Below, one piece after another: positions 1-64,000 of a stretch of DNA of 64,000 bases. The notes under the pieces are model-generated. The model was not told the DNA's origin. It searched no databases and saw only the letters and a program-made list of their open reading frames with translations. The stretch comes from Mytilus trossulus (Eukaryota): the NCBI RefSeq assembly GCF_036588685.1, contig NC_086382.1:54374001-54438000 (forward strand), in the 5' to 3' direction. The position numbers and the translations under genes were made by a program. Every line of letters starts with the position of its first letter. Position 1 is the stretch's first letter.

Positions 1-6
1 TGAGTC

Positions 7-658
7 TAACTCATTGTACTTACAGTTGATTAATAGTAAGATCTGAAAGTGTCTTTAGCCTAACTCATTGTACTTACAGTTGATTAATAGTAAGATCTGA
101 CAGTGTCTTTAGCCTAACTCATTGTACTTACAGTTGATTAATAGTAAGATCTGACAGTGTCTTTAGCCTAACTCATTGTACTTACAGTTGATTAATAGTA
201 AGATCTGACAGTGTCTTTAGCCTAACTCATTGTACTTACAGTTGATTAATAGTAAGATCTGACAGTGTCTTTAGCCTAACTCATTGTACTTACAGTTGAT
301 TAATAGTAAGATCTGACAGTGTCTTTAGCCTAACTCAATTACTTACAGTTGATTAATAGTAAGATCTGAAAGTGTCTTTAGCCTAACTCAATTACTAACA
401 GTTGATTAATAGTAAGATCTGAAAGTGGCTTTAGCCTAACTCATTGTACTTACAGTTGATTAATAGTAAGATCTGACAGTGTCTTTAGCCTAACTCATTG
501 TACTTACAGTTGATTAATAGTAAGATCTGACAGTGTCTTTATCCTAACTCATTGTACTTACAGTTGATTAATAGTAAGATCTGACAGTGTCTTTAGCCTA
601 ACTCATTGTACTTACAGTTGATTAATAGTAAGATCTGACAGTGTCTTTAGCCTAACTC
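7..658. repeat. 54-bp tandem repeat (about 12 copies) derived from the exon 36 3' end plus its splice donor
   Basis: Unit taactcattgtacttacagttgattaatagtaagatctgacagtgtctttagcc, period 54 (two units are 53 bp). Confidence 0.97.
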
Positions 659-842
659 CCAGTATGTTTGGTACTTTGAATCCATGTGAAGCACATTTAG
701 CCTTCAACACTAGACAGTAATCTGGTTTGACTAGAGATACAGTTCTAAAGATGGCTGACACATAGTTTGGCATTCTACATGATGGATGTCTTACACTGGC
801 ATTGGACGTCATGTGTAGAGCTAAACCTTTCTTCAGGTTAAT
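616..842 (-). CDS. Dynein HC exon 36 (sensor I region)
   Basis: HMTSN...MPNYVSAIFRTVSLVKPD...SHGF; donor GTAAGT at 610-615. Confidence 0.88.
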
Positions 843-3800
843 CTGAGGAGGAAAATCATTACAGTAAGTGAAATAGTAATTTTTATTTTTATTTACTTTT
901 TAAGGTACTACAATTTAAAAAAAAAAAAACACTTTTAAATTATTATTTTTTTCTTATGCAATTTTTTTGTATGAAGAATGTTGATAGAAATAATTTTGGA
1001 AGAAAAATCCATGACATCATAATTTTATAGGACGAAAAACATTTAATACAGATAAATACAGGTATTTTTCTCCCAATAAATAATAGTCGAGAGTTGGTTA
1101 GATGCTGTTTGTGGCGTGTTTGCTATTCTTCTTGCTTTTGTACAAATCTGTATTCTATAATCATGTTGATCAAACCTTACCTCTTGTCCATTGCTTAATG
1201 AAGCATAACTGTGTCTTGATTTAAGGGCTGACAATACAGATGTGACGAAATCCAATACAATAGACATAGACAAGTTATTCAGGTTCTGGGATTCATCAAA
1301 ACAGGCCCAGCATCCATCCTGAAAAAAAACACCATTATAATTGTCAAATGATTAAAATAAAAGCATTAAAAAATACACCTCTACTTCCTTATGATACAAA
1401 TATTATAACATTTAGGAAAACACCATCTCAATTATAAGTAAACATTTTTTTTTTTTTTTTTTTAATTTAAATCTTACAAATGATGGACAGGTAAGTGACT
1501 ATACTATTATTAGTAAATATTTTTTTTCTCATTCAAATCTTACAAATGATGGACAGAATAGTGACTATAGAGTTTCATATCTTTTATGTGAAAAGGAAAA
1601 TAGTCTGAAAGTTAAGAAGATAATTGTTACAAAGGTATATGTACAGAGGAAGCATTTTAATTTATGTATACTAACCATAGCAGTTCCTTGTACAATCTTT
1701 CCCATACCACTGGTATCACTCTCTGGTGAACATTGTACTAACATCAGGAATTTACCAAAAAGGTTGGCAAGTCCCTGAAAATAAATATCAAACACACTAC
1801 TTGAAAATCTAATAAATATTGTTCTTATTGTCAACTTAAATCTAACCCTAATGTTATACATGTACAAGGAATCTCTGACAAAAATTTAGTATGTTAGAAT
1901 ATTTTTTTGACTTTTCTGCACAAAAAGTGCTTAGACCATTTAATCCTGTGTTGTTTAAATAAAACTCGAGCTGGGCTATTTTTGGACTTACATTTGAAGG
2001 CTAATAACAATGCACATGTAAAATGTTCACACAATCTATACAGTTTTCTTTATAAGATAAATAATCAAATTTTTCTAATTATTTGACTTGCTTAAAATTT
2101 AGACTACCTCAATAAATATGCAAATACTCATTTTTTTTAGGTAGCTTAAATATAGGCTTCAATATATCCTATACTAACCTTGACAGTTTCTGTCTTTCCA
2201 ACACCCCCAGGGCCAACAATATGACTTCCCTGTACATTGTTAAGGGCCTGTGACATTGTGAGGAAGCATCTCTCTGTGACGGGCGTGAGAGCCACGCCAG
2301 GTTCTGCACCATAGAATTCATTACAGTAATGATAGGATGAATCCAGAATCCAGATCAATGGTTCATACTCCTCTTCTGTAATTGTTAATAATATGTTTTA
2401 CAATTTGTCAATTTTTTTCTACAAAAATAAGGATATTATTTCTGAATTTTAAAAGTTTCACATGACATATAAAGATATATGTTTTTTTCAATCTTAAGGT
2501 GGTACCTAACACTTCAGGGAGATAACTCTGTAAAATCAGCAAAACGTTTTAATTATGTTGTGTTGTTACGGGAATATTAAGCTTTTCAATGATCAAAATT
2601 GGTGTTTGTCAAACTGCTATATAACCAGTGTAAATATTTCTGATAAAATGGTTGATCATAATTTTTGAAATTTGTATACTTTTGTCAAAGGGTCAAAGTA
2701 AATACTTTGTCAAAATTTTATGAAAATTAAACGAGCCAAATTAATTTAAGTGAAAGTGTTGGGTACCACCTTAACACAACAATAAAAATAAAATAAATGG
2801 AAGTAAGATATCATCATAATTCACAATAAATAGATTTGTTCAGTCAACAATAAAATCAAAAACAAAATATACAGTAATTCAATAGTTTCTTTCAGTTGAA
2901 ATATACTTATTTTCTATATCTCAAGAAATCTTATGTTCCTTCTTTGATTATTTTTTTTTTTAATTAATAATGCAATGAGGTAAGTAAGGTAGTAGGAAAT
3001 TAAAACAAAAAGGAAAATATGGGTAAAAAATGAATAATAGTTATATATAAGTTAAGTGAATTGGAAACCAAGGAGCCTTATTTACTCATATGCAAGAAGA
3101 AAAAAATGTCTTAATTGATCTATGCAGAAATCAGAATCAAAATGTAATCACAAAATATTTGAAGAGAATATGTATACTTAAAACATTTTGAAGATTTCTA
3201 TAGCTACTGTGATTTCAAGATCAAAATGTATTTTACAAATAACTTTAGTTTGGATTTATGTTCATTTTTTAATCTGCATACCCTTGTGATCATCAATCAT
3301 GTTCATTCTTTAAAATGAAGTAGTAATTTTGCAGAAGATCTTTGGAATTTTTTTACAGACAACAAACACCTAGTGTAAACAAAAGCTAAAACTGGCTTCT
3401 GACCAGGTGAGCTAAAAATCTGTAATTTCAAGATATGAAAAATAAAGCTGTGTTGTGTACTGAAGCTAGAAGTGGAAGTATATGTAATAAGAAAGAGGTG
3501 TAAACAATCTGCATTTAAAAATCTGATCATAAAATACATGATCAAAATATAGTGCATTTAAAATTAGAAAATCACAATGAGAAATAGAAGAACATTTGCT
3601 TCATTTAAAATTGATAAAATGAAAACTGTTGTTTCATTCAAAATCTAAAAATAGAAGAAAAAAAATACAATCTTATTTGGAGATTAAAAATCTAATTTCC
3701 TGAAAGTGCTGAGATTCAGAATTTTATCCAAAAAAAAAGTAAATGAGTTGCAGAAAGCAAAAAATATATTTGCAGCTGTGCAGTGTCTGCAGAAAACAGT

Positions 3801-6800
3801 ACATAACTGAAAATCCGTCATTCTGCAATGATTCTATAAATATTACATTTATTAACAAACTACCAAGCAGAATAAAAATAAAATGTACAATTCCGACCAC
3901 CTAGAGTGGAGTTCTTACGTATATGTAAATCTGTCAAACTTGTTTGACTAGCGGTATCCTCTCCCATAAGATCATCAGCCTCAGCCACTAGAAGTCAATG
4001 TTAATTAGAATAGTAATGTGAACTACTACTACTTATGTGTTATTATCATCATGCAAGTATTTTAAAAATATTTCTATAAATACTCAAAATACTTCCCAAA
4101 TAAGCAAGCAGTAATACAGTAATATCTCAATAAAACCAATTATTAGCACACAAACATGTTCAACCCTGCTACTTTCAGCATCTGCCTACCTGTAATTCAC
4201 TGGGTATCTTTTGTTGCTGTATACTCTTTTTTTTTCAATTATGTTCTTAACTTAAATCGGGCTGTTTATTTCCTTGTTTATTTAACATTTACCATGTTCA
4301 GCTTTTATAACATGCTATTGGGTATTGGTTTTACTCAAGTTGCTACCTTACAAGTCATTTTGGTCTCTGGTGAAAATTTGCCGCATTGGCAATCATACAA
4401 CATCTTCATATTTTTATTTTGCTTGAAGTTTTAACAATGTTGTGAATATCTCTCTCAAAAAAATCCTATATTATTCATTGTTTATCTTCCTCAAACTGTC
4501 AGAATTAATAATAAGTTACTATACCATGATCATGAATATACATTTTTTTGTGAAAAGAGTAGCTATAACACAAAATAACAGAATATGTGAACACACTTTG
4601 AATATTTTAACCATCGCAAGCATATATATAGATTATTCATAATGCAAGTCATCTCATGCAATAGTATTTTTTTGTGTTTCACAATTATAAGCTTTTTAGC
4701 CCAGATGTTCTGTCCATGCAATATAGATCTACTGTGAAAAGATCATTATATATGTATATATTTCTAGCATTAGTATATAAAACTATGTGAGCATGACAAT
4801 ATTTAAATTATCAACCTACCGACAGGGTGATAATAACACCTCACACTCCTCCTCCATTCAAAATCAGTTGATTCTCGTAACTTTCTATTGCACATATTCT
4901 CTAAAACATCTCTTAAATACAGGGATTGCTGCAAAAAAATACACCTCAATTTAAAATACATCCATATAGATATTATTGATTATTGGTATTGATAAATTAA
5001 AAAGCAGCATCTGTTTAGTCTTTAGTCCAAGTGCTGGAATTTCTCGCTACATTGAAGACCTGTTGGTGACCTTCTGCTGTTGTTTTTTCTATGGTCAGGT
5101 TGTTGTCTCTTTGACACACTCCCCATTTCCATTCTCAATTTTATTTAGTATTTCTATCTTAATTTTTTTTTAATTTTTAATGTATTCCAATGATTTAAAC
5201 CAAAACACCAAAATAGCCAGTTGGAAAACACATTTTACTTTATTGCCTGGTTTTTAAATACATGCATAAAGCATGCATAAAGCAAAGAAAATACAGAAAA
5301 TCTACTTGCAGTATTAATACTTGAATCCCTAAGTATACTTCATTCAAATTTTCTGATACAGATTAGTCAAAAGGTCATATATTTTTCTTCACTTTTTTAA
5401 TTTTAGAAATATAGTGACAACTTTCATCAACAATGATGTAACTAATAAATTTGAAATGATAACAATATTTAATATCATGATATATTATTCAAATGCAGCC
5501 TTCTATCTGATGAGTTAAGCCTTTTTCAACTGATTTTTATAGTTTGTTCTTATATTGTACTGTTATACCACTGTCCCAGGTTAGGGGGAGGGTTGGGATC
5601 CCGCTAACATGTTCAACCCCGCCACATTATTTATGTATGTGCCTGTCCCAAGTCAGGAGCCTGTAATTCAGGGGTTGTCGTTTGTTTATGTGTTACATAT
5701 TTTTTTCGTTATTTTTTTTACATAAATAAGGCCGTTAGTTTTCTCGTTTGAATTGTTTTACATTGTCTTATCTGGGCCTTTTATAGCTGACTATGCGGTA
5801 TGGGCTTTGCTCATTGTTGAAGGCCGTACGGTGACCTATAGTTGTTAATGTTTGTGTCATTTTGGTCTTTTGTGGATAGTTGTCTCATTGGCAATCATAC
5901 CACATCTTCTTTTTTTTTTTAAATTAGAACAACAGATAACTGTTTATCACTTATGTTAGATCAAACTTACAGCCACCATACACTCCAGTCTAGATTTATG
6001 TACAGGTAACATTGGTTCCTCGATGGTCCTCCAGGCTCCTCTCATCAGCACTGATGTCAGTTTAGAGGTATGGATGGAGTATCGTTTCAGGGCACCATGT
6101 AGAGCTTTACGATCATACTTAATTTCAGAAATTCCAATCTCACACTCTTTGGTCCAGAAATACAGCATTCCAATCTTACATACTTGTGCTGGATACTATC
6201 ACAGCAAATATAAAATTTAAATTTACGCAAAACTGTTACTGGTAATATATGTAATAACGTGTTTTCCTTTAAAAAACAAGATATTTAAAAAGTTTTCCAA
6301 TTTAGGTTTTTTACCAATAAACCCATACTGTAAACCAACTCATATATATTAAATAATTCATTTTACATTAAAGAAATTTACTTTCACAACCTTATAGCCT
6401 TACTAATGAAAGAAATTTGAATTTAAAGAAACTCTTTAAAGAAATGGTTCAAGTTTGACATAATGATAACAAAGATTTATATTCAGTTATTTTTCTAATT
6501 GTAAATTTGTGCTAAAATAAATCATTTGCAAAAATTATTTTGTCTAGTTCTTCAATAATAGAAACATTTATGTTTTTCAACAAGAAAATACACAGTTTCA
6601 CATTTTAAATCATGACAATCTATTTTCTCACAGAAAAATCTGAAATATTATTATTTAAGATAACTGACCTTTGATGCCCATTCATCCATGACCACCCCTT
6701 GATTACAGTCCTGTATTATACTGTTGTTCATCTCTTTGATAGTCTTGGCCATCGATTCACTTAGTCCTAGAAGCCATACTTCTACACCATCAGCTAGCTT

Positions 6801-9800
6801 CACCTAAAATTTAAATGAATATCATAATTTCAATTTTTAATTAGTGCCGGTTTGGGACTTCCTAAATAGAGACAGACCTAAATTATATACTGTGCATTTA
6901 CCATTATTCATTGGATACTAATTTTTCATGGATTATGTGGATACCGGGTAACCATCAATTCAAATGTTCAAACGATGTTCAAGTTATCCACAATCCAGGA
7001 AAATTGGAACCAAGGAAAATTATATGAATCCTAAGCCATGGAAAAGAATTTTATTTTAATTGTCTCAGTGTTGAAAAGTCAACTTTGGGACTAAAAAGAA
7101 CAAGTAACAAACCTTATCTTTCAGTGCAATAGTTTCTCCCTCAGAACTTGATATGGCTGTAGCCTCATACAGTATAATGTCTTCTATGATACCTTCTGAT
7201 GGTAGATAGGATGGACCATGCTGCATTACACTTGGATTTAAACTCTGAAAATTTTAAAAGTACAGTATTATTCTAAATTCAAGACGTACATGACGTAATA
7301 TGAACATTTTACAAAATATGTTTCCAAAATTAATATGTTTTACTTTTTATTACATTATTTGATAGACTTTGAATGAATTTAACATTAGGATAATATTTCT
7401 GTCTTAATTCTATAGTTTACCATTTGTATAATACTATAAGTTACAATAATAAACAAGTTTTTTCCTCTATATGAAAGTCAGGGAAATCCACAAACTTGAC
7501 ATTTTTCAATATGTCAACACGCTTCTGAAATTTAACATGAAATTTGTTTTTGTAAGAATTTCAAACTTCATATGGATATAGAGTTTACATTGGCTGATGT
7601 CTTACTGACAATACCTATTTAAAATCAATGATAATTTATTTAAATAAAATCTTGCCAATTTTATGCAAACATGAGAAAAATTACAAGCTATAAAACTCAT
7701 AGATTTCCCAGGCTTATACAGGTGCTGTAAATGATAATGTAGTCTGAAAACCCAATTTAAAGTAACAAACAGTAATTATAAGGATATGATAAAAATTAAT
7801 ACATAACTTGCATTAGGAAACAAACATGCATTTTTTTTTAATTATTGTGTTTAAAACTTGAAAGAAAGTAATTGGTTTTATAGCTATAAATACGTTACCA
7901 TCATAAATTCTGAGTGTAACCCCAATTGTGTCATAGGTCAGATGGAAAATCCCAACTAAAAATAAACGTATTCTCACTGGTCCGGACATATACCCCTTTT
8001 TTGCCCATATTCTTACATTCAATTTCCATCTGCGACATCGGTCACACGTGCACATCAAACAGATTCAACAGAGAAGTGTTTAGTTTTTTGAATAGCTTAA
8101 TTGCTTTTCATATATATTGTGTATTTTATTGGAAATATATTCCCTTGTTTTGTTTAAATTTCTAAACAAATTATTTGTGTTTTTTTGACTAAAGTAAAAT
8201 TTATTATGGACTTTAATTTGAATAGTCCGTATGTAAGTATTCCTGGTTCGGACTATCTCTTAGATGGGTCACTACCTTTAAGTCCCCCCCAAACTACCAG
8301 TACATTGACCGGAGTTTCGACAACGGTGTCTGGTAATGCTACCTATCCGACCCTTTCACAAGGTTCAGCCATGCATTTTGGGGGGGTACCTACGTCAACT
8401 TCGGTGACTCATACTTTATCTAGGTCTGTTAATTCAGCGGGTACTATTAGTTCTGTCCCAGGTACAGCTATGGGCTTGAACTTGCCAGGTTCTAGACCCC
8501 CATTATCCTATTGTGGGTATATGCTTCCCAACACGGGCACACAACCTTTACCCTCATGGTCTCAGCCACCTTGGCCACAGTCTTACCCTTATGGTGGGTT
8601 TATGCCAAACCAACCTGGTTTTTGGCCTTATAGGGACAATTTCTATGGTCCCCCTTCTGGGGTAGCTACTACACCACCTTTAGCTCCTGCTCTACCCGTA
8701 GCAGTATCTTTGACTTCTGCAGTAGCTCCTTCTACCACCGTACCTGACTCTCAAGCTTCTAGTTCTTCACATGGTACTCAGGTTTCTGATCATGCATCAC
8801 CTTTGGATGGTTTACAGAAGTTACTTTTAGACTTTGGTGAGTCTTTCAAGGCAGAATTCCATACTCTATCCAGTCGTATGACTCTACTGGAAAATAGAGT
8901 TTCTTCTCATCAACCTTCTCCAGCTAAGTCTGTAGAATGTGATGAGAGGGAGGATGACGAGCTTTCTGTTTCCCCTGGGAGTCATGAAAGGGCTTTCCTC
9001 ACTGATGAGGATGTTGAAAGTTCTTCTTCTCCCAAGCCCCTGAGCCTTCTTCTAAGTCAGCTCAACAACCTCCCACCAAGGAGACTGAGGATCCTCCTTC
9101 CTTGAAGGATCTTAGGGATAAGGTGTATACCTTGATGAGGGATGAAGCACATATCCCTTTTCTCTCTCCTTCCAAGCCGAAGAAACCTTCTTCAACTTTT
9201 GAGGCTTCCTGTGGTATTTCTCAGGATACTGTGACTTCTCACAATTCTTTTCCTGAATCTGGCCATATGGCTTTTGCTTTACAATTTATTAATGAAGGTA
9301 TCGCTAATTCTGCTAGTGAAAAGGTTTCTAATAACAATATCTCAGGATTTGGAATGTCATCCTTTACTGATCAGGTTAAGTACAAGGATTTTGATATCTT
9401 TGATTCTTCACTGGGTAGACTTGTTCCCAGTTGTGACAAATCTATGTCATCTTTATTGGGAAAAAAGCCAGTAGATGGTCTTCGTCTCACTCAACCTGTT
9501 TGGTCAAAGACTGAGAATCTCCTTCGTAGTGCTTCTCCAAGTTCTTGGCACAGCCGAACATTTTCTAGCTGCAACCGGACATTTGCTTAACAGCGAAGAT
9601 TCGGTTGTTCCAGCAGAAGTACGATCCTTCTTACTTCAACTGGATAAAGCTTTAGGTTCATCTCAGTTGATTTTAATGGGTTCTATTGCTAATTGCACCC
9701 TATCAAAAAGAGCAGAGTTTCTTGAAAACATTTCTATAGCTGAGCCTTTGAAAGATTCTTTACTGAAATCTCCACTCTCTGACAAGATGTTTGGTTTACC

Positions 9801-12800
9801 CTTACAGCGGGTTCAAGAGGAACTCAGCAAAAATCCTCCTCCAGTCAAAGTTAGTGTACAAGTTACTAATGGCAAGAGGTCGGTTAATGCTCCATCTAGT
9901 TCTAATAGTACTTCTGCTTCGGGTGGTCCTCCTTCTTCTGCTAAGAAAAGGAAGAATAACTACGGCAAACCGCAGAACAAACCCAATAACTCAGGAAAAA
10001 GCTCAGGTAAGCCTTCTGGTGGTTTTAAGGGTTCCAAGAAACCTGGGTCTAGTACCTAGGTTCTTGCCCCCTCGTACGTTATTGACAGCTTCCCCAGGGG
10101 AAAATTTACAACAAGTTCCTCAAAAATCAATACCAGTAGGGGGGAGGTTAAGTTTTTTCCTAAATCAGTGGAAGAAAATTACCTCAGACTGTTATGTGCT
10201 GTCAATAATTCGAGGGGGATTAACACTTCAGTTCAAGAACCCACCTCCTCTATCTGCAGTTCCAATAAGTTTGTCTCATACACAAGACCCAGTCAAGTGT
10301 CAACTTCTGTCAGTAGAAGTGGACACTATGTTACAAAAAGCTGCAATAGAGGAGGTGTCGATCTTAACTCTGTCTCCGGGATTTTATTCCCGTCTTTTTC
10401 TGGTTCCAAAGAAGACTAGAGGAATGAGGCCAGTCATAGACCTATCTATTCTGAACAAATTTCTTATTATTCCCCACTTCAAAATGGAAACAAACAGATC
10501 CATCAGGGCTTCAATCCTTCCGGGAATGTGGACTACTTCTCTGGATCTTTCAGACGCGTATTTCCACATTCCCATTTCCAAAACTTACAGGAAATACCTT
10601 CGCTTCGTTTGGAACAACAAAGTTTTCCAGTTCAAGGCTCTCCCTTTTGGCCTGTCTACAGCCCCTTTGGCTTTTACAAAAATCATGCAGGCTGCTATAG
10701 CTCACCTACATTCCCTGTCTATTCAGATTCATTCCTATCTGGACGATTCCCTTCTCAAGGAATTTTGCCCAATCAAATTGAGGGTTCAGACAGATTTGGT
10801 CATCAATTGTTTTCTGTCCCTAGGCTTCCTTATCTCTTGGAAAAAGTCAGAGATAATTCCGTCTCAAGACTTTGTTTTCCTGGGAGAACATTTCCTAACC
10901 AGTGTAGGCCTAGTCCTCCCACCAGAGGAGAAATTTACAAAACTATGTCAGAAAATACATTTATTCCTGACGGTTCAATCAGTCACAGCACGTCAATTCT
11001 TGCAACTTCTGGGTCTATTGAACTCTCTGGCAGATGTAATTCCATTGGGACGACTTCACATTCGTCCGCTTCAGTTTTATCTACACAAGTTATGGATTGC
11101 AGCTTCACATGAATGGGAAGCATTGATTCCAATCACTCAGCCTTTATTTCCACACCTTCAATGGTGGTTAGTACGGGAAAATGTAATGAGGGGCCTATGT
11201 CTGTCCCCTCAAGTTCCCAGTCTAACATTATTCACAGATGCCTCCACCCTCGGTTGGGGAGCATATCTGGAGGGGCTTACAATCTCGGGAGTCTGGAGTC
11301 CAGATCTTTTGGAAGAGCATATCAATGTATTGGAAATGAAAGCAGTTCTGTTTGCACTGAATCATTTCCAAATGTCTCTAAAGAATCAGTCTGTCATTCT
11401 GGCCACGGACAACACAACAGTTGTAGCTTATCTCAAGAATCAGGGAGGAACTCATTCACCTTCTCTTTATCAGATAGCCAGAGACATTCTCCTTCTGTGT
11501 TTTCAACTCCAGGTTCATCTAGTGGTGAGACATATTGCGGGGCACCTCAATATTCTAGCCGACACTCTATCCAGATCTCTTGCTCCAGTAAACACGGAGT
11601 GGGAACTACTTCAAGTAGTTTTCAAAGCTGTGACTCTTCATTGGGGGTCACCTCAGATAGATCTGTTTGCGACCAGTCTCAATCACAAACTTCTAACATT
11701 TGTGTCTCCGGTTCCAGATCCAAAATCTTTTGCAGTAGACGCAATGAGCCTATCTTGGAAAGGAATGTTCGGGTACGCCTTCCCTCCTTTCAGGTTTCTC
11801 TCCCCAGTACTTCAGAAAAAAGCAGGGGAAAATTGCAAGATCATAGTTATTGCTCCAGCATGGCCAAAACAGTCTTGGTTTCCAGACCTTCTGCGCCTAT
11901 CATGTGCTTGTCCTCTAGTTCTACCTCTGAGACCAGACCTTCTGTCTCAAATCAAGGGCAAGGTTCTTTATCAAAATCCAGAAAAACTTCATCTACACGC
12001 CTGGCTTCTCTCAGGGTTAGCCTCAGAAAGAGAGGTTTTTCTGAAGGAGCAACCAAGCATCTCACAAAGTCTGTCAGAGACTCCACTAGCATTGTCTATG
12101 ATGCAAAATGGTCAATCTTCTCAGATTGGTGTAGTGAGCGGGAAATTGATCCTTTCCAAGTCACTGTACAACAATTAGCAGACTTTCTAGTTTTTCTTTT
12201 TGAATCCAAAGGATTATGTCCCTCTACTATTAAGGGATATAGATCAGCTATCTCAAGAACTATTCATATTTCTGGTGGCCCAGATTTTGGAATCAATGAA
12301 CATATTTCTCTTTTGGTTCGTAGTTTTAGTCTTGAAAGACCAAGACAAAAAACTTTAGTTCCTAAGTGGGACCTTGGACTAGTTTTATCCTTTTTAAAAC
12401 TTCCTCCTTTTGAACCAGCAGAAACAATAGATTTAAGGTTTCTTTCCTATAAATGCTGTTTTCTTTTAGCTTTGGCTTCTGGACGGAGAAGGAGTGAAAT
12501 CCATGCCTTCTCTATTTCTGATGCTTGCCTTCGATTTAACAGGGATAAATCTTCTGTTACTCTTTTAACGGATCCTGCTTTTTTGGCAAAGAATCAGATT
12601 CCAGATAAGGGTGCAGAACCAGTTGTGATTCCTGCACTCCCTAGCGATTCTATTTCTGTACTTTTATGTCCAGTAAGAATCCTTTCTATTTATCTGGAAA
12701 GAACGTGTAGTTTACGTTCTGTTTCTAACTCAAGACTCTTTATTCCTATTAAAAAAGGAATCTCAGATCTTTCTGTTAAAACTATTTCTACTTGGATATG

Positions 12801-15800
12801 CAAATGCATATCTTTAGCTTATGGTTCTTCTAAGGCAGAACTTTTAAATAGTTTTAATGTTAAAGCTCATGATGTTAGGGGTATCTCTACATCCTGGGCT
12901 CTGTTTAACAGTGCATCTTTGGAAGAGGTACTGTCTGCAGGTTTCTGGAGAAATGAGAACTCTTTTATATCTCACTACCTCCAATCTATGGCTACTTTTG
13001 CCGAGAGTTTATACTCTCTTGGACCTATAGTTTCAGCACAAAGATTGAACTTTCCTCCTGTTTCTTCTGTTACAGGGGATTCAGCTTTACGTTAGATTCT
13101 GTTACTCAGAATTTATGATGGCAACGTATTTATAGCTATAAAATATTCAAATTTTAAAGTAAATTTGGATTTTATTAGATAAATACTTACCATCATAAAT
13201 TATAGGTCCCACCCACCTCCCCTTCATCCCCTTTCCTTATGTTTTCTGTCTTGAGGAAATTGAATGGAAGAATATGGGCAAAAAAGGGGTATATGTCCGG
13301 ACCAGTGAGAATACGTTTATTTTTAGTTGGGATTTTCCATCTGACCTATGACGCAATTGGGGTTACACTCAGAATTTATGATGGTAAGTATTTATCTAAT
13401 AAAATCCAAATTTACTTTAAAATTTGAATATTTTGTCTTGAAAAAGATAGGCGCGAAAAACGATACGTTTCTGACATAGCAACTGGTTTTCTAAGACAGT
13501 CCAATCAATATTTGATGCAGGGAAAAAGAAAATTATTCCCTTGCATAAAACAGAAAAAATATAACAAATTACATAGCACAAAAACGTTGCAATCAACAAC
13601 AAAAAGAACAAATAACAAAACTTTGGAGAATTGTGTAGTATAATACCGAGACATTCCAAATACTTTTCTTAGAAGTCGTACAACTTCCAAGATTATAAAC
13701 TTTGCTGTTTCTTGACTTCTTATTCTTACTCTGATTAAAAAATGAAATAAAAGTTATAAATTGTAACATCTTAACTCAACTCAAATTACACTGGAATATG
13801 CTTTCCAAGCAGGATACTCTCTTATATTTTACATTTTTACTGTTCTTATTTTAAAAATTTCAAATGAAATAATTCTATTTTCTACAAATTTAAGTGAAAT
13901 TTTCCATATGGATGTTTATCTAATCAAGCCATTCAAAGATATCAAATACTTCTGAATAAATCTATGTTCAAGATGGTATATTATATATGATGGTACTATT
14001 TTTCTTGTAATATATATCAAATCTCATCATAACCTCTAAATCTTCCTAAAAATGCATGAAATATTTGCCACTGGACTTTGACCAACCAACAATCAAGCAA
14101 TTCTTTCTGTATAGACCATTAATATAAGCTGTATTTAAATTGAATGTATTCTTGGTACATACTGCTTAGGATTGCGAGTAAGATTAACTATAAACAGCTT
14201 TAAATTAAGTAACTTTAAAAATATAGAGATATTTTCATTTGATTTTCATATCCTTCAGCTAATTATTGCTTTTTCATTTAGCAAAAAAGCAAAAGCCATC
14301 AATTCAAAATATCAATTCAGAAAAAAATTATAAGCAAAGAATACAAAAAAGTATGTATACAAGTTGAAGAATATTACTAGTAAAACTGAACATGTTAATT
14401 ATAAAGTTTATTAGTTTTTCATTGAAAAATATAACAGGGTTGATATTTAAGAAAAAATATATTGCATGTCACAAAAGGTAAATATTCTTGCGATTTTATC
14501 TACTAGTATGTCGTTGTCCTGTTTTATATTATGTATACTTTGACCGGGCCTTTGACCTCTTTCACTGAACAAGTCTTGGTTCTAACTAATTAGGCATTGT
14601 ACCATCTAAAATGAATGCAACTTGATGCTAAACTAGAGCTCTATTTCCTCAAAAGCTTCATGGCTTATGTCTATCATAACAACATACATCATTGACAATG
14701 AAATTCAATAGGGGTTATGACCTCCGTACATGCAAAAAATGCAGTGATTTTCATTAAGACTGGATGAAATCCTCACAGTTGATTGTGCCACTAATCTTTT
14801 ATCATTGTGAAATATTGTTGTTTTAATTCTAGAGGTCTGACATTTCTCTGACCTTTAAAAATATACAAGGGTCATTCTATATTGTGAAACCTTTTTTTCA
14901 TTTTCATTTTGTGAAGTTACATATTAAAGTAAAGCTCCTAGTTGTCTTCATATTCCATAAAGAGGTTCTGACTTTGTACCCTCTTAAACTTTTAAAGAAG
15001 GAAGAAAAAAGATTTAGGATTATTTAATAATTCATTAGAGGAATGCCAAAACAGGTTACGATTTTGTAGGTTCAGGCCAATTTATTAATGTGCTAGCATC
15101 TAACTTTTCTTTTTTCTTACACAGCAATCAAACCATGTGCATGCATTTTGTTATTTTAACACTTTATATACCCTTAATCCCTGAAAACAATAAAATAAAT
15201 ATATCATTTAATTGTGAAATAATTCTTTTTTACAACCTTGAATCTGTGTGCATCACGACTGCAATTTTGTGAAATCATGCAATTTTTTTCAAATACAACA
15301 TTTACATGTATAGTGTTGGTACAACCAGCACAAACCATTTTGATGACAAACATTCATTTTATCACATGTGCATATAGTTCCATATATCATCAATACAAAC
15401 GTATAACATAAAAGTAATATAAAATTGAATACAACATCTCTATACCTTCTTAGTTTCTGAGGTGGTTGGAGCAGAAACTTCATCCTTGCTCTAATTATAA
15501 ATATCATTAAAATAAAGTAAATGTATTTTTATTACCTTTTTAAATATTCAAATGGCTTTCTATTACTTCAGGGATCACATAATAATAGCAATTAATTGTC
15601 AAAATCTTATTGTTAAATTACTTTGTTAAGCCAACTATCCTAACTAACACCTTTAAGTCACCAAGTCATGATGAACATTTGTCTCTAAAAACACTCTAGA
15701 ATGCCACTTTAAAAACAAGGTTGTTTATAACATTTGATAAAGTATTACTAGTTTACTGCTAATATTTAAAGGTTAGTCAAGTTTTCTACGAAGGAGAACA

Positions 15801-18800
15801 AGAAATGAGGATGACCAAGTCTCAATATACTCCATTTCACTTTTATTCTGCTACCAAATATAAGACACAGCCTAATTCAGTAATGACAAAAACATTTTTT
15901 TTATAGATTTGTATAAATACTTGATAACCTTAATACTGCATCTTATAAATATTAATATGGCGTCCTCATTTCATTTCTCTTTGAAATTAGAATAACATTC
16001 TACTAAAACTCTTTTACTTGTTCATTGCTTTAAACACTGAACAAACTTACATAATGTTCTGTAAGTCTCTTATCTATCTTTGGTGGTGTGGTGCTCCTAA
16101 GACTAGGAGACAACATAGATTTACCACCAGCTCGAGAGCTTGTATTGGTCCTGTGTCCATCAGCACCTTTGCCAAATCCTATTTCATCAGTTGGTAGCTC
16201 ATCCTCGGGTGGGTTGGCTTCTTCTAATTTGACATCTGATATTGAACTGAACAGTGATCTGTTGAAAAAAAATGTTAAATTTTCAAAAATATAATTAAAT
16301 TTTCTCACAAATGAGTTTATTTCTTAAATTCTTTATAAAAAATAATACTTGACCATGAATTGTACCTTTTTAGTAGACTAAAAATATAAATACAAAACTG
16401 TCACTTCAATTCAAAAGTTGAAATATTCAAGTTTACTCTAACAGTAGTTAACCTGAGGTCTGGACTAAACATTTGCTTGACACGTATTAGATAAATATAC
16501 ATTGAGGGAATGTCCTGTAGTTATGGTGATGGATTATGAACTTACCTTAGGTGTGGTCTGACTGACTCCATGTCTGCTGGACGACTCAGGATTGACAATA
16601 GAATAGGATCAGAGACAAAGTAAAATCTAGGGAAAGCCCTCCTCTTGTTGTCTAGATATACCATCAGTGATTTAAAACAGATCTCTAACTCATCATAGAT
16701 AATCTTATAATGGAGGACCTTAGATCCTTCTCCTCCACCATGGCAACACTGTAAATAAAAACAAAGTATTTCACAAATCTACTAAAAATGTGGATTGTTG
16801 TATACCCCTTCCAATATGCTTTTTTTTGTACTTTGACTGACAAGCTTTCTCTTTTGTAACTTAATTTATTTAAAAAAATTTTTAGTTTGGGTTTGGTCTA
16901 CAGCTTAGCATATTGTATAGATGCCTGTCTACTATTGAACAATGTATGCTGACCTCTTGGGTCAGTGTTTTTTTCTGGGCACTCCGACTTCCTCCACCAA
17001 TAAAACTGGCGGCCATGAAATAGCCCAAAAGTAGTGCTTATAATTGGTGTAAAAATACAGAAAATCAATCAACTGTTGATCTCTAATTGTATTTAGCTAA
17101 TTGCTTTCTCATCTATTTAGCTCATAATTCATGTTCAGGTGGTACCCAACACCTTAACTAAAATTAATTTGGCTCGTTTAATTTACTTAAAATTTTAACA
17201 AAGTATTTACCCTCTGACAAAAATATAAAAATTTCAAAAAATTTGAACCAACCGTTTTATCAGAAAATAATCACTGGTTATATAGCAGTTTGATAAACAC
17301 TTATTTTGATCATTGAGAAGCTCAATATTCCCCTAACAACACAATGTAATTACAATGTTTAGCTGATTTTACAGAGTTATCTCCCTGCAGTGAAAGGTAC
17401 CATCTTAATTCTCATTTTCTTTTTATACAAAAACCCATAAATGACTGTTGACATAACCACCTTATTAAAACTCTAGTTAAACTATTCCATCATATCAGGT
17501 TAACCATCCTATGTTAAAGTTTACAGAATCAATTATCATACCTGAAGAACATTCCTTGTATCAAATGCCTTTTTCATCAGTTTCATCCAAGTTTTATCTA
17601 CTCTGGTAAATCTTTTAGCTTCTTGAGGCAGTTCCTAAACAAGAGAAAACGATCTATATGACTTTTCGTCAACAATGTACTGAAATTCTGATTATTTTTT
17701 ATAATATACTTCATAAGTCTTCGCCAATCTATCAAAATTTTCATATTTATAAGATTATGAAAAACTTACAGCAAAAGCCAATTTACCATAAAGAAGATAA
17801 AGTGAAACAAAAGAAGTCAAAACTTATGAAAGTCAATAAAAATATCAAAATACTTGTAGATGTCTGTAAAACAGTTTAGCTTTTACTATTAGTATTGTTT
17901 AAAATTACTAAATGCTACTTAAAAATTACATAAAAAAAATAATAAAATGAACATCAGCTGTTAAAAATCAAATTTAGAAGTTTTTAAAGTTATATTTGAC
18001 CATAACATGTACAGAATATAACTTTAATCAATCTATAAAGGTTAACCATTCATACTGATGAAAACCAGTTCTTAATTCAATAGTAATGTAAACAAACCCT
18101 AGCCGCAGCAACATTAGTGAAGACAGCTTCCAAATACTGCCATAAATCTTGTACTTCTAACCACAATTCTAACACTTCAGCTACTTCCTTTAGTTTGACT
18201 GCCAGAGATGCTGTTTCTGTTCTCAATGGAGCTATATATTTAGATGTTAACATGTTAGCCAGTAAAGCCTGAGAATCTTCTAACTGTTCTAATAGTCTCT
18301 CAGTAAAGGCTTTGTCTAGGTACATGGGTCCACGTTTCTTGTAATGTTCAAATGCTAACACTTGTTCTGTCCATTCTTCCTCTGTCACTTTCATTTTGAT
18401 CTCTAATTCTAACTCTCTGGCTGCACCATGACAGATTTCTTCTATTTCTGTTTTATGTCTGCAAAATTTCAATCAAATTTTATAATAACAAAGAAAATAC
18501 ATCATGGAATATATTAATTTCATGCTATATCAAATTGTGTTTATTCTTATGATTAGAAAAACAAAATAATGCCAATGAGGATGACAAAAAAAAATCTTGC
18601 TTATAGCTATTTCTTCATTTACAGTTGAGATAATGTGAAACAATATTCATATTAATCATAATTTTCCTTATTCCTTAACATGAAATGAAATTCGCTGTTT
18701 TAGAATTTAATAAAATTGAGAAGGGAAATGGGGAATGTGCCAAAGAGACAAAAGCTGACCATAGAGCAGACAACTAATGCATTCTGGGTTATATTCTCAA

Positions 18801-21800
18801 AAGCCTGCACCAAAATGTTGTGATTGGTTTATAACGTTCTAATCGATGGAAATTCAACCATTGACGTAAATGTTTATTCCATTTCGGTGTACAACAATGA
18901 AATTACCTATAGTCCTTTAGATTTTATAAAGTGAATAAAACATACATTGACTTCTAGATATTTCTAAAAAAAATTCAAGCTGTAGGGTTGCTATCTGATT
19001 GACATATACAATTTATCTCCAGTTAACGACAGAGGAGGTTTTGTGGTTGTAATGGTATGAGTTTCCTGACTGAATAAAATTGAGAATGGAAATGGGGAAT
19101 GTGTCAAAGAGACAACAACCCGACCAAAATAAAAAAACACAACAGCAGAAGGTCACCAACAGGTCTTCAATGTAGCGAGAAATTCCCGCACCCGGAGGCG
19201 TCCTTCAGCTGGCCCCTAAACAAATATATACTAGTTCAGTGATAATGAACGCCATACTAATTTCCAAATTGTACACAAGAAACTAAAATTTAAATAATAC
19301 AAGACTAACAAAGGCCAGAGGCTGGGACAGGCGCAAAAATGCGGCGGGGTTAAACATGTTTGTGAGATCTCAACCCTCCCCCTATACCTCTAACCAGTGT
19401 AGAAAAGTAAAAGCATAACAATACGCACATTAAAATGAATGTTCATTTTTAAAACACTTTAATACCACACTTCATATAATAATTATCAAAGATACCACGC
19501 TTATAATTGTAATAAAGGTCAATGCCTACACCTGATATACAAAAACATAAATCTCTTTATTCATAAAAAAAAACTTACTTGATTAATTCTATCTCTAAAA
19601 GATGTTTTAATTTGAACACATTGGCTTCTAATGGGAATGAACTGTGTGTGACAAACATAACTCTGGACCAATGTCGATTTCTTATTTCCTGAAAGTACAC
19701 AAAATTGTTAGCTTCTACGAACCATAAGTAGTCAAATTGCTTCTACGAACCATAAGTAGTCAAATTTACATTTATAGGTTAACGAAACATAAATAAACAA
19801 ATTAGCGTAAGCACAGCATACTTCATATTTTGAATTCAGAAATTATTTTCTTTCCTTGTTCAATGGATCTGTGAACACAGCTTAAATTCAAATTATTTCA
19901 TATCCTTAAAATATTTCAATTGTAAAGAGGCCCAACTAAGGATCCAATCACACATTCTATGATTTCTGGGAGTCAAAATAACTTTTTCTTTCTGTTTGAT
20001 ATTCATATAAAATGTTGTGAATGTATTTTGTATTATTCAATTGTTGTTTTTGTTTGTTTTTGGTTTCTTTTCTTTATCAATATATATAATAAAGTATACG
20101 CTAAAGACAAAATACATATTTTATTCCTCCAACAGAACAAACTATTTATGAACATAACCAAAAGGGTCAAACTATTTTTTCAATAACTGAACATAGTTAT
20201 CAAAGGTATCAGGATTATAATTTTCAGTATATTTTATATAAAAAAAAGAATATGTACAAAAAAAAAGATGGTTTGGGTTTTCCTTCTAGTAACAGAAATC
20301 CCTACATTTTATCCTACCACTGCAAACATTAAGATTAAGGATTCTAACAGCTAAGTAAGTTGAACATATACACCACTCTATACAGAACTTAAAGACTTGA
20401 CAAGTCCACAATATCTGTTATTTCAACATAAATAAAAACAAATTCATGAGTCTTATTTTCAGCTAAACAGTTAAACATGCATTTTAAGCAGACATTAACA
20501 TGTTTTCATTTCAATGAAACATTATTAGATTTGAAAAAATGGCCAATTTTCAAATTAAAATGTTGAATGATCCATCCTCATATTTTCTTGTGCAAATTTG
20601 ATAGTCTCCATGTCAATTCTTTTCTTATTGCTATAAGTCCTAAATAATCAAATTATTTGTTGCCTGTTGACTCCTTTATTCTTCTGCATTGTTGTATTCC
20701 TCCAATTTCTACATCGCTGACTTCCCCCTACACATACTTATTTTTTTTTTGATAATGAAGCAGATATTTTTAAGAAATGTTTGAAGCAATTTAAGATGAT
20801 GAATCAAGTAGACCCATAGTTACAACAAACCAATCAAACACACCCATACTTACAGCTATATCATATTTCTCATCTCTCTGTTTAAGGTACACATATTATA
20901 AGATGGTGCATATAAATATAGTGGTATAAGCAAAACTATCACAACTGCAAAATGTGTGTGCTCTGAAATCTATGTTAATCAATTTACCATAGAATGTATT
21001 AATAATCATTTTTGTATTAAATTTCAATTGAAAAAGTGAATATGTAAAGGTGTATTATGTACTGTAAATTCAGAAATTATTGTGTGCATTTCTTAATCGA
21101 ATATTATCATTTTAGCTTAATTAAAATGTGATTTTAATTTTTGCGATATTGAGAAAAATCCTGTTTAATTCATATAAAATATTTCAAAATGAAAGTTTCA
21201 ATCATTGCGAGTATAACCCTACTGCATTTTTAGCAATAATAAAAACATCACAATAATTTCTGATTTACAGTAATCCTTTCACAGATGGTCAACATTTGAA
21301 ATATATTTTTATCTTTGATGAACAAATCAAGTTTTATGTATTTTACCTTAGAATTAAGTGCCTTGAGAAGAGGGAATACTTCTAAGTAAGTCTGTAGAGA
21401 AGTCTTCAGATCATTATATGCATCTTTATCCTTCAGTTTACTGGGTAGAGCCAAACATTCATCCCAGTATCCTTCAACCTAAAACATACAATTCTTTATT
21501 TTATATCATATCAAGCCTGTAGACAGGATGTCTCTGAGGAAGGGGGTATTAGATGTCATGATGCTCAGACTATCATAGTCAAACTTCAATCTGAAACCCA
21601 ACTTCAAGGATGTTTGCTACTCTGTTTTCATTGGGGATAAATACAAAACGCCTTGTCTAAATTGTGTATAGATAAATATTTTTCCTAAAAAATGGTATCC
21701 TTTTACAATTTAAAAAAAAAACTTTGAGCAAAACTTTAAAGTAGTGCCTTTATATAACAGCTTCCAGAAAAATGTGGATTCCTACTTAAAGTAAGTAAAC

Positions 21801-24800
21801 CAATAAACTTTATAATATATTCTTACCTCAATATGAGCAGCTTCAAGATCAACATCAGCCCATAATGTATCTTTAAACCTGTTGTCAAATCTAATGAACT
21901 TCTGAAACAGTCCATATAACTGGTTCAACAGATGTAATTCTTCTCCTGTCTTATCAAGTTCAATGAAAGGTTTACATATAATACCAAATAGTTTAGATAC
22001 AGAGTCCAGAGTCTTTCTCTTCAGATCGAATAAAACATAACTCTGTTGGAAGAAATCGAGACGAGAGACAGCCTCGGATGGAGGTATTCCTGGAACCATT
22101 GGACCTTGTCCATCAAAATCATTTCTGAACCGCAACACTTCTACATTGAAAGACTGAAAATAAAATAAATAAGTATTCATAAATTAGAAATAAAGCAATT
22201 GTAAGGTATATTCATTGAATAAAGCAATTGTAAGGTATATTCATTGAATAAAGCAATTGTAAGGTATATTCATTGAATAAAGCAATTGTAAGGTATATTC
22301 ATTGAATAAAGCAATTGTAAGGTATATTCATTGAAATAATCACCAGACAATGCAACAAAATTACCATAAATAAAATTAGAGGCTATTATAAATCTCCAAC
22401 CACAGACATGTGTACATAAATTATGTACATTCTAATTTGCCACTCGACTAGCCATGTTGTCAATAAAACCATAACTGATACTCTTTAGTAATTTTAGACA
22501 TATTTTTTTCAATTACATGTTTCACTATTTAATTTATTTGATAATGTCATGGAAATTTTTAATTGTGAATATTTGATTTCATGTTTCAGACTTTTCCTAT
22601 TAACTACACAGCCACAGTATAACAAGTCATCAAGAAGTAAAGAAGACATTTATGTTCATAGTCTTTGCTATGATGCAGGATATTTTGTATTTACCTTGAC
22701 TTGTTTATCCAGTTCTTGTTCAAATGTTCCTCTCTTTTCTATCAACAGATTATGTCTGACTTCCTCTGCCAATTCCATTAATTCTTGCCACTTGTCCCGT
22801 AACTGATCTACTTCCTCAACTTCATTACGGGGTAATCTCAGTTCAAATTCTCTGTAATAATAATAAGACATTATGTACTACTTGGAATTAAAGTTAAGAA
22901 CTTTCACTATTTTTATAAAGCATTTTCTATAATTTGATCACAATAGTAGAGAAAAAACATTTAAAAAAATGTGTATAGATATAAGAAGATGTGGTAAGAG
23001 TGCCAATGAGACAACTCTCCATCCAATGTATTTTTTTTATAGATTTCTATTTAAAGTGTCTCTTCTAGATAATTTCCAAAGGGTCCTTCACCCTATTAGG
23101 GACAACATCAAAAGATCAATGTAAGATAAAAAAAAAATGAATTCAAATAGTTTGGGGGTGGGGGCAGTGAAAAAAACTATTTGAATTAAGTGTTGTATCC
23201 TTCATTGTCGTCCCTTATGCCTTTCCCATTACCTTTATGTCCTAAAATCTGACCTGAAATATGTTTCTGCTGTTTTTAAATTCATTTGAAATAATAGTAT
23301 GTATTAAAGTACACAGTTAGATGTTTCAAAAAGGATTAAAATATAGTATCTTACCTTAGTTTGGCATACATAGTTTCTATAGGCAAATAAATTCCATCTA
23401 TTTTGTTTTCCATATCTCTGAGCTCTTCCAGTAAATGTAAGGCACTATTTAATTGGTCCAATGATAACACATCTAATTCTAATCTATTACGTACATTAGA
23501 CCTGTACAATACAGCACTATCTAGTTTTTTCTTGGCTTCTTCATGTAAAACAGAAGCAAAATGACTCTTCCATTGCATGGCAAATCCATGTAAAGCATCT
23601 TTAATGGGGTCAGTTTTCAGACAAATAGGACCAACAGGTAGGATTTCAGGTATGGCGAGAACCTTCTTTTCTATGTACAGGTATCTCTCAACCTCTCGTT
23701 TGATGGCAAACATGCCAGGATCTGATTGCATGAACTCCTTGAAGTTGCCATGTAAATCATCTTTCCAGAGAAAATCATAGTAACTAAAGTGGAAGATATG
23801 TTTGTTGATCACTGGTTCTACATCTGTAAAGTAGTAAAATATTATATATCTGCTAAAATTATATCAGGATTTCTGAGTTTTAATGTTAAATTAAAATTTT
23901 ATTTTATCAATTACCTCAATTCTAATGAAAGGAGTAGGTCCGGTTAGGACCGATTTTGGCCTCAAATTTCAGTTTCATCTGACGAAAGATTTTGACCACT
24001 TTTTAAACACTTTAAAAGTGTCTATTTCATTTGATTCAATTATTTTTTGTGAAAGATTTTAACTCATTTAGTCATAAAAAACGATCCGATTCAAGCTAAA
24101 ATATGAAAAATCTACCAAATATGCGAAAAAAAGGTCAATATTTTGGATGAACACGAATGCGGCCACTTTCGTTTTACACGGAAACTGTCTAAAATGTAAC
24201 TAAAATGCTTGAATTTTGATGATTTCGGTGATTTAGCACGACTTAATGGTGCTAGTTCTCAATATATGTGCATTGTATTGCCAAAAACAGCCAATATTTA
24301 TGTAGCAGAACCATTCTACTATCCAATAAATAACTAAAAGTTTACATTTTGACAAATTTGTAAAACTGCTATATTTTGGGGCCAAAAAGGGCTCTTACCG
24401 GACCTACTCCTTTAGTGAAACTTAAAAACTAATATCTACCTTCCATTAGATGTGTGACCTGTGTTAAATTTGAGTTAATTTTGGTTCTTTAACTATATTC
24501 TACATAATGTGTGAGCTGTGTCATAATTTTTTTTATTAATGTCTAATTCCTTTTACATACCTTCTACGATGTGTGTTAGCTGTGTCAACATTTGATTTAC
24601 TTCTGCATCTGAAGTAATTCTGTCATGGAAGTCATAAACTCTGTCCCTCTCTACCCAGGTAACCTCTAAAAAGGGATGTCATAACTGTTTATATCTGTCT
24701 GATTAGGTAAGCATTAAAATCATTAATGGAATTACGGAATTCTATGTAAAAATACAAAGTATACACAGATGTAATGCCTCCAGTACACTTATTGTATGAA

Positions 24801-27800
24801 CATTTGTCCTACAGTGATAATAAAAGGTTGACCTTCAAGTATCTATTTTTTTTCCAATCATTTTGTTGATTTTAGCCTCATCTTTATTCTACATATCTTC
24901 TGGCTCAATGTTATGCATTTCAACTGTATGCTTCCAACTTGAACATTTTTTTTAAAAATGGACAGAATGATTTTTTATCAATGAATTATTTAATATTTTG
25001 TGAGGATTCTTCCTATGGCATTTGACAAGCCCCATTATAAAAGCTAACCTCTACAAGATTCTACAACAGCTGAAGCCACATCATTAATGGCTGTCTGGGC
25101 CGTGTCTAGTGTTGGTTGTACTGCTATCACTGGAATATTAAAACCAACTTCTATCTCAAATCTGAAAGGACAAATGTTTTAAAATCAATTTCATTAATGC
25201 AAGATTTTATTATACACAGTGCAAATTGATAGAATTTCTATTGAAAAATGTTTCAATATTGCTAATGTGTAATGAATTATAGAAGATGATATTGTAAAAG
25301 CAGCATCAGTTTATTTAAACAGACATGGGCAATCATTGACAGTCAACATATTTTCCGTACCTATGTCATTGTTTATCATCTTATCCTATTTATTTTTAGC
25401 AAAAGGCGCTACTCATCAGTCCAGACCTTGTAAGCACATTACAGAAGGCTATCAGGGATAATCTTTAGTATAAATTTCTTTATTAAAACCATACTGTTTT
25501 AAATATGAACAATAATAATGTTAATATATGTGTTCTGCTACAAAAATGATGTACTTACTGTAGATAAGTGAGATCATTTGTTTTCTCTGTAGTCCAAGTC
25601 ATATTGGATAATGCTGACATACTGGTATTGGGTCTTTCTGTCATAGCAGACGACACCCTACTCATAGCAGAAGCAGCTCTACTGGTACGACGAGGACTAG
25701 TGTTTGGTGAGTATGTAGGATTAGACAATACACTGGCAGTTCTTAGTTCTTCTTCTGAACAACTTGTAGAATCTACTAAAGCTGACAGAGATCTCTTAGT
25801 GGCAGTCAGAACAGCTTCATATACTTGTTCTTTGTAAAAGGCTAAAATATATAACAAATCAAATTATAGCTTTTTCTAAACAAACCATAGGGGATAATAA
25901 CATGTTTCATTAAATAAAATTCATTTAGACAGAAAGTACATTTTTTTAGTTTGATTTTTGACTGATTTTTATGTCAAAGTAAATGTTGGAGAAACAGGAC
26001 TACAATGACCTTCATTCTTTGATTCATTTAAAAAAAAAAAACATGCATAAGTAATTACAAAATATCCATGAAAATGTGAAAAAAAATCCAAACTGTGACT
26101 CCTGAACAATTCTTTAAAAGAATCAAAATTGGCAAACCTGTGAATATGAATAGTCTGCTTAACTAAGCATGGTCTTTAAAATTATCTCACAAATAATGGA
26201 CATATTAAACCTGTAATCTATCAATAATATTTCAACATACATATAAGATTGGAAATGAATTTCTCTTCCTCTGCAGCTCTCTGTTTTTCTTTCATGGCTT
26301 CAGTGTCATCTACCATCAATGCTAGTTTCTTTGCCTTTGGGTTGTGATGTTCCAACTACAAGGGAGACAAATCAGATTGTTTTTTACAACTCATTTTCGT
26401 TACAGTACAACTTATTGTCTATTTAATGATACGATATACACCACAAAGTCATTTTTTGTACAATTTAGACGTAGCTGCTGTCTGAGCAGGTTCCAAATTC
26501 TTTAACTAGCTTAAAACTTGTCAATAAATACCTATTTGTGAAGTCATCCCCCAAACATTGCTGTTTTAATGACAACAACTTATATTTTTACCAGCATTAT
26601 AAAATATAGTTTTTCCAATACCACCTTCCCATAAAGTCTGTTAAGATGAAGGAAGAATTTGTTGTTTCAATATATCTTATACAATGCAGAAAATAAATTT
26701 TTAACAATTACTAAACTTAAAATTATTTTTTTTACATGCAACTGTATAAAATGTTCAAAAATATAAATGTTAAAAAATTTAAAAATTTAATTCTTAAAAC
26801 TTTCTATTCTACAATATAACAATACACATTAGGACTCCTGTGGACACATAGAAATGTCTCAAATTCAAAATTTAATTAAATGTTTTACTATTGTATAGAT
26901 GTTAGTAATCTTATGTTAACACTATAAGTATAATTTTAGCAATTTTATTATTTTAAATTATAACATTTCTATCTAGAATGATTAATATTTCTAAATTTAA
27001 ACGAATTGGTAAAGTCTGTTAAAAATTTGGGAAAAATAAGTATGTGTCAGTATATTATATGCTTTTATTTCACTTTCAGTTTTAAGCCCAGACTACTTTG
27101 AAACTCACATGTGCATGATTTTCTTTCATACTGAACAGCTATACAGAAATCAAATGAATGTGTTACAGAAGATAAAAGCTGTGATGTGAGCAATAAAATT
27201 TCAACATAATTCCATCATTTGTTCCTCTTATTAATAGACGTATTTATAGATTATCGGTGATCATCTCAACGAGATTGATTTTCTCGCTTGAGCTGGTACA
27301 GCGAAAGTGAGAAAAGCAATCGTGTTGAGATGACCAATGATAATCTGTTTATCGCTATTTTACCTATGACGACGTTGTCAATTTCAATGTCAATTTCATT
27401 AGCAACGGCCACGTGGCTCCTTAGTTTCTAGCGATAACTCAACAACTCAAGCGAGAAGAATGATATGAAAATTATCACAAAAAAAGATCAAAGGAAAAAT
27501 GCACAAAATAGCGATAATCACACTTGTATGCAAATTTGCCTGCCATTACGTAAAATCACACAGGTTCCTAAAACTTTGACATCATAATTTAAAACTGATT
27601 GTTACTTAACATTAAAAGGTGATTTGGAGTCAATCTAAGGTCATTCTGAGGCAAGATACATCTAAATATCAAAAGTGTAAATACGTTTATGGATGCCACA
27701 CATATTTTGGATTGAGACTGTAGCCAGGGTTTTATCAGAACCATAAGATTAACTTTGTATTAATTCATAGACTTTTGTTAGTAACTAAAAAAGAGAAGTT

Positions 27801-30800
27801 ACTGGTACAGAAAAGTATATATATATATATGAACTAATTGATGATATATTTAACTAAAACAGTGTATATATGTGATATGTTTCATTATAAGTGATCCCAC
27901 CATTTCTGACAAGGTCTTATGTGCTACACTATGACGTTTCTGAAGGTTGCTTTTATCTGATACATTTTTCATGGACAAAAAGCCTTTCGAAGCAGAATAT
28001 ATGTATTCCTGTAAAATGTAAAATGCTGTGTTAATGCTGGTAACTGAAATTACACATGTGCTTAAAAAATTAAAATAATACAAAAATATTGGATAAAGGA
28101 CTGTATATGATTGGTTGTTTTATATGATACAAAATCTTGTGGAGATAAAATTCTACAGAAAGAAGTGGTGACTTGTACCTTTCTAGTAGCCAGTAGATTA
28201 GCCACAGCCAGTAAACCATTCATAACTCTCTGTACCAGCTTCTGAAGTTCTCCTACTTTCTCTTGTACTCTGTCTAACATTACATCTCTAAACTCATGTG
28301 GTGGCTATAAACAAATAAAACGGCCAATGATCATTACATTGTTATGCATTCATAAAAACTACATTCATAATATGTACAAATTATCTCCAGCGATCGATTG
28401 AGAAAAAGATTTTTTACTGCTTCAGGACTAGAAAAAACTTACCCATTAATCTACAACATGCTATCTAAACATAATAATAATAGTTCTTGTGAAATAGCAA
28501 AAAAATAACAATTCTAAATTCATAATTCAAATATATATTGTTGTTATATATATTATATTCAAGATTTGTATTTGTGAAAAATGATTGTCAGAACATGATT
28601 ATTTTTCTAACCCCCTCTCCTTCCCTTAATAATCAAAAGATATGCCTACCCATGGTCTGGTAATAGCTTCTTCATAATCAAACAAATAGAAATTCTTGAT
28701 GGCCTCTAGTGATCCAGCCACATCATTCTCCATTATGTCTTGAACTTTGGTACTTCTCTCCTTTAACCGGTTTGTAGCAGAATGGATCTGATGTAAAAAG
28801 GCATCTGAAAATAAAAAAAACAATTTATAAATTGATTTGAAATTATAAAAATTCTGTCATTTGCTTACATATTCTATGAAAAAAAATTTGTAGAATAGAT
28901 AATATGGAATGGTAATATATGGACGCATGAGGATACCAAATTCAGCAAATTCTGTTATTATGTTCATATTAAAAAATATAAAATTACCTATATTCATGCT
29001 ATTCCATGCGAGAGTTGTTAGTCCAGGTTGTAACTGCTCCTCAACAAACTTAGTATGAGGAGTAAATAAATTCTGGAGAGATTCTGGAATACACTTGCAT
29101 GTTTCCTTATACTCATGTAAAACTAGTTCTAAATGACTCTTATAACTTTTGAAGCGTGACTCTTGTTGCATAATGGCAGTAGCAGAGTCTGGAATTTGAA
29201 TACCTAGTCTTGTTAACCATTTAGCCTCATGGATCAGCTCAAGTACTCTGAAAAATATTATATATTCAAATGTATATATAGCTTAAAACATATCAGGTAC
29301 ACAATACTTATCCTTTCATACATCTTAAACATATAGTTTTAAGGCAAAATAACAGATATAATTTCTTAACAATCCAAGATTTATTCTGTCTCAACTATTT
29401 TCTGTACATAATGCAGTTGTATAGTGATTTTCTGTTACAACAGATTGGTATCTGTTACTCAGAATGTTTCTTGAAATATATGTAAATCTTAGAAAACTTT
29501 TGGTCTAGCAAAACCCTTTCAACAAGGCTACCTTAACTTGTTATCTACATGGTAAATAAAATTTAGATAATATAGATTTTATATTTGCAATTTATTTGTG
29601 TTCATATAAGACACTTGTAACTTTTGAAGTGTGAATTATTTAAGAAAAACCTCTGTAATCATCATTGTGGTGTACTTAACCTACCTTTCATCAGTATTGA
29701 CCAGGATTTCTCCTGTATTTGGATGATTTATAAACAATGTAGCTCTAAGTCCGGCCTTGGCATGTTCAATTCTGTTCTTCCACTGAGCAAACCATAAACT
29801 CTCAAATGTCACTAAAGCAGTGGCAAGTCTGTTGTATATTTTGACTATTCTACTGAAGTCTCCTAACTGATTGATTGCTCTGTTATCACGGAACACTTTC
29901 ATTGGATCCTCAATCCTCTTCAGAAGTTGACGGGACCAGTGGATAGCACCAGCTGCAGGAGGTGCATTCCTCACCATCTGTGGACTTTCCTGTAGAAATT
30001 AAAAACAGACACAAGTTCAGTTATTTATCTCAAATATTTGTAATTTCAGAATCAAAATAAAAAGAGTGATGTCATCTTTTCTTCAGAATGAATAAATTGT
30101 AGTGAGATTCAAACAATTCATGTAACACAGGTTCTAAATCATTCTTATTAACTAAGTATGGTTCAGAACTTGATGATAAATTTCTTTCTTTCGCTATCTT
30201 CATAATTGTAGCCTATATCTCATCAGTTATAGGTTAGCTCATCCATGTACAATAATATATTACAAGTGCTGCATTTCTCATAGAAAGTATAATAAAAACA
30301 TAAAAATGATTTTTCTTTCATTTCAATGTAACTTTAGTTATAATGTCAAATGAAAATGATCTTAGTATTGTAAAATCGTAATAATAATAAAAGCAGGATA
30401 TATTTATCAACTGATCCTTTATATTACCATTTTTCATAACTAAAAAAATTTATACCTTGTGTGTTTCATAAATTCTCTGTACTTCCTCCAGATCAGTTTC
30501 ATACCAATTGAATATCTCTACAAACTTCTCTGCTATAGTGGTTCTTATCCCTGGCCTACCTTGTACTGGTCCAAATCTAAAAAAGTAAAAAACTGTGTTA
30601 TTGAGCTTACAAAAATAAACATTGAAATAAGTTGTCATATGAAACAATTGCTTGTTTTGCAGATTTCATAAGGTGATTGCTTATACAATTGTAAGTATCA
30701 AAATGGTCAATTTCAACATTTTTTATTGCCTTTTAAAAAGGATGATGAATATAAATATTGCTATAAATATTATATTTTTCAGTTAATAATGTGTTTCTGG

Positions 30801-33800
30801 GTCAAACGTTTCATCCGACTTTTCTTCTTGTAAACCACTTCTTACAAAGCATATTTTATTCTTTCACTAAACATTTGTATTTAAAAACAAGAATGTGTCC
30901 AAAGTACATGGATGCCCCACTCGCACTATCATTTTCCATGTTCAATGGACCATGAAATTGGATAAAAAATATAATTAGGAATTAAAATAAGAAAGATAAT
31001 ATCATAAGGAACATGTGTACTAAGTTGCAAGTTGATTGGACTTCAACTTCATCAAAAACTACCTTGACCAAAAACTTTAACCTGAAACATGCACTTTCAT
31101 TTTCTATGTTCAGTGGACCGTGAAATTGGGGTCAAGAGTTTAATTTGGCTTTAAAATTAGAAAGATCATATCATAAGAAACATGTGTACTAAGTTTCAAG
31201 TTGATTGGACTTCAACTTGACCAAAATCTTTAACCTGAAGAGGGACAGACGGAAAAACAAACGAACAGACAGACAGATAGACGGACGAACGGACACACAG
31301 ACCAGAAAACATAATGCCCCGCTACTATCGTAGGTGGGGCATAAAAAATACACTCATGATTTTATAACTTATTGCATTAACTCTGCATTACCTTGTAATT
31401 ATATCAAGTCCTTGTTGTGTTTTCATTTTTCTCATGAAGATAACATTAAGATAGGCAGAGAGTAATTTTTCTTGTTCCTGAACAATCTCAGCAAAGTTAT
31501 TGTAGTACATATCAAATCTATCTCTATCCTGTAAAATGAATATATATCATATTAATTCTTCATAAAACAGGTCAAAATCAAAACATTTAAATTATGTCCT
31601 AGTTTTTTAATATCAATTTTTTTAATTGTAATTGTTAAATATGCTGCTAACTAATTACTGACAGCATGTTATTGAGAAAATATGTATTTGCCATTGTTTT
31701 ATCTTGAAGAATGTATAGCATTACATTACGGTTAATAGAAGTTAATTTTATGCATTTAAACAAAAGATTTATTATTTTTAAATGAGTGCAATTGAATCAA
31801 AAACTGATTCTATTGTACACAGTTACCAAAAATGCAATCATTATAAGGATTAACAAATTTTCAAAAAAATATGTAAAGTTATGTTTTTTTTATATGAAGT
31901 AAAAAAGATTAACAGTTCAAACATATATACCAAGAAAACAAAATATCATTCAACAAGAATTCAAGAGAAAAAAGAACATGAAACAATAAAAAAGTTTAAA
32001 TCAATAGTCAACTGACATCAACAAATATAAAGAATGCATAAACTTTTGAATTCACAGTAACATCTTTGCAGGACCAGCCTTAAGTTATATCTTTTTGCTG
32101 AACCCAATAGTTGCATTCAGTTGTTAAATTGTGTTGATCAGGTAAAATATCTATCCTTAAAAAATTTGAAATACTAAATGCAAAAAAAAACAACAACAAA
32201 AACGGTAATATAAATTGTGTGTTTTGATTTTTTTTTCTGTTTTAAGACAGTAAGCTAACATACACAATTTTAGATTTGTTCCTTATGTGATCCTTGATTT
32301 CTATTAAAAGAAACTCCATAAAATTCTGTAAAATATTACTCTGAATTCCACATAAAAACATTTAATCAACTGATACCGAATGTTCCTCTATTTCTTCTTG
32401 GTCATCACCATTAAAATTAGTCTGCCGTCTTTTCTTAAAGAACTTAGTTATACTGTCCCCATAGAAATGCTGTCAAAAATCACCCATCAAATGAATGTTG
32501 TTACTTTAAAATAATAATAATAAACAGTTTTCTTCTTTGTTCTTGTATTTTACCTTCAACCTTCAAAAATTTATCCAAAATGTCTTTAAAACTTACTATA
32601 GATATCTCAAATGCAGCCACGTTAAAATCATAACTTTTTGGTAAAAATCTAAGGAAGCCATGTTCCTTGTTGTTAAAATGTATGTTCTTACCTTTGATTC
32701 TACATCTAACATTGTTTTGGTGGTAACATTATCAGACATAGCCCTCGTCATCTGATCGAGATGATCCAAAATAACAGCTGACACACCAGGTCCATCATCC
32801 TCCTCATCCTCTGGGTAATATTTCCCTAGAGAAAAAGAAATAATAATGAGTTTTTAAAAAGAATTAAAAATGTAGTTCATTTAAGTCAAAACAATTATAT
32901 ACAATGGGAGTTGAGCACGATCTTCTTACTCTATCGTAGCACATGAGATCCTTTTATTTTTGGTAGAACTAGTGCTGCTCAGATTTAGTTTTTTAAGGGT
33001 TTTCATTCTGTTTGTCATCAGCTTATGAACTTGAATATACCTTTGGTATCTTCAGCTCTCTTTTAAAATTTGTAACCTTCTAAAAACTATAATCTTTTTT
33101 GTTAGAATTGGCTTATTGACCTTTTTGGTAAATGGTTACCACTGTAAGACCAGTATTCTTACATGTGTTCATGTTTCATGTTACAGTAGAGAACAATAAA
33201 CAATATTGGTATCTTAAGGGCATATGATACAGTTTTGATCCTGTATTTACAAGTTCGTGAAAATTTGCATATAGGCTATTTTTTACCTGATTAAATCAAA
33301 TATGTAATAAAAAATATACCTTTGTGTGCTACTTTTTGAGTAAAATGAGGTCGAAATTTTGTATATTTGCTCAAAATTCAGATTTGTGGCAGTAATTTCT
33401 TTTTCAAAGAAATTCATAACTTTTTTGTTATAAAAGATAAACACAAATTGTTTTTTGTTAAATAATCGGTAATTTCTATATGTTTTAAGTATCCTAAAAA
33501 ATCATGCATTTTTTATTCAGAAATAACTTGTATTTATCAAATGTTCATGAATTTAGGAAAATACGTCATTTTTTGCTGCATGTTTATCAAAATTAAAAAA
33601 AATCCTCTATTTACAGTTTTATAAAATTTGGGTCACATAATCTCCCTGCAAAATGAAACAAATTGCTATTTTGAAAAATTGGGGTCCATGAACTCGTTTT
33701 CAAATTAAATCAGTTTGAATGATAAAAATCAGTCGAAAAATGCATCTTTTTTCGATATGTCACAGTTTGACGTCACAAAAATGACATTTTACGTTAGCAA

Positions 33801-36800
33801 CGTCATTACCTCCCCTGTAACTGTATCGTACGCCCTTAACACTGATAGAAGGATAACAGTATTAAAGAAATAGGCAGAGCAGAAATCACCAACAAATAAT
33901 ACAAGTCATATCTAATTTTTATCAGTTTAGAAGTTTGAAAGAAAATTTAAAAAAAGGCTGTATGCACAGGACAACAGAAGAAAAAGTAAACGGAATAGCG
34001 GACATTAATTGTTTACTGTACACATGAGAATAATTGGAATATTCCCTAAGAAGCAATAAAGACACATACTCAATACAGCCAACTGTTCTTCATTAAGTCC
34101 TTGATTGTTCTCTTTATCTTTAGAATCAAACACTTCATCATTTTTAGCTACTACTCCTTCATCCTTCCTGAGATCTGTTTTTGATCCTCCTTCAGAATTG
34201 GGAGTATCTTCATCCTCAGCTATGGTCCCTAGACTCCTCTCAAGGGAGTTCTCAGCATTCATTGCTTCTTCCTGTTCTGCAGCTTCTCTCTCTGAAAATA
34301 GGCAGTAAATAAATTGTTTATAGAATTATTATGCTGTGTGGTGCTTTTCATTTGGTTCCCTGTGTAAATATGCATAATACATTGGTTTTTTTTCTGTAAT
34401 CCTGATATTCACTCCTTGCTACAAAATATGGAAGCTGAGAAAAATGCACTAATGAAATGGTTTAAATAAATACAAATAAATGTTGAGGATTCTATTTTTC
34501 GTAAATAAAATATATTGTACTATTGACACAATGCTGTCATTTAAAGCTGATAAAAGCAACAGAAACATAACAAAACTTGAAAAAAAAAAAAAGTTCATCC
34601 ATCTTTATTCTGGATTCAGGTTCATCAAGATTTTCATACCCCAAAATTTGAAGACCAAGAATGTTTAAATTTAAAAGTATGTGAAGAGTTATATGATCAA
34701 AAGGAGCATTATTTAACTGTCAAAGAAAGTAAAATTGATCATCTGAGATCATCTCTTAAAGTTACGAATGCAGGAAAAAAATTCAAACCTAATGCTTTTC
34801 TGGCTTCTAGTTGTCGCTTTCTATATTTATATTCTTCTTTTTCTGTTTCATCTTCAAATACAAAATCATCTTTCCTCAGTCTAGGCATACCAGCTGTCAA
34901 AGTCACCATCCTTTAAAAAACAAACATAATATGGATTTAAAACACTTAAGCCTTATAAAATGCTTTATTAAATTTAATCGAAAGAATAAAACAATACAAA
35001 CTGTATTCAGGTGTGAATGGAATAACAAAAGCATAAACTATGACAAATCAAAGTTTATAATTAAATATCAAATTTCCATATAGTATAGCAGTGCAGGGTT
35101 CAAAATAAGCGTTATCCCGCTTGCACGAGGCAAGTAAAATCTGCAGCGGGCAAGTGAAACCCATCACATAGTTGTCCGCCGGGCAAGTTGAAATATTGTG
35201 TTTGTGTTTCATTCTATCATGTCAATTAATATAATTATATAATTCTTATATCATTTGCATATCTATAAATACTTGAATTGGATTGGTCAAGTAGAATTTT
35301 TCTCTTGGTTTACACCTCGATAAACCATACTTCCGAAACTACTTTTGTAATCTATTCATGCGCGATACACATTCTTGTAGGGATACTGGGATTTTCAGCA
35401 AGTTGAGATTTTAAAACAATTGCATAACAGTTGTTTCTATTCTAATGCATATATATATAACCCCAAAAAAAAAAAAAATTAAATGCACTAAAGCTTCGAA
35501 AATGTATAAAAATAAAATTTAAATAAAATTCTGGGAAATTTCACGAATGATTTGGCTAATTTACGTCATGGCAAAACACGACGTCATACAATTGAAAACT
35601 TTCAGATGGAAGATTATTTCGTTACTTGTGCGCTTCAAATTCAGATAGTATCTAATTAAAATGAAGTTTTTGAGGTAGGTGCTAGATCATTTTAGATTCT
35701 GTTGCATTTATCGAACATTTAAGTTTTGAAGAAAGTCAAGATGGCGGCGTACTCCTTAGTTAGGACATGCCATTGTACTTCTGATGGTCCATATAGTAGC
35801 CATCAAAATAATACTGTAAATTAATAATCGCGTTTGTTTTGCTGAAGAATTATAAGGATTAAACACATTTTTTCTAGAGGTTATTGAAGTGTAAACCGGG
35901 TCTCTAACTCACAAACTTGACATAAAAGTCCTTCGGACTTTTATTCAGTTTGTGAGTTAACCGCCCCGGTTTACACATCAATAACCTCTAGAAAAAATGT
36001 GTTTAATCCTATAATATGCAATAGGTCTCAACCATTTATTGTTAATGAATTTGTGCCAATAAAAGGGTATTTGTATTTGTATTTGTATAACTATGTCAGA
36101 CGTAATTTTCTACGATGTACAGTGTGTATTATTGTATTACTATTTTCGTCGTCTTTATTTATTTCATATGCACATGCCAGGAAAATCGTAAACATCGTAG
36201 TTTATCCCAAATAATTCTATTGGTCAATTCCTATGCGTAAGCCAGCATTTTAGAATGTTCAGTCGCACCTGCTCGGGGATTTCCGCTACTAATTGTGAAA
36301 GGAAGTCGATACAACGATCCAATCAGAACGCGTTTTGCAAACAACTTTTGGGTTGATTTAAAAATGAAAGTAGAAAGAAAACAATGACCTTAGTGTGAAA
36401 CCCTGGGTAAAATGGAACATTTTTTAGTAAATTATGTCCCCCTTTAAAAAAACTTATATGCAATTTTCTTCCACATATGTTGTTTTAGTATGAAAATTTG
36501 AGATAAGATTTCACTTTTGACATTTTTAACATTTCTGCAATGGATGAAGCATATTTTTTACAGGAAATTTGACAATTGGGTCAGTTTCTACATGTACATC
36601 TGAAATTTTTTTTTGTCACTTTTTTTGTAAAAGTAAAAGTTTTTGTTTAAAAAAGGGTGTATGGAAACTTGAAATCATCTGCCAGGAGAGGTCTAGAATG
36701 CAGGATTTGGCACCATTTACTCCATACCCCCCGCCGTAAGCTCTTCGTTGTGGGCGGCTTTGCCGTCCCCATAAGTAGGGTAAATTAACAGAAACAAGGG

Positions 36801-39800
36801 CAAGTTAATCTAGTCAATGGTCTTTTCTTATTTCGACCCCTGCAGTGTTTTCAGAGGAAGGGGATTACTTTTTTTCTTACCATGAATTACATTTGTTTAA
36901 ATATTTCTTATTTATATATATTTAAATGTTATACATTTTCATCCCTCCTTGTTTCTGCACGGTGTTTTGTGTATGTAAATCATCCAATAACTTACATAAT
37001 TGTACTGAGACAGGGAAATGGTGACATATATCAGCTATTTTATGTATGCAAATGATTTCCTGTATAACTTACTTATTGTACTGAGACAGGGTATTGATAA
37101 CATCAATCAGCTGTTTTATGCGTGTACAGAATGAATCCATATGTGACATTACAGCATCATCATCAGCTATAGACACACCATGACCTTGGGTATCTAGAGA
37201 AGATATTCCTTTCTTTGGTGATACCATTAAACTACTTCCACGAGATTTATCACTTGTACCTGGTTTTGATCTGAAATAAATTCATAATGAATAGCATAAA
37301 ATAAAGTTCCATAAACGTATAATTTTTCTTAATCCTGAAAAAGTAAGCATGTTTTGTTTTTAAAATGCTTATCCACATGTCATTGACTTGAAAAACAATC
37401 AAATGGAGTAAAAAAAAATTACTGCAGCTCAATACTTCATCTTGTAAGTGAGGCTGATACCAAGAAATTGTGATTGTTTTGTTATGTTCTATTAAAATTG
37501 AAACATGTACCTCAAACCTCAATCAAATGCTTAGATTAAATACATGAATGATCAAATATGAATATGTTAAAGACTGTACTTTTATAACCTATAATGGTTT
37601 GAAATGGAGAGTTTTTTCATTGACACCCATACCCATGTTCTTATATATGAATAATAACTTACTTAACAGACCCCAGACCTCCCATACTACTGATGGATGG
37701 AAAGTGTGACAGGTTCTGTGATTGTCCTAGAGCATCTTTTAGTGAGCGAAGTGTGTCTCTATAAAAGCCTTGTAATGACAGACATGCCCTCAGACGACCA
37801 TACAAACTATCATCTTGTAGTCCTAGATCTTTTCCTTCTTTGGTTTTACTTCGCTGTATACCTCCCTAAAGAACAAAATTAAGATATACAAAAATTTCAA
37901 ATAAATTCATTCATTTGCATTATAAGTCTAATTTTTAAAATATGAAAAATGTGTTGGTTTTCCTGCTTGAATTATTCTAAACTTTTTATTTTATGCCCTT
38001 TATTGCATGCTGTATGGTGTGAGCAAGGATTCTGTGTTGGAATGGAAACTTCGACCTATAATTGTTAACTTTTATGCATTGTTACTAGGATGGAGAGTTT
38101 CCTCATTGGAACTCATACCACATCTTCTAATTTATAATGATTTTTAAGATACATTTCTTAACTTTTGCATTCTTCTTCTACTTTTTTTTACAATAGGCCT
38201 CGCAGAAACTGCTCAATCAATGATTTGTCCACAACTGTACTTTATAGGAAATCTACAAATAGCATTCTTACACTTAAGATTTAAACCAAATACAAAGAAC
38301 ATATTGTAAAATGTAAAGTACTTTTCCCCACTTACAAAATGTAATTGGACAACTGACATTATATTTCTTAGCATAGTAAAACTGTACCTTTAGTTTTGAT
38401 TCCACTTGACTCCTCAGTAATCTTTGTTGTGGGTCAACAGTTGATAGAAGTTCTCTGTTTTTGATTTCCTCTGCTATCCTGACCCAAAGTTCATCTTCAT
38501 CATATACATTACTGGTGAAATTTCTAATATATTCTTTACACGCTAATACTAACTGGTTGGTTATTTTTGTAAATACTATACCAAGGAACCCTGTTCTGGC
38601 ATAGTACCTGGAAATGGAATCCATCTGTCGAACACTGTTTGTGATCCCTGGGATAGCATTGTTTATAATGGATGCAGGTGTAGCATCATGGTATAGCTGA
38701 TCAAAATGACGTCTCAGGGATTCCAAATACTTTACTTTGTCTTTGGTATCATTCATGGCATCTGTAATTCTGTAAAATTCAACAAAAATGTTAACATTTT
38801 ATTTTTTCCTTTCTGACAACAATAGAACATATTATTTTTTTTAAATATGTAGGTTTTATTAATATTTCCAACTAAATGTCTAATTCAATGCTTTTAAGAG
38901 CTGTTAGTTTAAGATACAATTTTAGTACTGAACATACCAATATATCTTACAAAATATATTTATGGTTTTGTTTTTTCTCAAAAGAATCACTGTTTTGTAT
39001 TTTTTCTTCAATACTGGCTGGCAATTGCATTGGTTGTCAAGATATACTTGTAGACTATTAAACTTAATTTTTCAAGTGACTAATGGATACCAAAAATAAA
39101 TTCTTTAAGATTGAATATATATTTTGTAAAAATAATTGAAGTTTATCTACAACAAAAATAACATACAAAAGTCATATATGCACTGAATGATCAAACTTAA
39201 AAAGTTTTTTAAATACTTACGAAGCATCAACAACTTTCCATTTCTTGAGCAGTCTAGATTTGGCAGTGATAAGTACACCAATAACAGCTTTACATTCCTT
39301 ACTCTTAAGCTGCTCTGTAATACTGGTCAACAACCTCTGACGTCTACGCCATCTTTCCAACTCAGATAGAGGTCCAGCATTTGGGTCCATAAATCTAAAA
39401 TATTCATTCTTGAAAATTATTTCTATTCCATGTTTTGAAAAAATGCTAGAAAAGATTTTATTTAAGGTTTCGGATTTGCATTTGTGGCAAACAATTGCAG
39501 CACATGCTCTATTAAGTCATCAAGGTCAATATATAATTTCAATGTCAACATTATATGACAATGGATTACTTATCTTACTGGCATTGCCATGATGGGTTAT
39601 TGGACATCAAGTTAGTTTTGAAAACTGGGACCAATCTAAAGAAGCCCCTTATTATTAGGATTTTAAAAAACTTTGATTAATGGTACAAATAAAAATCCCA
39701 AACAAACTTTTGACGCTAAGTTGTTATAAAATTCAGAGAACATTGGAAGCAGATCAAAATGCCATTAATATCTAGAATATCTGGCAAACCATCTACCCAA

Positions 39801-42800
39801 AAATTCAAATAAATCAAGGCAAACAATCAAGAAACTAAACATTTGGTGAATCAAATTAAATAATATAAGATGAATATCAAAAAATAAAATACAGTCAAAT
39901 CAATAATCAAAGAAAAATAAACAAATGATTTTTTAACCAAAACACTAGAATCTAATTACATCGCTTCTAAATATTCAACCCAAAAGAACTAAAACTGCAC
40001 CACATTTCACAATAAAATAAAAAAAATTTGAAGGGGGAATTACTTTCAATATTTTAGCATGGCTAAACTGAGGTAAAACTAATCATTGTGTCTAAATTAA
40101 CTACCACTCAATAATGACAGAATCTTATTCTAGAACCAGATTTATAAAATGTTCAAGATCTATTATAACATGAAATATTTTTTTATTTGAAAATATCTTG
40201 AAGTATAGTGAGATTTTGTAGATACAAAATTTATCATGAAAGAAATCTTAATATAAATGTCAGCACAAATTAACAAAGATGAATTACATGTACATGTATA
40301 TATATATATAAAAAGTACATTTTAAGTGTTCATAAACTCTGATCTACTCTTATGCAATAATGAAAATAGTAGTTTGATAAGTTGGAACTTCTATTCCATA
40401 AAATTTTACTCCCACTTGAATCAACCCTTTCTCCAATATTAAAACATGGTATAAATCTGGCTAGGGCATTGTCATTCTACAAGGGAATCAAAATAATTCT
40501 ACAAATCTTCACCCTAGTCTTACCTCTCTTCAAAATAACTTAGGTCCACAAATAATGATTCTCCACTTAAAAACACAATAGTAAATGGGATAAAAATCTT
40601 ACCAAATGAGAATTATCACAAATGTCAACAAGAGTGTACATGTATGTCCTACATGTATGTAACACATATCATGTTAAGTAAAAAAAAACTACTACAAAGC
40701 ATTGCTCAACACTGGTTAACCTAGCTCTCCACCTAGCATAAAAACCTTAATCATTATGTTAATCACTTTTCAAGTCAGATCATAAAAAATATGCATGGTT
40801 AGACACACAAAATAGTTTTCAAATCTAATGAAAAATGTTCACAATTTTCAGTTACACAGTTTTTCTTAAGCAGAAATGTTCCAAATGCCTATTTTTTAGA
40901 TAAATTACTACTTCAATCTTCATTATTTAGAGATTTAATTATTATGTCAAAAGAAATATACAAGATAACTGTCATTTTAATTAATTCAGAATGGTAAACT
41001 TTAGAAGATTATTTTTCAATCTATACTAGGCATTTTATATATACAGCAATTAAATTATAATATTATCTTTTCTAGTCACACCAAAACAGCAACTCGCCCC
41101 ATCACATATAAGTACCATAAACATTCCAACCTTAAATTGATCCAGCTGTCTGCATCATTTCTTGTATTTGTTTTACTATTATCAGTGTAAAGAGAAAGGA
41201 TCAAATCTACATCAATCAATGATCAAAGTCAAAATCTCATTTAAGGTGGTACCTAACACTACAGGGAGATAACTCTGTAAAATCAGCTAAACGTTTTAAT
41301 AACGTTGTGTTGTTAAGGGAATATAAAGCTTCTCAATGATCAAAATTGGTGTTTGTCAAATTGCTATATAACCAGTGTAATTTTTCTGACAAAACGGTTG
41401 GTTCAAAATTTTTGAAATTTTTATATTTTTGTTATAGGGTAAAAGTAAATACTTTGGCAAAATTTTATGAAAATTAAACGAGCCAAATAAATTTGAGTAA
41501 AAGTGTTGGGTACCACCTTAAATGTTTGAAATAATTCATCAGAATACTTTTCTTTATTTTCTTTGGTTACATCTTCTGACATCAGACTCAGACTTCTCTT
41601 GAACTGAATTTTAATGTGCGTATTGTTATGCGTTTACTTTTCTGCATTGGCTAGATGTATAGGGGTAGGGTTGAGATCTCACAAGCATGTTTAACCCCGC
41701 CGTATTTTTGCACCTGTCCCCAGTCAGGCCTCTGGCCTTTGTTAGTCATGTATCATTTTAACTTTTAGTTTCTTGTGCACAATTTGAAGTTTAGTATGGC
41801 GTTCATTATCACTGAACTAGTATGTATTTGTTATTAAGGACGCCTCCGTGTCCAAGAAATTCTCCTTGCATTGAAGACCTGTTGGTGACCTTCCGCTGTT
41901 GTCTACTCTATGGTCAGGTTGTTGTCTCTTTGGCACATTCCCCATTTCCATACTCAATTTTATTCTTTCCTATATAAGTACTGACATATATCAAATAATA
42001 CAGATTACAAGTACATTATATACTACAGGGAGGGCAGTGCTGTCTCAGGAATCTAAAACTAAAGGGGTTAAGGTATATGGTCTTCGATAGTTTTAGTTCA
42101 GAAGACAATTCTACAAAATTATCATTTCATAGGTGAAGATTGTGTTTTTTACACATATTTATATAATGTAAACACTTCTACCTATTTGTAACAGGACATT
42201 ACATTTTCATACATGTATAAACAATACATAATATCAGTAAAAATATATTCAGCACAATCAATGTCATATTTATTAATACAGCTTATATATGTATAATAAA
42301 TATGTTGATAAGCAAAATGTACATGTGAATTATTATATTTTAGTTAAATTTTGATGGGATTTCATGTCCTATGGTAGAAATCGAAATGGTCACATCTTAT
42401 ATACTTTTCTCATTTTCTGACAAAAAGGTAAATTTTCAAAAAAGTATATTGCTACATTTTATATCAATTTTTACAAATAATTTTCTTTTAAATAATTAAT
42501 AAATGTACCTGTAAGTGCAATAAAGAGATCAAAAGATAACAGGCTATGAAAAATATTTTGAATAAAAACAATAATATGCAATTGACCGAATTAAAAAAAA
42601 ATACAACTTTTATGAATGGCTGTTATATGAATACAGATAGATTGAATGCTCTTCTTTAACTTCACATAATTAATTTTTTACAAAAAAAGTTTACCCCAAA
42701 CAAGGGCTTGAAGGCTGATTTTTAATCTTGTTTGTTTCTTGCTAATAATGAATTAAGAAACCTGAGAACATTTTTTGTACTAATATTCTACCATTTGGTG

Positions 42801-45173
42801 TATGTCCCTCATAAATGATTTGTAATGGAAAAAATATTGCTGTAAAATCTACACATTATACAAATAGCACAATTATGGTATATTAGAATGAAATCTACTT
42901 CTATAAGTTAGAAAAACAATCACCTTGCTGGCTCATCAGGGAAAGCCACTCTCCTAGTAGAGAAAGTTAATATCAGTTTCAAGCGAGAAGATAAGAAAAT
43001 GATGCTGATCTTTAAATAAATTAAAGCTTTTGAAATACATTATATGGATGTAAAAGTACCCCATAAACAGAGATTATGAAGTATTTAAAAAAGTCTTCTT
43101 AATTATTAATCTCGAAACTTGAATGATTTACATTTCTGTTGTTAAATAGTCTCTCTTTAAGTGTAATGAATAGTTATATTTAAAATCAGATTGTTTTTCC
43201 TAATCAATAAGTTTTTAGTTAAAAGGTTTAATTAACTTCTGAACCTTACAAGAAAGATTATCGTGCAAAGTAACACTGATATGATTTTTTTTATTTACAG
43301 TTCAACAATAACAGTGAGATGCAAACAATTTTTATCAGACACCTTTTTCCAAGAAATATAGAATTATTGGCATTTATTGCATTGATAAGTAAATCAATAG
43401 TCAAATAATAATCTTAAAAACATGATTGGTGTCAAATCCAGATGAAGTGATGATTCAAAATGCAAAATTTTTACAATGATGTCTACATACCTTTCATCTG
43501 AGGTGTCATTTAAAATAGTTTCTATTGTGTTCATCCAATCAGTTACCAGTTCTTCATACTGACCAATCAGTTGTGTATCTAATGCTGCTTGTCTTTGCAT
43601 CTTAAAGTCATTCAAAATCACATTTTCTGGCTGCTTCAACATCTAATAAATATAACAGACATGGTTAAATTCTGTTATTTAAGTTTATGTTAATTTCATA
43701 TTGACTAATAAAGGTAGGTTATTTAACAAGATCTCATTCAAACGTTCACTCAGTTTGAGATATAAATTGCCATGTGTACCAAGTTCAAATGTTTACTAAT
43801 ATGAATAATTTGCTTTTAACCTCAAATAATACATGTACAATATAAATAGCTTTGTACTACATGTAGCTATAGCATTTCAAAATGTGAACTTGTTAAATCT
43901 GAAATTTGTTTATCAATGTCTGAACACCTAAAACCTTAGTATTAAGTTACTTAGGAAAATTTAAGATAATCATGTATGTTTATTTTTAAGTTTGCCACAT
44001 TTTACACACGTCCCAAGTCAAGAGTCTCTGGCCTTTGTTAGTCTGGTATGTTTTTCAATTTTTTTAATTCATTTAAATGTGATTTGGAGTTCAGTTTGGT
44101 GTCCATATTCACTGAACTAGGCTATTATCTGCTCTATTATCGGGTTGTTGTCTCTTTGACTACATATCCCCTATTTGATTTCCATTTTCAATTTATTTAT
44201 TCTCAATTTAGTTATTATTAATAATTTTTCCGATAATTGGTCCCTATTTCTGAAAGTAAATCTGCTATCTTTAGGTCAGTGTATAGTGCTGCTAACTTAT
44301 GGAACACAGTGACACACAAGAAATTGAGGTTGTTTTACTACATTTACATGTATAGTATAGATTTAAAATTTGTATGATAAAATAAGAATAATTGTCTTTT
44401 CACAGTAAAATATATTTATATGTACATTTTCATTACATACAGACCAAATGGACCAACTTTTGAGGTGTGAAAGTGCATTAGAAGTGAACAGACCTGATAC
44501 AAGGTAATTTTAGGAAAAACATTGTTTTTTGTCATACATGTAGGACAATTGTATGTGTGATGTGAAGATATATCTACTTTGAGAAGTCAATATTTAAGTG
44601 ATGTAAGTTTTTTAATCATGACAGTAATTCAATATAAATCATTTTTACCAATTGCTTTGAACTAGCCATGGATGCTGTTGACTCATTTAAAGCTGTAAGA
44701 AATTTATCCATACTATGAGTCAAGTTATTTTGGCTTTCGTTGTTGCATTCTCCCCATTCTTTCTGCGCTTTAATTAATGGTATGTAAACTTCTGATAATA
44801 ATGATGTAAGTGTTTCCATGGTATTATGCTTCAGTTCACCGCAGAAAATATCTCTTTCCATCCTTGTGGGATCAACATCTTTGTCGACTCTGTTCCTCAA
44901 GAAATACAACACATTCAACTGGTCCAAGTTGGCATCTTTCAGCGACGCAAGAGTGCCAGTCACATGTAAATGACTGGTTGCCAATTCTCCTTCAGGCAAT
45001 TTTTCACAGTAGAAAAACAATCTACATGGCCCCCCTGCTTTCAGAAATTTGTTTATTTTGTTAAGATTATTTTGTTCGGTCATAAAATCTTCAAGGAGAG
45101 TAGGGTTGTCATATCCACCTATTTTGAAACTTTCCTGGATCTTTCCGGCGATCCACCAATGTCGTTCGTCCAT
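616..45173 (-). CDS. Axonemal dynein heavy chain, outer-arm gamma type (DNAH5/DNAH8-like, divergent); 5' portion, 36 coding exons, continues beyond left edge
   Basis: Manually spliced GT-AG exons with consistent phases, 7154 nt in total. Motifs: GPLSELERW..EQLKS..AKSRLLKKW, ITDAMNDTKDKVKYL, RNAPPAAGAIHWSRQL (tail); [37 protein letters not shown] (linker); GPGGVGKT Walker A and WACFDE Walker B (AAA1). Confidence 0.93.
1181..1318 (-). CDS. Dynein HC exon 35 (Walker B)
   Basis: GCWACFDESQNL. Confidence 0.92.
1676..1774 (-). CDS. Dynein HC exon 34
   Basis: GLANLFGKFLMLVQCS...MGKIVQG. Confidence 0.9.
2179..2375 (-). CDS. Dynein HC exon 33 (AAA1 P-loop)
   Basis: LTPVTERCF...GPGGVGKTETVK. Confidence 0.95.
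2498..2770 (+). mobile_element. MITE with TTAA TSD (Kolobok-like)
   Basis: TIR GGTGGTACCYAACACT flanked by TTAA on both sides; copies at 17138-17404 and 41245-41517. Confidence 0.85.
4820..4928 (-). CDS. Dynein HC exon 32
   Basis: YLRDVLE...TDFEWRRSVRCYY. Confidence 0.9.
5498..5920 (+). repeat. High-copy interspersed repeat, family B (ends ...ggcaatcataccacatcttc-T tract)
   Basis: Related copies or fragments near 4175-4415, 37990-38130, 59075-59183 (-) and 62626-62905 (-). Confidence 0.75.
5971..6195 (-). CDS. Dynein HC exon 31
   Basis: YPAQVCKIGMLYFWT. Confidence 0.9.
6669..6803 (-). CDS. Dynein HC exon 30
   Basis: GVEVWLLGLSESM. Confidence 0.9.
7113..7244 (-). CDS. Dynein HC exon 29
   Basis: ...ATAISSSEGETIAL. 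Confidence 0.88.
8206..10059 (+). pseudogene. DIRS ORF1 (gag-like), about 617 codons, interrupted by two 1-nt frameshifts (near 9040 and 9537)
   Basis: Three ORF-track segments (8185-9105, 9102-9590, 9475-10059) join into one Pro/Ser-rich protein with a basic C-terminus, in the position expected for DIRS gag. Confidence 0.75.
9791..12178 (+). CDS. DIRS reverse transcriptase - RNase H - adenine-methyltransferase-like polyprotein
   Basis: YSRLFLVPKK, RPVIDL, LDLSDAYFHIP, LPFGLSTAP, YLDD; RNase H LFTDAS..HINVLEM..TDN..ADTLSR; MT-like IDLFA..YAFPP..PAWPKQSWF. The true start codon is uncertain. Confidence 0.93.
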   Translation: MVYPYSGFKRNSAKILLQSKLVYKLLMARGRLMLHLVLIVLLLRVVLLLLLRKGRITTANRRTNPITQEKAQVSLLVVLRVPRNLGLVPRFLPPRTLLTASPGENLQQVPQKSIPVGGRLSFFLNQWKKITSDCYVLSIIRGGLTLQFKNPPPLSAVPISLSHTQDPVKCQLLSVEVDTMLQKAAIEEVSILTLSPGFYSRLFLVPKKTRGMRPVIDLSILNKFLIIPHFKMETNRSIRASILPGMWTTSLDLSDAYFHIPISKTYRKYLRFVWNNKVFQFKALPFGLSTAPLAFTKIMQAAIAHLHSLSIQIHSYLDDSLLKEFCPIKLRVQTDLVINCFLSLGFLISWKKSEIIPSQDFVFLGEHFLTSVGLVLPPEEKFTKLCQKIHLFLTVQSVTARQFLQLLGLLNSLADVIPLGRLHIRPLQFYLHKLWIAASHEWEALIPITQPLFPHLQWWLVRENVMRGLCLSPQVPSLTLFTDASTLGWGAYLEGLTISGVWSPDLLEEHINVLEMKAVLFALNHFQMSLKNQSVILATDNTTVVAYLKNQGGTHSPSLYQIARDILLLCFQLQVHLVVRHIAGHLNILADTLSRSLAPVNTEWELLQVVFKAVTLHWGSPQIDLFATSLNHKLLTFVSPVPDPKSFAVDAMSLSWKGMFGYAFPPFRFLSPVLQKKAGENCKIIVIAPAWPKQSWFPDLLRLSCACPLVLPLRPDLLSQIKGKVLYQNPEKLHLHAWLLSGLASEREVFLKEQPSISQSLSETPLALSMMQNGQSSQIGVVSGKLILSKSLYNN
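11113..13095 (+). CDS. DIRS tyrosine recombinase (N-terminal part overlaps the RT/RNase H ORF)
   Basis: TIKGYRSAI, LALASGRRRSE (R), AKNQ (K), AHDVR (HxxR), AGFW, SHYL (Y). Confidence 0.93.
   Translation: MGSIDSNHSAFISTPSMVVSTGKCNEGPMSVPSSSQSNIIHRCLHPRLGSISGGAYNLGSLESRSFGRAYQCIGNESSSVCTESFPNVSKESVCHSGHGQHNSCSLSQESGRNSFTFSLSDSQRHSPSVFSTPGSSSGETYCGAPQYSSRHSIQISCSSKHGVGTTSSSFQSCDSSLGVTSDRSVCDQSQSQTSNICVSGSRSKIFCSRRNEPILERNVRVRLPSFQVSLPSTSEKSRGKLQDHSYCSSMAKTVLVSRPSAPIMCLSSSSTSETRPSVSNQGQGSLSKSRKTSSTRLASLRVSLRKRGFSEGATKHLTKSVRDSTSIVYDAKWSIFSDWCSEREIDPFQVTVQQLADFLVFLFESKGLCPSTIKGYRSAISRTIHISGGPDFGINEHISLLVRSFSLERPRQKTLVPKWDLGLVLSFLKLPPFEPAETIDLRFLSYKCCFLLALASGRRRSEIHAFSISDACLRFNRDKSSVTLLTDPAFLAKNQIPDKGAEPVVIPALPSDSISVLLCPVRILSIYLERTCSLRSVSNSRLFIPIKKGISDLSVKTISTWICKCISLAYGSSKAELLNSFNVKAHDVRGISTSWALFNSASLEEVLSAGFWRNENSFISHYLQSMATFAESLYSLGPIVSAQRLNFPPVSSVTGDSALR
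13104..13201 (+). repeat. DIRS internal complementary region (ICR)
   Basis: Reverse complement of the left terminus joined through AAAA (13140-13143) to the reverse complement of the right terminal extension. Confidence 0.93.
16051..16258 (-). CDS. Dynein HC exon 28 (start of linker insertion)
   Basis: SLFSSISDVKLEE followed by low-complexity sequence; cag/GTAAGT. Confidence 0.85.
16546..16748 (-). CDS. Dynein HC exon 27
   Basis: [29 protein letters not shown]. Confidence 0.95.
17138..17404 (-). mobile_element. MITE, same family as 2498-2770, inverted
   Basis: Reverse-complement similarity; ends GGTGGTACC...GGTACCATC-TTAA. Confidence 0.82.
17542..17634 (-). CDS. Dynein HC exon 26
   Basis: [20 protein letters not shown]. 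Confidence 0.93.
18098..18458 (-). CDS. Dynein HC exon 25
   Basis: [15 protein letters not shown] (DHC_N2 linker). Confidence 0.95.
19076..19436 (+). repeat. High-copy interspersed repeat, family A (aaaattgagaatggaaatggggaatgtgtc...)
   Basis: Near-identical to 55030-55435; inverted copy at 41551-41961; fragments near 5017-5140, 18713-18770 and 44006-44195. Confidence 0.85.
19579..19688 (-). CDS. Dynein HC exon 24
   Basis: EIRNRHWSRVM. Confidence 0.92.
21062..21270. mobile_element. MITE with TA flanks (Tc1/mariner-like)
   Basis: TA-CTGTAAATTCAGAAATTATTG...CAATAATTTCTGATTTACAG-TA. Confidence 0.75.
21347..21478 (-). CDS. Dynein HC exon 23
   Basis: CLALPSKLKDKDAYNDLK...PLL. Confidence 0.92.
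21827..22153 (-). CDS. Dynein HC exon 22
   Basis: GPMVPGIPPSEAVSRL...LWADVDLE. Confidence 0.93.
22189..22335. repeat. 29-bp tandem repeat, 5 copies
   Basis: Unit aataaagcaattgtaaggtatattcattg. Confidence 0.95.
22695..22851 (-). CDS. Dynein HC exon 21
   Basis: EVEEVDQLRDKWQEL. Confidence 0.9.
23355..23823 (-). CDS. Dynein HC exon 20
   Basis: YDFLWKDD...LPIETMYAKL. Confidence 0.92.
23930..24411. mobile_element. MITE (Kolobok-like), TIR AGGAGTAGGTCCGGT
   Basis: 15-bp TIR; flanks TGAA and TTAG (degenerate TTAA). Confidence 0.78.
24561..24665 (-). CDS. Dynein HC exon 19
   Basis: VTWVERD...FHDRITSDAEV. Confidence 0.85.
25049..25161 (-). CDS. Dynein HC exon 18
   Basis: FEIEVGFNIPVIAVQPTLDTAQTAIN. 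Confidence 0.88.
25559..25841 (-). CDS. Dynein HC exon 17 (Ser/Thr-rich insertion)
   Basis: FYKEQVYEAVLTATKRSL...SPRRTSRAAS... Confidence 0.85.
26241..26355 (-). CDS. Dynein HC exon 16
   Basis: LEHHNPKAKK...FISNLI; tag/GTATGT. Confidence 0.8.
27244..27517. mobile_element. Non-autonomous DNA element with a 5' hairpin and asymmetric inverted repeats (family uncertain)
   Basis: Imperfect hairpin of about 100 bp at 27248-27346; TTATCGCTATTTT (27349) and AAAATAGCGATAA (27505-27517). Confidence 0.6.
28179..28304 (-). CDS. Dynein HC exon 15
   Basis: PPHEFRDVMLDRV...LLATRK; phase 0-0. Confidence 0.82.
28650..28804 (-). CDS. Dynein HC exon 14
   Basis: DAFLHQIHSA...AITRPW. Confidence 0.85.
28988..29247 (-). 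CDS. Dynein HC exon 13
   Basis: VLELIHEAKWL...LQPGLTTLAWNSMNI. Confidence 0.92.
29685..29989 (-). CDS. Dynein HC exon 12
   Basis: PQMVRNAPPAAGAIHWSRQLLKRIEDPM. Confidence 0.93.
30456..30576 (-). CDS. Dynein HC exon 11
   Basis: ...IFNWYETDLEEVQRIYETHK. Confidence 0.88.
30886..31347 (+). mobile_element. Helentron-associated (HINE/pearl-like) element
   Basis: Two internal tandem units of about 157 bp, a GACR microsatellite, and a terminal palindrome ATGCCCCGCTAC..GTAGGTGGGGCAT; inverted relative near 56620-56854. Confidence 0.78.
31392..31528 (-). CDS. Dynein HC exon 10
   Basis: DRDRFDMYYNNF...GLDIIT; cag/GTAATG. Confidence 0.85.
32692..32825 (-). CDS. Dynein HC exon 9
   Basis: KYYPEDEEDDGPG...MLDVESK; tag/GTAAGA. 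Confidence 0.82.
33218..33835. mobile_element. MITE with TTAA TSD (Kolobok-like)
   Basis: TTAA-GGGCATATGATACAGTT...AACTGTATCGTACGCCC-TTAA. Confidence 0.87.
34070..34291 (-). CDS. Dynein HC exon 8 (acidic insertion)
   Basis: REAAEQEEAMNAENS...EQLAVL; cag/GTATGT. Confidence 0.8.
34789..34910 (-). CDS. Dynein HC exon 7
   Basis: MVTLTAGMPRLRKDDF...; phase 2 to 1 is needed to keep the frame. Confidence 0.75.
35094..36842. mobile_element. Non-autonomous DNA transposon with CAGGG termini, 5-bp TSD CAGTG and a nested foldback element
   Basis: TIR CAGGGTTCAAAATAAG / CTTATTTCGACCCCTG; CAGTG at 35089-35093 and 36843-36847. Confidence 0.78.
35855..36010. repeat. 156-bp near-perfect palindrome
   Basis: Arms pair around the gtcCTTCGGac apex. 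Confidence 0.92.
37073..37270 (-). CDS. Dynein HC exon 6
   Basis: ...MDSFCTRIKQLIDVINTLSQYN; cag/GTAAGT. Confidence 0.85.
37663..37865 (-). CDS. Dynein HC exon 5
   Basis: GGIQRSK...RLRACLSLQGFYRD; phase 0 to 2. Confidence 0.82.
38388..38769 (-). CDS. Dynein HC exon 4
   Basis: ITDAMNDTKDKVKYL...KITNQLV; cag/GTACAG. Confidence 0.92.
39221..39394 (-). CDS. Dynein HC exon 3 (DHC_N1 start)
   Basis: FMDPNAGPLSELERW...KKWKVVDA; tag/GTAAGT. Confidence 0.92.
41245..41517 (+). mobile_element. MITE, same family as 2498-2770
   Basis: TTAA-GGTGGTACC...GGTACCACC-TTAA. Confidence 0.87.
41551..41961 (-). repeat. Interspersed repeat family A, inverted copy
   Basis: Reverse complement of 19076-19436 and 55030-55435. 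Confidence 0.82.
43491..43642 (-). CDS. Dynein HC exon 2
   Basis: tag/GTATGT; MLKQPEN...YEELVTDWMNTIE. Confidence 0.85.
44649..45173 (-). CDS. Dynein HC coding exon 1 (MDERHWWIAGKIQESF...SSKQL)
   Basis: ATG in aaaATGg context; GT donor, phase 0; an upstream acceptor at 45201-45202 implies a 5' UTR exon. Confidence 0.8.
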
Positions 45174-45302
45174 TTTAATGCAAAATGGTACCAAACCTAT
45201 CTACAACATATAACTATTTCAAAATTAAAAGTGGCCTTTCCATCTACGGTTTCTGTAGCTTGTTTCTAAAGTTATGGAACGCTGAACTTCTTTCATATGT
45301 AG

Positions 45303-45326
45303 GCCGCCATCATTGTTGTTGGTAAC
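45303..45326 (-). promoter_or_regulatory. Putative dynein promoter elements: YY1-type GCCGCCAT and RFX X-box-like GTTGTTGGTAAC
   Basis: 130-150 bp upstream of the dynein ATG; RFX sites are typical of motile-cilia genes; only one half-site is perfect. Confidence 0.45.
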
Positions 45327-45520
45327 CAAAAGTGCCCGTATGAAGCACCTGTTCAAACGTTGTTGTCTCCCCTTAAAATATTCATTATTATATTTTTAAT
45401 CTCTGTAATGATTATATTGGAAGGCTATTTTATTGAATTTCATAAGATTTTCAAGAAATGAAGGAATTTATAAAGAAAAAGGTCAGAATACTTGAGCTTT
45501 TTTCTTAACCTTTTAAACCT

Positions 45521-45577
45521 ACTTTCACTTTCGGAAATTCGAAATTCTATGTTGTACTTTCACTTTGATCTGAAGGT
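45521..45577 (+). promoter_or_regulatory. IRF-E/ISRE-like motifs and a candidate 5' UTR exon donor for the BTB genes
   Basis: ACTTTCACTTTC at 45521-45532 (reverse complement GAAAGTGAAAGT), adjacent GGAAATTC, second ACTTTCACTTTG at 45556-45567, donor AAG|GTAAGA at 45576. Confidence 0.45.
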
Positions 45578-45989
45578 AAGATGTTTAAATACCAAAAAAA
45601 AAACTCCGAACCTTAACATAACTGTCATATCTCTTTGAGTTATTTATAAAACCGTCAATTCTGATGAAATAGTGAAGGAATCTCGTTTTTTTTAAACCAC
45701 GAGAAAGAAAGACCAACAGGTACATATATTTGCCGGCAAATAAGAAAATCTCTGGTTAGATATTTTTAGGGAATATTTTATGTTTTCTTCTTATTCAGTT
45801 TCAGAAAACCATCAACATACTGATGTTTACTTTCCGGGGCATGCCTGTTATTTTTTTCTCTCAAATTTATGTATTTATAAATATAGTTAAACATGTTAAG
45901 CATATAAGATTGTCAATTTTTGTGTATTCCATATTAGTTTTTTGTATATTTGTTGATTTATGATTATTATTATGTATGCCATACTGTGA

Positions 45990-47190
45990 ATCCTATCCGT
46001 AATGTATTTACAATAAAATCAGGGAAATTAGTAACGCAAAAGATACAGAACAACTGTAGAAAGACATTGAAGCGTTAGAAAAGTGTGTGTGTGTGGGGGG
46101 GGGGGGGGCATGGATGATGTGATATTCCATCCATCAAAGTGATCCATCAAAGTGCAATATTGTCCTCATACCACCAAAGAACAAAGAACCTATACAATAC
46201 CCATACACTCTACATGGACACATAATCGAAACAGTAGATAGTGCCAAGTACTTGGGAGTTTCAACATGTTCAATATACAACAATCTCTCATGGAACAAAC
46301 ATATCCAGAGTGGTATAGCAAAGGGTAACCGAACACTTGGGTTTGTTAAACGAAACCAAAAAGAATGTTCAAGGAAAGTATATAAGGCTGCTGGCTATAC
46401 AACTCTCGTACGATCTGTCATAGAGTATGCTTCTACAGAGGCGGATCCAGAAATTTTCATAAGTGGGGCCCCACTGACTGACCTCAGAGGGGGCCGCTCC
46501 AGTCACGCTTCAGTGATTCCCTCTATAAGCAACCAATTTTTCCCCAAAAAAGGGGGGGCGGACCCACTACCCCCCCCCCCCTTAAATCCGCCTCTGTTCC
46601 ACTATATGGGACCCAACTAACCAAGCAAGCACCAACACACTAGAACTCATACAGAAGAGAGCTGTTACTGAAAGTTGTCTATAATGACTATACACATCAC
46701 GCACACCAGGGTGTGTCACTACAATGTTAGAAGACATAAAATGGGACACATTGCAGACAAGACTCCATGACAACAGGGTATGCATGCTCTATCGTATCCA
46801 GAATGAGCTGATATACATCAACAAGAGTACTTACCTCAAAGGTGGCGACAGTAGAACTCGTGGAGGACACACGTTTTACCAACAGATCATGATCACCAGT
46901 GATGTCTACAGGAACTCCTTATTTCCAAGAACAATCATGGAACGGAATACATCATCTGATAGGGTTGCTGAAGCGGGACTCAGTTGAAGATTTCCGCGCA
47001 GGGCTACAGACAACACATTAAAACAAGACTGAACGATTGTACATAATTTTAACCGTAACAACCTGATGTATAGTAAATACTGTATATAGCCTTAGGGGGG
47101 GGGGGCTAGATATGTAATGTCACCATGCGTAGTCCCGCAGAGTTTAAACGTTTCATCCAAGGAGCCCAACTCTAATATGGAAGAAGAAGA
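45990..47190 (+). mobile_element. 5'-truncated, decayed non-LTR retrotransposon (CR1/L2-group RT C-terminus)
   Basis: KYLGV..LSWNKHI..KGNRTLGFVKRN..YTTLVRS.IEYAS..WDP..FPRTI; ends in a GAAGAAGAAGA tail. Confidence 0.85.
46436..46596. mobile_element. MITE CAGAGGCGGAT...ATCCGCCTCTG with 5-bp TSD (TTCTA/TTCCA), inserted in the LINE
   Basis: Empty site in the duplicate near 52525 (gcttcta|ctatatggg). Confidence 0.87.
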
Positions 47191-47497
47191 TATATATTCT
47201 TTCTGATTTGAAAAGAAAATGGTGATTCAGAGGGTAGTGATGTGATATTGACCATGAAGATATTCAGTGATCATCCGTATATATCATTTCACTTTTAGTT
47301 GCAACCTTCTCAGTGAGGCTTGGTGACATACACATTCCTTTAATGATTTTTTTCTAATTAGTATGAATTGAAGTCGGACTGTCCTCTAGTAAGTTTCATA
47401 CTTTTAACAGTGAATGCAATCTTTGACAAACCAGTTACGTACTAAATTATATATATTTCTTTTATTTCAGGCTGAGTGCTGAGTTCCGAGAACTGGG

Positions 47498-49033
47498 ATG
47501 TCTTACTGTACATTCAGAGAAAAGCATTACCAGAGACAGATCTGTCTTAAAATATATAAAGCCCGTGAAGCCAGAAAGTATTGTGATGTTACTTTGCAGT
47601 CTGGCGTTGTAAAAGTCACCGCACATAAACTTATTCTGACATCTTTTTCAGATTTTTTTGAGACACTGTTTCAAGGTAATTCATTACAGGAACTTTTTAT
47701 AATAAGTGATATTTCTCCTGAAATACTAGAAACTATCGTACAATTTGCGTACAGTGGGGAAATAAAGATAACAGTGCACAATGTAATGGAATTATATGAA
47801 GCTGCCGTTCTTCTGAAAGCAGATGGTCTGAAAAAGGTAGCAGTTAATTTCATGAAAAGGCATGTGCATGTTGATTTTGACAACCTTGTCAAAATGTCAA
47901 CCTTTGCATGCACATTGAGTTTACTGCAACAACAGAAAGCAGTATGCTCATTTATTACGAAGAATTTTGAAGATGTTAAAAAGAAAGGACTTTTGAATTC
48001 GCTTTCAGTAGATCATTTGGAAACATTGCTGTCAAACACAAACTTCTCGGTTTTGATATTTGATATTCCCGCCGAAAACATAGAACTGGAGTTGCTGAAG
48101 GTTGTACTAGAATACATCTCAAACAAAGGTGGTGATCAAATCGAAAAACTTAACGTAGATTCACTTTTATGGACTATCAAATTTTCGGAAATTCCGTTCC
48201 ACGACTTAGTTGAAACATTAGAAAATTACCCTTCTGTATATGACAGTGATGCTATAAGAAATATTCTACTTTATATACAATACCCTAGAAACCAATCGAT
48301 AGATCAACTATTGCCAAAGAAGTGGTCTGAGGTCAGGAAATTTTCAGGGTACTGTAGAAATATGGAATACCATTATGATTATCATGGACATAATTGGACA
48401 AGGGATGTTGAATTTGTGGATGACCGTGCTTCAGAAATCAGAATGTTTGTCTCAAAATGTCTTTGCAGTACATTGGAGAAAAAGAAAGCTAGAACAAGGA
48501 TCAATAGAATTGTAGTTACTTGCAGAAGTGGTAAAGAACTGAGCGTCATACACGAAGACAGCAAGGAAAAGATATGCAACAAGAAATGTTCTGGTATAGA
48601 ACTATCAGAGGAGAGATTTGCATTACAACAGAATGAAGTTATTGTTAAAGTTGAGAACTTTTACAATACCACAGAAATGGGTCTGAGGTTTACTTCTAAC
48701 TATGGCAATGTATTCGGCCCGTATGGCTCGGATTTTCCCAAAGATACTGCTGGGATAAAAACCAATAAACCGGGAAGTGAGCGCGGATATTTTTACTCTT
48801 TCTGTGGAACTGTATTGACAAAAACGTATTACCCTAATTGTCTCTGGGTAGGAGTTAACTTGCGAAGTCGGTCACCATCACCAGAAGAATCACATTGCAG
48901 AGATGAGCATGACAGTTGGAGTAATGATAGTTATGAAGATCATAGCTACAGTGACCATGATAGTATAGACAAATATATAAATCTGGAAGAAGAGTTTTAT
49001 GATTCTCCAGGGTACTACCAAGAAAGTGATTAA
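47498..49033 (+). CDS. BTB/POZ-BACK protein with C-terminal jacalin-like domain and acidic tail, copy 1 (511 aa, intronless CDS)
   Basis: BTB CDVTL..AHKLIL..SDFFETLF..IVQFAYSGEI; BACK-like FITKNFEDV..LSVDHLETLLS..ELELLKVVLEYI; jacalin-like FALQQNEVIVKV..GLRFTSNYGNVFGPYG; splice acceptor at 47469-47470. Confidence 0.88.
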   Translation: MSYCTFREKHYQRQICLKIYKAREARKYCDVTLQSGVVKVTAHKLILTSFSDFFETLFQGNSLQELFIISDISPEILETIVQFAYSGEIKITVHNVMELYEAAVLLKADGLKKVAVNFMKRHVHVDFDNLVKMSTFACTLSLLQQQKAVCSFITKNFEDVKKKGLLNSLSVDHLETLLSNTNFSVLIFDIPAENIELELLKVVLEYISNKGGDQIEKLNVDSLLWTIKFSEIPFHDLVETLENYPSVYDSDAIRNILLYIQYPRNQSIDQLLPKKWSEVRKFSGYCRNMEYHYDYHGHNWTRDVEFVDDRASEIRMFVSKCLCSTLEKKKARTRINRIVVTCRSGKELSVIHEDSKEKICNKKCSGIELSEERFALQQNEVIVKVENFYNTTEMGLRFTSNYGNVFGPYGSDFPKDTAGIKTNKPGSERGYFYSFCGTVLTKTYYPNCLWVGVNLRSRSPSPEESHCRDEHDSWSNDSYEDHSYSDHDSIDKYINLEEEFYDSPGYYQESD

Positions 49034-52000
49034 CACTCTGTTAGCCCCAATCCAACTTAAACTTATAATTTAAAACATAATGCGATATTACTAAAAAGGC
49101 ACATACAAATTAATTTGTCCAATCTGGGTTTCTTAAACGTTCTTCAATATACATGTAGACAATGTCAATACGAAAACTCATAAAAACATAAAATGGATCA
49201 TCGAAATCCGAGGATAAATCCGTGTACAAAGCTGAATACAGATGTATGTCCAGAATGGATTCATATTTATATATATATATTTTTATATATATATCTCGGA
49301 CCGAAGCTGTGGAGGAATATTTGGCAAGTTGTGCATTTCTTCTTATCCTGAACTTTTTATAAACTGAAGTAATAACTGCCGACGATGCTCGTTGGTGAAT
49401 TTTATTTTCAGTACCTCTCGTACAAATATTCGTTCTGAACGTGCATGAAATATTTGCCACTGAACTTTAGGCAACCAACAAGCATACAATCAATCTTGCA
49501 TAAAATTCGTTAATGTGTTAACAATAAAAGTAATGACATCATCAATATATTTTTAAATATTCATTAAAAAAAAATTGACTACACTTTTTAGTATTTATTG
49601 AAATCCCAATTTATTTAAAATATTTTTATATTTTAATTAGATTGTTGAAATCCATGTGTAGGGGTTTGGATGAAGATTTACAGAATAGAGAATCAATGAC
49701 AAAAGAAGCATGTTATGTGGACTGTTGTTTTGTCTTATTTGTGGTGGTGTTGTTGTCTGTTTTTCTACGACTTGTGTTTTATTGTCTCTCTGTCTCTTGG
49801 TATCTTCATCACGATTATAAAAGGAAACACTGGGCCTTCTTTGTCTTTTTTGCTAGCTATGTTAAAAATCTTATTTTTTTTGTGTACTTGTATGTTTACA
49901 AAACTCATTGATAACAAAAATACCCACATGACGATTTGGGTTTCTAAGCTTTCTAAACCCTCTTAATTTGGGTGAGTTAGGTGTTTCTGAATGGTCAGCA
50001 GTTTTTGCTCCACAAGTGGCACCCGTGGCGGTGCTCGTGATAAGTGTTTGATGACAAGTTACATTCAATAATGTAACGATCGAGTTAAAAATGACGAGTA
50101 CACATGACAAATGAAACGTTTTCGTGGTCATCTGGGACACAAATATTCTAAACTGATGGCCAACCAAATCATGATTGCGCCCGTAAAACGTTTCGAAGGG
50201 ATACATCTGTACCATTGGGAACCTATAGTATAAATGAACCATCCATTATGAAAGTTATAATAGGATTAACAATGCCTATAAAACGTAAAGAAATGAAAAA
50301 AAATCGTAATTAAAGGTCAATTAGTTTTATTAGGATATCGGCAAAGTCGATTTATTTGTATATTTGTCTGCCTTATCATTTTCTCATAAAACTTTTATAT
50401 ATATTTGAGAAAAATGTATATAAATCGATAAAAAAAACCTTGATATTCGGCATTTATTGTAATAAACATAATCCAACTCACATAATCCGATTTCCCGGGT
50501 GTTTCTGTTTTCTCATTTCTTACAATATTTTAATTCGGTATACACTTTATAAGATAAGTGGCGAATCTAGATGACGTATAGGTTGCACGCCCCGACCCCA
50601 CCTTTGGTTGCCAAAACTATATTGATTCCCGTATTTAACGATTTTGTAAAGCAAAAAATAATCAAAATATTGTTCAACTCGCTACGCTCGACGGTATGTA
50701 AAAGTTGTTCGAAATACGCCCACTTTGAAATCAACTGAATCCGTCTGTCCGTATATATTGTCAAAATATATTGACCAACGTCAGTGTACGATCATCATAA
50801 CACAATGGCTACAGTACAGACTCGTTTTTTTTAATAATGTTAACAAAATAATTATTATGGAATTTCATCGATGACCTGAGACTATTATACTAATTTGTAC
50901 ATAGCAGTATAGTTACAATTAGTGATAAATAAATTTTATTTTAATGCATGGTAGTTGTAATCCTACATTCATTTTCTATGTCGATTATGCATGCATATAC
51001 ATTTGTCTTATTATCAACGTTTATCCTTAAGAAGATTTATTTTTAACGATGGTAGAAAGATTACATACATGGAATGATTAGATTACTTATAAAGGTGTCT
51101 ATTCTTTTGTGCGAGAAAATCACATATCAATTGTGTGTTTCGATTTGTAAGACCGTAAACTTTAATTTCAAGTTTAAACATGTTCAACATATTTCCCCAT
51201 AACTCATATAGAAAACGCATATTTAGAGAGCTTTAATCTCAATATGCTATTAAAAAAGTTCGGGATGCAAAGTAAAATTAAAATATTTGTGTTCTATAAG
51301 AGTAGGAATTTGCTTATTATTTATTTGAATCTGAGACTCATATAAATAATAAGCCGCTGTCCGGTGAACGAACTTGTTTTCGAACGACCCACAAAACTCC
51401 TTTTGAACGCTGAAGTTAAATAATCAATTATAATGTAATGCGATTATGATTTTTTTTCTTTGACCAAACCGGGTTATGCATTTTGAAATCTATGACGAAA
51501 CCGGGTTGTATACATTGACGAAACCGGCCAGTTCCATTTTGACATGATCCATTTCTTTCGTTCCATACACAGAGTTACAATTATTGAGATGCTCATAATA
51601 ACTAAATTTGCAATCTCCGTGTCAATATCTATCTTCCCGTACCTTTCTTTCCGTACAATGTGAACAATTTAACGAGCAATTAAACAATTTCGAGGCAAGG
51701 TTCACTCAATTCGTCATTTTGACATGCATTTTGACTTATTTCTCCGTTAATATAGAACGGTTGTAGAAAATATTGCATCTCACAATAGAAAATAGTTGTA
51801 TATGTATACATATTCTTCGATATCATTAGGAAAATAAGAAAATAAGGAGAAACCTATCTTTCTTCTGTCTATTGATGTTCCGTCATTGTAACGGATGTTA
51901 GATACCATCGAGTCCGATCAAATTCTGCCGGTGTGGTTTAGACACAGTGAAATATTCTAAACTGATGGCCAATCAAATCATAATTGCGCCCGTAAAACGT

Positions 52001-52164
52001 TTCAAAGGGATATATCTGTACCATTGGGAACCTATAGTATAAATGAACCATTCATTATGAAAGTTATAATAGGATTAACAATGCCTATAAAATGACGTAT
52101 TGCATATGCAGACACTGCAACTGCTGATGCACATAAATGGAAAGTTGACAATTAATATCGTATA

Positions 52165-52320
52165 TTGACTTACATCTAGAAATATACAATGAGGGTTGGC
52201 AGAGAAAAAACAACTTTAAAACAAAAGAGATAATATCATCTACCCAATTGTTAACCTTCCTTTTCTATGAAGCAATATTCCAGTAGCATCTGCACTTGGA
52301 GTAAATATCTCCAAATGTGT
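52165..52320 (+). mobile_element. Decayed Penelope-like RT fragment
   Basis: DLHLEI..KRDN..PIVNLPFL*SNIP.ASA.GV.IS; longer duplicate near 56075-56400. Confidence 0.6.
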
Positions 52321-52690
52321 ATGGACTCATACTCAAACCAGTAGATAGTGCCAAGTACTTAGGAGTTTAAATATACACCAATCTATCATGGAACAAACAT
52401 ATCCAGAGTGTTATAGCAAAGGGTAACCGAACACTTTGGTTTGTTAAACGAAACCTAAATGAATGTTCAAGGAAAGTAGAGGCTTCTGGCTATACTACTC
52501 TCGTGCGACATGTCATATAGTATGCTTCTACTATATGGGACCCAACTAACCAAGCAAGTATCAACACACTAGAACTCATACAGAGGAGAGCTGCTAGAGT
52601 TGTCTATAATGACTACACATCACGCACATCATGGTGTGTCACTACAATGTTAGAAGACCTAAAATGGGACACATTACAGACAAGACGAGG
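52321..52690 (+). mobile_element. LINE fragment, duplicate of about 46214-46762 without the MITE
   Basis: Direct similarity to the upstream LINE copy. Confidence 0.82.
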
Positions 52691-52866
52691 CTTGATGAAA
52701 TACACATTTCTTTTATGATTTTAATCTAAATAGGATTAATTGAAGTCGGACTGTCCCTTAGTAAGTTCATAATTTTAACAGTCAATGCAATCGTTGACAA
52801 ACCAATTACTAAGTTATATATATTTCTTTTATTTTTCAGGCTGAGTGCTGAGTGCTGAGAACTGGG

Positions 52867-54417
52867 ATGTCTTACTGTACATTCAGAGAAAAGCATTACC
52901 AAAGACAGATCTGTCTTAAAATATACGAAGCCCGTGAAGCCAGAAAGTATTGTGATGTTACTTTGCAGTCTGGCGTTGTAAAAGTCACCGCACATAAACT
53001 TATTCTGACATCTTTTTCAGATTTTTTTGAGACACTGTTTCAAGGTAATTCATTACAGGAACTTTTTATAATAAGTGATATTTCTCCTGAAATACTAGAA
53101 ACTATCGTACAATTTGCGTACAGTGGGGAAATAAAGATAACAGTGCACAATGTAATGGAATTATATGAAGCTGCCGTTCTTCTGAAAGCAGATGGTCTGA
53201 AAAAGGTAGCAGTTAATTTCATGAAAAGGCATGTGCATGTTGATTTTGACAACCTTGTCAAAATGTCAACCTTTGCATGCACATTGAGTTTACTGCAACA
53301 ACAGAAAGCAGTATGCTCATTTATTACGAAGAATTTTGAAGATGTTAAAAAGAAAGGACTTTTGAATTCGCTTTCAGTAGATCATTTGGAAACATTGCTG
53401 TCAAACACCAACTTCTCGGTTTTGATATTTGATATTCCCGCCGAAAACATAGAACTGGAGTTGCTGAAGGTTGTACTAGAATACATCTCAAACAAAAGTG
53501 GTGATCAAATCGAAAAACTTAACGTAGATTCACTTTTATGGACTATCAAATTTTCGGAAATTCCGTTCCACGACTTAGTTGAAACATTAGAAAATTACCC
53601 TTCTGTATATGACAGTGATGCTATAAGAAATATTCTACTTTATATACAATACCCTAGAAATCAATCGATAGATCAACTATTGCCAAAGAAGTGGTCTGAG
53701 GTCAGGAAATTTTCAGGGTACTGTAGAAATATGGAATACCATTATGATTATCATGGACATAATTGGACAAGGGATATTGAATTTGTGGATGACCGTGCTT
53801 CAGAAATCAGAATGTTTGTCTCGAAATGTCTCTGCAGTACATTGGAGAAAAAGAAAGCTAGAACAAGGATCAATAGAATTGTAGTTACTTGCAGAAGTGG
53901 TAAAGAACTGAGCGTCATACACGAATACAGCAAGGAAAAGCCGTGCGAAAAGAAATGTTCTGGTATAGAACTATCAGAGGAGAGATTTGCATTACAACGG
54001 AACGAGGTTATTGTTAAAGTTGAGAGCTTTTACAATACTACAGAAATGGGTCTGAGGTTTAATTCTAATTTTGGCAACGTATTCGGCCCGTATGGCTCGG
54101 ATTTTCCCGAAGATACTGCTGGGATAAAAACCAATAAATCTGGAAGCGAGCGCGGATATTTTTACTCTTTCTGTGGAACTGTATTGACAAACACGTATTA
54201 CCCTAATTGTCTCTGGGTTGGAGTAAACTTACGAAGTCGGTCACCATCACCAGAGGAATCTGATGACAGAGATGAACATGAAAGAGATGAAAAAGACAGT
54301 TGGAGTAATGATAGTTATGAAGATCATAGCTACAGTGACCATGATAGTATAGACAAATATATAAATCTGGAAGAAGAGTTTTATGATTCTCCAGGGTACT
54401 TCCAAGACAGCGATTAA
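52867..54417 (+). CDS. BTB/POZ-BACK-jacalin-like protein, copy 2 (516 aa, intronless CDS)
   Basis: Near-identical paralog of 47498-49033; acceptor at 52838-52839; ATG at 52867. Confidence 0.88.
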   Translation: MSYCTFREKHYQRQICLKIYEAREARKYCDVTLQSGVVKVTAHKLILTSFSDFFETLFQGNSLQELFIISDISPEILETIVQFAYSGEIKITVHNVMELYEAAVLLKADGLKKVAVNFMKRHVHVDFDNLVKMSTFACTLSLLQQQKAVCSFITKNFEDVKKKGLLNSLSVDHLETLLSNTNFSVLIFDIPAENIELELLKVVLEYISNKSGDQIEKLNVDSLLWTIKFSEIPFHDLVETLENYPSVYDSDAIRNILLYIQYPRNQSIDQLLPKKWSEVRKFSGYCRNMEYHYDYHGHNWTRDIEFVDDRASEIRMFVSKCLCSTLEKKKARTRINRIVVTCRSGKELSVIHEYSKEKPCEKKCSGIELSEERFALQRNEVIVKVESFYNTTEMGLRFNSNFGNVFGPYGSDFPEDTAGIKTNKSGSERGYFYSFCGTVLTNTYYPNCLWVGVNLRSRSPSPEESDDRDEHERDEKDSWSNDSYEDHSYSDHDSIDKYINLEEEFYDSPGYFQDSD

Positions 54418-55029
54418 CATTCTGTTAGCCCCAATCCAACTTTAACTTATAATTTTAAACAGAATGCGGTATTACTAAAAAGGCACATACAAATTAATTT
54501 GTCCAGTCTGGGTTTCTTAAACGTTCTTCAATATACATGTAAACAGTGTCAATACAGAAACCGATAAAAACATAAAATGGACCATCGAAATCCGAGGATA
54601 AATCCTGGTATAAAGCTGAATACAGATGTATGTCCAGAATGGATTCATATATATATATATCTCGGACCGAAGCTGTGGAGGAATATTCGGCAAGTTGTGC
54701 ATTTCTTCTTATCCTGAACTTTTTTTAAACTGAAGTAAGAACTGCCGACGATGCTGCCGACGATACTCGTTGGTGAATTTTGTTTTCAGTATCTCTTGTA
54801 CAAAAATTCGTTCTGAACTTGCATGAAATTTCTGCCACTGAACTTTAAGCAATCAACAAGCATACAATCAAACTTGCATAAAATTCGTTACTCTTAACAA
54901 TAAAAGTAATGACATCATCAATATATTTTTTTAATATTCATTAAAAAAAATTTACTACACTATTTAGTACTTATTGAAATCCCAATCTAATTAAAATATT
55001 TCAGTAAGCTATATTTTTATATTTTAATT

Positions 55030-55435
55030 AAAATTGAGAATGGAAATGGGGAATGTGTCAAAGAGACAAACAACCCGACCAAAATAAAAAAAACAACAGC
55101 AGAAGGTCACCAACAGGTCTTCAATGTAGCGAGAAATTCCCGCACCCGGAGGCGTCCTTCAGCTGGCCCCTAAACAAATATATACCAGTTCAGTGATAAT
55201 GAACGCCATACTAATTTCCAAATTGTACACAAGAAACTAAAATTAAAATAATACAAGACTAACAAAGGTCAGAGGCTCCTGACTTGGGACAGGCGCAAAA
55301 ATGCGGCGGGGTTAAACATGTTTGTGAGATCTCAACCCTCCCCCTATACCTCTAACCAATGTAGAAAAGTAAACGCATAACAATACGCACATTAAAATTC
55401 AGTTCAAGAGAAGTCCGAGTCTGATGTCAGAAGAT
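55030..55435 (+). mobile_element. Interspersed repeat family A, present only in the second duplicate
   Basis: The paralogous site at 49631-49645 is empty (ttttaatt|agattg). Confidence 0.87.
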
Positions 55436-57371
55436 AGATTGCTGAAATCCATGTTTAAGGGTCTGAATGAAGATTTACAGAATAGAGAATCAATGACTAA
55501 AGAAGCATGTTATGTGGAATGTTCTTTGTCTTATCTTTAACAGTGGATGGTGTTGTTGTCTGCTTTTCTACGACTAGTGTTTTATTGCCTCTTGGTATCT
55601 TCTTCACGATCCGAAAAGGGAACACTGGGCCTTTTTTGTCTTTTTTGCTAGCTATGTTAAAAATCTTATTTTTTTGTGTACTTGTATGTTTACAAGCTAT
55701 CTAAACCCTCTTAATTTGGGTGAAATTAGGTGTTTCTGAAGGGTCAGCAGTTTTTTCTCCACAAGTGGTACCCATGACGGTGCTCGTGGTAAGTAAAATT
55801 TGATCAGGAGCCGCATTTAATAATGTAACAATCGAGTAAAAGACGACGAGTACACATGACAAATGATAAGTTTTCGTGGTCATCTGGGACACAAATATTC
55901 TAAACTGAGGGTCTACAAAATCATGATTGCGCCCGTAAAACAATTTCGAAGGGATATATATGTACCATTGGGAACCTATAGTATAAATGAACCATCCATT
56001 ATGGAAGTTATAATAGGATTAACAATGCCTATAAAATGACGTATTTCATATTTTGACAATTAATATCGTATATTGACTTACATCTAGAAATATACAATGA
56101 GGGTTGGCAGAGAAAAAAACCCCCATTAAAACAAAAGAGATAATATCATTTACCCAATTGTGAACCTTCCTTTTCTATGAAGCAACATTCCAGTAGCGTC
56201 TGCACTTGGAGTAAATACCTCCAAATGTGTATTAGAGCTCGCGGGTTTTTTTTTATCACGATTTTTTTATTAAGGGTTGATGCTGACAATAGAGTTGTAA
56301 AACTAAAAAGTTAAAGTCACCCCTTTGAGAATTTTACAGATGTAATAATTTACTTAATTGTGACCTCACCGAATGCATACACATATGTCCACGTGAAGCC
56401 CGATTGACTAGTGCTTCCGGAGGAAAACAGATTTTCGCCACGGCACTAGTTTTTGCTGTAGTTCGTAGTGCTCCGTCTTTATGTTTTCTATGTAAAACCA
56501 TGCAGAGACATTATATAGACATGTACACCTATGTGTATATTTGTCTCTCTGTGGACTTTATCTTTTCTTCGTTTTTCGCCCGTTTATCACCACTAAAGAA
56601 TTTTGAATGTCACGTGTGTACCTTGCGTTCTTTCGTTCCTTCGTCCGTCCGTCTGTCCCGCTTCATGTTAAAGTTTTTGGTCAAGGTAGTTTTTGAAGTC
56701 CAATCAACTTGGAACTAAGTACACATGTTCACTATGCTATGAACTTTCTAATTTAATGCCCCCCCCCCCCCCCCCCCCCCCAATTTCACGGTCCACTGAA
56801 CATAGAAATGATAGTGCGAGTGTGTCATCCGTGTACTATGGACACATTCTTGTTAATTGTGTGAATGTTTCATGATGTTCCAGAGGTTAGAACCCTCTTT
56901 TAAAATGACTGGATTCGCGTCTAAGGTTAGCCAAAGACAATAACATTATCATCAGCCGAACACCAACATGACCATGATGACCAAACACCTATACACGTTT
57001 TGAAAAGAGTTTATATGGTACGGTATTAACATAGTATATGTAACGTTATAATCCTCTATAATGCGAACTTTCGAAAGGTAATGCGAACATTTAAATCGAT
57101 ATTTATATATACACTTTGTACATATATGATATGTTATATTATATATATATATATATTTAGATTATATTTTTAAATGTCAAGAACAGAAAATTACCAAGGT
57201 CGATTTTGTTCAACTTCCTGTGTAAACATAACTATTTTTTCTTAGTTTTAGTTGATCTTAGAATGGATTGTTCATGATTTGTCAACATTGGCTTTGTGCA
57301 GAGATGCTATATTTGATAATTGTGACGTAATTGCATGCGTTTGGTATCGTTGTGACGCTATAGATTTCAAA

Positions 57372-59024
57372 ATGAACAGAAGCCAACATTCAAATACCAG
57401 AGCAGTTCAATCTCTCATACAACTTGTTCAAACTTTTGTTGATACAAAAGTTGTGAAGTCAGAAGTAGACAAGTTGCCGAAAATTGGAATTGAATCTTTC
57501 CACGATGAAAATAATCTGGATGTCCTTCACCATGCCATCATCGCCAACAACATTGAAGCTGTGACAGTTTTATTTTTCAAAGGATATTTTTTGCCACCAC
57601 ACGAGTATTATTCAATATCTTACATGCATCTTGCTGCCAAACTTGGACACAGAACTATACTTGGGTTACTTTTACAGGACAGACCTCATGACAATAAAGC
57701 TACTAACTTCAAGTATCAGTCGGCCAGTCAAAAACACTACATAAAACCAACGGACGGCGATGAACGAACCGAAGTTACTCCACTTGATGTTGCTGGCAAA
57801 TGTGGCCATATTAGATGTGTGAAATTAATACTTGACCATTGTTTAGGTCGATATCACGGCCGAAATAAGTTCTCTGGCAATGACGCTCATATCAACATGG
57901 CGTGTCAACTTGATTCGCCTTCAGCTTTGAGGCTTTTGTTGTCAGAGTCCCCTATAGACGATGACGTAAAAAGTGCTGTTGGCGCAGCTTTAAAATTAGC
58001 CAAACCAGAATGTTTGGATATCTTATTACGCTTACATCCAGATTTGAGATCACTGTTTGGAGGAATGAACCTATTCCATGTTCTATATTCCTATAGTTTC
58101 CTTTTTGACAAGAACTGGGTTGAAGCACTACCAACTGTGACCACTGTGTTGATACGCCATGGACACAGTGTTGCTTCAAACATACCCTTCAGAACATATC
58201 CATTGTACAGTTTGTTGTGCTTGTATGTGAAATGTTATGATATGCCAGAAAAACTTCCTTATATTATCGCTTGTGTTGTACTGCTGCTGAACGCTGGTGC
58301 TAATCCGAATTTCGACGAAATTGAATTTGAAATTGCTCAGGAAAATCTTAATGTTCAAACTGCATTTGGGAGATTAGCATACTCTACTGGATTGCATTGC
58401 TTCTATTCGAACATATGTAGTTTAAACCTTAATTTTGAGGAGGGAATAGAAATCAAAACGATTGTTGGAATGTTGCAACATTGTACAGAGATCCTTCTAC
58501 GTCACGGATCAAATTTGCAGCAAATAGGACGAGTTAACGAGGACGGGTCTTTGATGGGGACTGCATTACACTCTTTTTGTGATATGTCCATTTTGATTGG
58601 ATTAGACACAAAGACTCTATCTTTATTGTTAAAATATGGTGCAGATCCTGAAAAAGAATGCAATGGAATCTATCCGATTAGTTTAATATTCGAACAATTT
58701 GTTTGTTGTACCGTAGAGAATCTCACTATTAAAGACCTGGATATATTTTTGAATATTTTAAATATGATGTCGTATAAATGTGTCAATGAAATAATGAACG
58801 ACACGATCGAGTATAAAACTGAAGATGCATCTGAACAAATGAAATTTCAAAACAAAATTATTAGATACATGGCAGATATACTAAATGATTGGACATTGAA
58901 GAAGGAGTGCCAATATCTTATATTGAAAAACTGCAAGCGAAAGATGGCAAAAGTTCTCAAACTGCCCATTCCGATGCCACTGAAGACTGAAATTCTATCC
59001 GTAACGCTAAGCTTGGTACCTTGA
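57372..59024 (+). CDS. Ankyrin-repeat and SOCS-box protein (ASB-like), 550 aa, intronless CDS
   Basis: Ankyrin motifs VLHHAI, YMHLAAKLGH, TPLDVAGKCGHIRCVKLIL, LLLNAGANPN, LLLKYGADP; SOCS box TLKKECQYLI..LKLPIPMPLKTEI; ATG in aaaATG context at 57372. Confidence 0.88.
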   Translation: MNRSQHSNTRAVQSLIQLVQTFVDTKVVKSEVDKLPKIGIESFHDENNLDVLHHAIIANNIEAVTVLFFKGYFLPPHEYYSISYMHLAAKLGHRTILGLLLQDRPHDNKATNFKYQSASQKHYIKPTDGDERTEVTPLDVAGKCGHIRCVKLILDHCLGRYHGRNKFSGNDAHINMACQLDSPSALRLLLSESPIDDDVKSAVGAALKLAKPECLDILLRLHPDLRSLFGGMNLFHVLYSYSFLFDKNWVEALPTVTTVLIRHGHSVASNIPFRTYPLYSLLCLYVKCYDMPEKLPYIIACVVLLLNAGANPNFDEIEFEIAQENLNVQTAFGRLAYSTGLHCFYSNICSLNLNFEEGIEIKTIVGMLQHCTEILLRHGSNLQQIGRVNEDGSLMGTALHSFCDMSILIGLDTKTLSLLLKYGADPEKECNGIYPISLIFEQFVCCTVENLTIKDLDIFLNILNMMSYKCVNEIMNDTIEYKTEDASEQMKFQNKIIRYMADILNDWTLKKECQYLILKNCKRKMAKVLKLPIPMPLKTEILSVTLSLVP

Positions 59025-62000
59025 AAATTAAAGCTTTTAAAATCAATAAAATGGTTTGCTTTCGAATGAACTATAAAAAAAAAAAAAGATATGGTATGAT
59101 TTCCAATGAGACAACTATCCACAAAAGACCAAAATGACACAGACATTAACAACTATAGGTCACCGTACGGCCTTCAACAATGACGATGTTAGTTTTGATA
59201 TATACTATAATCATATTTTAGAATAAGAAAATACTGTGACGTGCAGAACATGCTTCCATGTCGATGATGTCGTTCGTTGCTTTATCACAAGTATTATGAC
59301 ATAGCCCAACAATGGTCATCGTACTCCAACATCAGCATTATGGGCGTGTTAATTAATGTTTCTGGTTATTTTAGAGTTTTGATACTTTGGATAATGTGTT
59401 CTTTCTTTCAAAATTCTTGAATGGTAAAGTTCCATTGGTAATTTGGATCTTAATTACTAACATATGACATTAATTTAATAATCTTGTACACAAATGGTTG
59501 TATTTTACCGATATATTATCTTGTTTTCTCTTTTAAGGAAAGCAAAGGGTCGCCTGGTGCGCCTTCGACTGAATTCGTTCCTGTATGAATCCGGTCTGTT
59601 GCATTTTTCATGAAAATGAAGTACTAAATATGAGCATAGTTTCTTGAGTGAGCAATACAGTCGTTTAGAATATAGATATAAATGAAAAAGATACGTTCGG
59701 TATAATAAGTCAACCAACGAGACACAAATCAACCAACACCCATAACCAAAAAGAAAACTGCATCTGTTACTTAGAGACAGTGTCAGAAAAACTTTCAAAT
59801 TCGCAAAAAATATGTCTATCACACAGCTAACTTTTAAAACTATCTGAAAACCTTGCAACACATAAAATATAATGTTAAAACTTTTAATAAATTTTAAGTT
59901 CTACCAGTTAAATGGTGCGTGGTGTTGTCAACATGACCAGCATTACGTGTGTAGCAGGATAATATAACCCATTCAGAGCACCCCGGTTTTGGTGAATTTC
60001 GTGTTGATCATGCAGTCTTTAATTTTCTAGTTGATTTCTGTATTTGTTGTTTTTCTATTGACCGTTTTTTTGCCATATAATGTTTGACACATAAGATATC
60101 AGCCTGTTGTGTATTTCCAGTAGGCAGAAGCAGACGTCTCCAGTTTGTGTTTTCTCAACCATATCTCGAGACTTCATTTTCCCGCGTCGCAGAAGTTGAG
60201 ACTTCAAGTTTTTCAGAAATAAGACTACGTTTAATCGACCTATTTCCACAATGGACTTTCAACTATACATTTACATCTGAGTCATGTATATATAATACAT
60301 GATACCTAAAAAATACATGGGTCACCAAAAAGTGTAAGACACCAGACAAAATCAACTGAATAACATATAAAGCAACAGGACTAAATAAGTTAACGTAACT
60401 AGTAAAGTACTTAAAATGAAAATCAAGTCTTGCACAAATTTTTTAATCGTCATTGTTCACAAAATCAAAACCAACAGGAATATGAGGTATTAACAACAGG
60501 TGTTTTTAAAAAGGAGACACACACTCTGTGTTTTATTGGTCACTCTCACTTGAATGAAACTCTTGCAAATTGTAAGACTTCGAGTACATTCTTGCAACAA
60601 AAATAATGAAACACCTTGAATCAAACAACAGGGATCGAGAACATTTTATAGATCACGCGAACCACAGATCATGTTACTTCAGTGACTTCTTTATTAAGTC
60701 TGAGGTGTTTATAGTTGTCTCGTTGGCAAACTAACCATATCTTCTTTAGATGGAAAATTCTAGACACAAAACAGAATTCCACATTTGTGTATGACAACAG
60801 GCGAATTTCATACTATATATACTAGTAGACTGGTTTCAGTTAATTTTCTTAGTAATCAGTGGCAAATATTTCAATGAATGCAAATTAAGGACAAACAAAT
60901 AAACAGATAGAGGCTTTTTATGACGTTTTCAATTACTGACACGGTGGCATATAATACTTTTCTTTATTGATTTGTACATTTTACTGATTATTTCTGCTGC
61001 TAACATTTTATCTCTATTTATTATAGTTTTGAAGACAACCAACATTGAAGGGAAATGGTTCTTATATGGAATATAATTTGTGGATCTAATATTGCTCATA
61101 ATCTTTGCTGTGAGTGGTTGATTTTTATCAATTGCTTTTGAAAATCATAACCAAAAAGGGGTGCAAATCATCAGTTAAGAATAATTTCGGTTATAAGTAG
61201 TCAATTGACAATTTGTTGAGGTTACGTACTAGTTACTTAGTTGTAGATCTTATATTCCTGATCATTATTTGCTGTTTGCGATTTCTTTCTATCTAAGATA
61301 GATTGAAGAAGATCGCAACGACAAAAAATGGAAAACATTTACAGAACATGTAAATGTTATGTAACACATATAAGTTATCAAGGAGTCGATTGGCAATTCA
61401 GTTTGTTTGATTGTGTGGACCTTTGTTTGCTGATTAAATAAGCCTCCAACAAATTTTCTAATTTAAAGCTGGTTTATTTTTTAAGATATTTTCCCAAAAA
61501 TGTGGAAGCAGTGTAAGTGCAACAAATCCTATAAGGAAAAATCTGACATAACCAAGGCTTTCTAGTAGATGGATAAGGCTTATTTAGACACAGTTATGTT
61601 GAAATTAGTTTTGTGGTTTCAAAGATTTATATTCTGTAAAAACTACAGAAACAGATGCCATATAAAAATAGAGTACATTCATCGTTGAGCCGGAGGAGTT
61701 GACAAATCCTGTAGTCAGGTTATGCAAAACGAATAGACAATGACGAAGGAGCTGGAGAAAACGGAGAAATTTGGACTTTCAAAAGGAAAAGAAAATAATT
61801 TTAAAATGAATGCTTACACTACAATCTGTAAATATCCCTTATATTAATTCAATGATTCTTTAACGATCTGACAACACTGCATATATAAGAGGCACTAAAT
61901 ATTAGGACACTCAGCACTTTTGTTTGTCTGGACTGGTTTGAACCTTTATACGCATTTACTGCATATCCTTGTGAACACGGCCTCAACACACGAATTATTT

Positions 62001-63029
62001 ATATAGATGGAAGAAGCTTAGATGACCGTATTTCTATTTATAAGTCTGCCCATGTAGTAATTGATGTGCAGGATAAAAATAAGTGAAGAACTGAGTCTGA
62101 TATAAAATGTAAGGAAAATCCGTAAAAAAAAGTTCATAAAAGTTTATCAAGTATGGTTAAATGTTGGTTCCCTTGACACTATAAAGAGTAATCAACATTT
62201 GAATATCATCTTCTGGATTAATGTTTGGTTGCTGTTTGCTTAATGTCCAGTGGAAAATATTTCGTGCATATCAACAACAAAGGCCTTATAAGATCATGCA
62301 TATTTCTCTCATCTGGCAGGCTTTTTGATTTTTACTTCCAGGCATTTAGTGACGTTTGATATCTGGCTGATGATTTTTGAGGTTTTCAATCTAGCTTTCT
62401 TTTTCTGAAATCTTACAAATGATTGCTCAAAATGAGCAAAAATATTTAGTCTTAGATATAGGATTTTTTTTATTTGTTCATATTGGCTTAGAACTAACTG
62501 TCAGCAACTGTGAGTACTATCAGATCTGTACGTTGTTGTTCCAGATGAAGGATGGACATGAACCCTTCAATATCCAATCAGTGTTTTGTCAAATATTTTT
62601 CTTTTGTATCAATCTGATGAGTTTTTAAAAAAGAAGATGTGGTATGATTGCCTATGAGACAACTCTCCACAGGAGACAAAATGATACAGAAATTAACAAG
62701 TATATGTCACTGTATGGCCTTCAACAATGAGCAAAGCCTATACCCCATAGTCAGGTATAAAAGGCAGCGAAATGAAAATGTAAAACAATTCAAACAAGAA
62801 AGCTAACAGCCTTATTTATATAAAAAATTAACAAAAAAACAAATATGAAACATAAACAAATGACAACCACTGAAATACAGGCACCTGACCTGAGACAGGC
62901 ACATAAGTCTTTTCAACGATCTTTTATAGTGTGTTTTTATATTGTATAGTTACGCCACTTCCCAGGTAAGAGGAGGGTTTAGCACTCACAGGCAAACAGG
63001 TTTGATCTTTATTAGCCTGTCCATAGCCT

Positions 63030-63149
63030 CAGGGGCGGATCAAGCCATTCTAAAAAAGGGGGCTTCCAGCTATATGTCCCCATTCAAATGCATTGATCGG
63101 TCAAAAAAAAAGGGGGTTCCAACCCCCTTACCCCCTTGATCCACCAATG
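63030..63149. mobile_element. MITE CAGGGGCGGATC... with 5-bp TSD AGCCT
   Basis: AGCCT at 63025-63029 and 63150-63154. Confidence 0.75.
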
Positions 63150-63763
63150 AGCCTGTATCTCAGTGGCTGTCATTGGTTCTCATCTATCACATTTAATTTT
63201 TGTCAATGGTGAAATTAGGCCGTTAGTTTTCCCAAATTGAATTGTTCACATTTTTCATATCTGATCCTTTTAAAACCAAATATTCAAGATCATGGATTGC
63301 TCTGACTGTTTTTAACTTCTATACACTTAATCCATTTGATGCTGGATGTGTACTGATTGATAACTAAGTCTTAGATGCATGATTTTTTTTTAAAGTTGCT
63401 TAAGGCTTTGAACCATCTGTCAGTTACTGTACTGAGCATCTTTTGTGAATATTTCAGTAAATTTGCATAATTGTCTCATTGAAAATCATACCATATCTCC
63501 TTGTTCTTATATAAATAGTATTTTGTGTTTGGAGCCTTATGGATCATTAAAATAAATCCAGCATAGATAACTTTGGTTTTATATTCATATGCCAGACACA
63601 GAAGCAGGTTTGTTGTTTATTCGACTATAAAGAACCATTGCACAGCAGTTAAATACCCATTGTTCAAATCTCGATACCAGTTCTTGATCAGTCTTAGTAC
63701 CTGATGCATATGCATTGTACTGTCAAAAAAGTCCATATTTATGTAACACAAGAGTGCACACGC

Positions 63764-64000
63764 CAGAGGCGAATTTAGGGGGGGTCCCAGGGGGCCGGGG
63801 CCCCCCCTTTTTGGGAAAAAATTTGGTTGCTTATATAGGGAATCACTGAAGCGTGACTGGAGTGGGGCCCCCTCTTAGGCCAGCCAGTGGGCCCCCACTC
63901 AGGGGCGGATGCAGGAATTTTCGAAAGGGGGGGGTGCAAAACATATGTCCCGATACAAATGCATTGATCGGCAAAAATAAAGGGGGGGTGCGCACCCCCG
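63764..64000. mobile_element. Inverted copy of the 46436 MITE with a nested 63030-type MITE starting near 63900 (cut by window edge)
   Basis: Sequence similarity to both families. Confidence 0.75.

Follow-up and report, generated by a model that had tools for sequence, protein, structure and literature searches.

Tandem Mytilus trossulus genes from an invertebrate family in which BTB–BACK is joined to a jacalin-related domain

Two neighbouring open reading frames (ORFs) lie in tandem on the forward strand of a 64,000-nucleotide stretch of the Mytilus trossulus genome (contig NC_086382.1), which was analysed as a whole and is referred to here as the window. The coding part of each is free of introns, and both frames are open. 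Each encodes a BTB domain, then a borderline BACK domain, a C-terminal jacalin-related lectin (JRL) domain and an acidic tail. Tandem ORFs with a BTB and BACK N terminus had been proposed in an earlier note on this DNA, and both the coordinates given there and this N terminus were confirmed. The ORF of copy 2 was listed as 52852–54417, counted from a GTG; its ATG is at 52867, from which the protein begins MSYCTF, as does copy 1. The features of the locus are as follows.

44472–44503, + strand: 3′ end of the first 5′ untranslated region (UTR) exon, an exon of at least about 148 nt (X1 contig and genome match)
44504–47470, + strand: 5′ UTR intron, GT...AG, 2967 nt (GT at 44504–44505; polypyrimidine tract and AG at 47469–47470)
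46214–50283, no strand: tandem duplication unit, first copy (blastn)
47471–49636, + strand: exon 2 of copy 1, with 27 nt of 5′ UTR, the entire coding sequence and about 600 nt of 3′ UTR (3′ end approximate)
47498–49033, + strand: coding sequence of copy 1, 511 aa (ORF list, Pfam, pairwise alignment, Mytilus coruscus match)
47558–47860, + strand: BTB/POZ domain of copy 1, aa 21–121 (Pfam PF00651, 4.6e-21)
47888–48214, + strand: BACK domain of copy 1, a weak match, aa 131–239 (Pfam PF07707)
48335–48868, + strand: jacalin-related, beta-prism-like domain and lead-in of copy 1, aa 280–457 (Pfam Jacalin part, aa 334–433)
48869–49030, + strand: acidic Ser/Tyr-rich tail of copy 1, aa 458–511 (17 D/E versus 3 K/R)
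52321–56036, no strand: tandem duplication unit, second copy (blastn)
52867–54417, + strand: coding sequence of copy 2, 516 aa counted from the ATG (ORF list, Pfam, alignment)
53704–54237, + strand: jacalin-related domain of copy 2 (Pfam and sequence comparison)

Duplication and transcription of the pair

The two proteins are 96% identical (494/516 aligned). The core of the duplication, 47315–49625 versus 52687–55001, has 93.6% DNA identity, and its flanks have 87–91% (blastn). Between the copies, 22 non-synonymous and 21 synonymous differences give a dN/dS of 0.26. In Mytilus coruscus, an equally long ortholog is 87% identical to the window protein over its full length and 86% identical in the JRL part.

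Spliced contigs were found in three runs from three studies, and these runs are presumed to be RNA. The contigs from runs X1, X2 and X20 all start at 47469. Upstream of this position the X1 contig carries 148 letters, 30 of which equal 44472–44501 exactly, their sole match in the window. At the end of the first 5′ UTR exon the genome reads AG/GTAATT (the slash marks the exon end); because this AG is shared with the end of the intron, the contig start at 47469 is two bases too early for exon 2. Contig cover extends from 47469 up to the 49440–49636 bin; it is zero across 46682–47272 and 49637–50030, and there is almost none across 47273–47468. The 3′ UTR of copy 1 contains AATAAA at 49523–49528. 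Copy 2 has an equal acceptor context, tttttcag followed by GCTGAGTGC, at about 52839/52840. Within the 5′ UTR intron, the opposite strand carries an exon of a dynein heavy chain.

The transcripts could not be attributed to either copy, as the contigs, which come from other individuals or labels, are a mosaic of letters from both copies: 9 of 16 checked variant letters equal copy 2 and 7 match neither, and the junction contig agrees with copy 1 at 47485 and 47487. A gene of this pair is spliced and transcribed, as seen in contigs of runs presumed to be RNA. Together, the open frames, the dN/dS of 0.26, the M. coruscus ortholog and the spliced contigs indicate that the ORFs are real genes and not chance frames.

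Domain architecture and family

The BTB domain (PF00651) scores 75 bits in both copies, for a cut-off of 20.5, and BACK (PF07707), with a cut-off of 20.9, lies below it in copy 1 (18.9 bits) and just above it in copy 2 (21.4 bits). The nearest solved relative of the N-terminal 279 aa is the BTB–BACK chain of KLHL3 (4hxi, E 2.7e-12), which spans aa 21–257; the best solved matches to this half are KLHL3, KEAP1, KLHL22 and KBTBD4. In the alignment to 4hxi, L63-Q64-E65 of the copy 1 BTB domain falls against M-S-E of KLHL3. The KLHL11 residues Phe130-Ser131-Glu132 have been described as touching Cul3 (PMC3597819). Through KLHL3, we infer that the hydrophobic-x-Glu of the BTB alpha3–beta4 region is kept as L-Q-E. 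No Kelch family was matched in Pfam at E up to 1 in either copy or in six paralogs located elsewhere in the genome, which rules out a reading as Kelch proteins and agrees with the earlier note. The absence of a signal peptide also held: we found no signal-peptide-like or membrane-like stretch, and the Kyte–Doolittle maximum (19-residue mean) is 1.25, inside the BTB domain.

A jacalin-like C-terminal domain had been proposed from the motifs EERFALQQNEVIVKVE, GLRFTSNYGNVFGPYG and GYFYSFCG, all of which are present in the translation. When a profile of the C-terminal part was compared with the Protein Data Bank (PDB), 38 of 39 matches (E up to 1) were to lectins of the jacalin type or to proteins with a jacalin domain, led by the Parkia lectin 1zgr (1.6e-13) and griffithsin (3.6e-8); the weakest of the 39, 5y6p (E 0.51), is not a jacalin-type protein. 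The six paralogs score 33–41 bits against Pfam Jacalin (PF01419), and the isolated C-terminal parts of the window copies match the paralog sequences with E values of 3e-14 and 3e-10. A profile check had been proposed in the note; the profile hits point to JRLs, and in Pfam the window copies fall just short of the cut-off of 22 bits, with 21.0 for copy 1 and 19.0 for copy 2. The window clade alone, compared by hhalign with motif-bearing JRL domains, gave a probability of 70% (E 3.9e-5, 68 columns). An ESM Atlas feature search with aa 285–460 returned jacalin clusters, with scores of only 0.86–0.88, which we treat as a lead and no more. These comparisons support homology of the C-terminal domain to jacalin-related lectins, through which a beta-prism I fold, with its three-fold Greek-key arrangement, is the likely prediction.

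In a quick tree, a branch with SH-aLRT 99 sets 12 reference JRL domains apart; the window clade sits on a long branch (1.19) amid paralogs from the same genome, its JRL domain being the most divergent in the family; as the 12 references are a small set, chosen by hand via a motif pattern, the tree is not proof of a single fusion origin. The acidic tail is present in 18 of the 27 family members that have a tail of at least 20 aa.

A search for this architecture had been suggested in the note. A whole-library search recovered 514 proteins with E values of 1e-3 or better, and 145 with 1e-10 or better, so that the family numbers 145 clusters or more when clustered at 50% identity. Of 153 proteins examined from this search, 53 have BTB–BACK and JRL together, and the family extends across cnidarians, molluscs, annelids and crustaceans. 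The members with names are from molluscs (Mytilus, Pecten and Lymnaea), a leech (Helobdella), krill (Meganyctiphanes) and five cnidarians (Actinia, Actinostola, Xenia, Sanderia and Hydractinia), the Actinia tenebrosa protein XP_031567854.1 being an example of a mainstream member; none of 13 named proteins (from 12 of 30 clusters that were looked up, and the M. coruscus ortholog) is from a deuterostome. Word-indexed searches with the whole protein and with a ten-row alignment gave, among the matches listed, only Mytilus orthologs and one BTB fragment, and a search with the Actinia JRL region gave only four close sea-anemone-like relatives; because these searches reached near relatives only, the family range rests on the whole-library search.

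Members already stand in public databases under automatic names, including ‘kelch-like protein 8/28’, ‘KLHL1_4_5’ and ‘actin-binding protein IPP-like’. The first two are misnomers, as the proteins have a JRL domain and an acidic tail instead of Kelch repeats. Literature text searches found no paper on the BTB–BACK–JRL architecture, although other architectures may be given in Table S2 of PMC5485960, which covers the domain combinations of plant lectins, and in Table S1 of PMC8878817. A candidate report of BTB with jacalin, PMC8878817, was set aside because the ‘BTB’ in its text is a typo for ‘BPBT’. In these text searches, as in the note, no characterised example came up. Judged by these searches, the architecture appears to be a widespread invertebrate family, uncharacterised in the literature reached, and not a local oddity.

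Fate of the sugar-contact residues

The sugar sites of JRLs are described as a GG loop and a C-terminal GxxxD binding loop, the Asp of which holds the sugar (PMC6769917); each site of griffithsin touches mannose through a single aspartate (PMC5086628). At the three sugar aspartate positions, the window clade has N, M and, third, a deletion when aligned with MAFFT; with hmmalign it has S and M, and the third is unaligned. The GG loop, which in JRLs stands at the domain start, is missing: its glycine columns are not reached in the MAFFT alignment and are unaligned in the hmmalign alignment. The Asp of the GxxxD binding loop is deleted in this clade and is found in 1 of 45 family domains (MAFFT) or 3 of 45 (hmmalign). 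By two alignment methods, the window copies thus appear to have lost all canonical JRL sugar-contact residues. The glycan sensing suggested in the note finds no sequence support in the window copies, where both loops (GG and GxxxD) are gone, as are the two remaining pseudo-symmetric aspartates. The fold may nevertheless have gained a sugar site at another position.

The rest of the family differs in part. The four GG-loop glycine columns hold G in 3, 6, 13 and 2 of 45 family rows, as aligned by MAFFT against the 12 reference JRL domains, which were selected by a pattern that demands a GG loop. In 30 of 45 members the GxxxD stretch SGWMID is retained ahead of GPYGGxGG, and this part aligns to SGD(Y/F)ID...GPYGGSGG of griffithsin. 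Most other family members would on this alignment keep one griffithsin-like site. Both the loss of sugar residues and purifying selection appear to be common to the window copies and their Mytilus orthologs.

Candidate roles of the family

Cul3 adaptors are sorted by their substrate-binding domain, which is Kelch, MATH, PHR or one of a few others. The window proteins resemble the KLHL/KBTBD adaptors (KLHL3, KLHL11 and KEAP1) in their BTB and borderline BACK half, the hydrophobic-x-Glu and a predicted C-terminal all-beta domain in the substrate position. Where KLHL proteins have a propeller of five or six Kelch repeats, they carry a predicted jacalin-related beta-prism, some 150 aa long, and then an acidic tail. 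Among sugar-binding F-box proteins is the mammalian FBXO2 family. F-box/jacalin proteins are described from Arabidopsis and soybean, and F-box/Nictaba proteins have been proposed to target glycoproteins (PMC5485960). All of these likewise join a cullin-ligase adaptor module to a lectin-type domain; they differ in working through Skp1–Cul1 by way of the F-box instead of BTB–Cul3, in being plant or vertebrate proteins that arose by independent fusions, and in that it is the window copies that are without sugar-contact residues. A BTB–BACK half with a beta-rich, non-Kelch C terminus is also found in the BTB–BACK–PHR adaptors BTBD1/2/3/6 (bioRxiv 10.1101/575910), the C-terminal domain of which belongs to another fold family; the window proteins gave no PHR match. 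With jacalin, griffithsin, ZG16p and Pteria PPL2-4, the window JRL domain shares an E-x-I-x-x-V strand and an F-x-T-N-x-G-x-x-x-G-P-Y-G core. Those lectins are small, many are secreted, and they have the GG and GxxxD loops (PMC6769917), whereas the window domain is fused, predicted to be cytosolic and devoid of both loops.

We favour, as reasonably probable, the reading that the pair are recent tandem duplicates from an old invertebrate BTB–BACK family in which a JRL domain and an acidic tail replace Kelch, and that they are Cul3 adaptors with a protein or non-canonical ligand. The BTB domain would dimerise, its alpha3–beta4 loop (L-Q-E) and the first BACK helices would bind Cullin-3, and the C-terminal beta-prism would present a substrate for ubiquitylation. 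That the proteins bind Cul3 and act as E3 adaptors is inferred, as is the kind of ligand; as sugar residues have been lost while purifying selection persists, the ligand is more likely to be a protein, or non-canonical, than a mannose- or galactose-type glycan.

Some BTB–BACK proteins work without Cul3. In keeping with this, the BTB–BACK half could serve only to oligomerise or as a scaffold, outside any Cul3 ligase, the beta-prism and acidic tail tethering a partner that is not ubiquitylated, as might be suggested by the weak BACK match of copy 1 and by the IPP-like, although automatic, name of some relatives. We regard this as unlikely, given that KLHL3 is the best solved match across aa 21–257 with L-Q-E against M-S-E, and that BTB–BACK followed by a C-terminal substrate domain is described as the standard layout of Cul3 adaptors (PMC3597819).

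Two readings keep a role for sugars. In one, distinctly unlikely in our view, the family consists of ancient Cul3 adaptors, common to cnidarians and protostomes, which use the SGWMID/GPYGGxGG site to read glycans exposed in the cytosol, and the window pair is a fast-evolving offshoot in which the beta-prism has switched from sugar to another ligand, perhaps a self protein or one from a pathogen. In the other, which we consider still less probable, the window proteins are themselves cytosolic lectin-type Cul3 adaptors, the jacalin domain binding glycans on ruptured vacuoles or microbes and marking them with ubiquitin. Homology to jacalin-type lectins, the lack of a signal peptide and the griffithsin-like stretch in 30 of 45 members speak for such an adaptor; the replaced or deleted aspartate columns and the lost GG loop of the window clade, and the near absence of the binding-loop Asp across the family, speak against it. 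Decay of one copy, or of both, into duplicates without a function of their own is very improbable, and we reject a pseudogene reading: the duplication is recent by its core identity, no other JRL domain of the family diverges as much and the contigs fit neither copy alone, but the frames are intact, dN/dS is 0.26, the M. coruscus ortholog is of equal length and spliced transcripts are present.

A jacalin-type beta-prism at the substrate position of a Cul3 adaptor is not described in the literature reached, and in public databases ‘kelch-like’ annotation masks it. Should the mainstream members bind sugars, they would be the first glycan-reading ligases built on Cul3, a counterpart of the sugar-binding F-box ligases, and would offer a handle on the detection of cytosolic glycans in invertebrates, which lack the vertebrate systems. 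The window pair, on our favoured reading, would be a clean case of a lectin scaffold that has been reused, stripped of its sugar residues and kept under selection.

Tandem BTB-BACK genes with a jacalin-related domain

The earlier note described a tandem pair of open reading frames (ORFs) with a BTB-BACK N terminus and a jacalin-like C terminus, and this observation is borne out by the ORFs, the Pfam matches and the profile matches. The window, which is AT-rich (GC ~0.27–0.43; zero N), was placed on contig C10 of the genome (1.30 Gb, 541 contigs).

Features of the duplicated locus
46214-50283, first unit of a tandem duplication of ~4 kb, containing copy 1
47498-49033, plus strand, copy 1 ORF, 511 aa
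52321-56036, second unit of the duplication, containing copy 2
52852-54417, plus strand, copy 2 ORF from GTG; ATG at 52867, 516 aa from ATG

From its ATG, copy 2 begins with MSYCTF as does copy 1, and the two proteins are 96% identical (494/516 aligned). The duplication core (47315–49625 versus 52687–55001) has 93.6% identity, the flanks 87–91%. The copies differ by 21 synonymous and 22 non-synonymous changes (dN/dS 0.26). Between copy 1 (47498–49033) and copy 2 (52867–54417), synonymous differences number 4 over 177 sites in the BTB-BACK half and 12.5 over 108 sites in the jacalin-related lectin (JRL) part. This roughly fivefold lower rate in the 5′ half suggests gene conversion there in the recent past. 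A 143-nt repeat forms the end of each duplication unit and has one further copy between the units (50141–50283, 51950–52092 and 55894–56036; 97% and 74% identity to the first).

Both proteins clearly pass the Pfam BTB cut-off of 20.5 (75.5 bits in copy 1, 75.4 in copy 2). BACK scores 18.9 and 21.4 bits (cut-off 20.9) and Jacalin 21.0 (model positions 19–123 of 136) and 19.0 bits; with a cut-off of 22, neither window copy by itself reaches the Jacalin threshold. As the earlier note had claimed, Kelch repeats are absent (zero Kelch families in either copy, Pfam at E up to 1), and no signal-peptide-like or membrane-like stretch was seen in the window protein sequence. The tail of copy 1 after the JRL is acidic (17 D/E versus 3 K/R in 54 aa). 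Across the family, 27 members have a tail at least 20 aa long, and in 18 of these it is acidic (criterion: at least 25% D/E, and D/E more than twice K/R).

Relatives of like layout occur in the same genome. Six were examined (L003–L008; open frames of 480–535 aa, 25–28% identity to copy 1), and all six pass Pfam Jacalin (33.5–41.2 bits). Used alone, the C-terminal 178 aa of copy 1 match the equivalent region in two of the six (E 3e-14 and 3e-10). Profile comparison of the C-terminal region, proposed in the earlier note, was carried out with a profile of eight such domains (A2; the two window copies and the six paralogs). Within E up to 1 this profile gave 39 matches in PDB, 38 of them to jacalin-type lectins or proteins with a jacalin domain. 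Parkia lectin (1.6e-13) and griffithsin (3.6e-8) lead, ahead of artocarpin, jacalin, Maclura agglutinin and others; the only non-jacalin match, 5y6p, is also the weakest (E 0.51). The window clade alone (the JRL group containing both copies) aligns with 12 motif-bearing JRL domains at an hhalign probability of 70% (E 3.9e-5, 68 columns) and at 17–21 bits by hmmsearch. On these matches we assign the C-terminal domain to the jacalin-related family as a divergent member, and both window proteins very probably combine BTB-BACK with such a domain.

Sugar-binding residues

Two loops hold the sugar in JRLs, the GG loop and the C-terminal binding loop (Gly149...Asp153 of Pteria PPL3; excerpts of PMC6769917), and griffithsin has three near-identical sites with one aspartate apiece, Asp30, Asp70 and Asp112 (excerpts of PMC5086628). 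An alignment was built of 45 JRL domains from the BTB family and 12 reference JRL domains, the latter being non-BTB matches of the A2 library search. Because the pattern used to pick the reference domains demands both the GG loop and the final GxxxD, these two features occur in 12/12 by construction; the first and middle aspartates lie outside the pattern.

Aspartate at the three sites: reference domains; BTB-family domains; window clade
C-terminal binding loop: 12/12 (by construction); 1/45; deletion
First site: 12/12; 0/45 (G 31, S 6, N 4, A 3, V 1); N
Middle site: 6/12; 30/45; M, with the paired Gly replaced by N

The middle site is the stretch opposite griffithsin SGD(Y/F)ID in the alignment of A2 with PDB, and we equate it with Asp70 by its place in chain 2gty_A. 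Alignment to the reference-domain profile with hmmalign gave the same picture: Asp in 3/45 (C-terminal), 1/45 (first) and 30/45 (middle), and in the window clade an unaligned C-terminal site, S at the first and M at the middle. GPYGGxGG, kept by most family members, is GPYGSDFP in the window copies. With three aspartate sites replaced or deleted and this motif altered, the window proteins are left without any canonical sugar contact, and the glycan-sensor role that the earlier note proposed for this locus finds no support. Judged by these residues, canonical glycan binding by the two copies is very unlikely, and the mainstream family retains at most one griffithsin-like site. The JRL part is nonetheless conserved despite the missing contacts: it has 86% identity to the M. 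coruscus ortholog (BTB-BACK, 88%) and a dN/dS of ~0.27 between the copies.

Transcription and the putative adaptor half

Contigs of four public runs, presumed to be RNA, were compared with window positions 45500–51400. Cover is limited to the gene (47469 to ~49636) and repeats; it is zero in 46682–47272 and 49637–50030, with next to none in 47273–47468. A contig begins exactly at 47469 in three of the runs, each from a different study. A contig of run X1 has 148 extra letters upstream of 47469, 30 of which equal 44472–44501 exactly, their sole match in the window. The genome reads ...ACAAG/GTAATT at 44503/44504 and ...TTTCAG/GCTGAG at 47470/47471; the contig match and junction letters together thus place a 2967-nt GT-AG intron in the 5′UTR, and the entire coding region is on one exon. 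A contig missing such an intron is what RNA gives, and our guess is that the runs are RNA. The contigs mix copy-1, copy-2 and private letters, and the transcript support is not specific to one copy. Over the 3′UTR (49243–49636), contig depth is 95–285 in X1 and X20 versus 15–30 over the coding part, which could reflect a repeat or a different transcript that overlaps the 3′ end. The duplication unit also includes a very high-copy repeat (46288–46681; second copy within 52321–52686), with a contig word depth of ~480 to 8500 in all four runs, that overlaps an ORF with no Pfam match (46252–46620).

Neighbouring features
8185-13095, plus strand, retroelement of overlapping long ORFs, presumably DIRS-like in layout: 795-aa ORF with RVT_1 (1e-17) and weak RNase H matches; 660-aa ORF with no Pfam match
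23351-23812, minus strand, dynein heavy chain exon-like ORF
38274-38756, minus strand, dynein heavy chain exon-like ORF (Pfam DHC_N1, 5e-14)
44616-45194, minus strand, dynein heavy chain exon-like ORF
57252-59024, plus strand, intronless 590-aa ORF with ankyrin repeats (Ank_2, 9.5e-11), just downstream of copy 2

The dynein piece at 44616–45194 falls within the 5′UTR intron of copy 1, and the first exon of copy 1 (end 44503) is found a short way past it on the opposite strand, so that the dynein gene and the BTB-JRL gene overlap in a head-to-head arrangement.

Against solved structures, the first 279 aa best match the KLHL3 BTB-BACK chain 4hxi (E 2.7e-12, aa 21–257), which we take to be the KLHL3–Cul3 complex, followed by KEAP1, KLHL22, KBTBD4, KBTBD2 and KLHL11. 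L63-Q64-E65 falls opposite KLHL3 M-S-E in the 4hxi alignment, a match that would fit a Cul3 adaptor. In KLHL11, the equivalent Phe130-Ser131-Glu132 of the α3–β4 loop inserts into and hydrogen bonds to Cul3, and the 3-box is the first two BACK helices (excerpts of PMC3597819). We predict a Cul3 adaptor role as reasonably likely; the BACK match is weak.

Spread of the BTB-BACK-JRL family

The whole-library protein search with A2, in which each match is one cluster at 50% identity, returned 514 matches within an E of 1e-3, of which 145 stay within 1e-10 and 13 within 1e-30. Custom profiles of the two halves, run on 153 retained proteins, found the JRL part in 151, the BTB-BACK part in 54 and both in 53, always with BTB-BACK first (53/53); many of the remaining proteins are short fragments of like kind or tandem-JRL proteins. 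A name was attached to 12 of the 30 clusters looked up.

Members of the family
Molluscs: Pecten maximus ('kelch-like protein 28'), Lymnaea stagnalis
Annelid: Helobdella robusta (two clusters)
Crustacean: Meganyctiphanes norvegica
Cnidarians: Actinia tenebrosa ('actin-binding protein IPP-like'), Xenia sp., Sanderia malayensis, Hydractinia symbiolongicarpus ('kelch-like protein 8')

An Actinostola protein from a separate search is a further member; for this protein, the Actinia one and two others, the precomputed Pfam entries are BACK, BTB and Jacalin. Among named proteins, 'KLHL1_4_5' of Mytilus coruscus comes closest (87% identity, equal length). The window's genome contains 13 or more uninterrupted matches to the JRL profile along with broken pieces, and in a quick tree the window clade falls among the paralogs of this genome, at the end of a long branch (1.19). 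Broken pieces with stop codons within the matches lie at G000:C6:77002173-77006620, adjoining an intact paralog at C6:76993987, and at G000:C10:21304653-21304946.

Among the known BTB-BACK adaptors are those with Kelch and those with PHR domains. Plants have cullin adaptors fused to lectin domains, F-box/jacalin and F-box/Nictaba (excerpts of PMC5485960). No description of a BTB-jacalin protein was found in the literature searched, the fusion being absent from titles and the beginnings of abstracts. The proteins would join an established adaptor chassis to a substrate domain that this literature does not describe for it. The architecture is not unique to this locus, and BTB-BACK-JRL proteins are already in databases, under wrong names.
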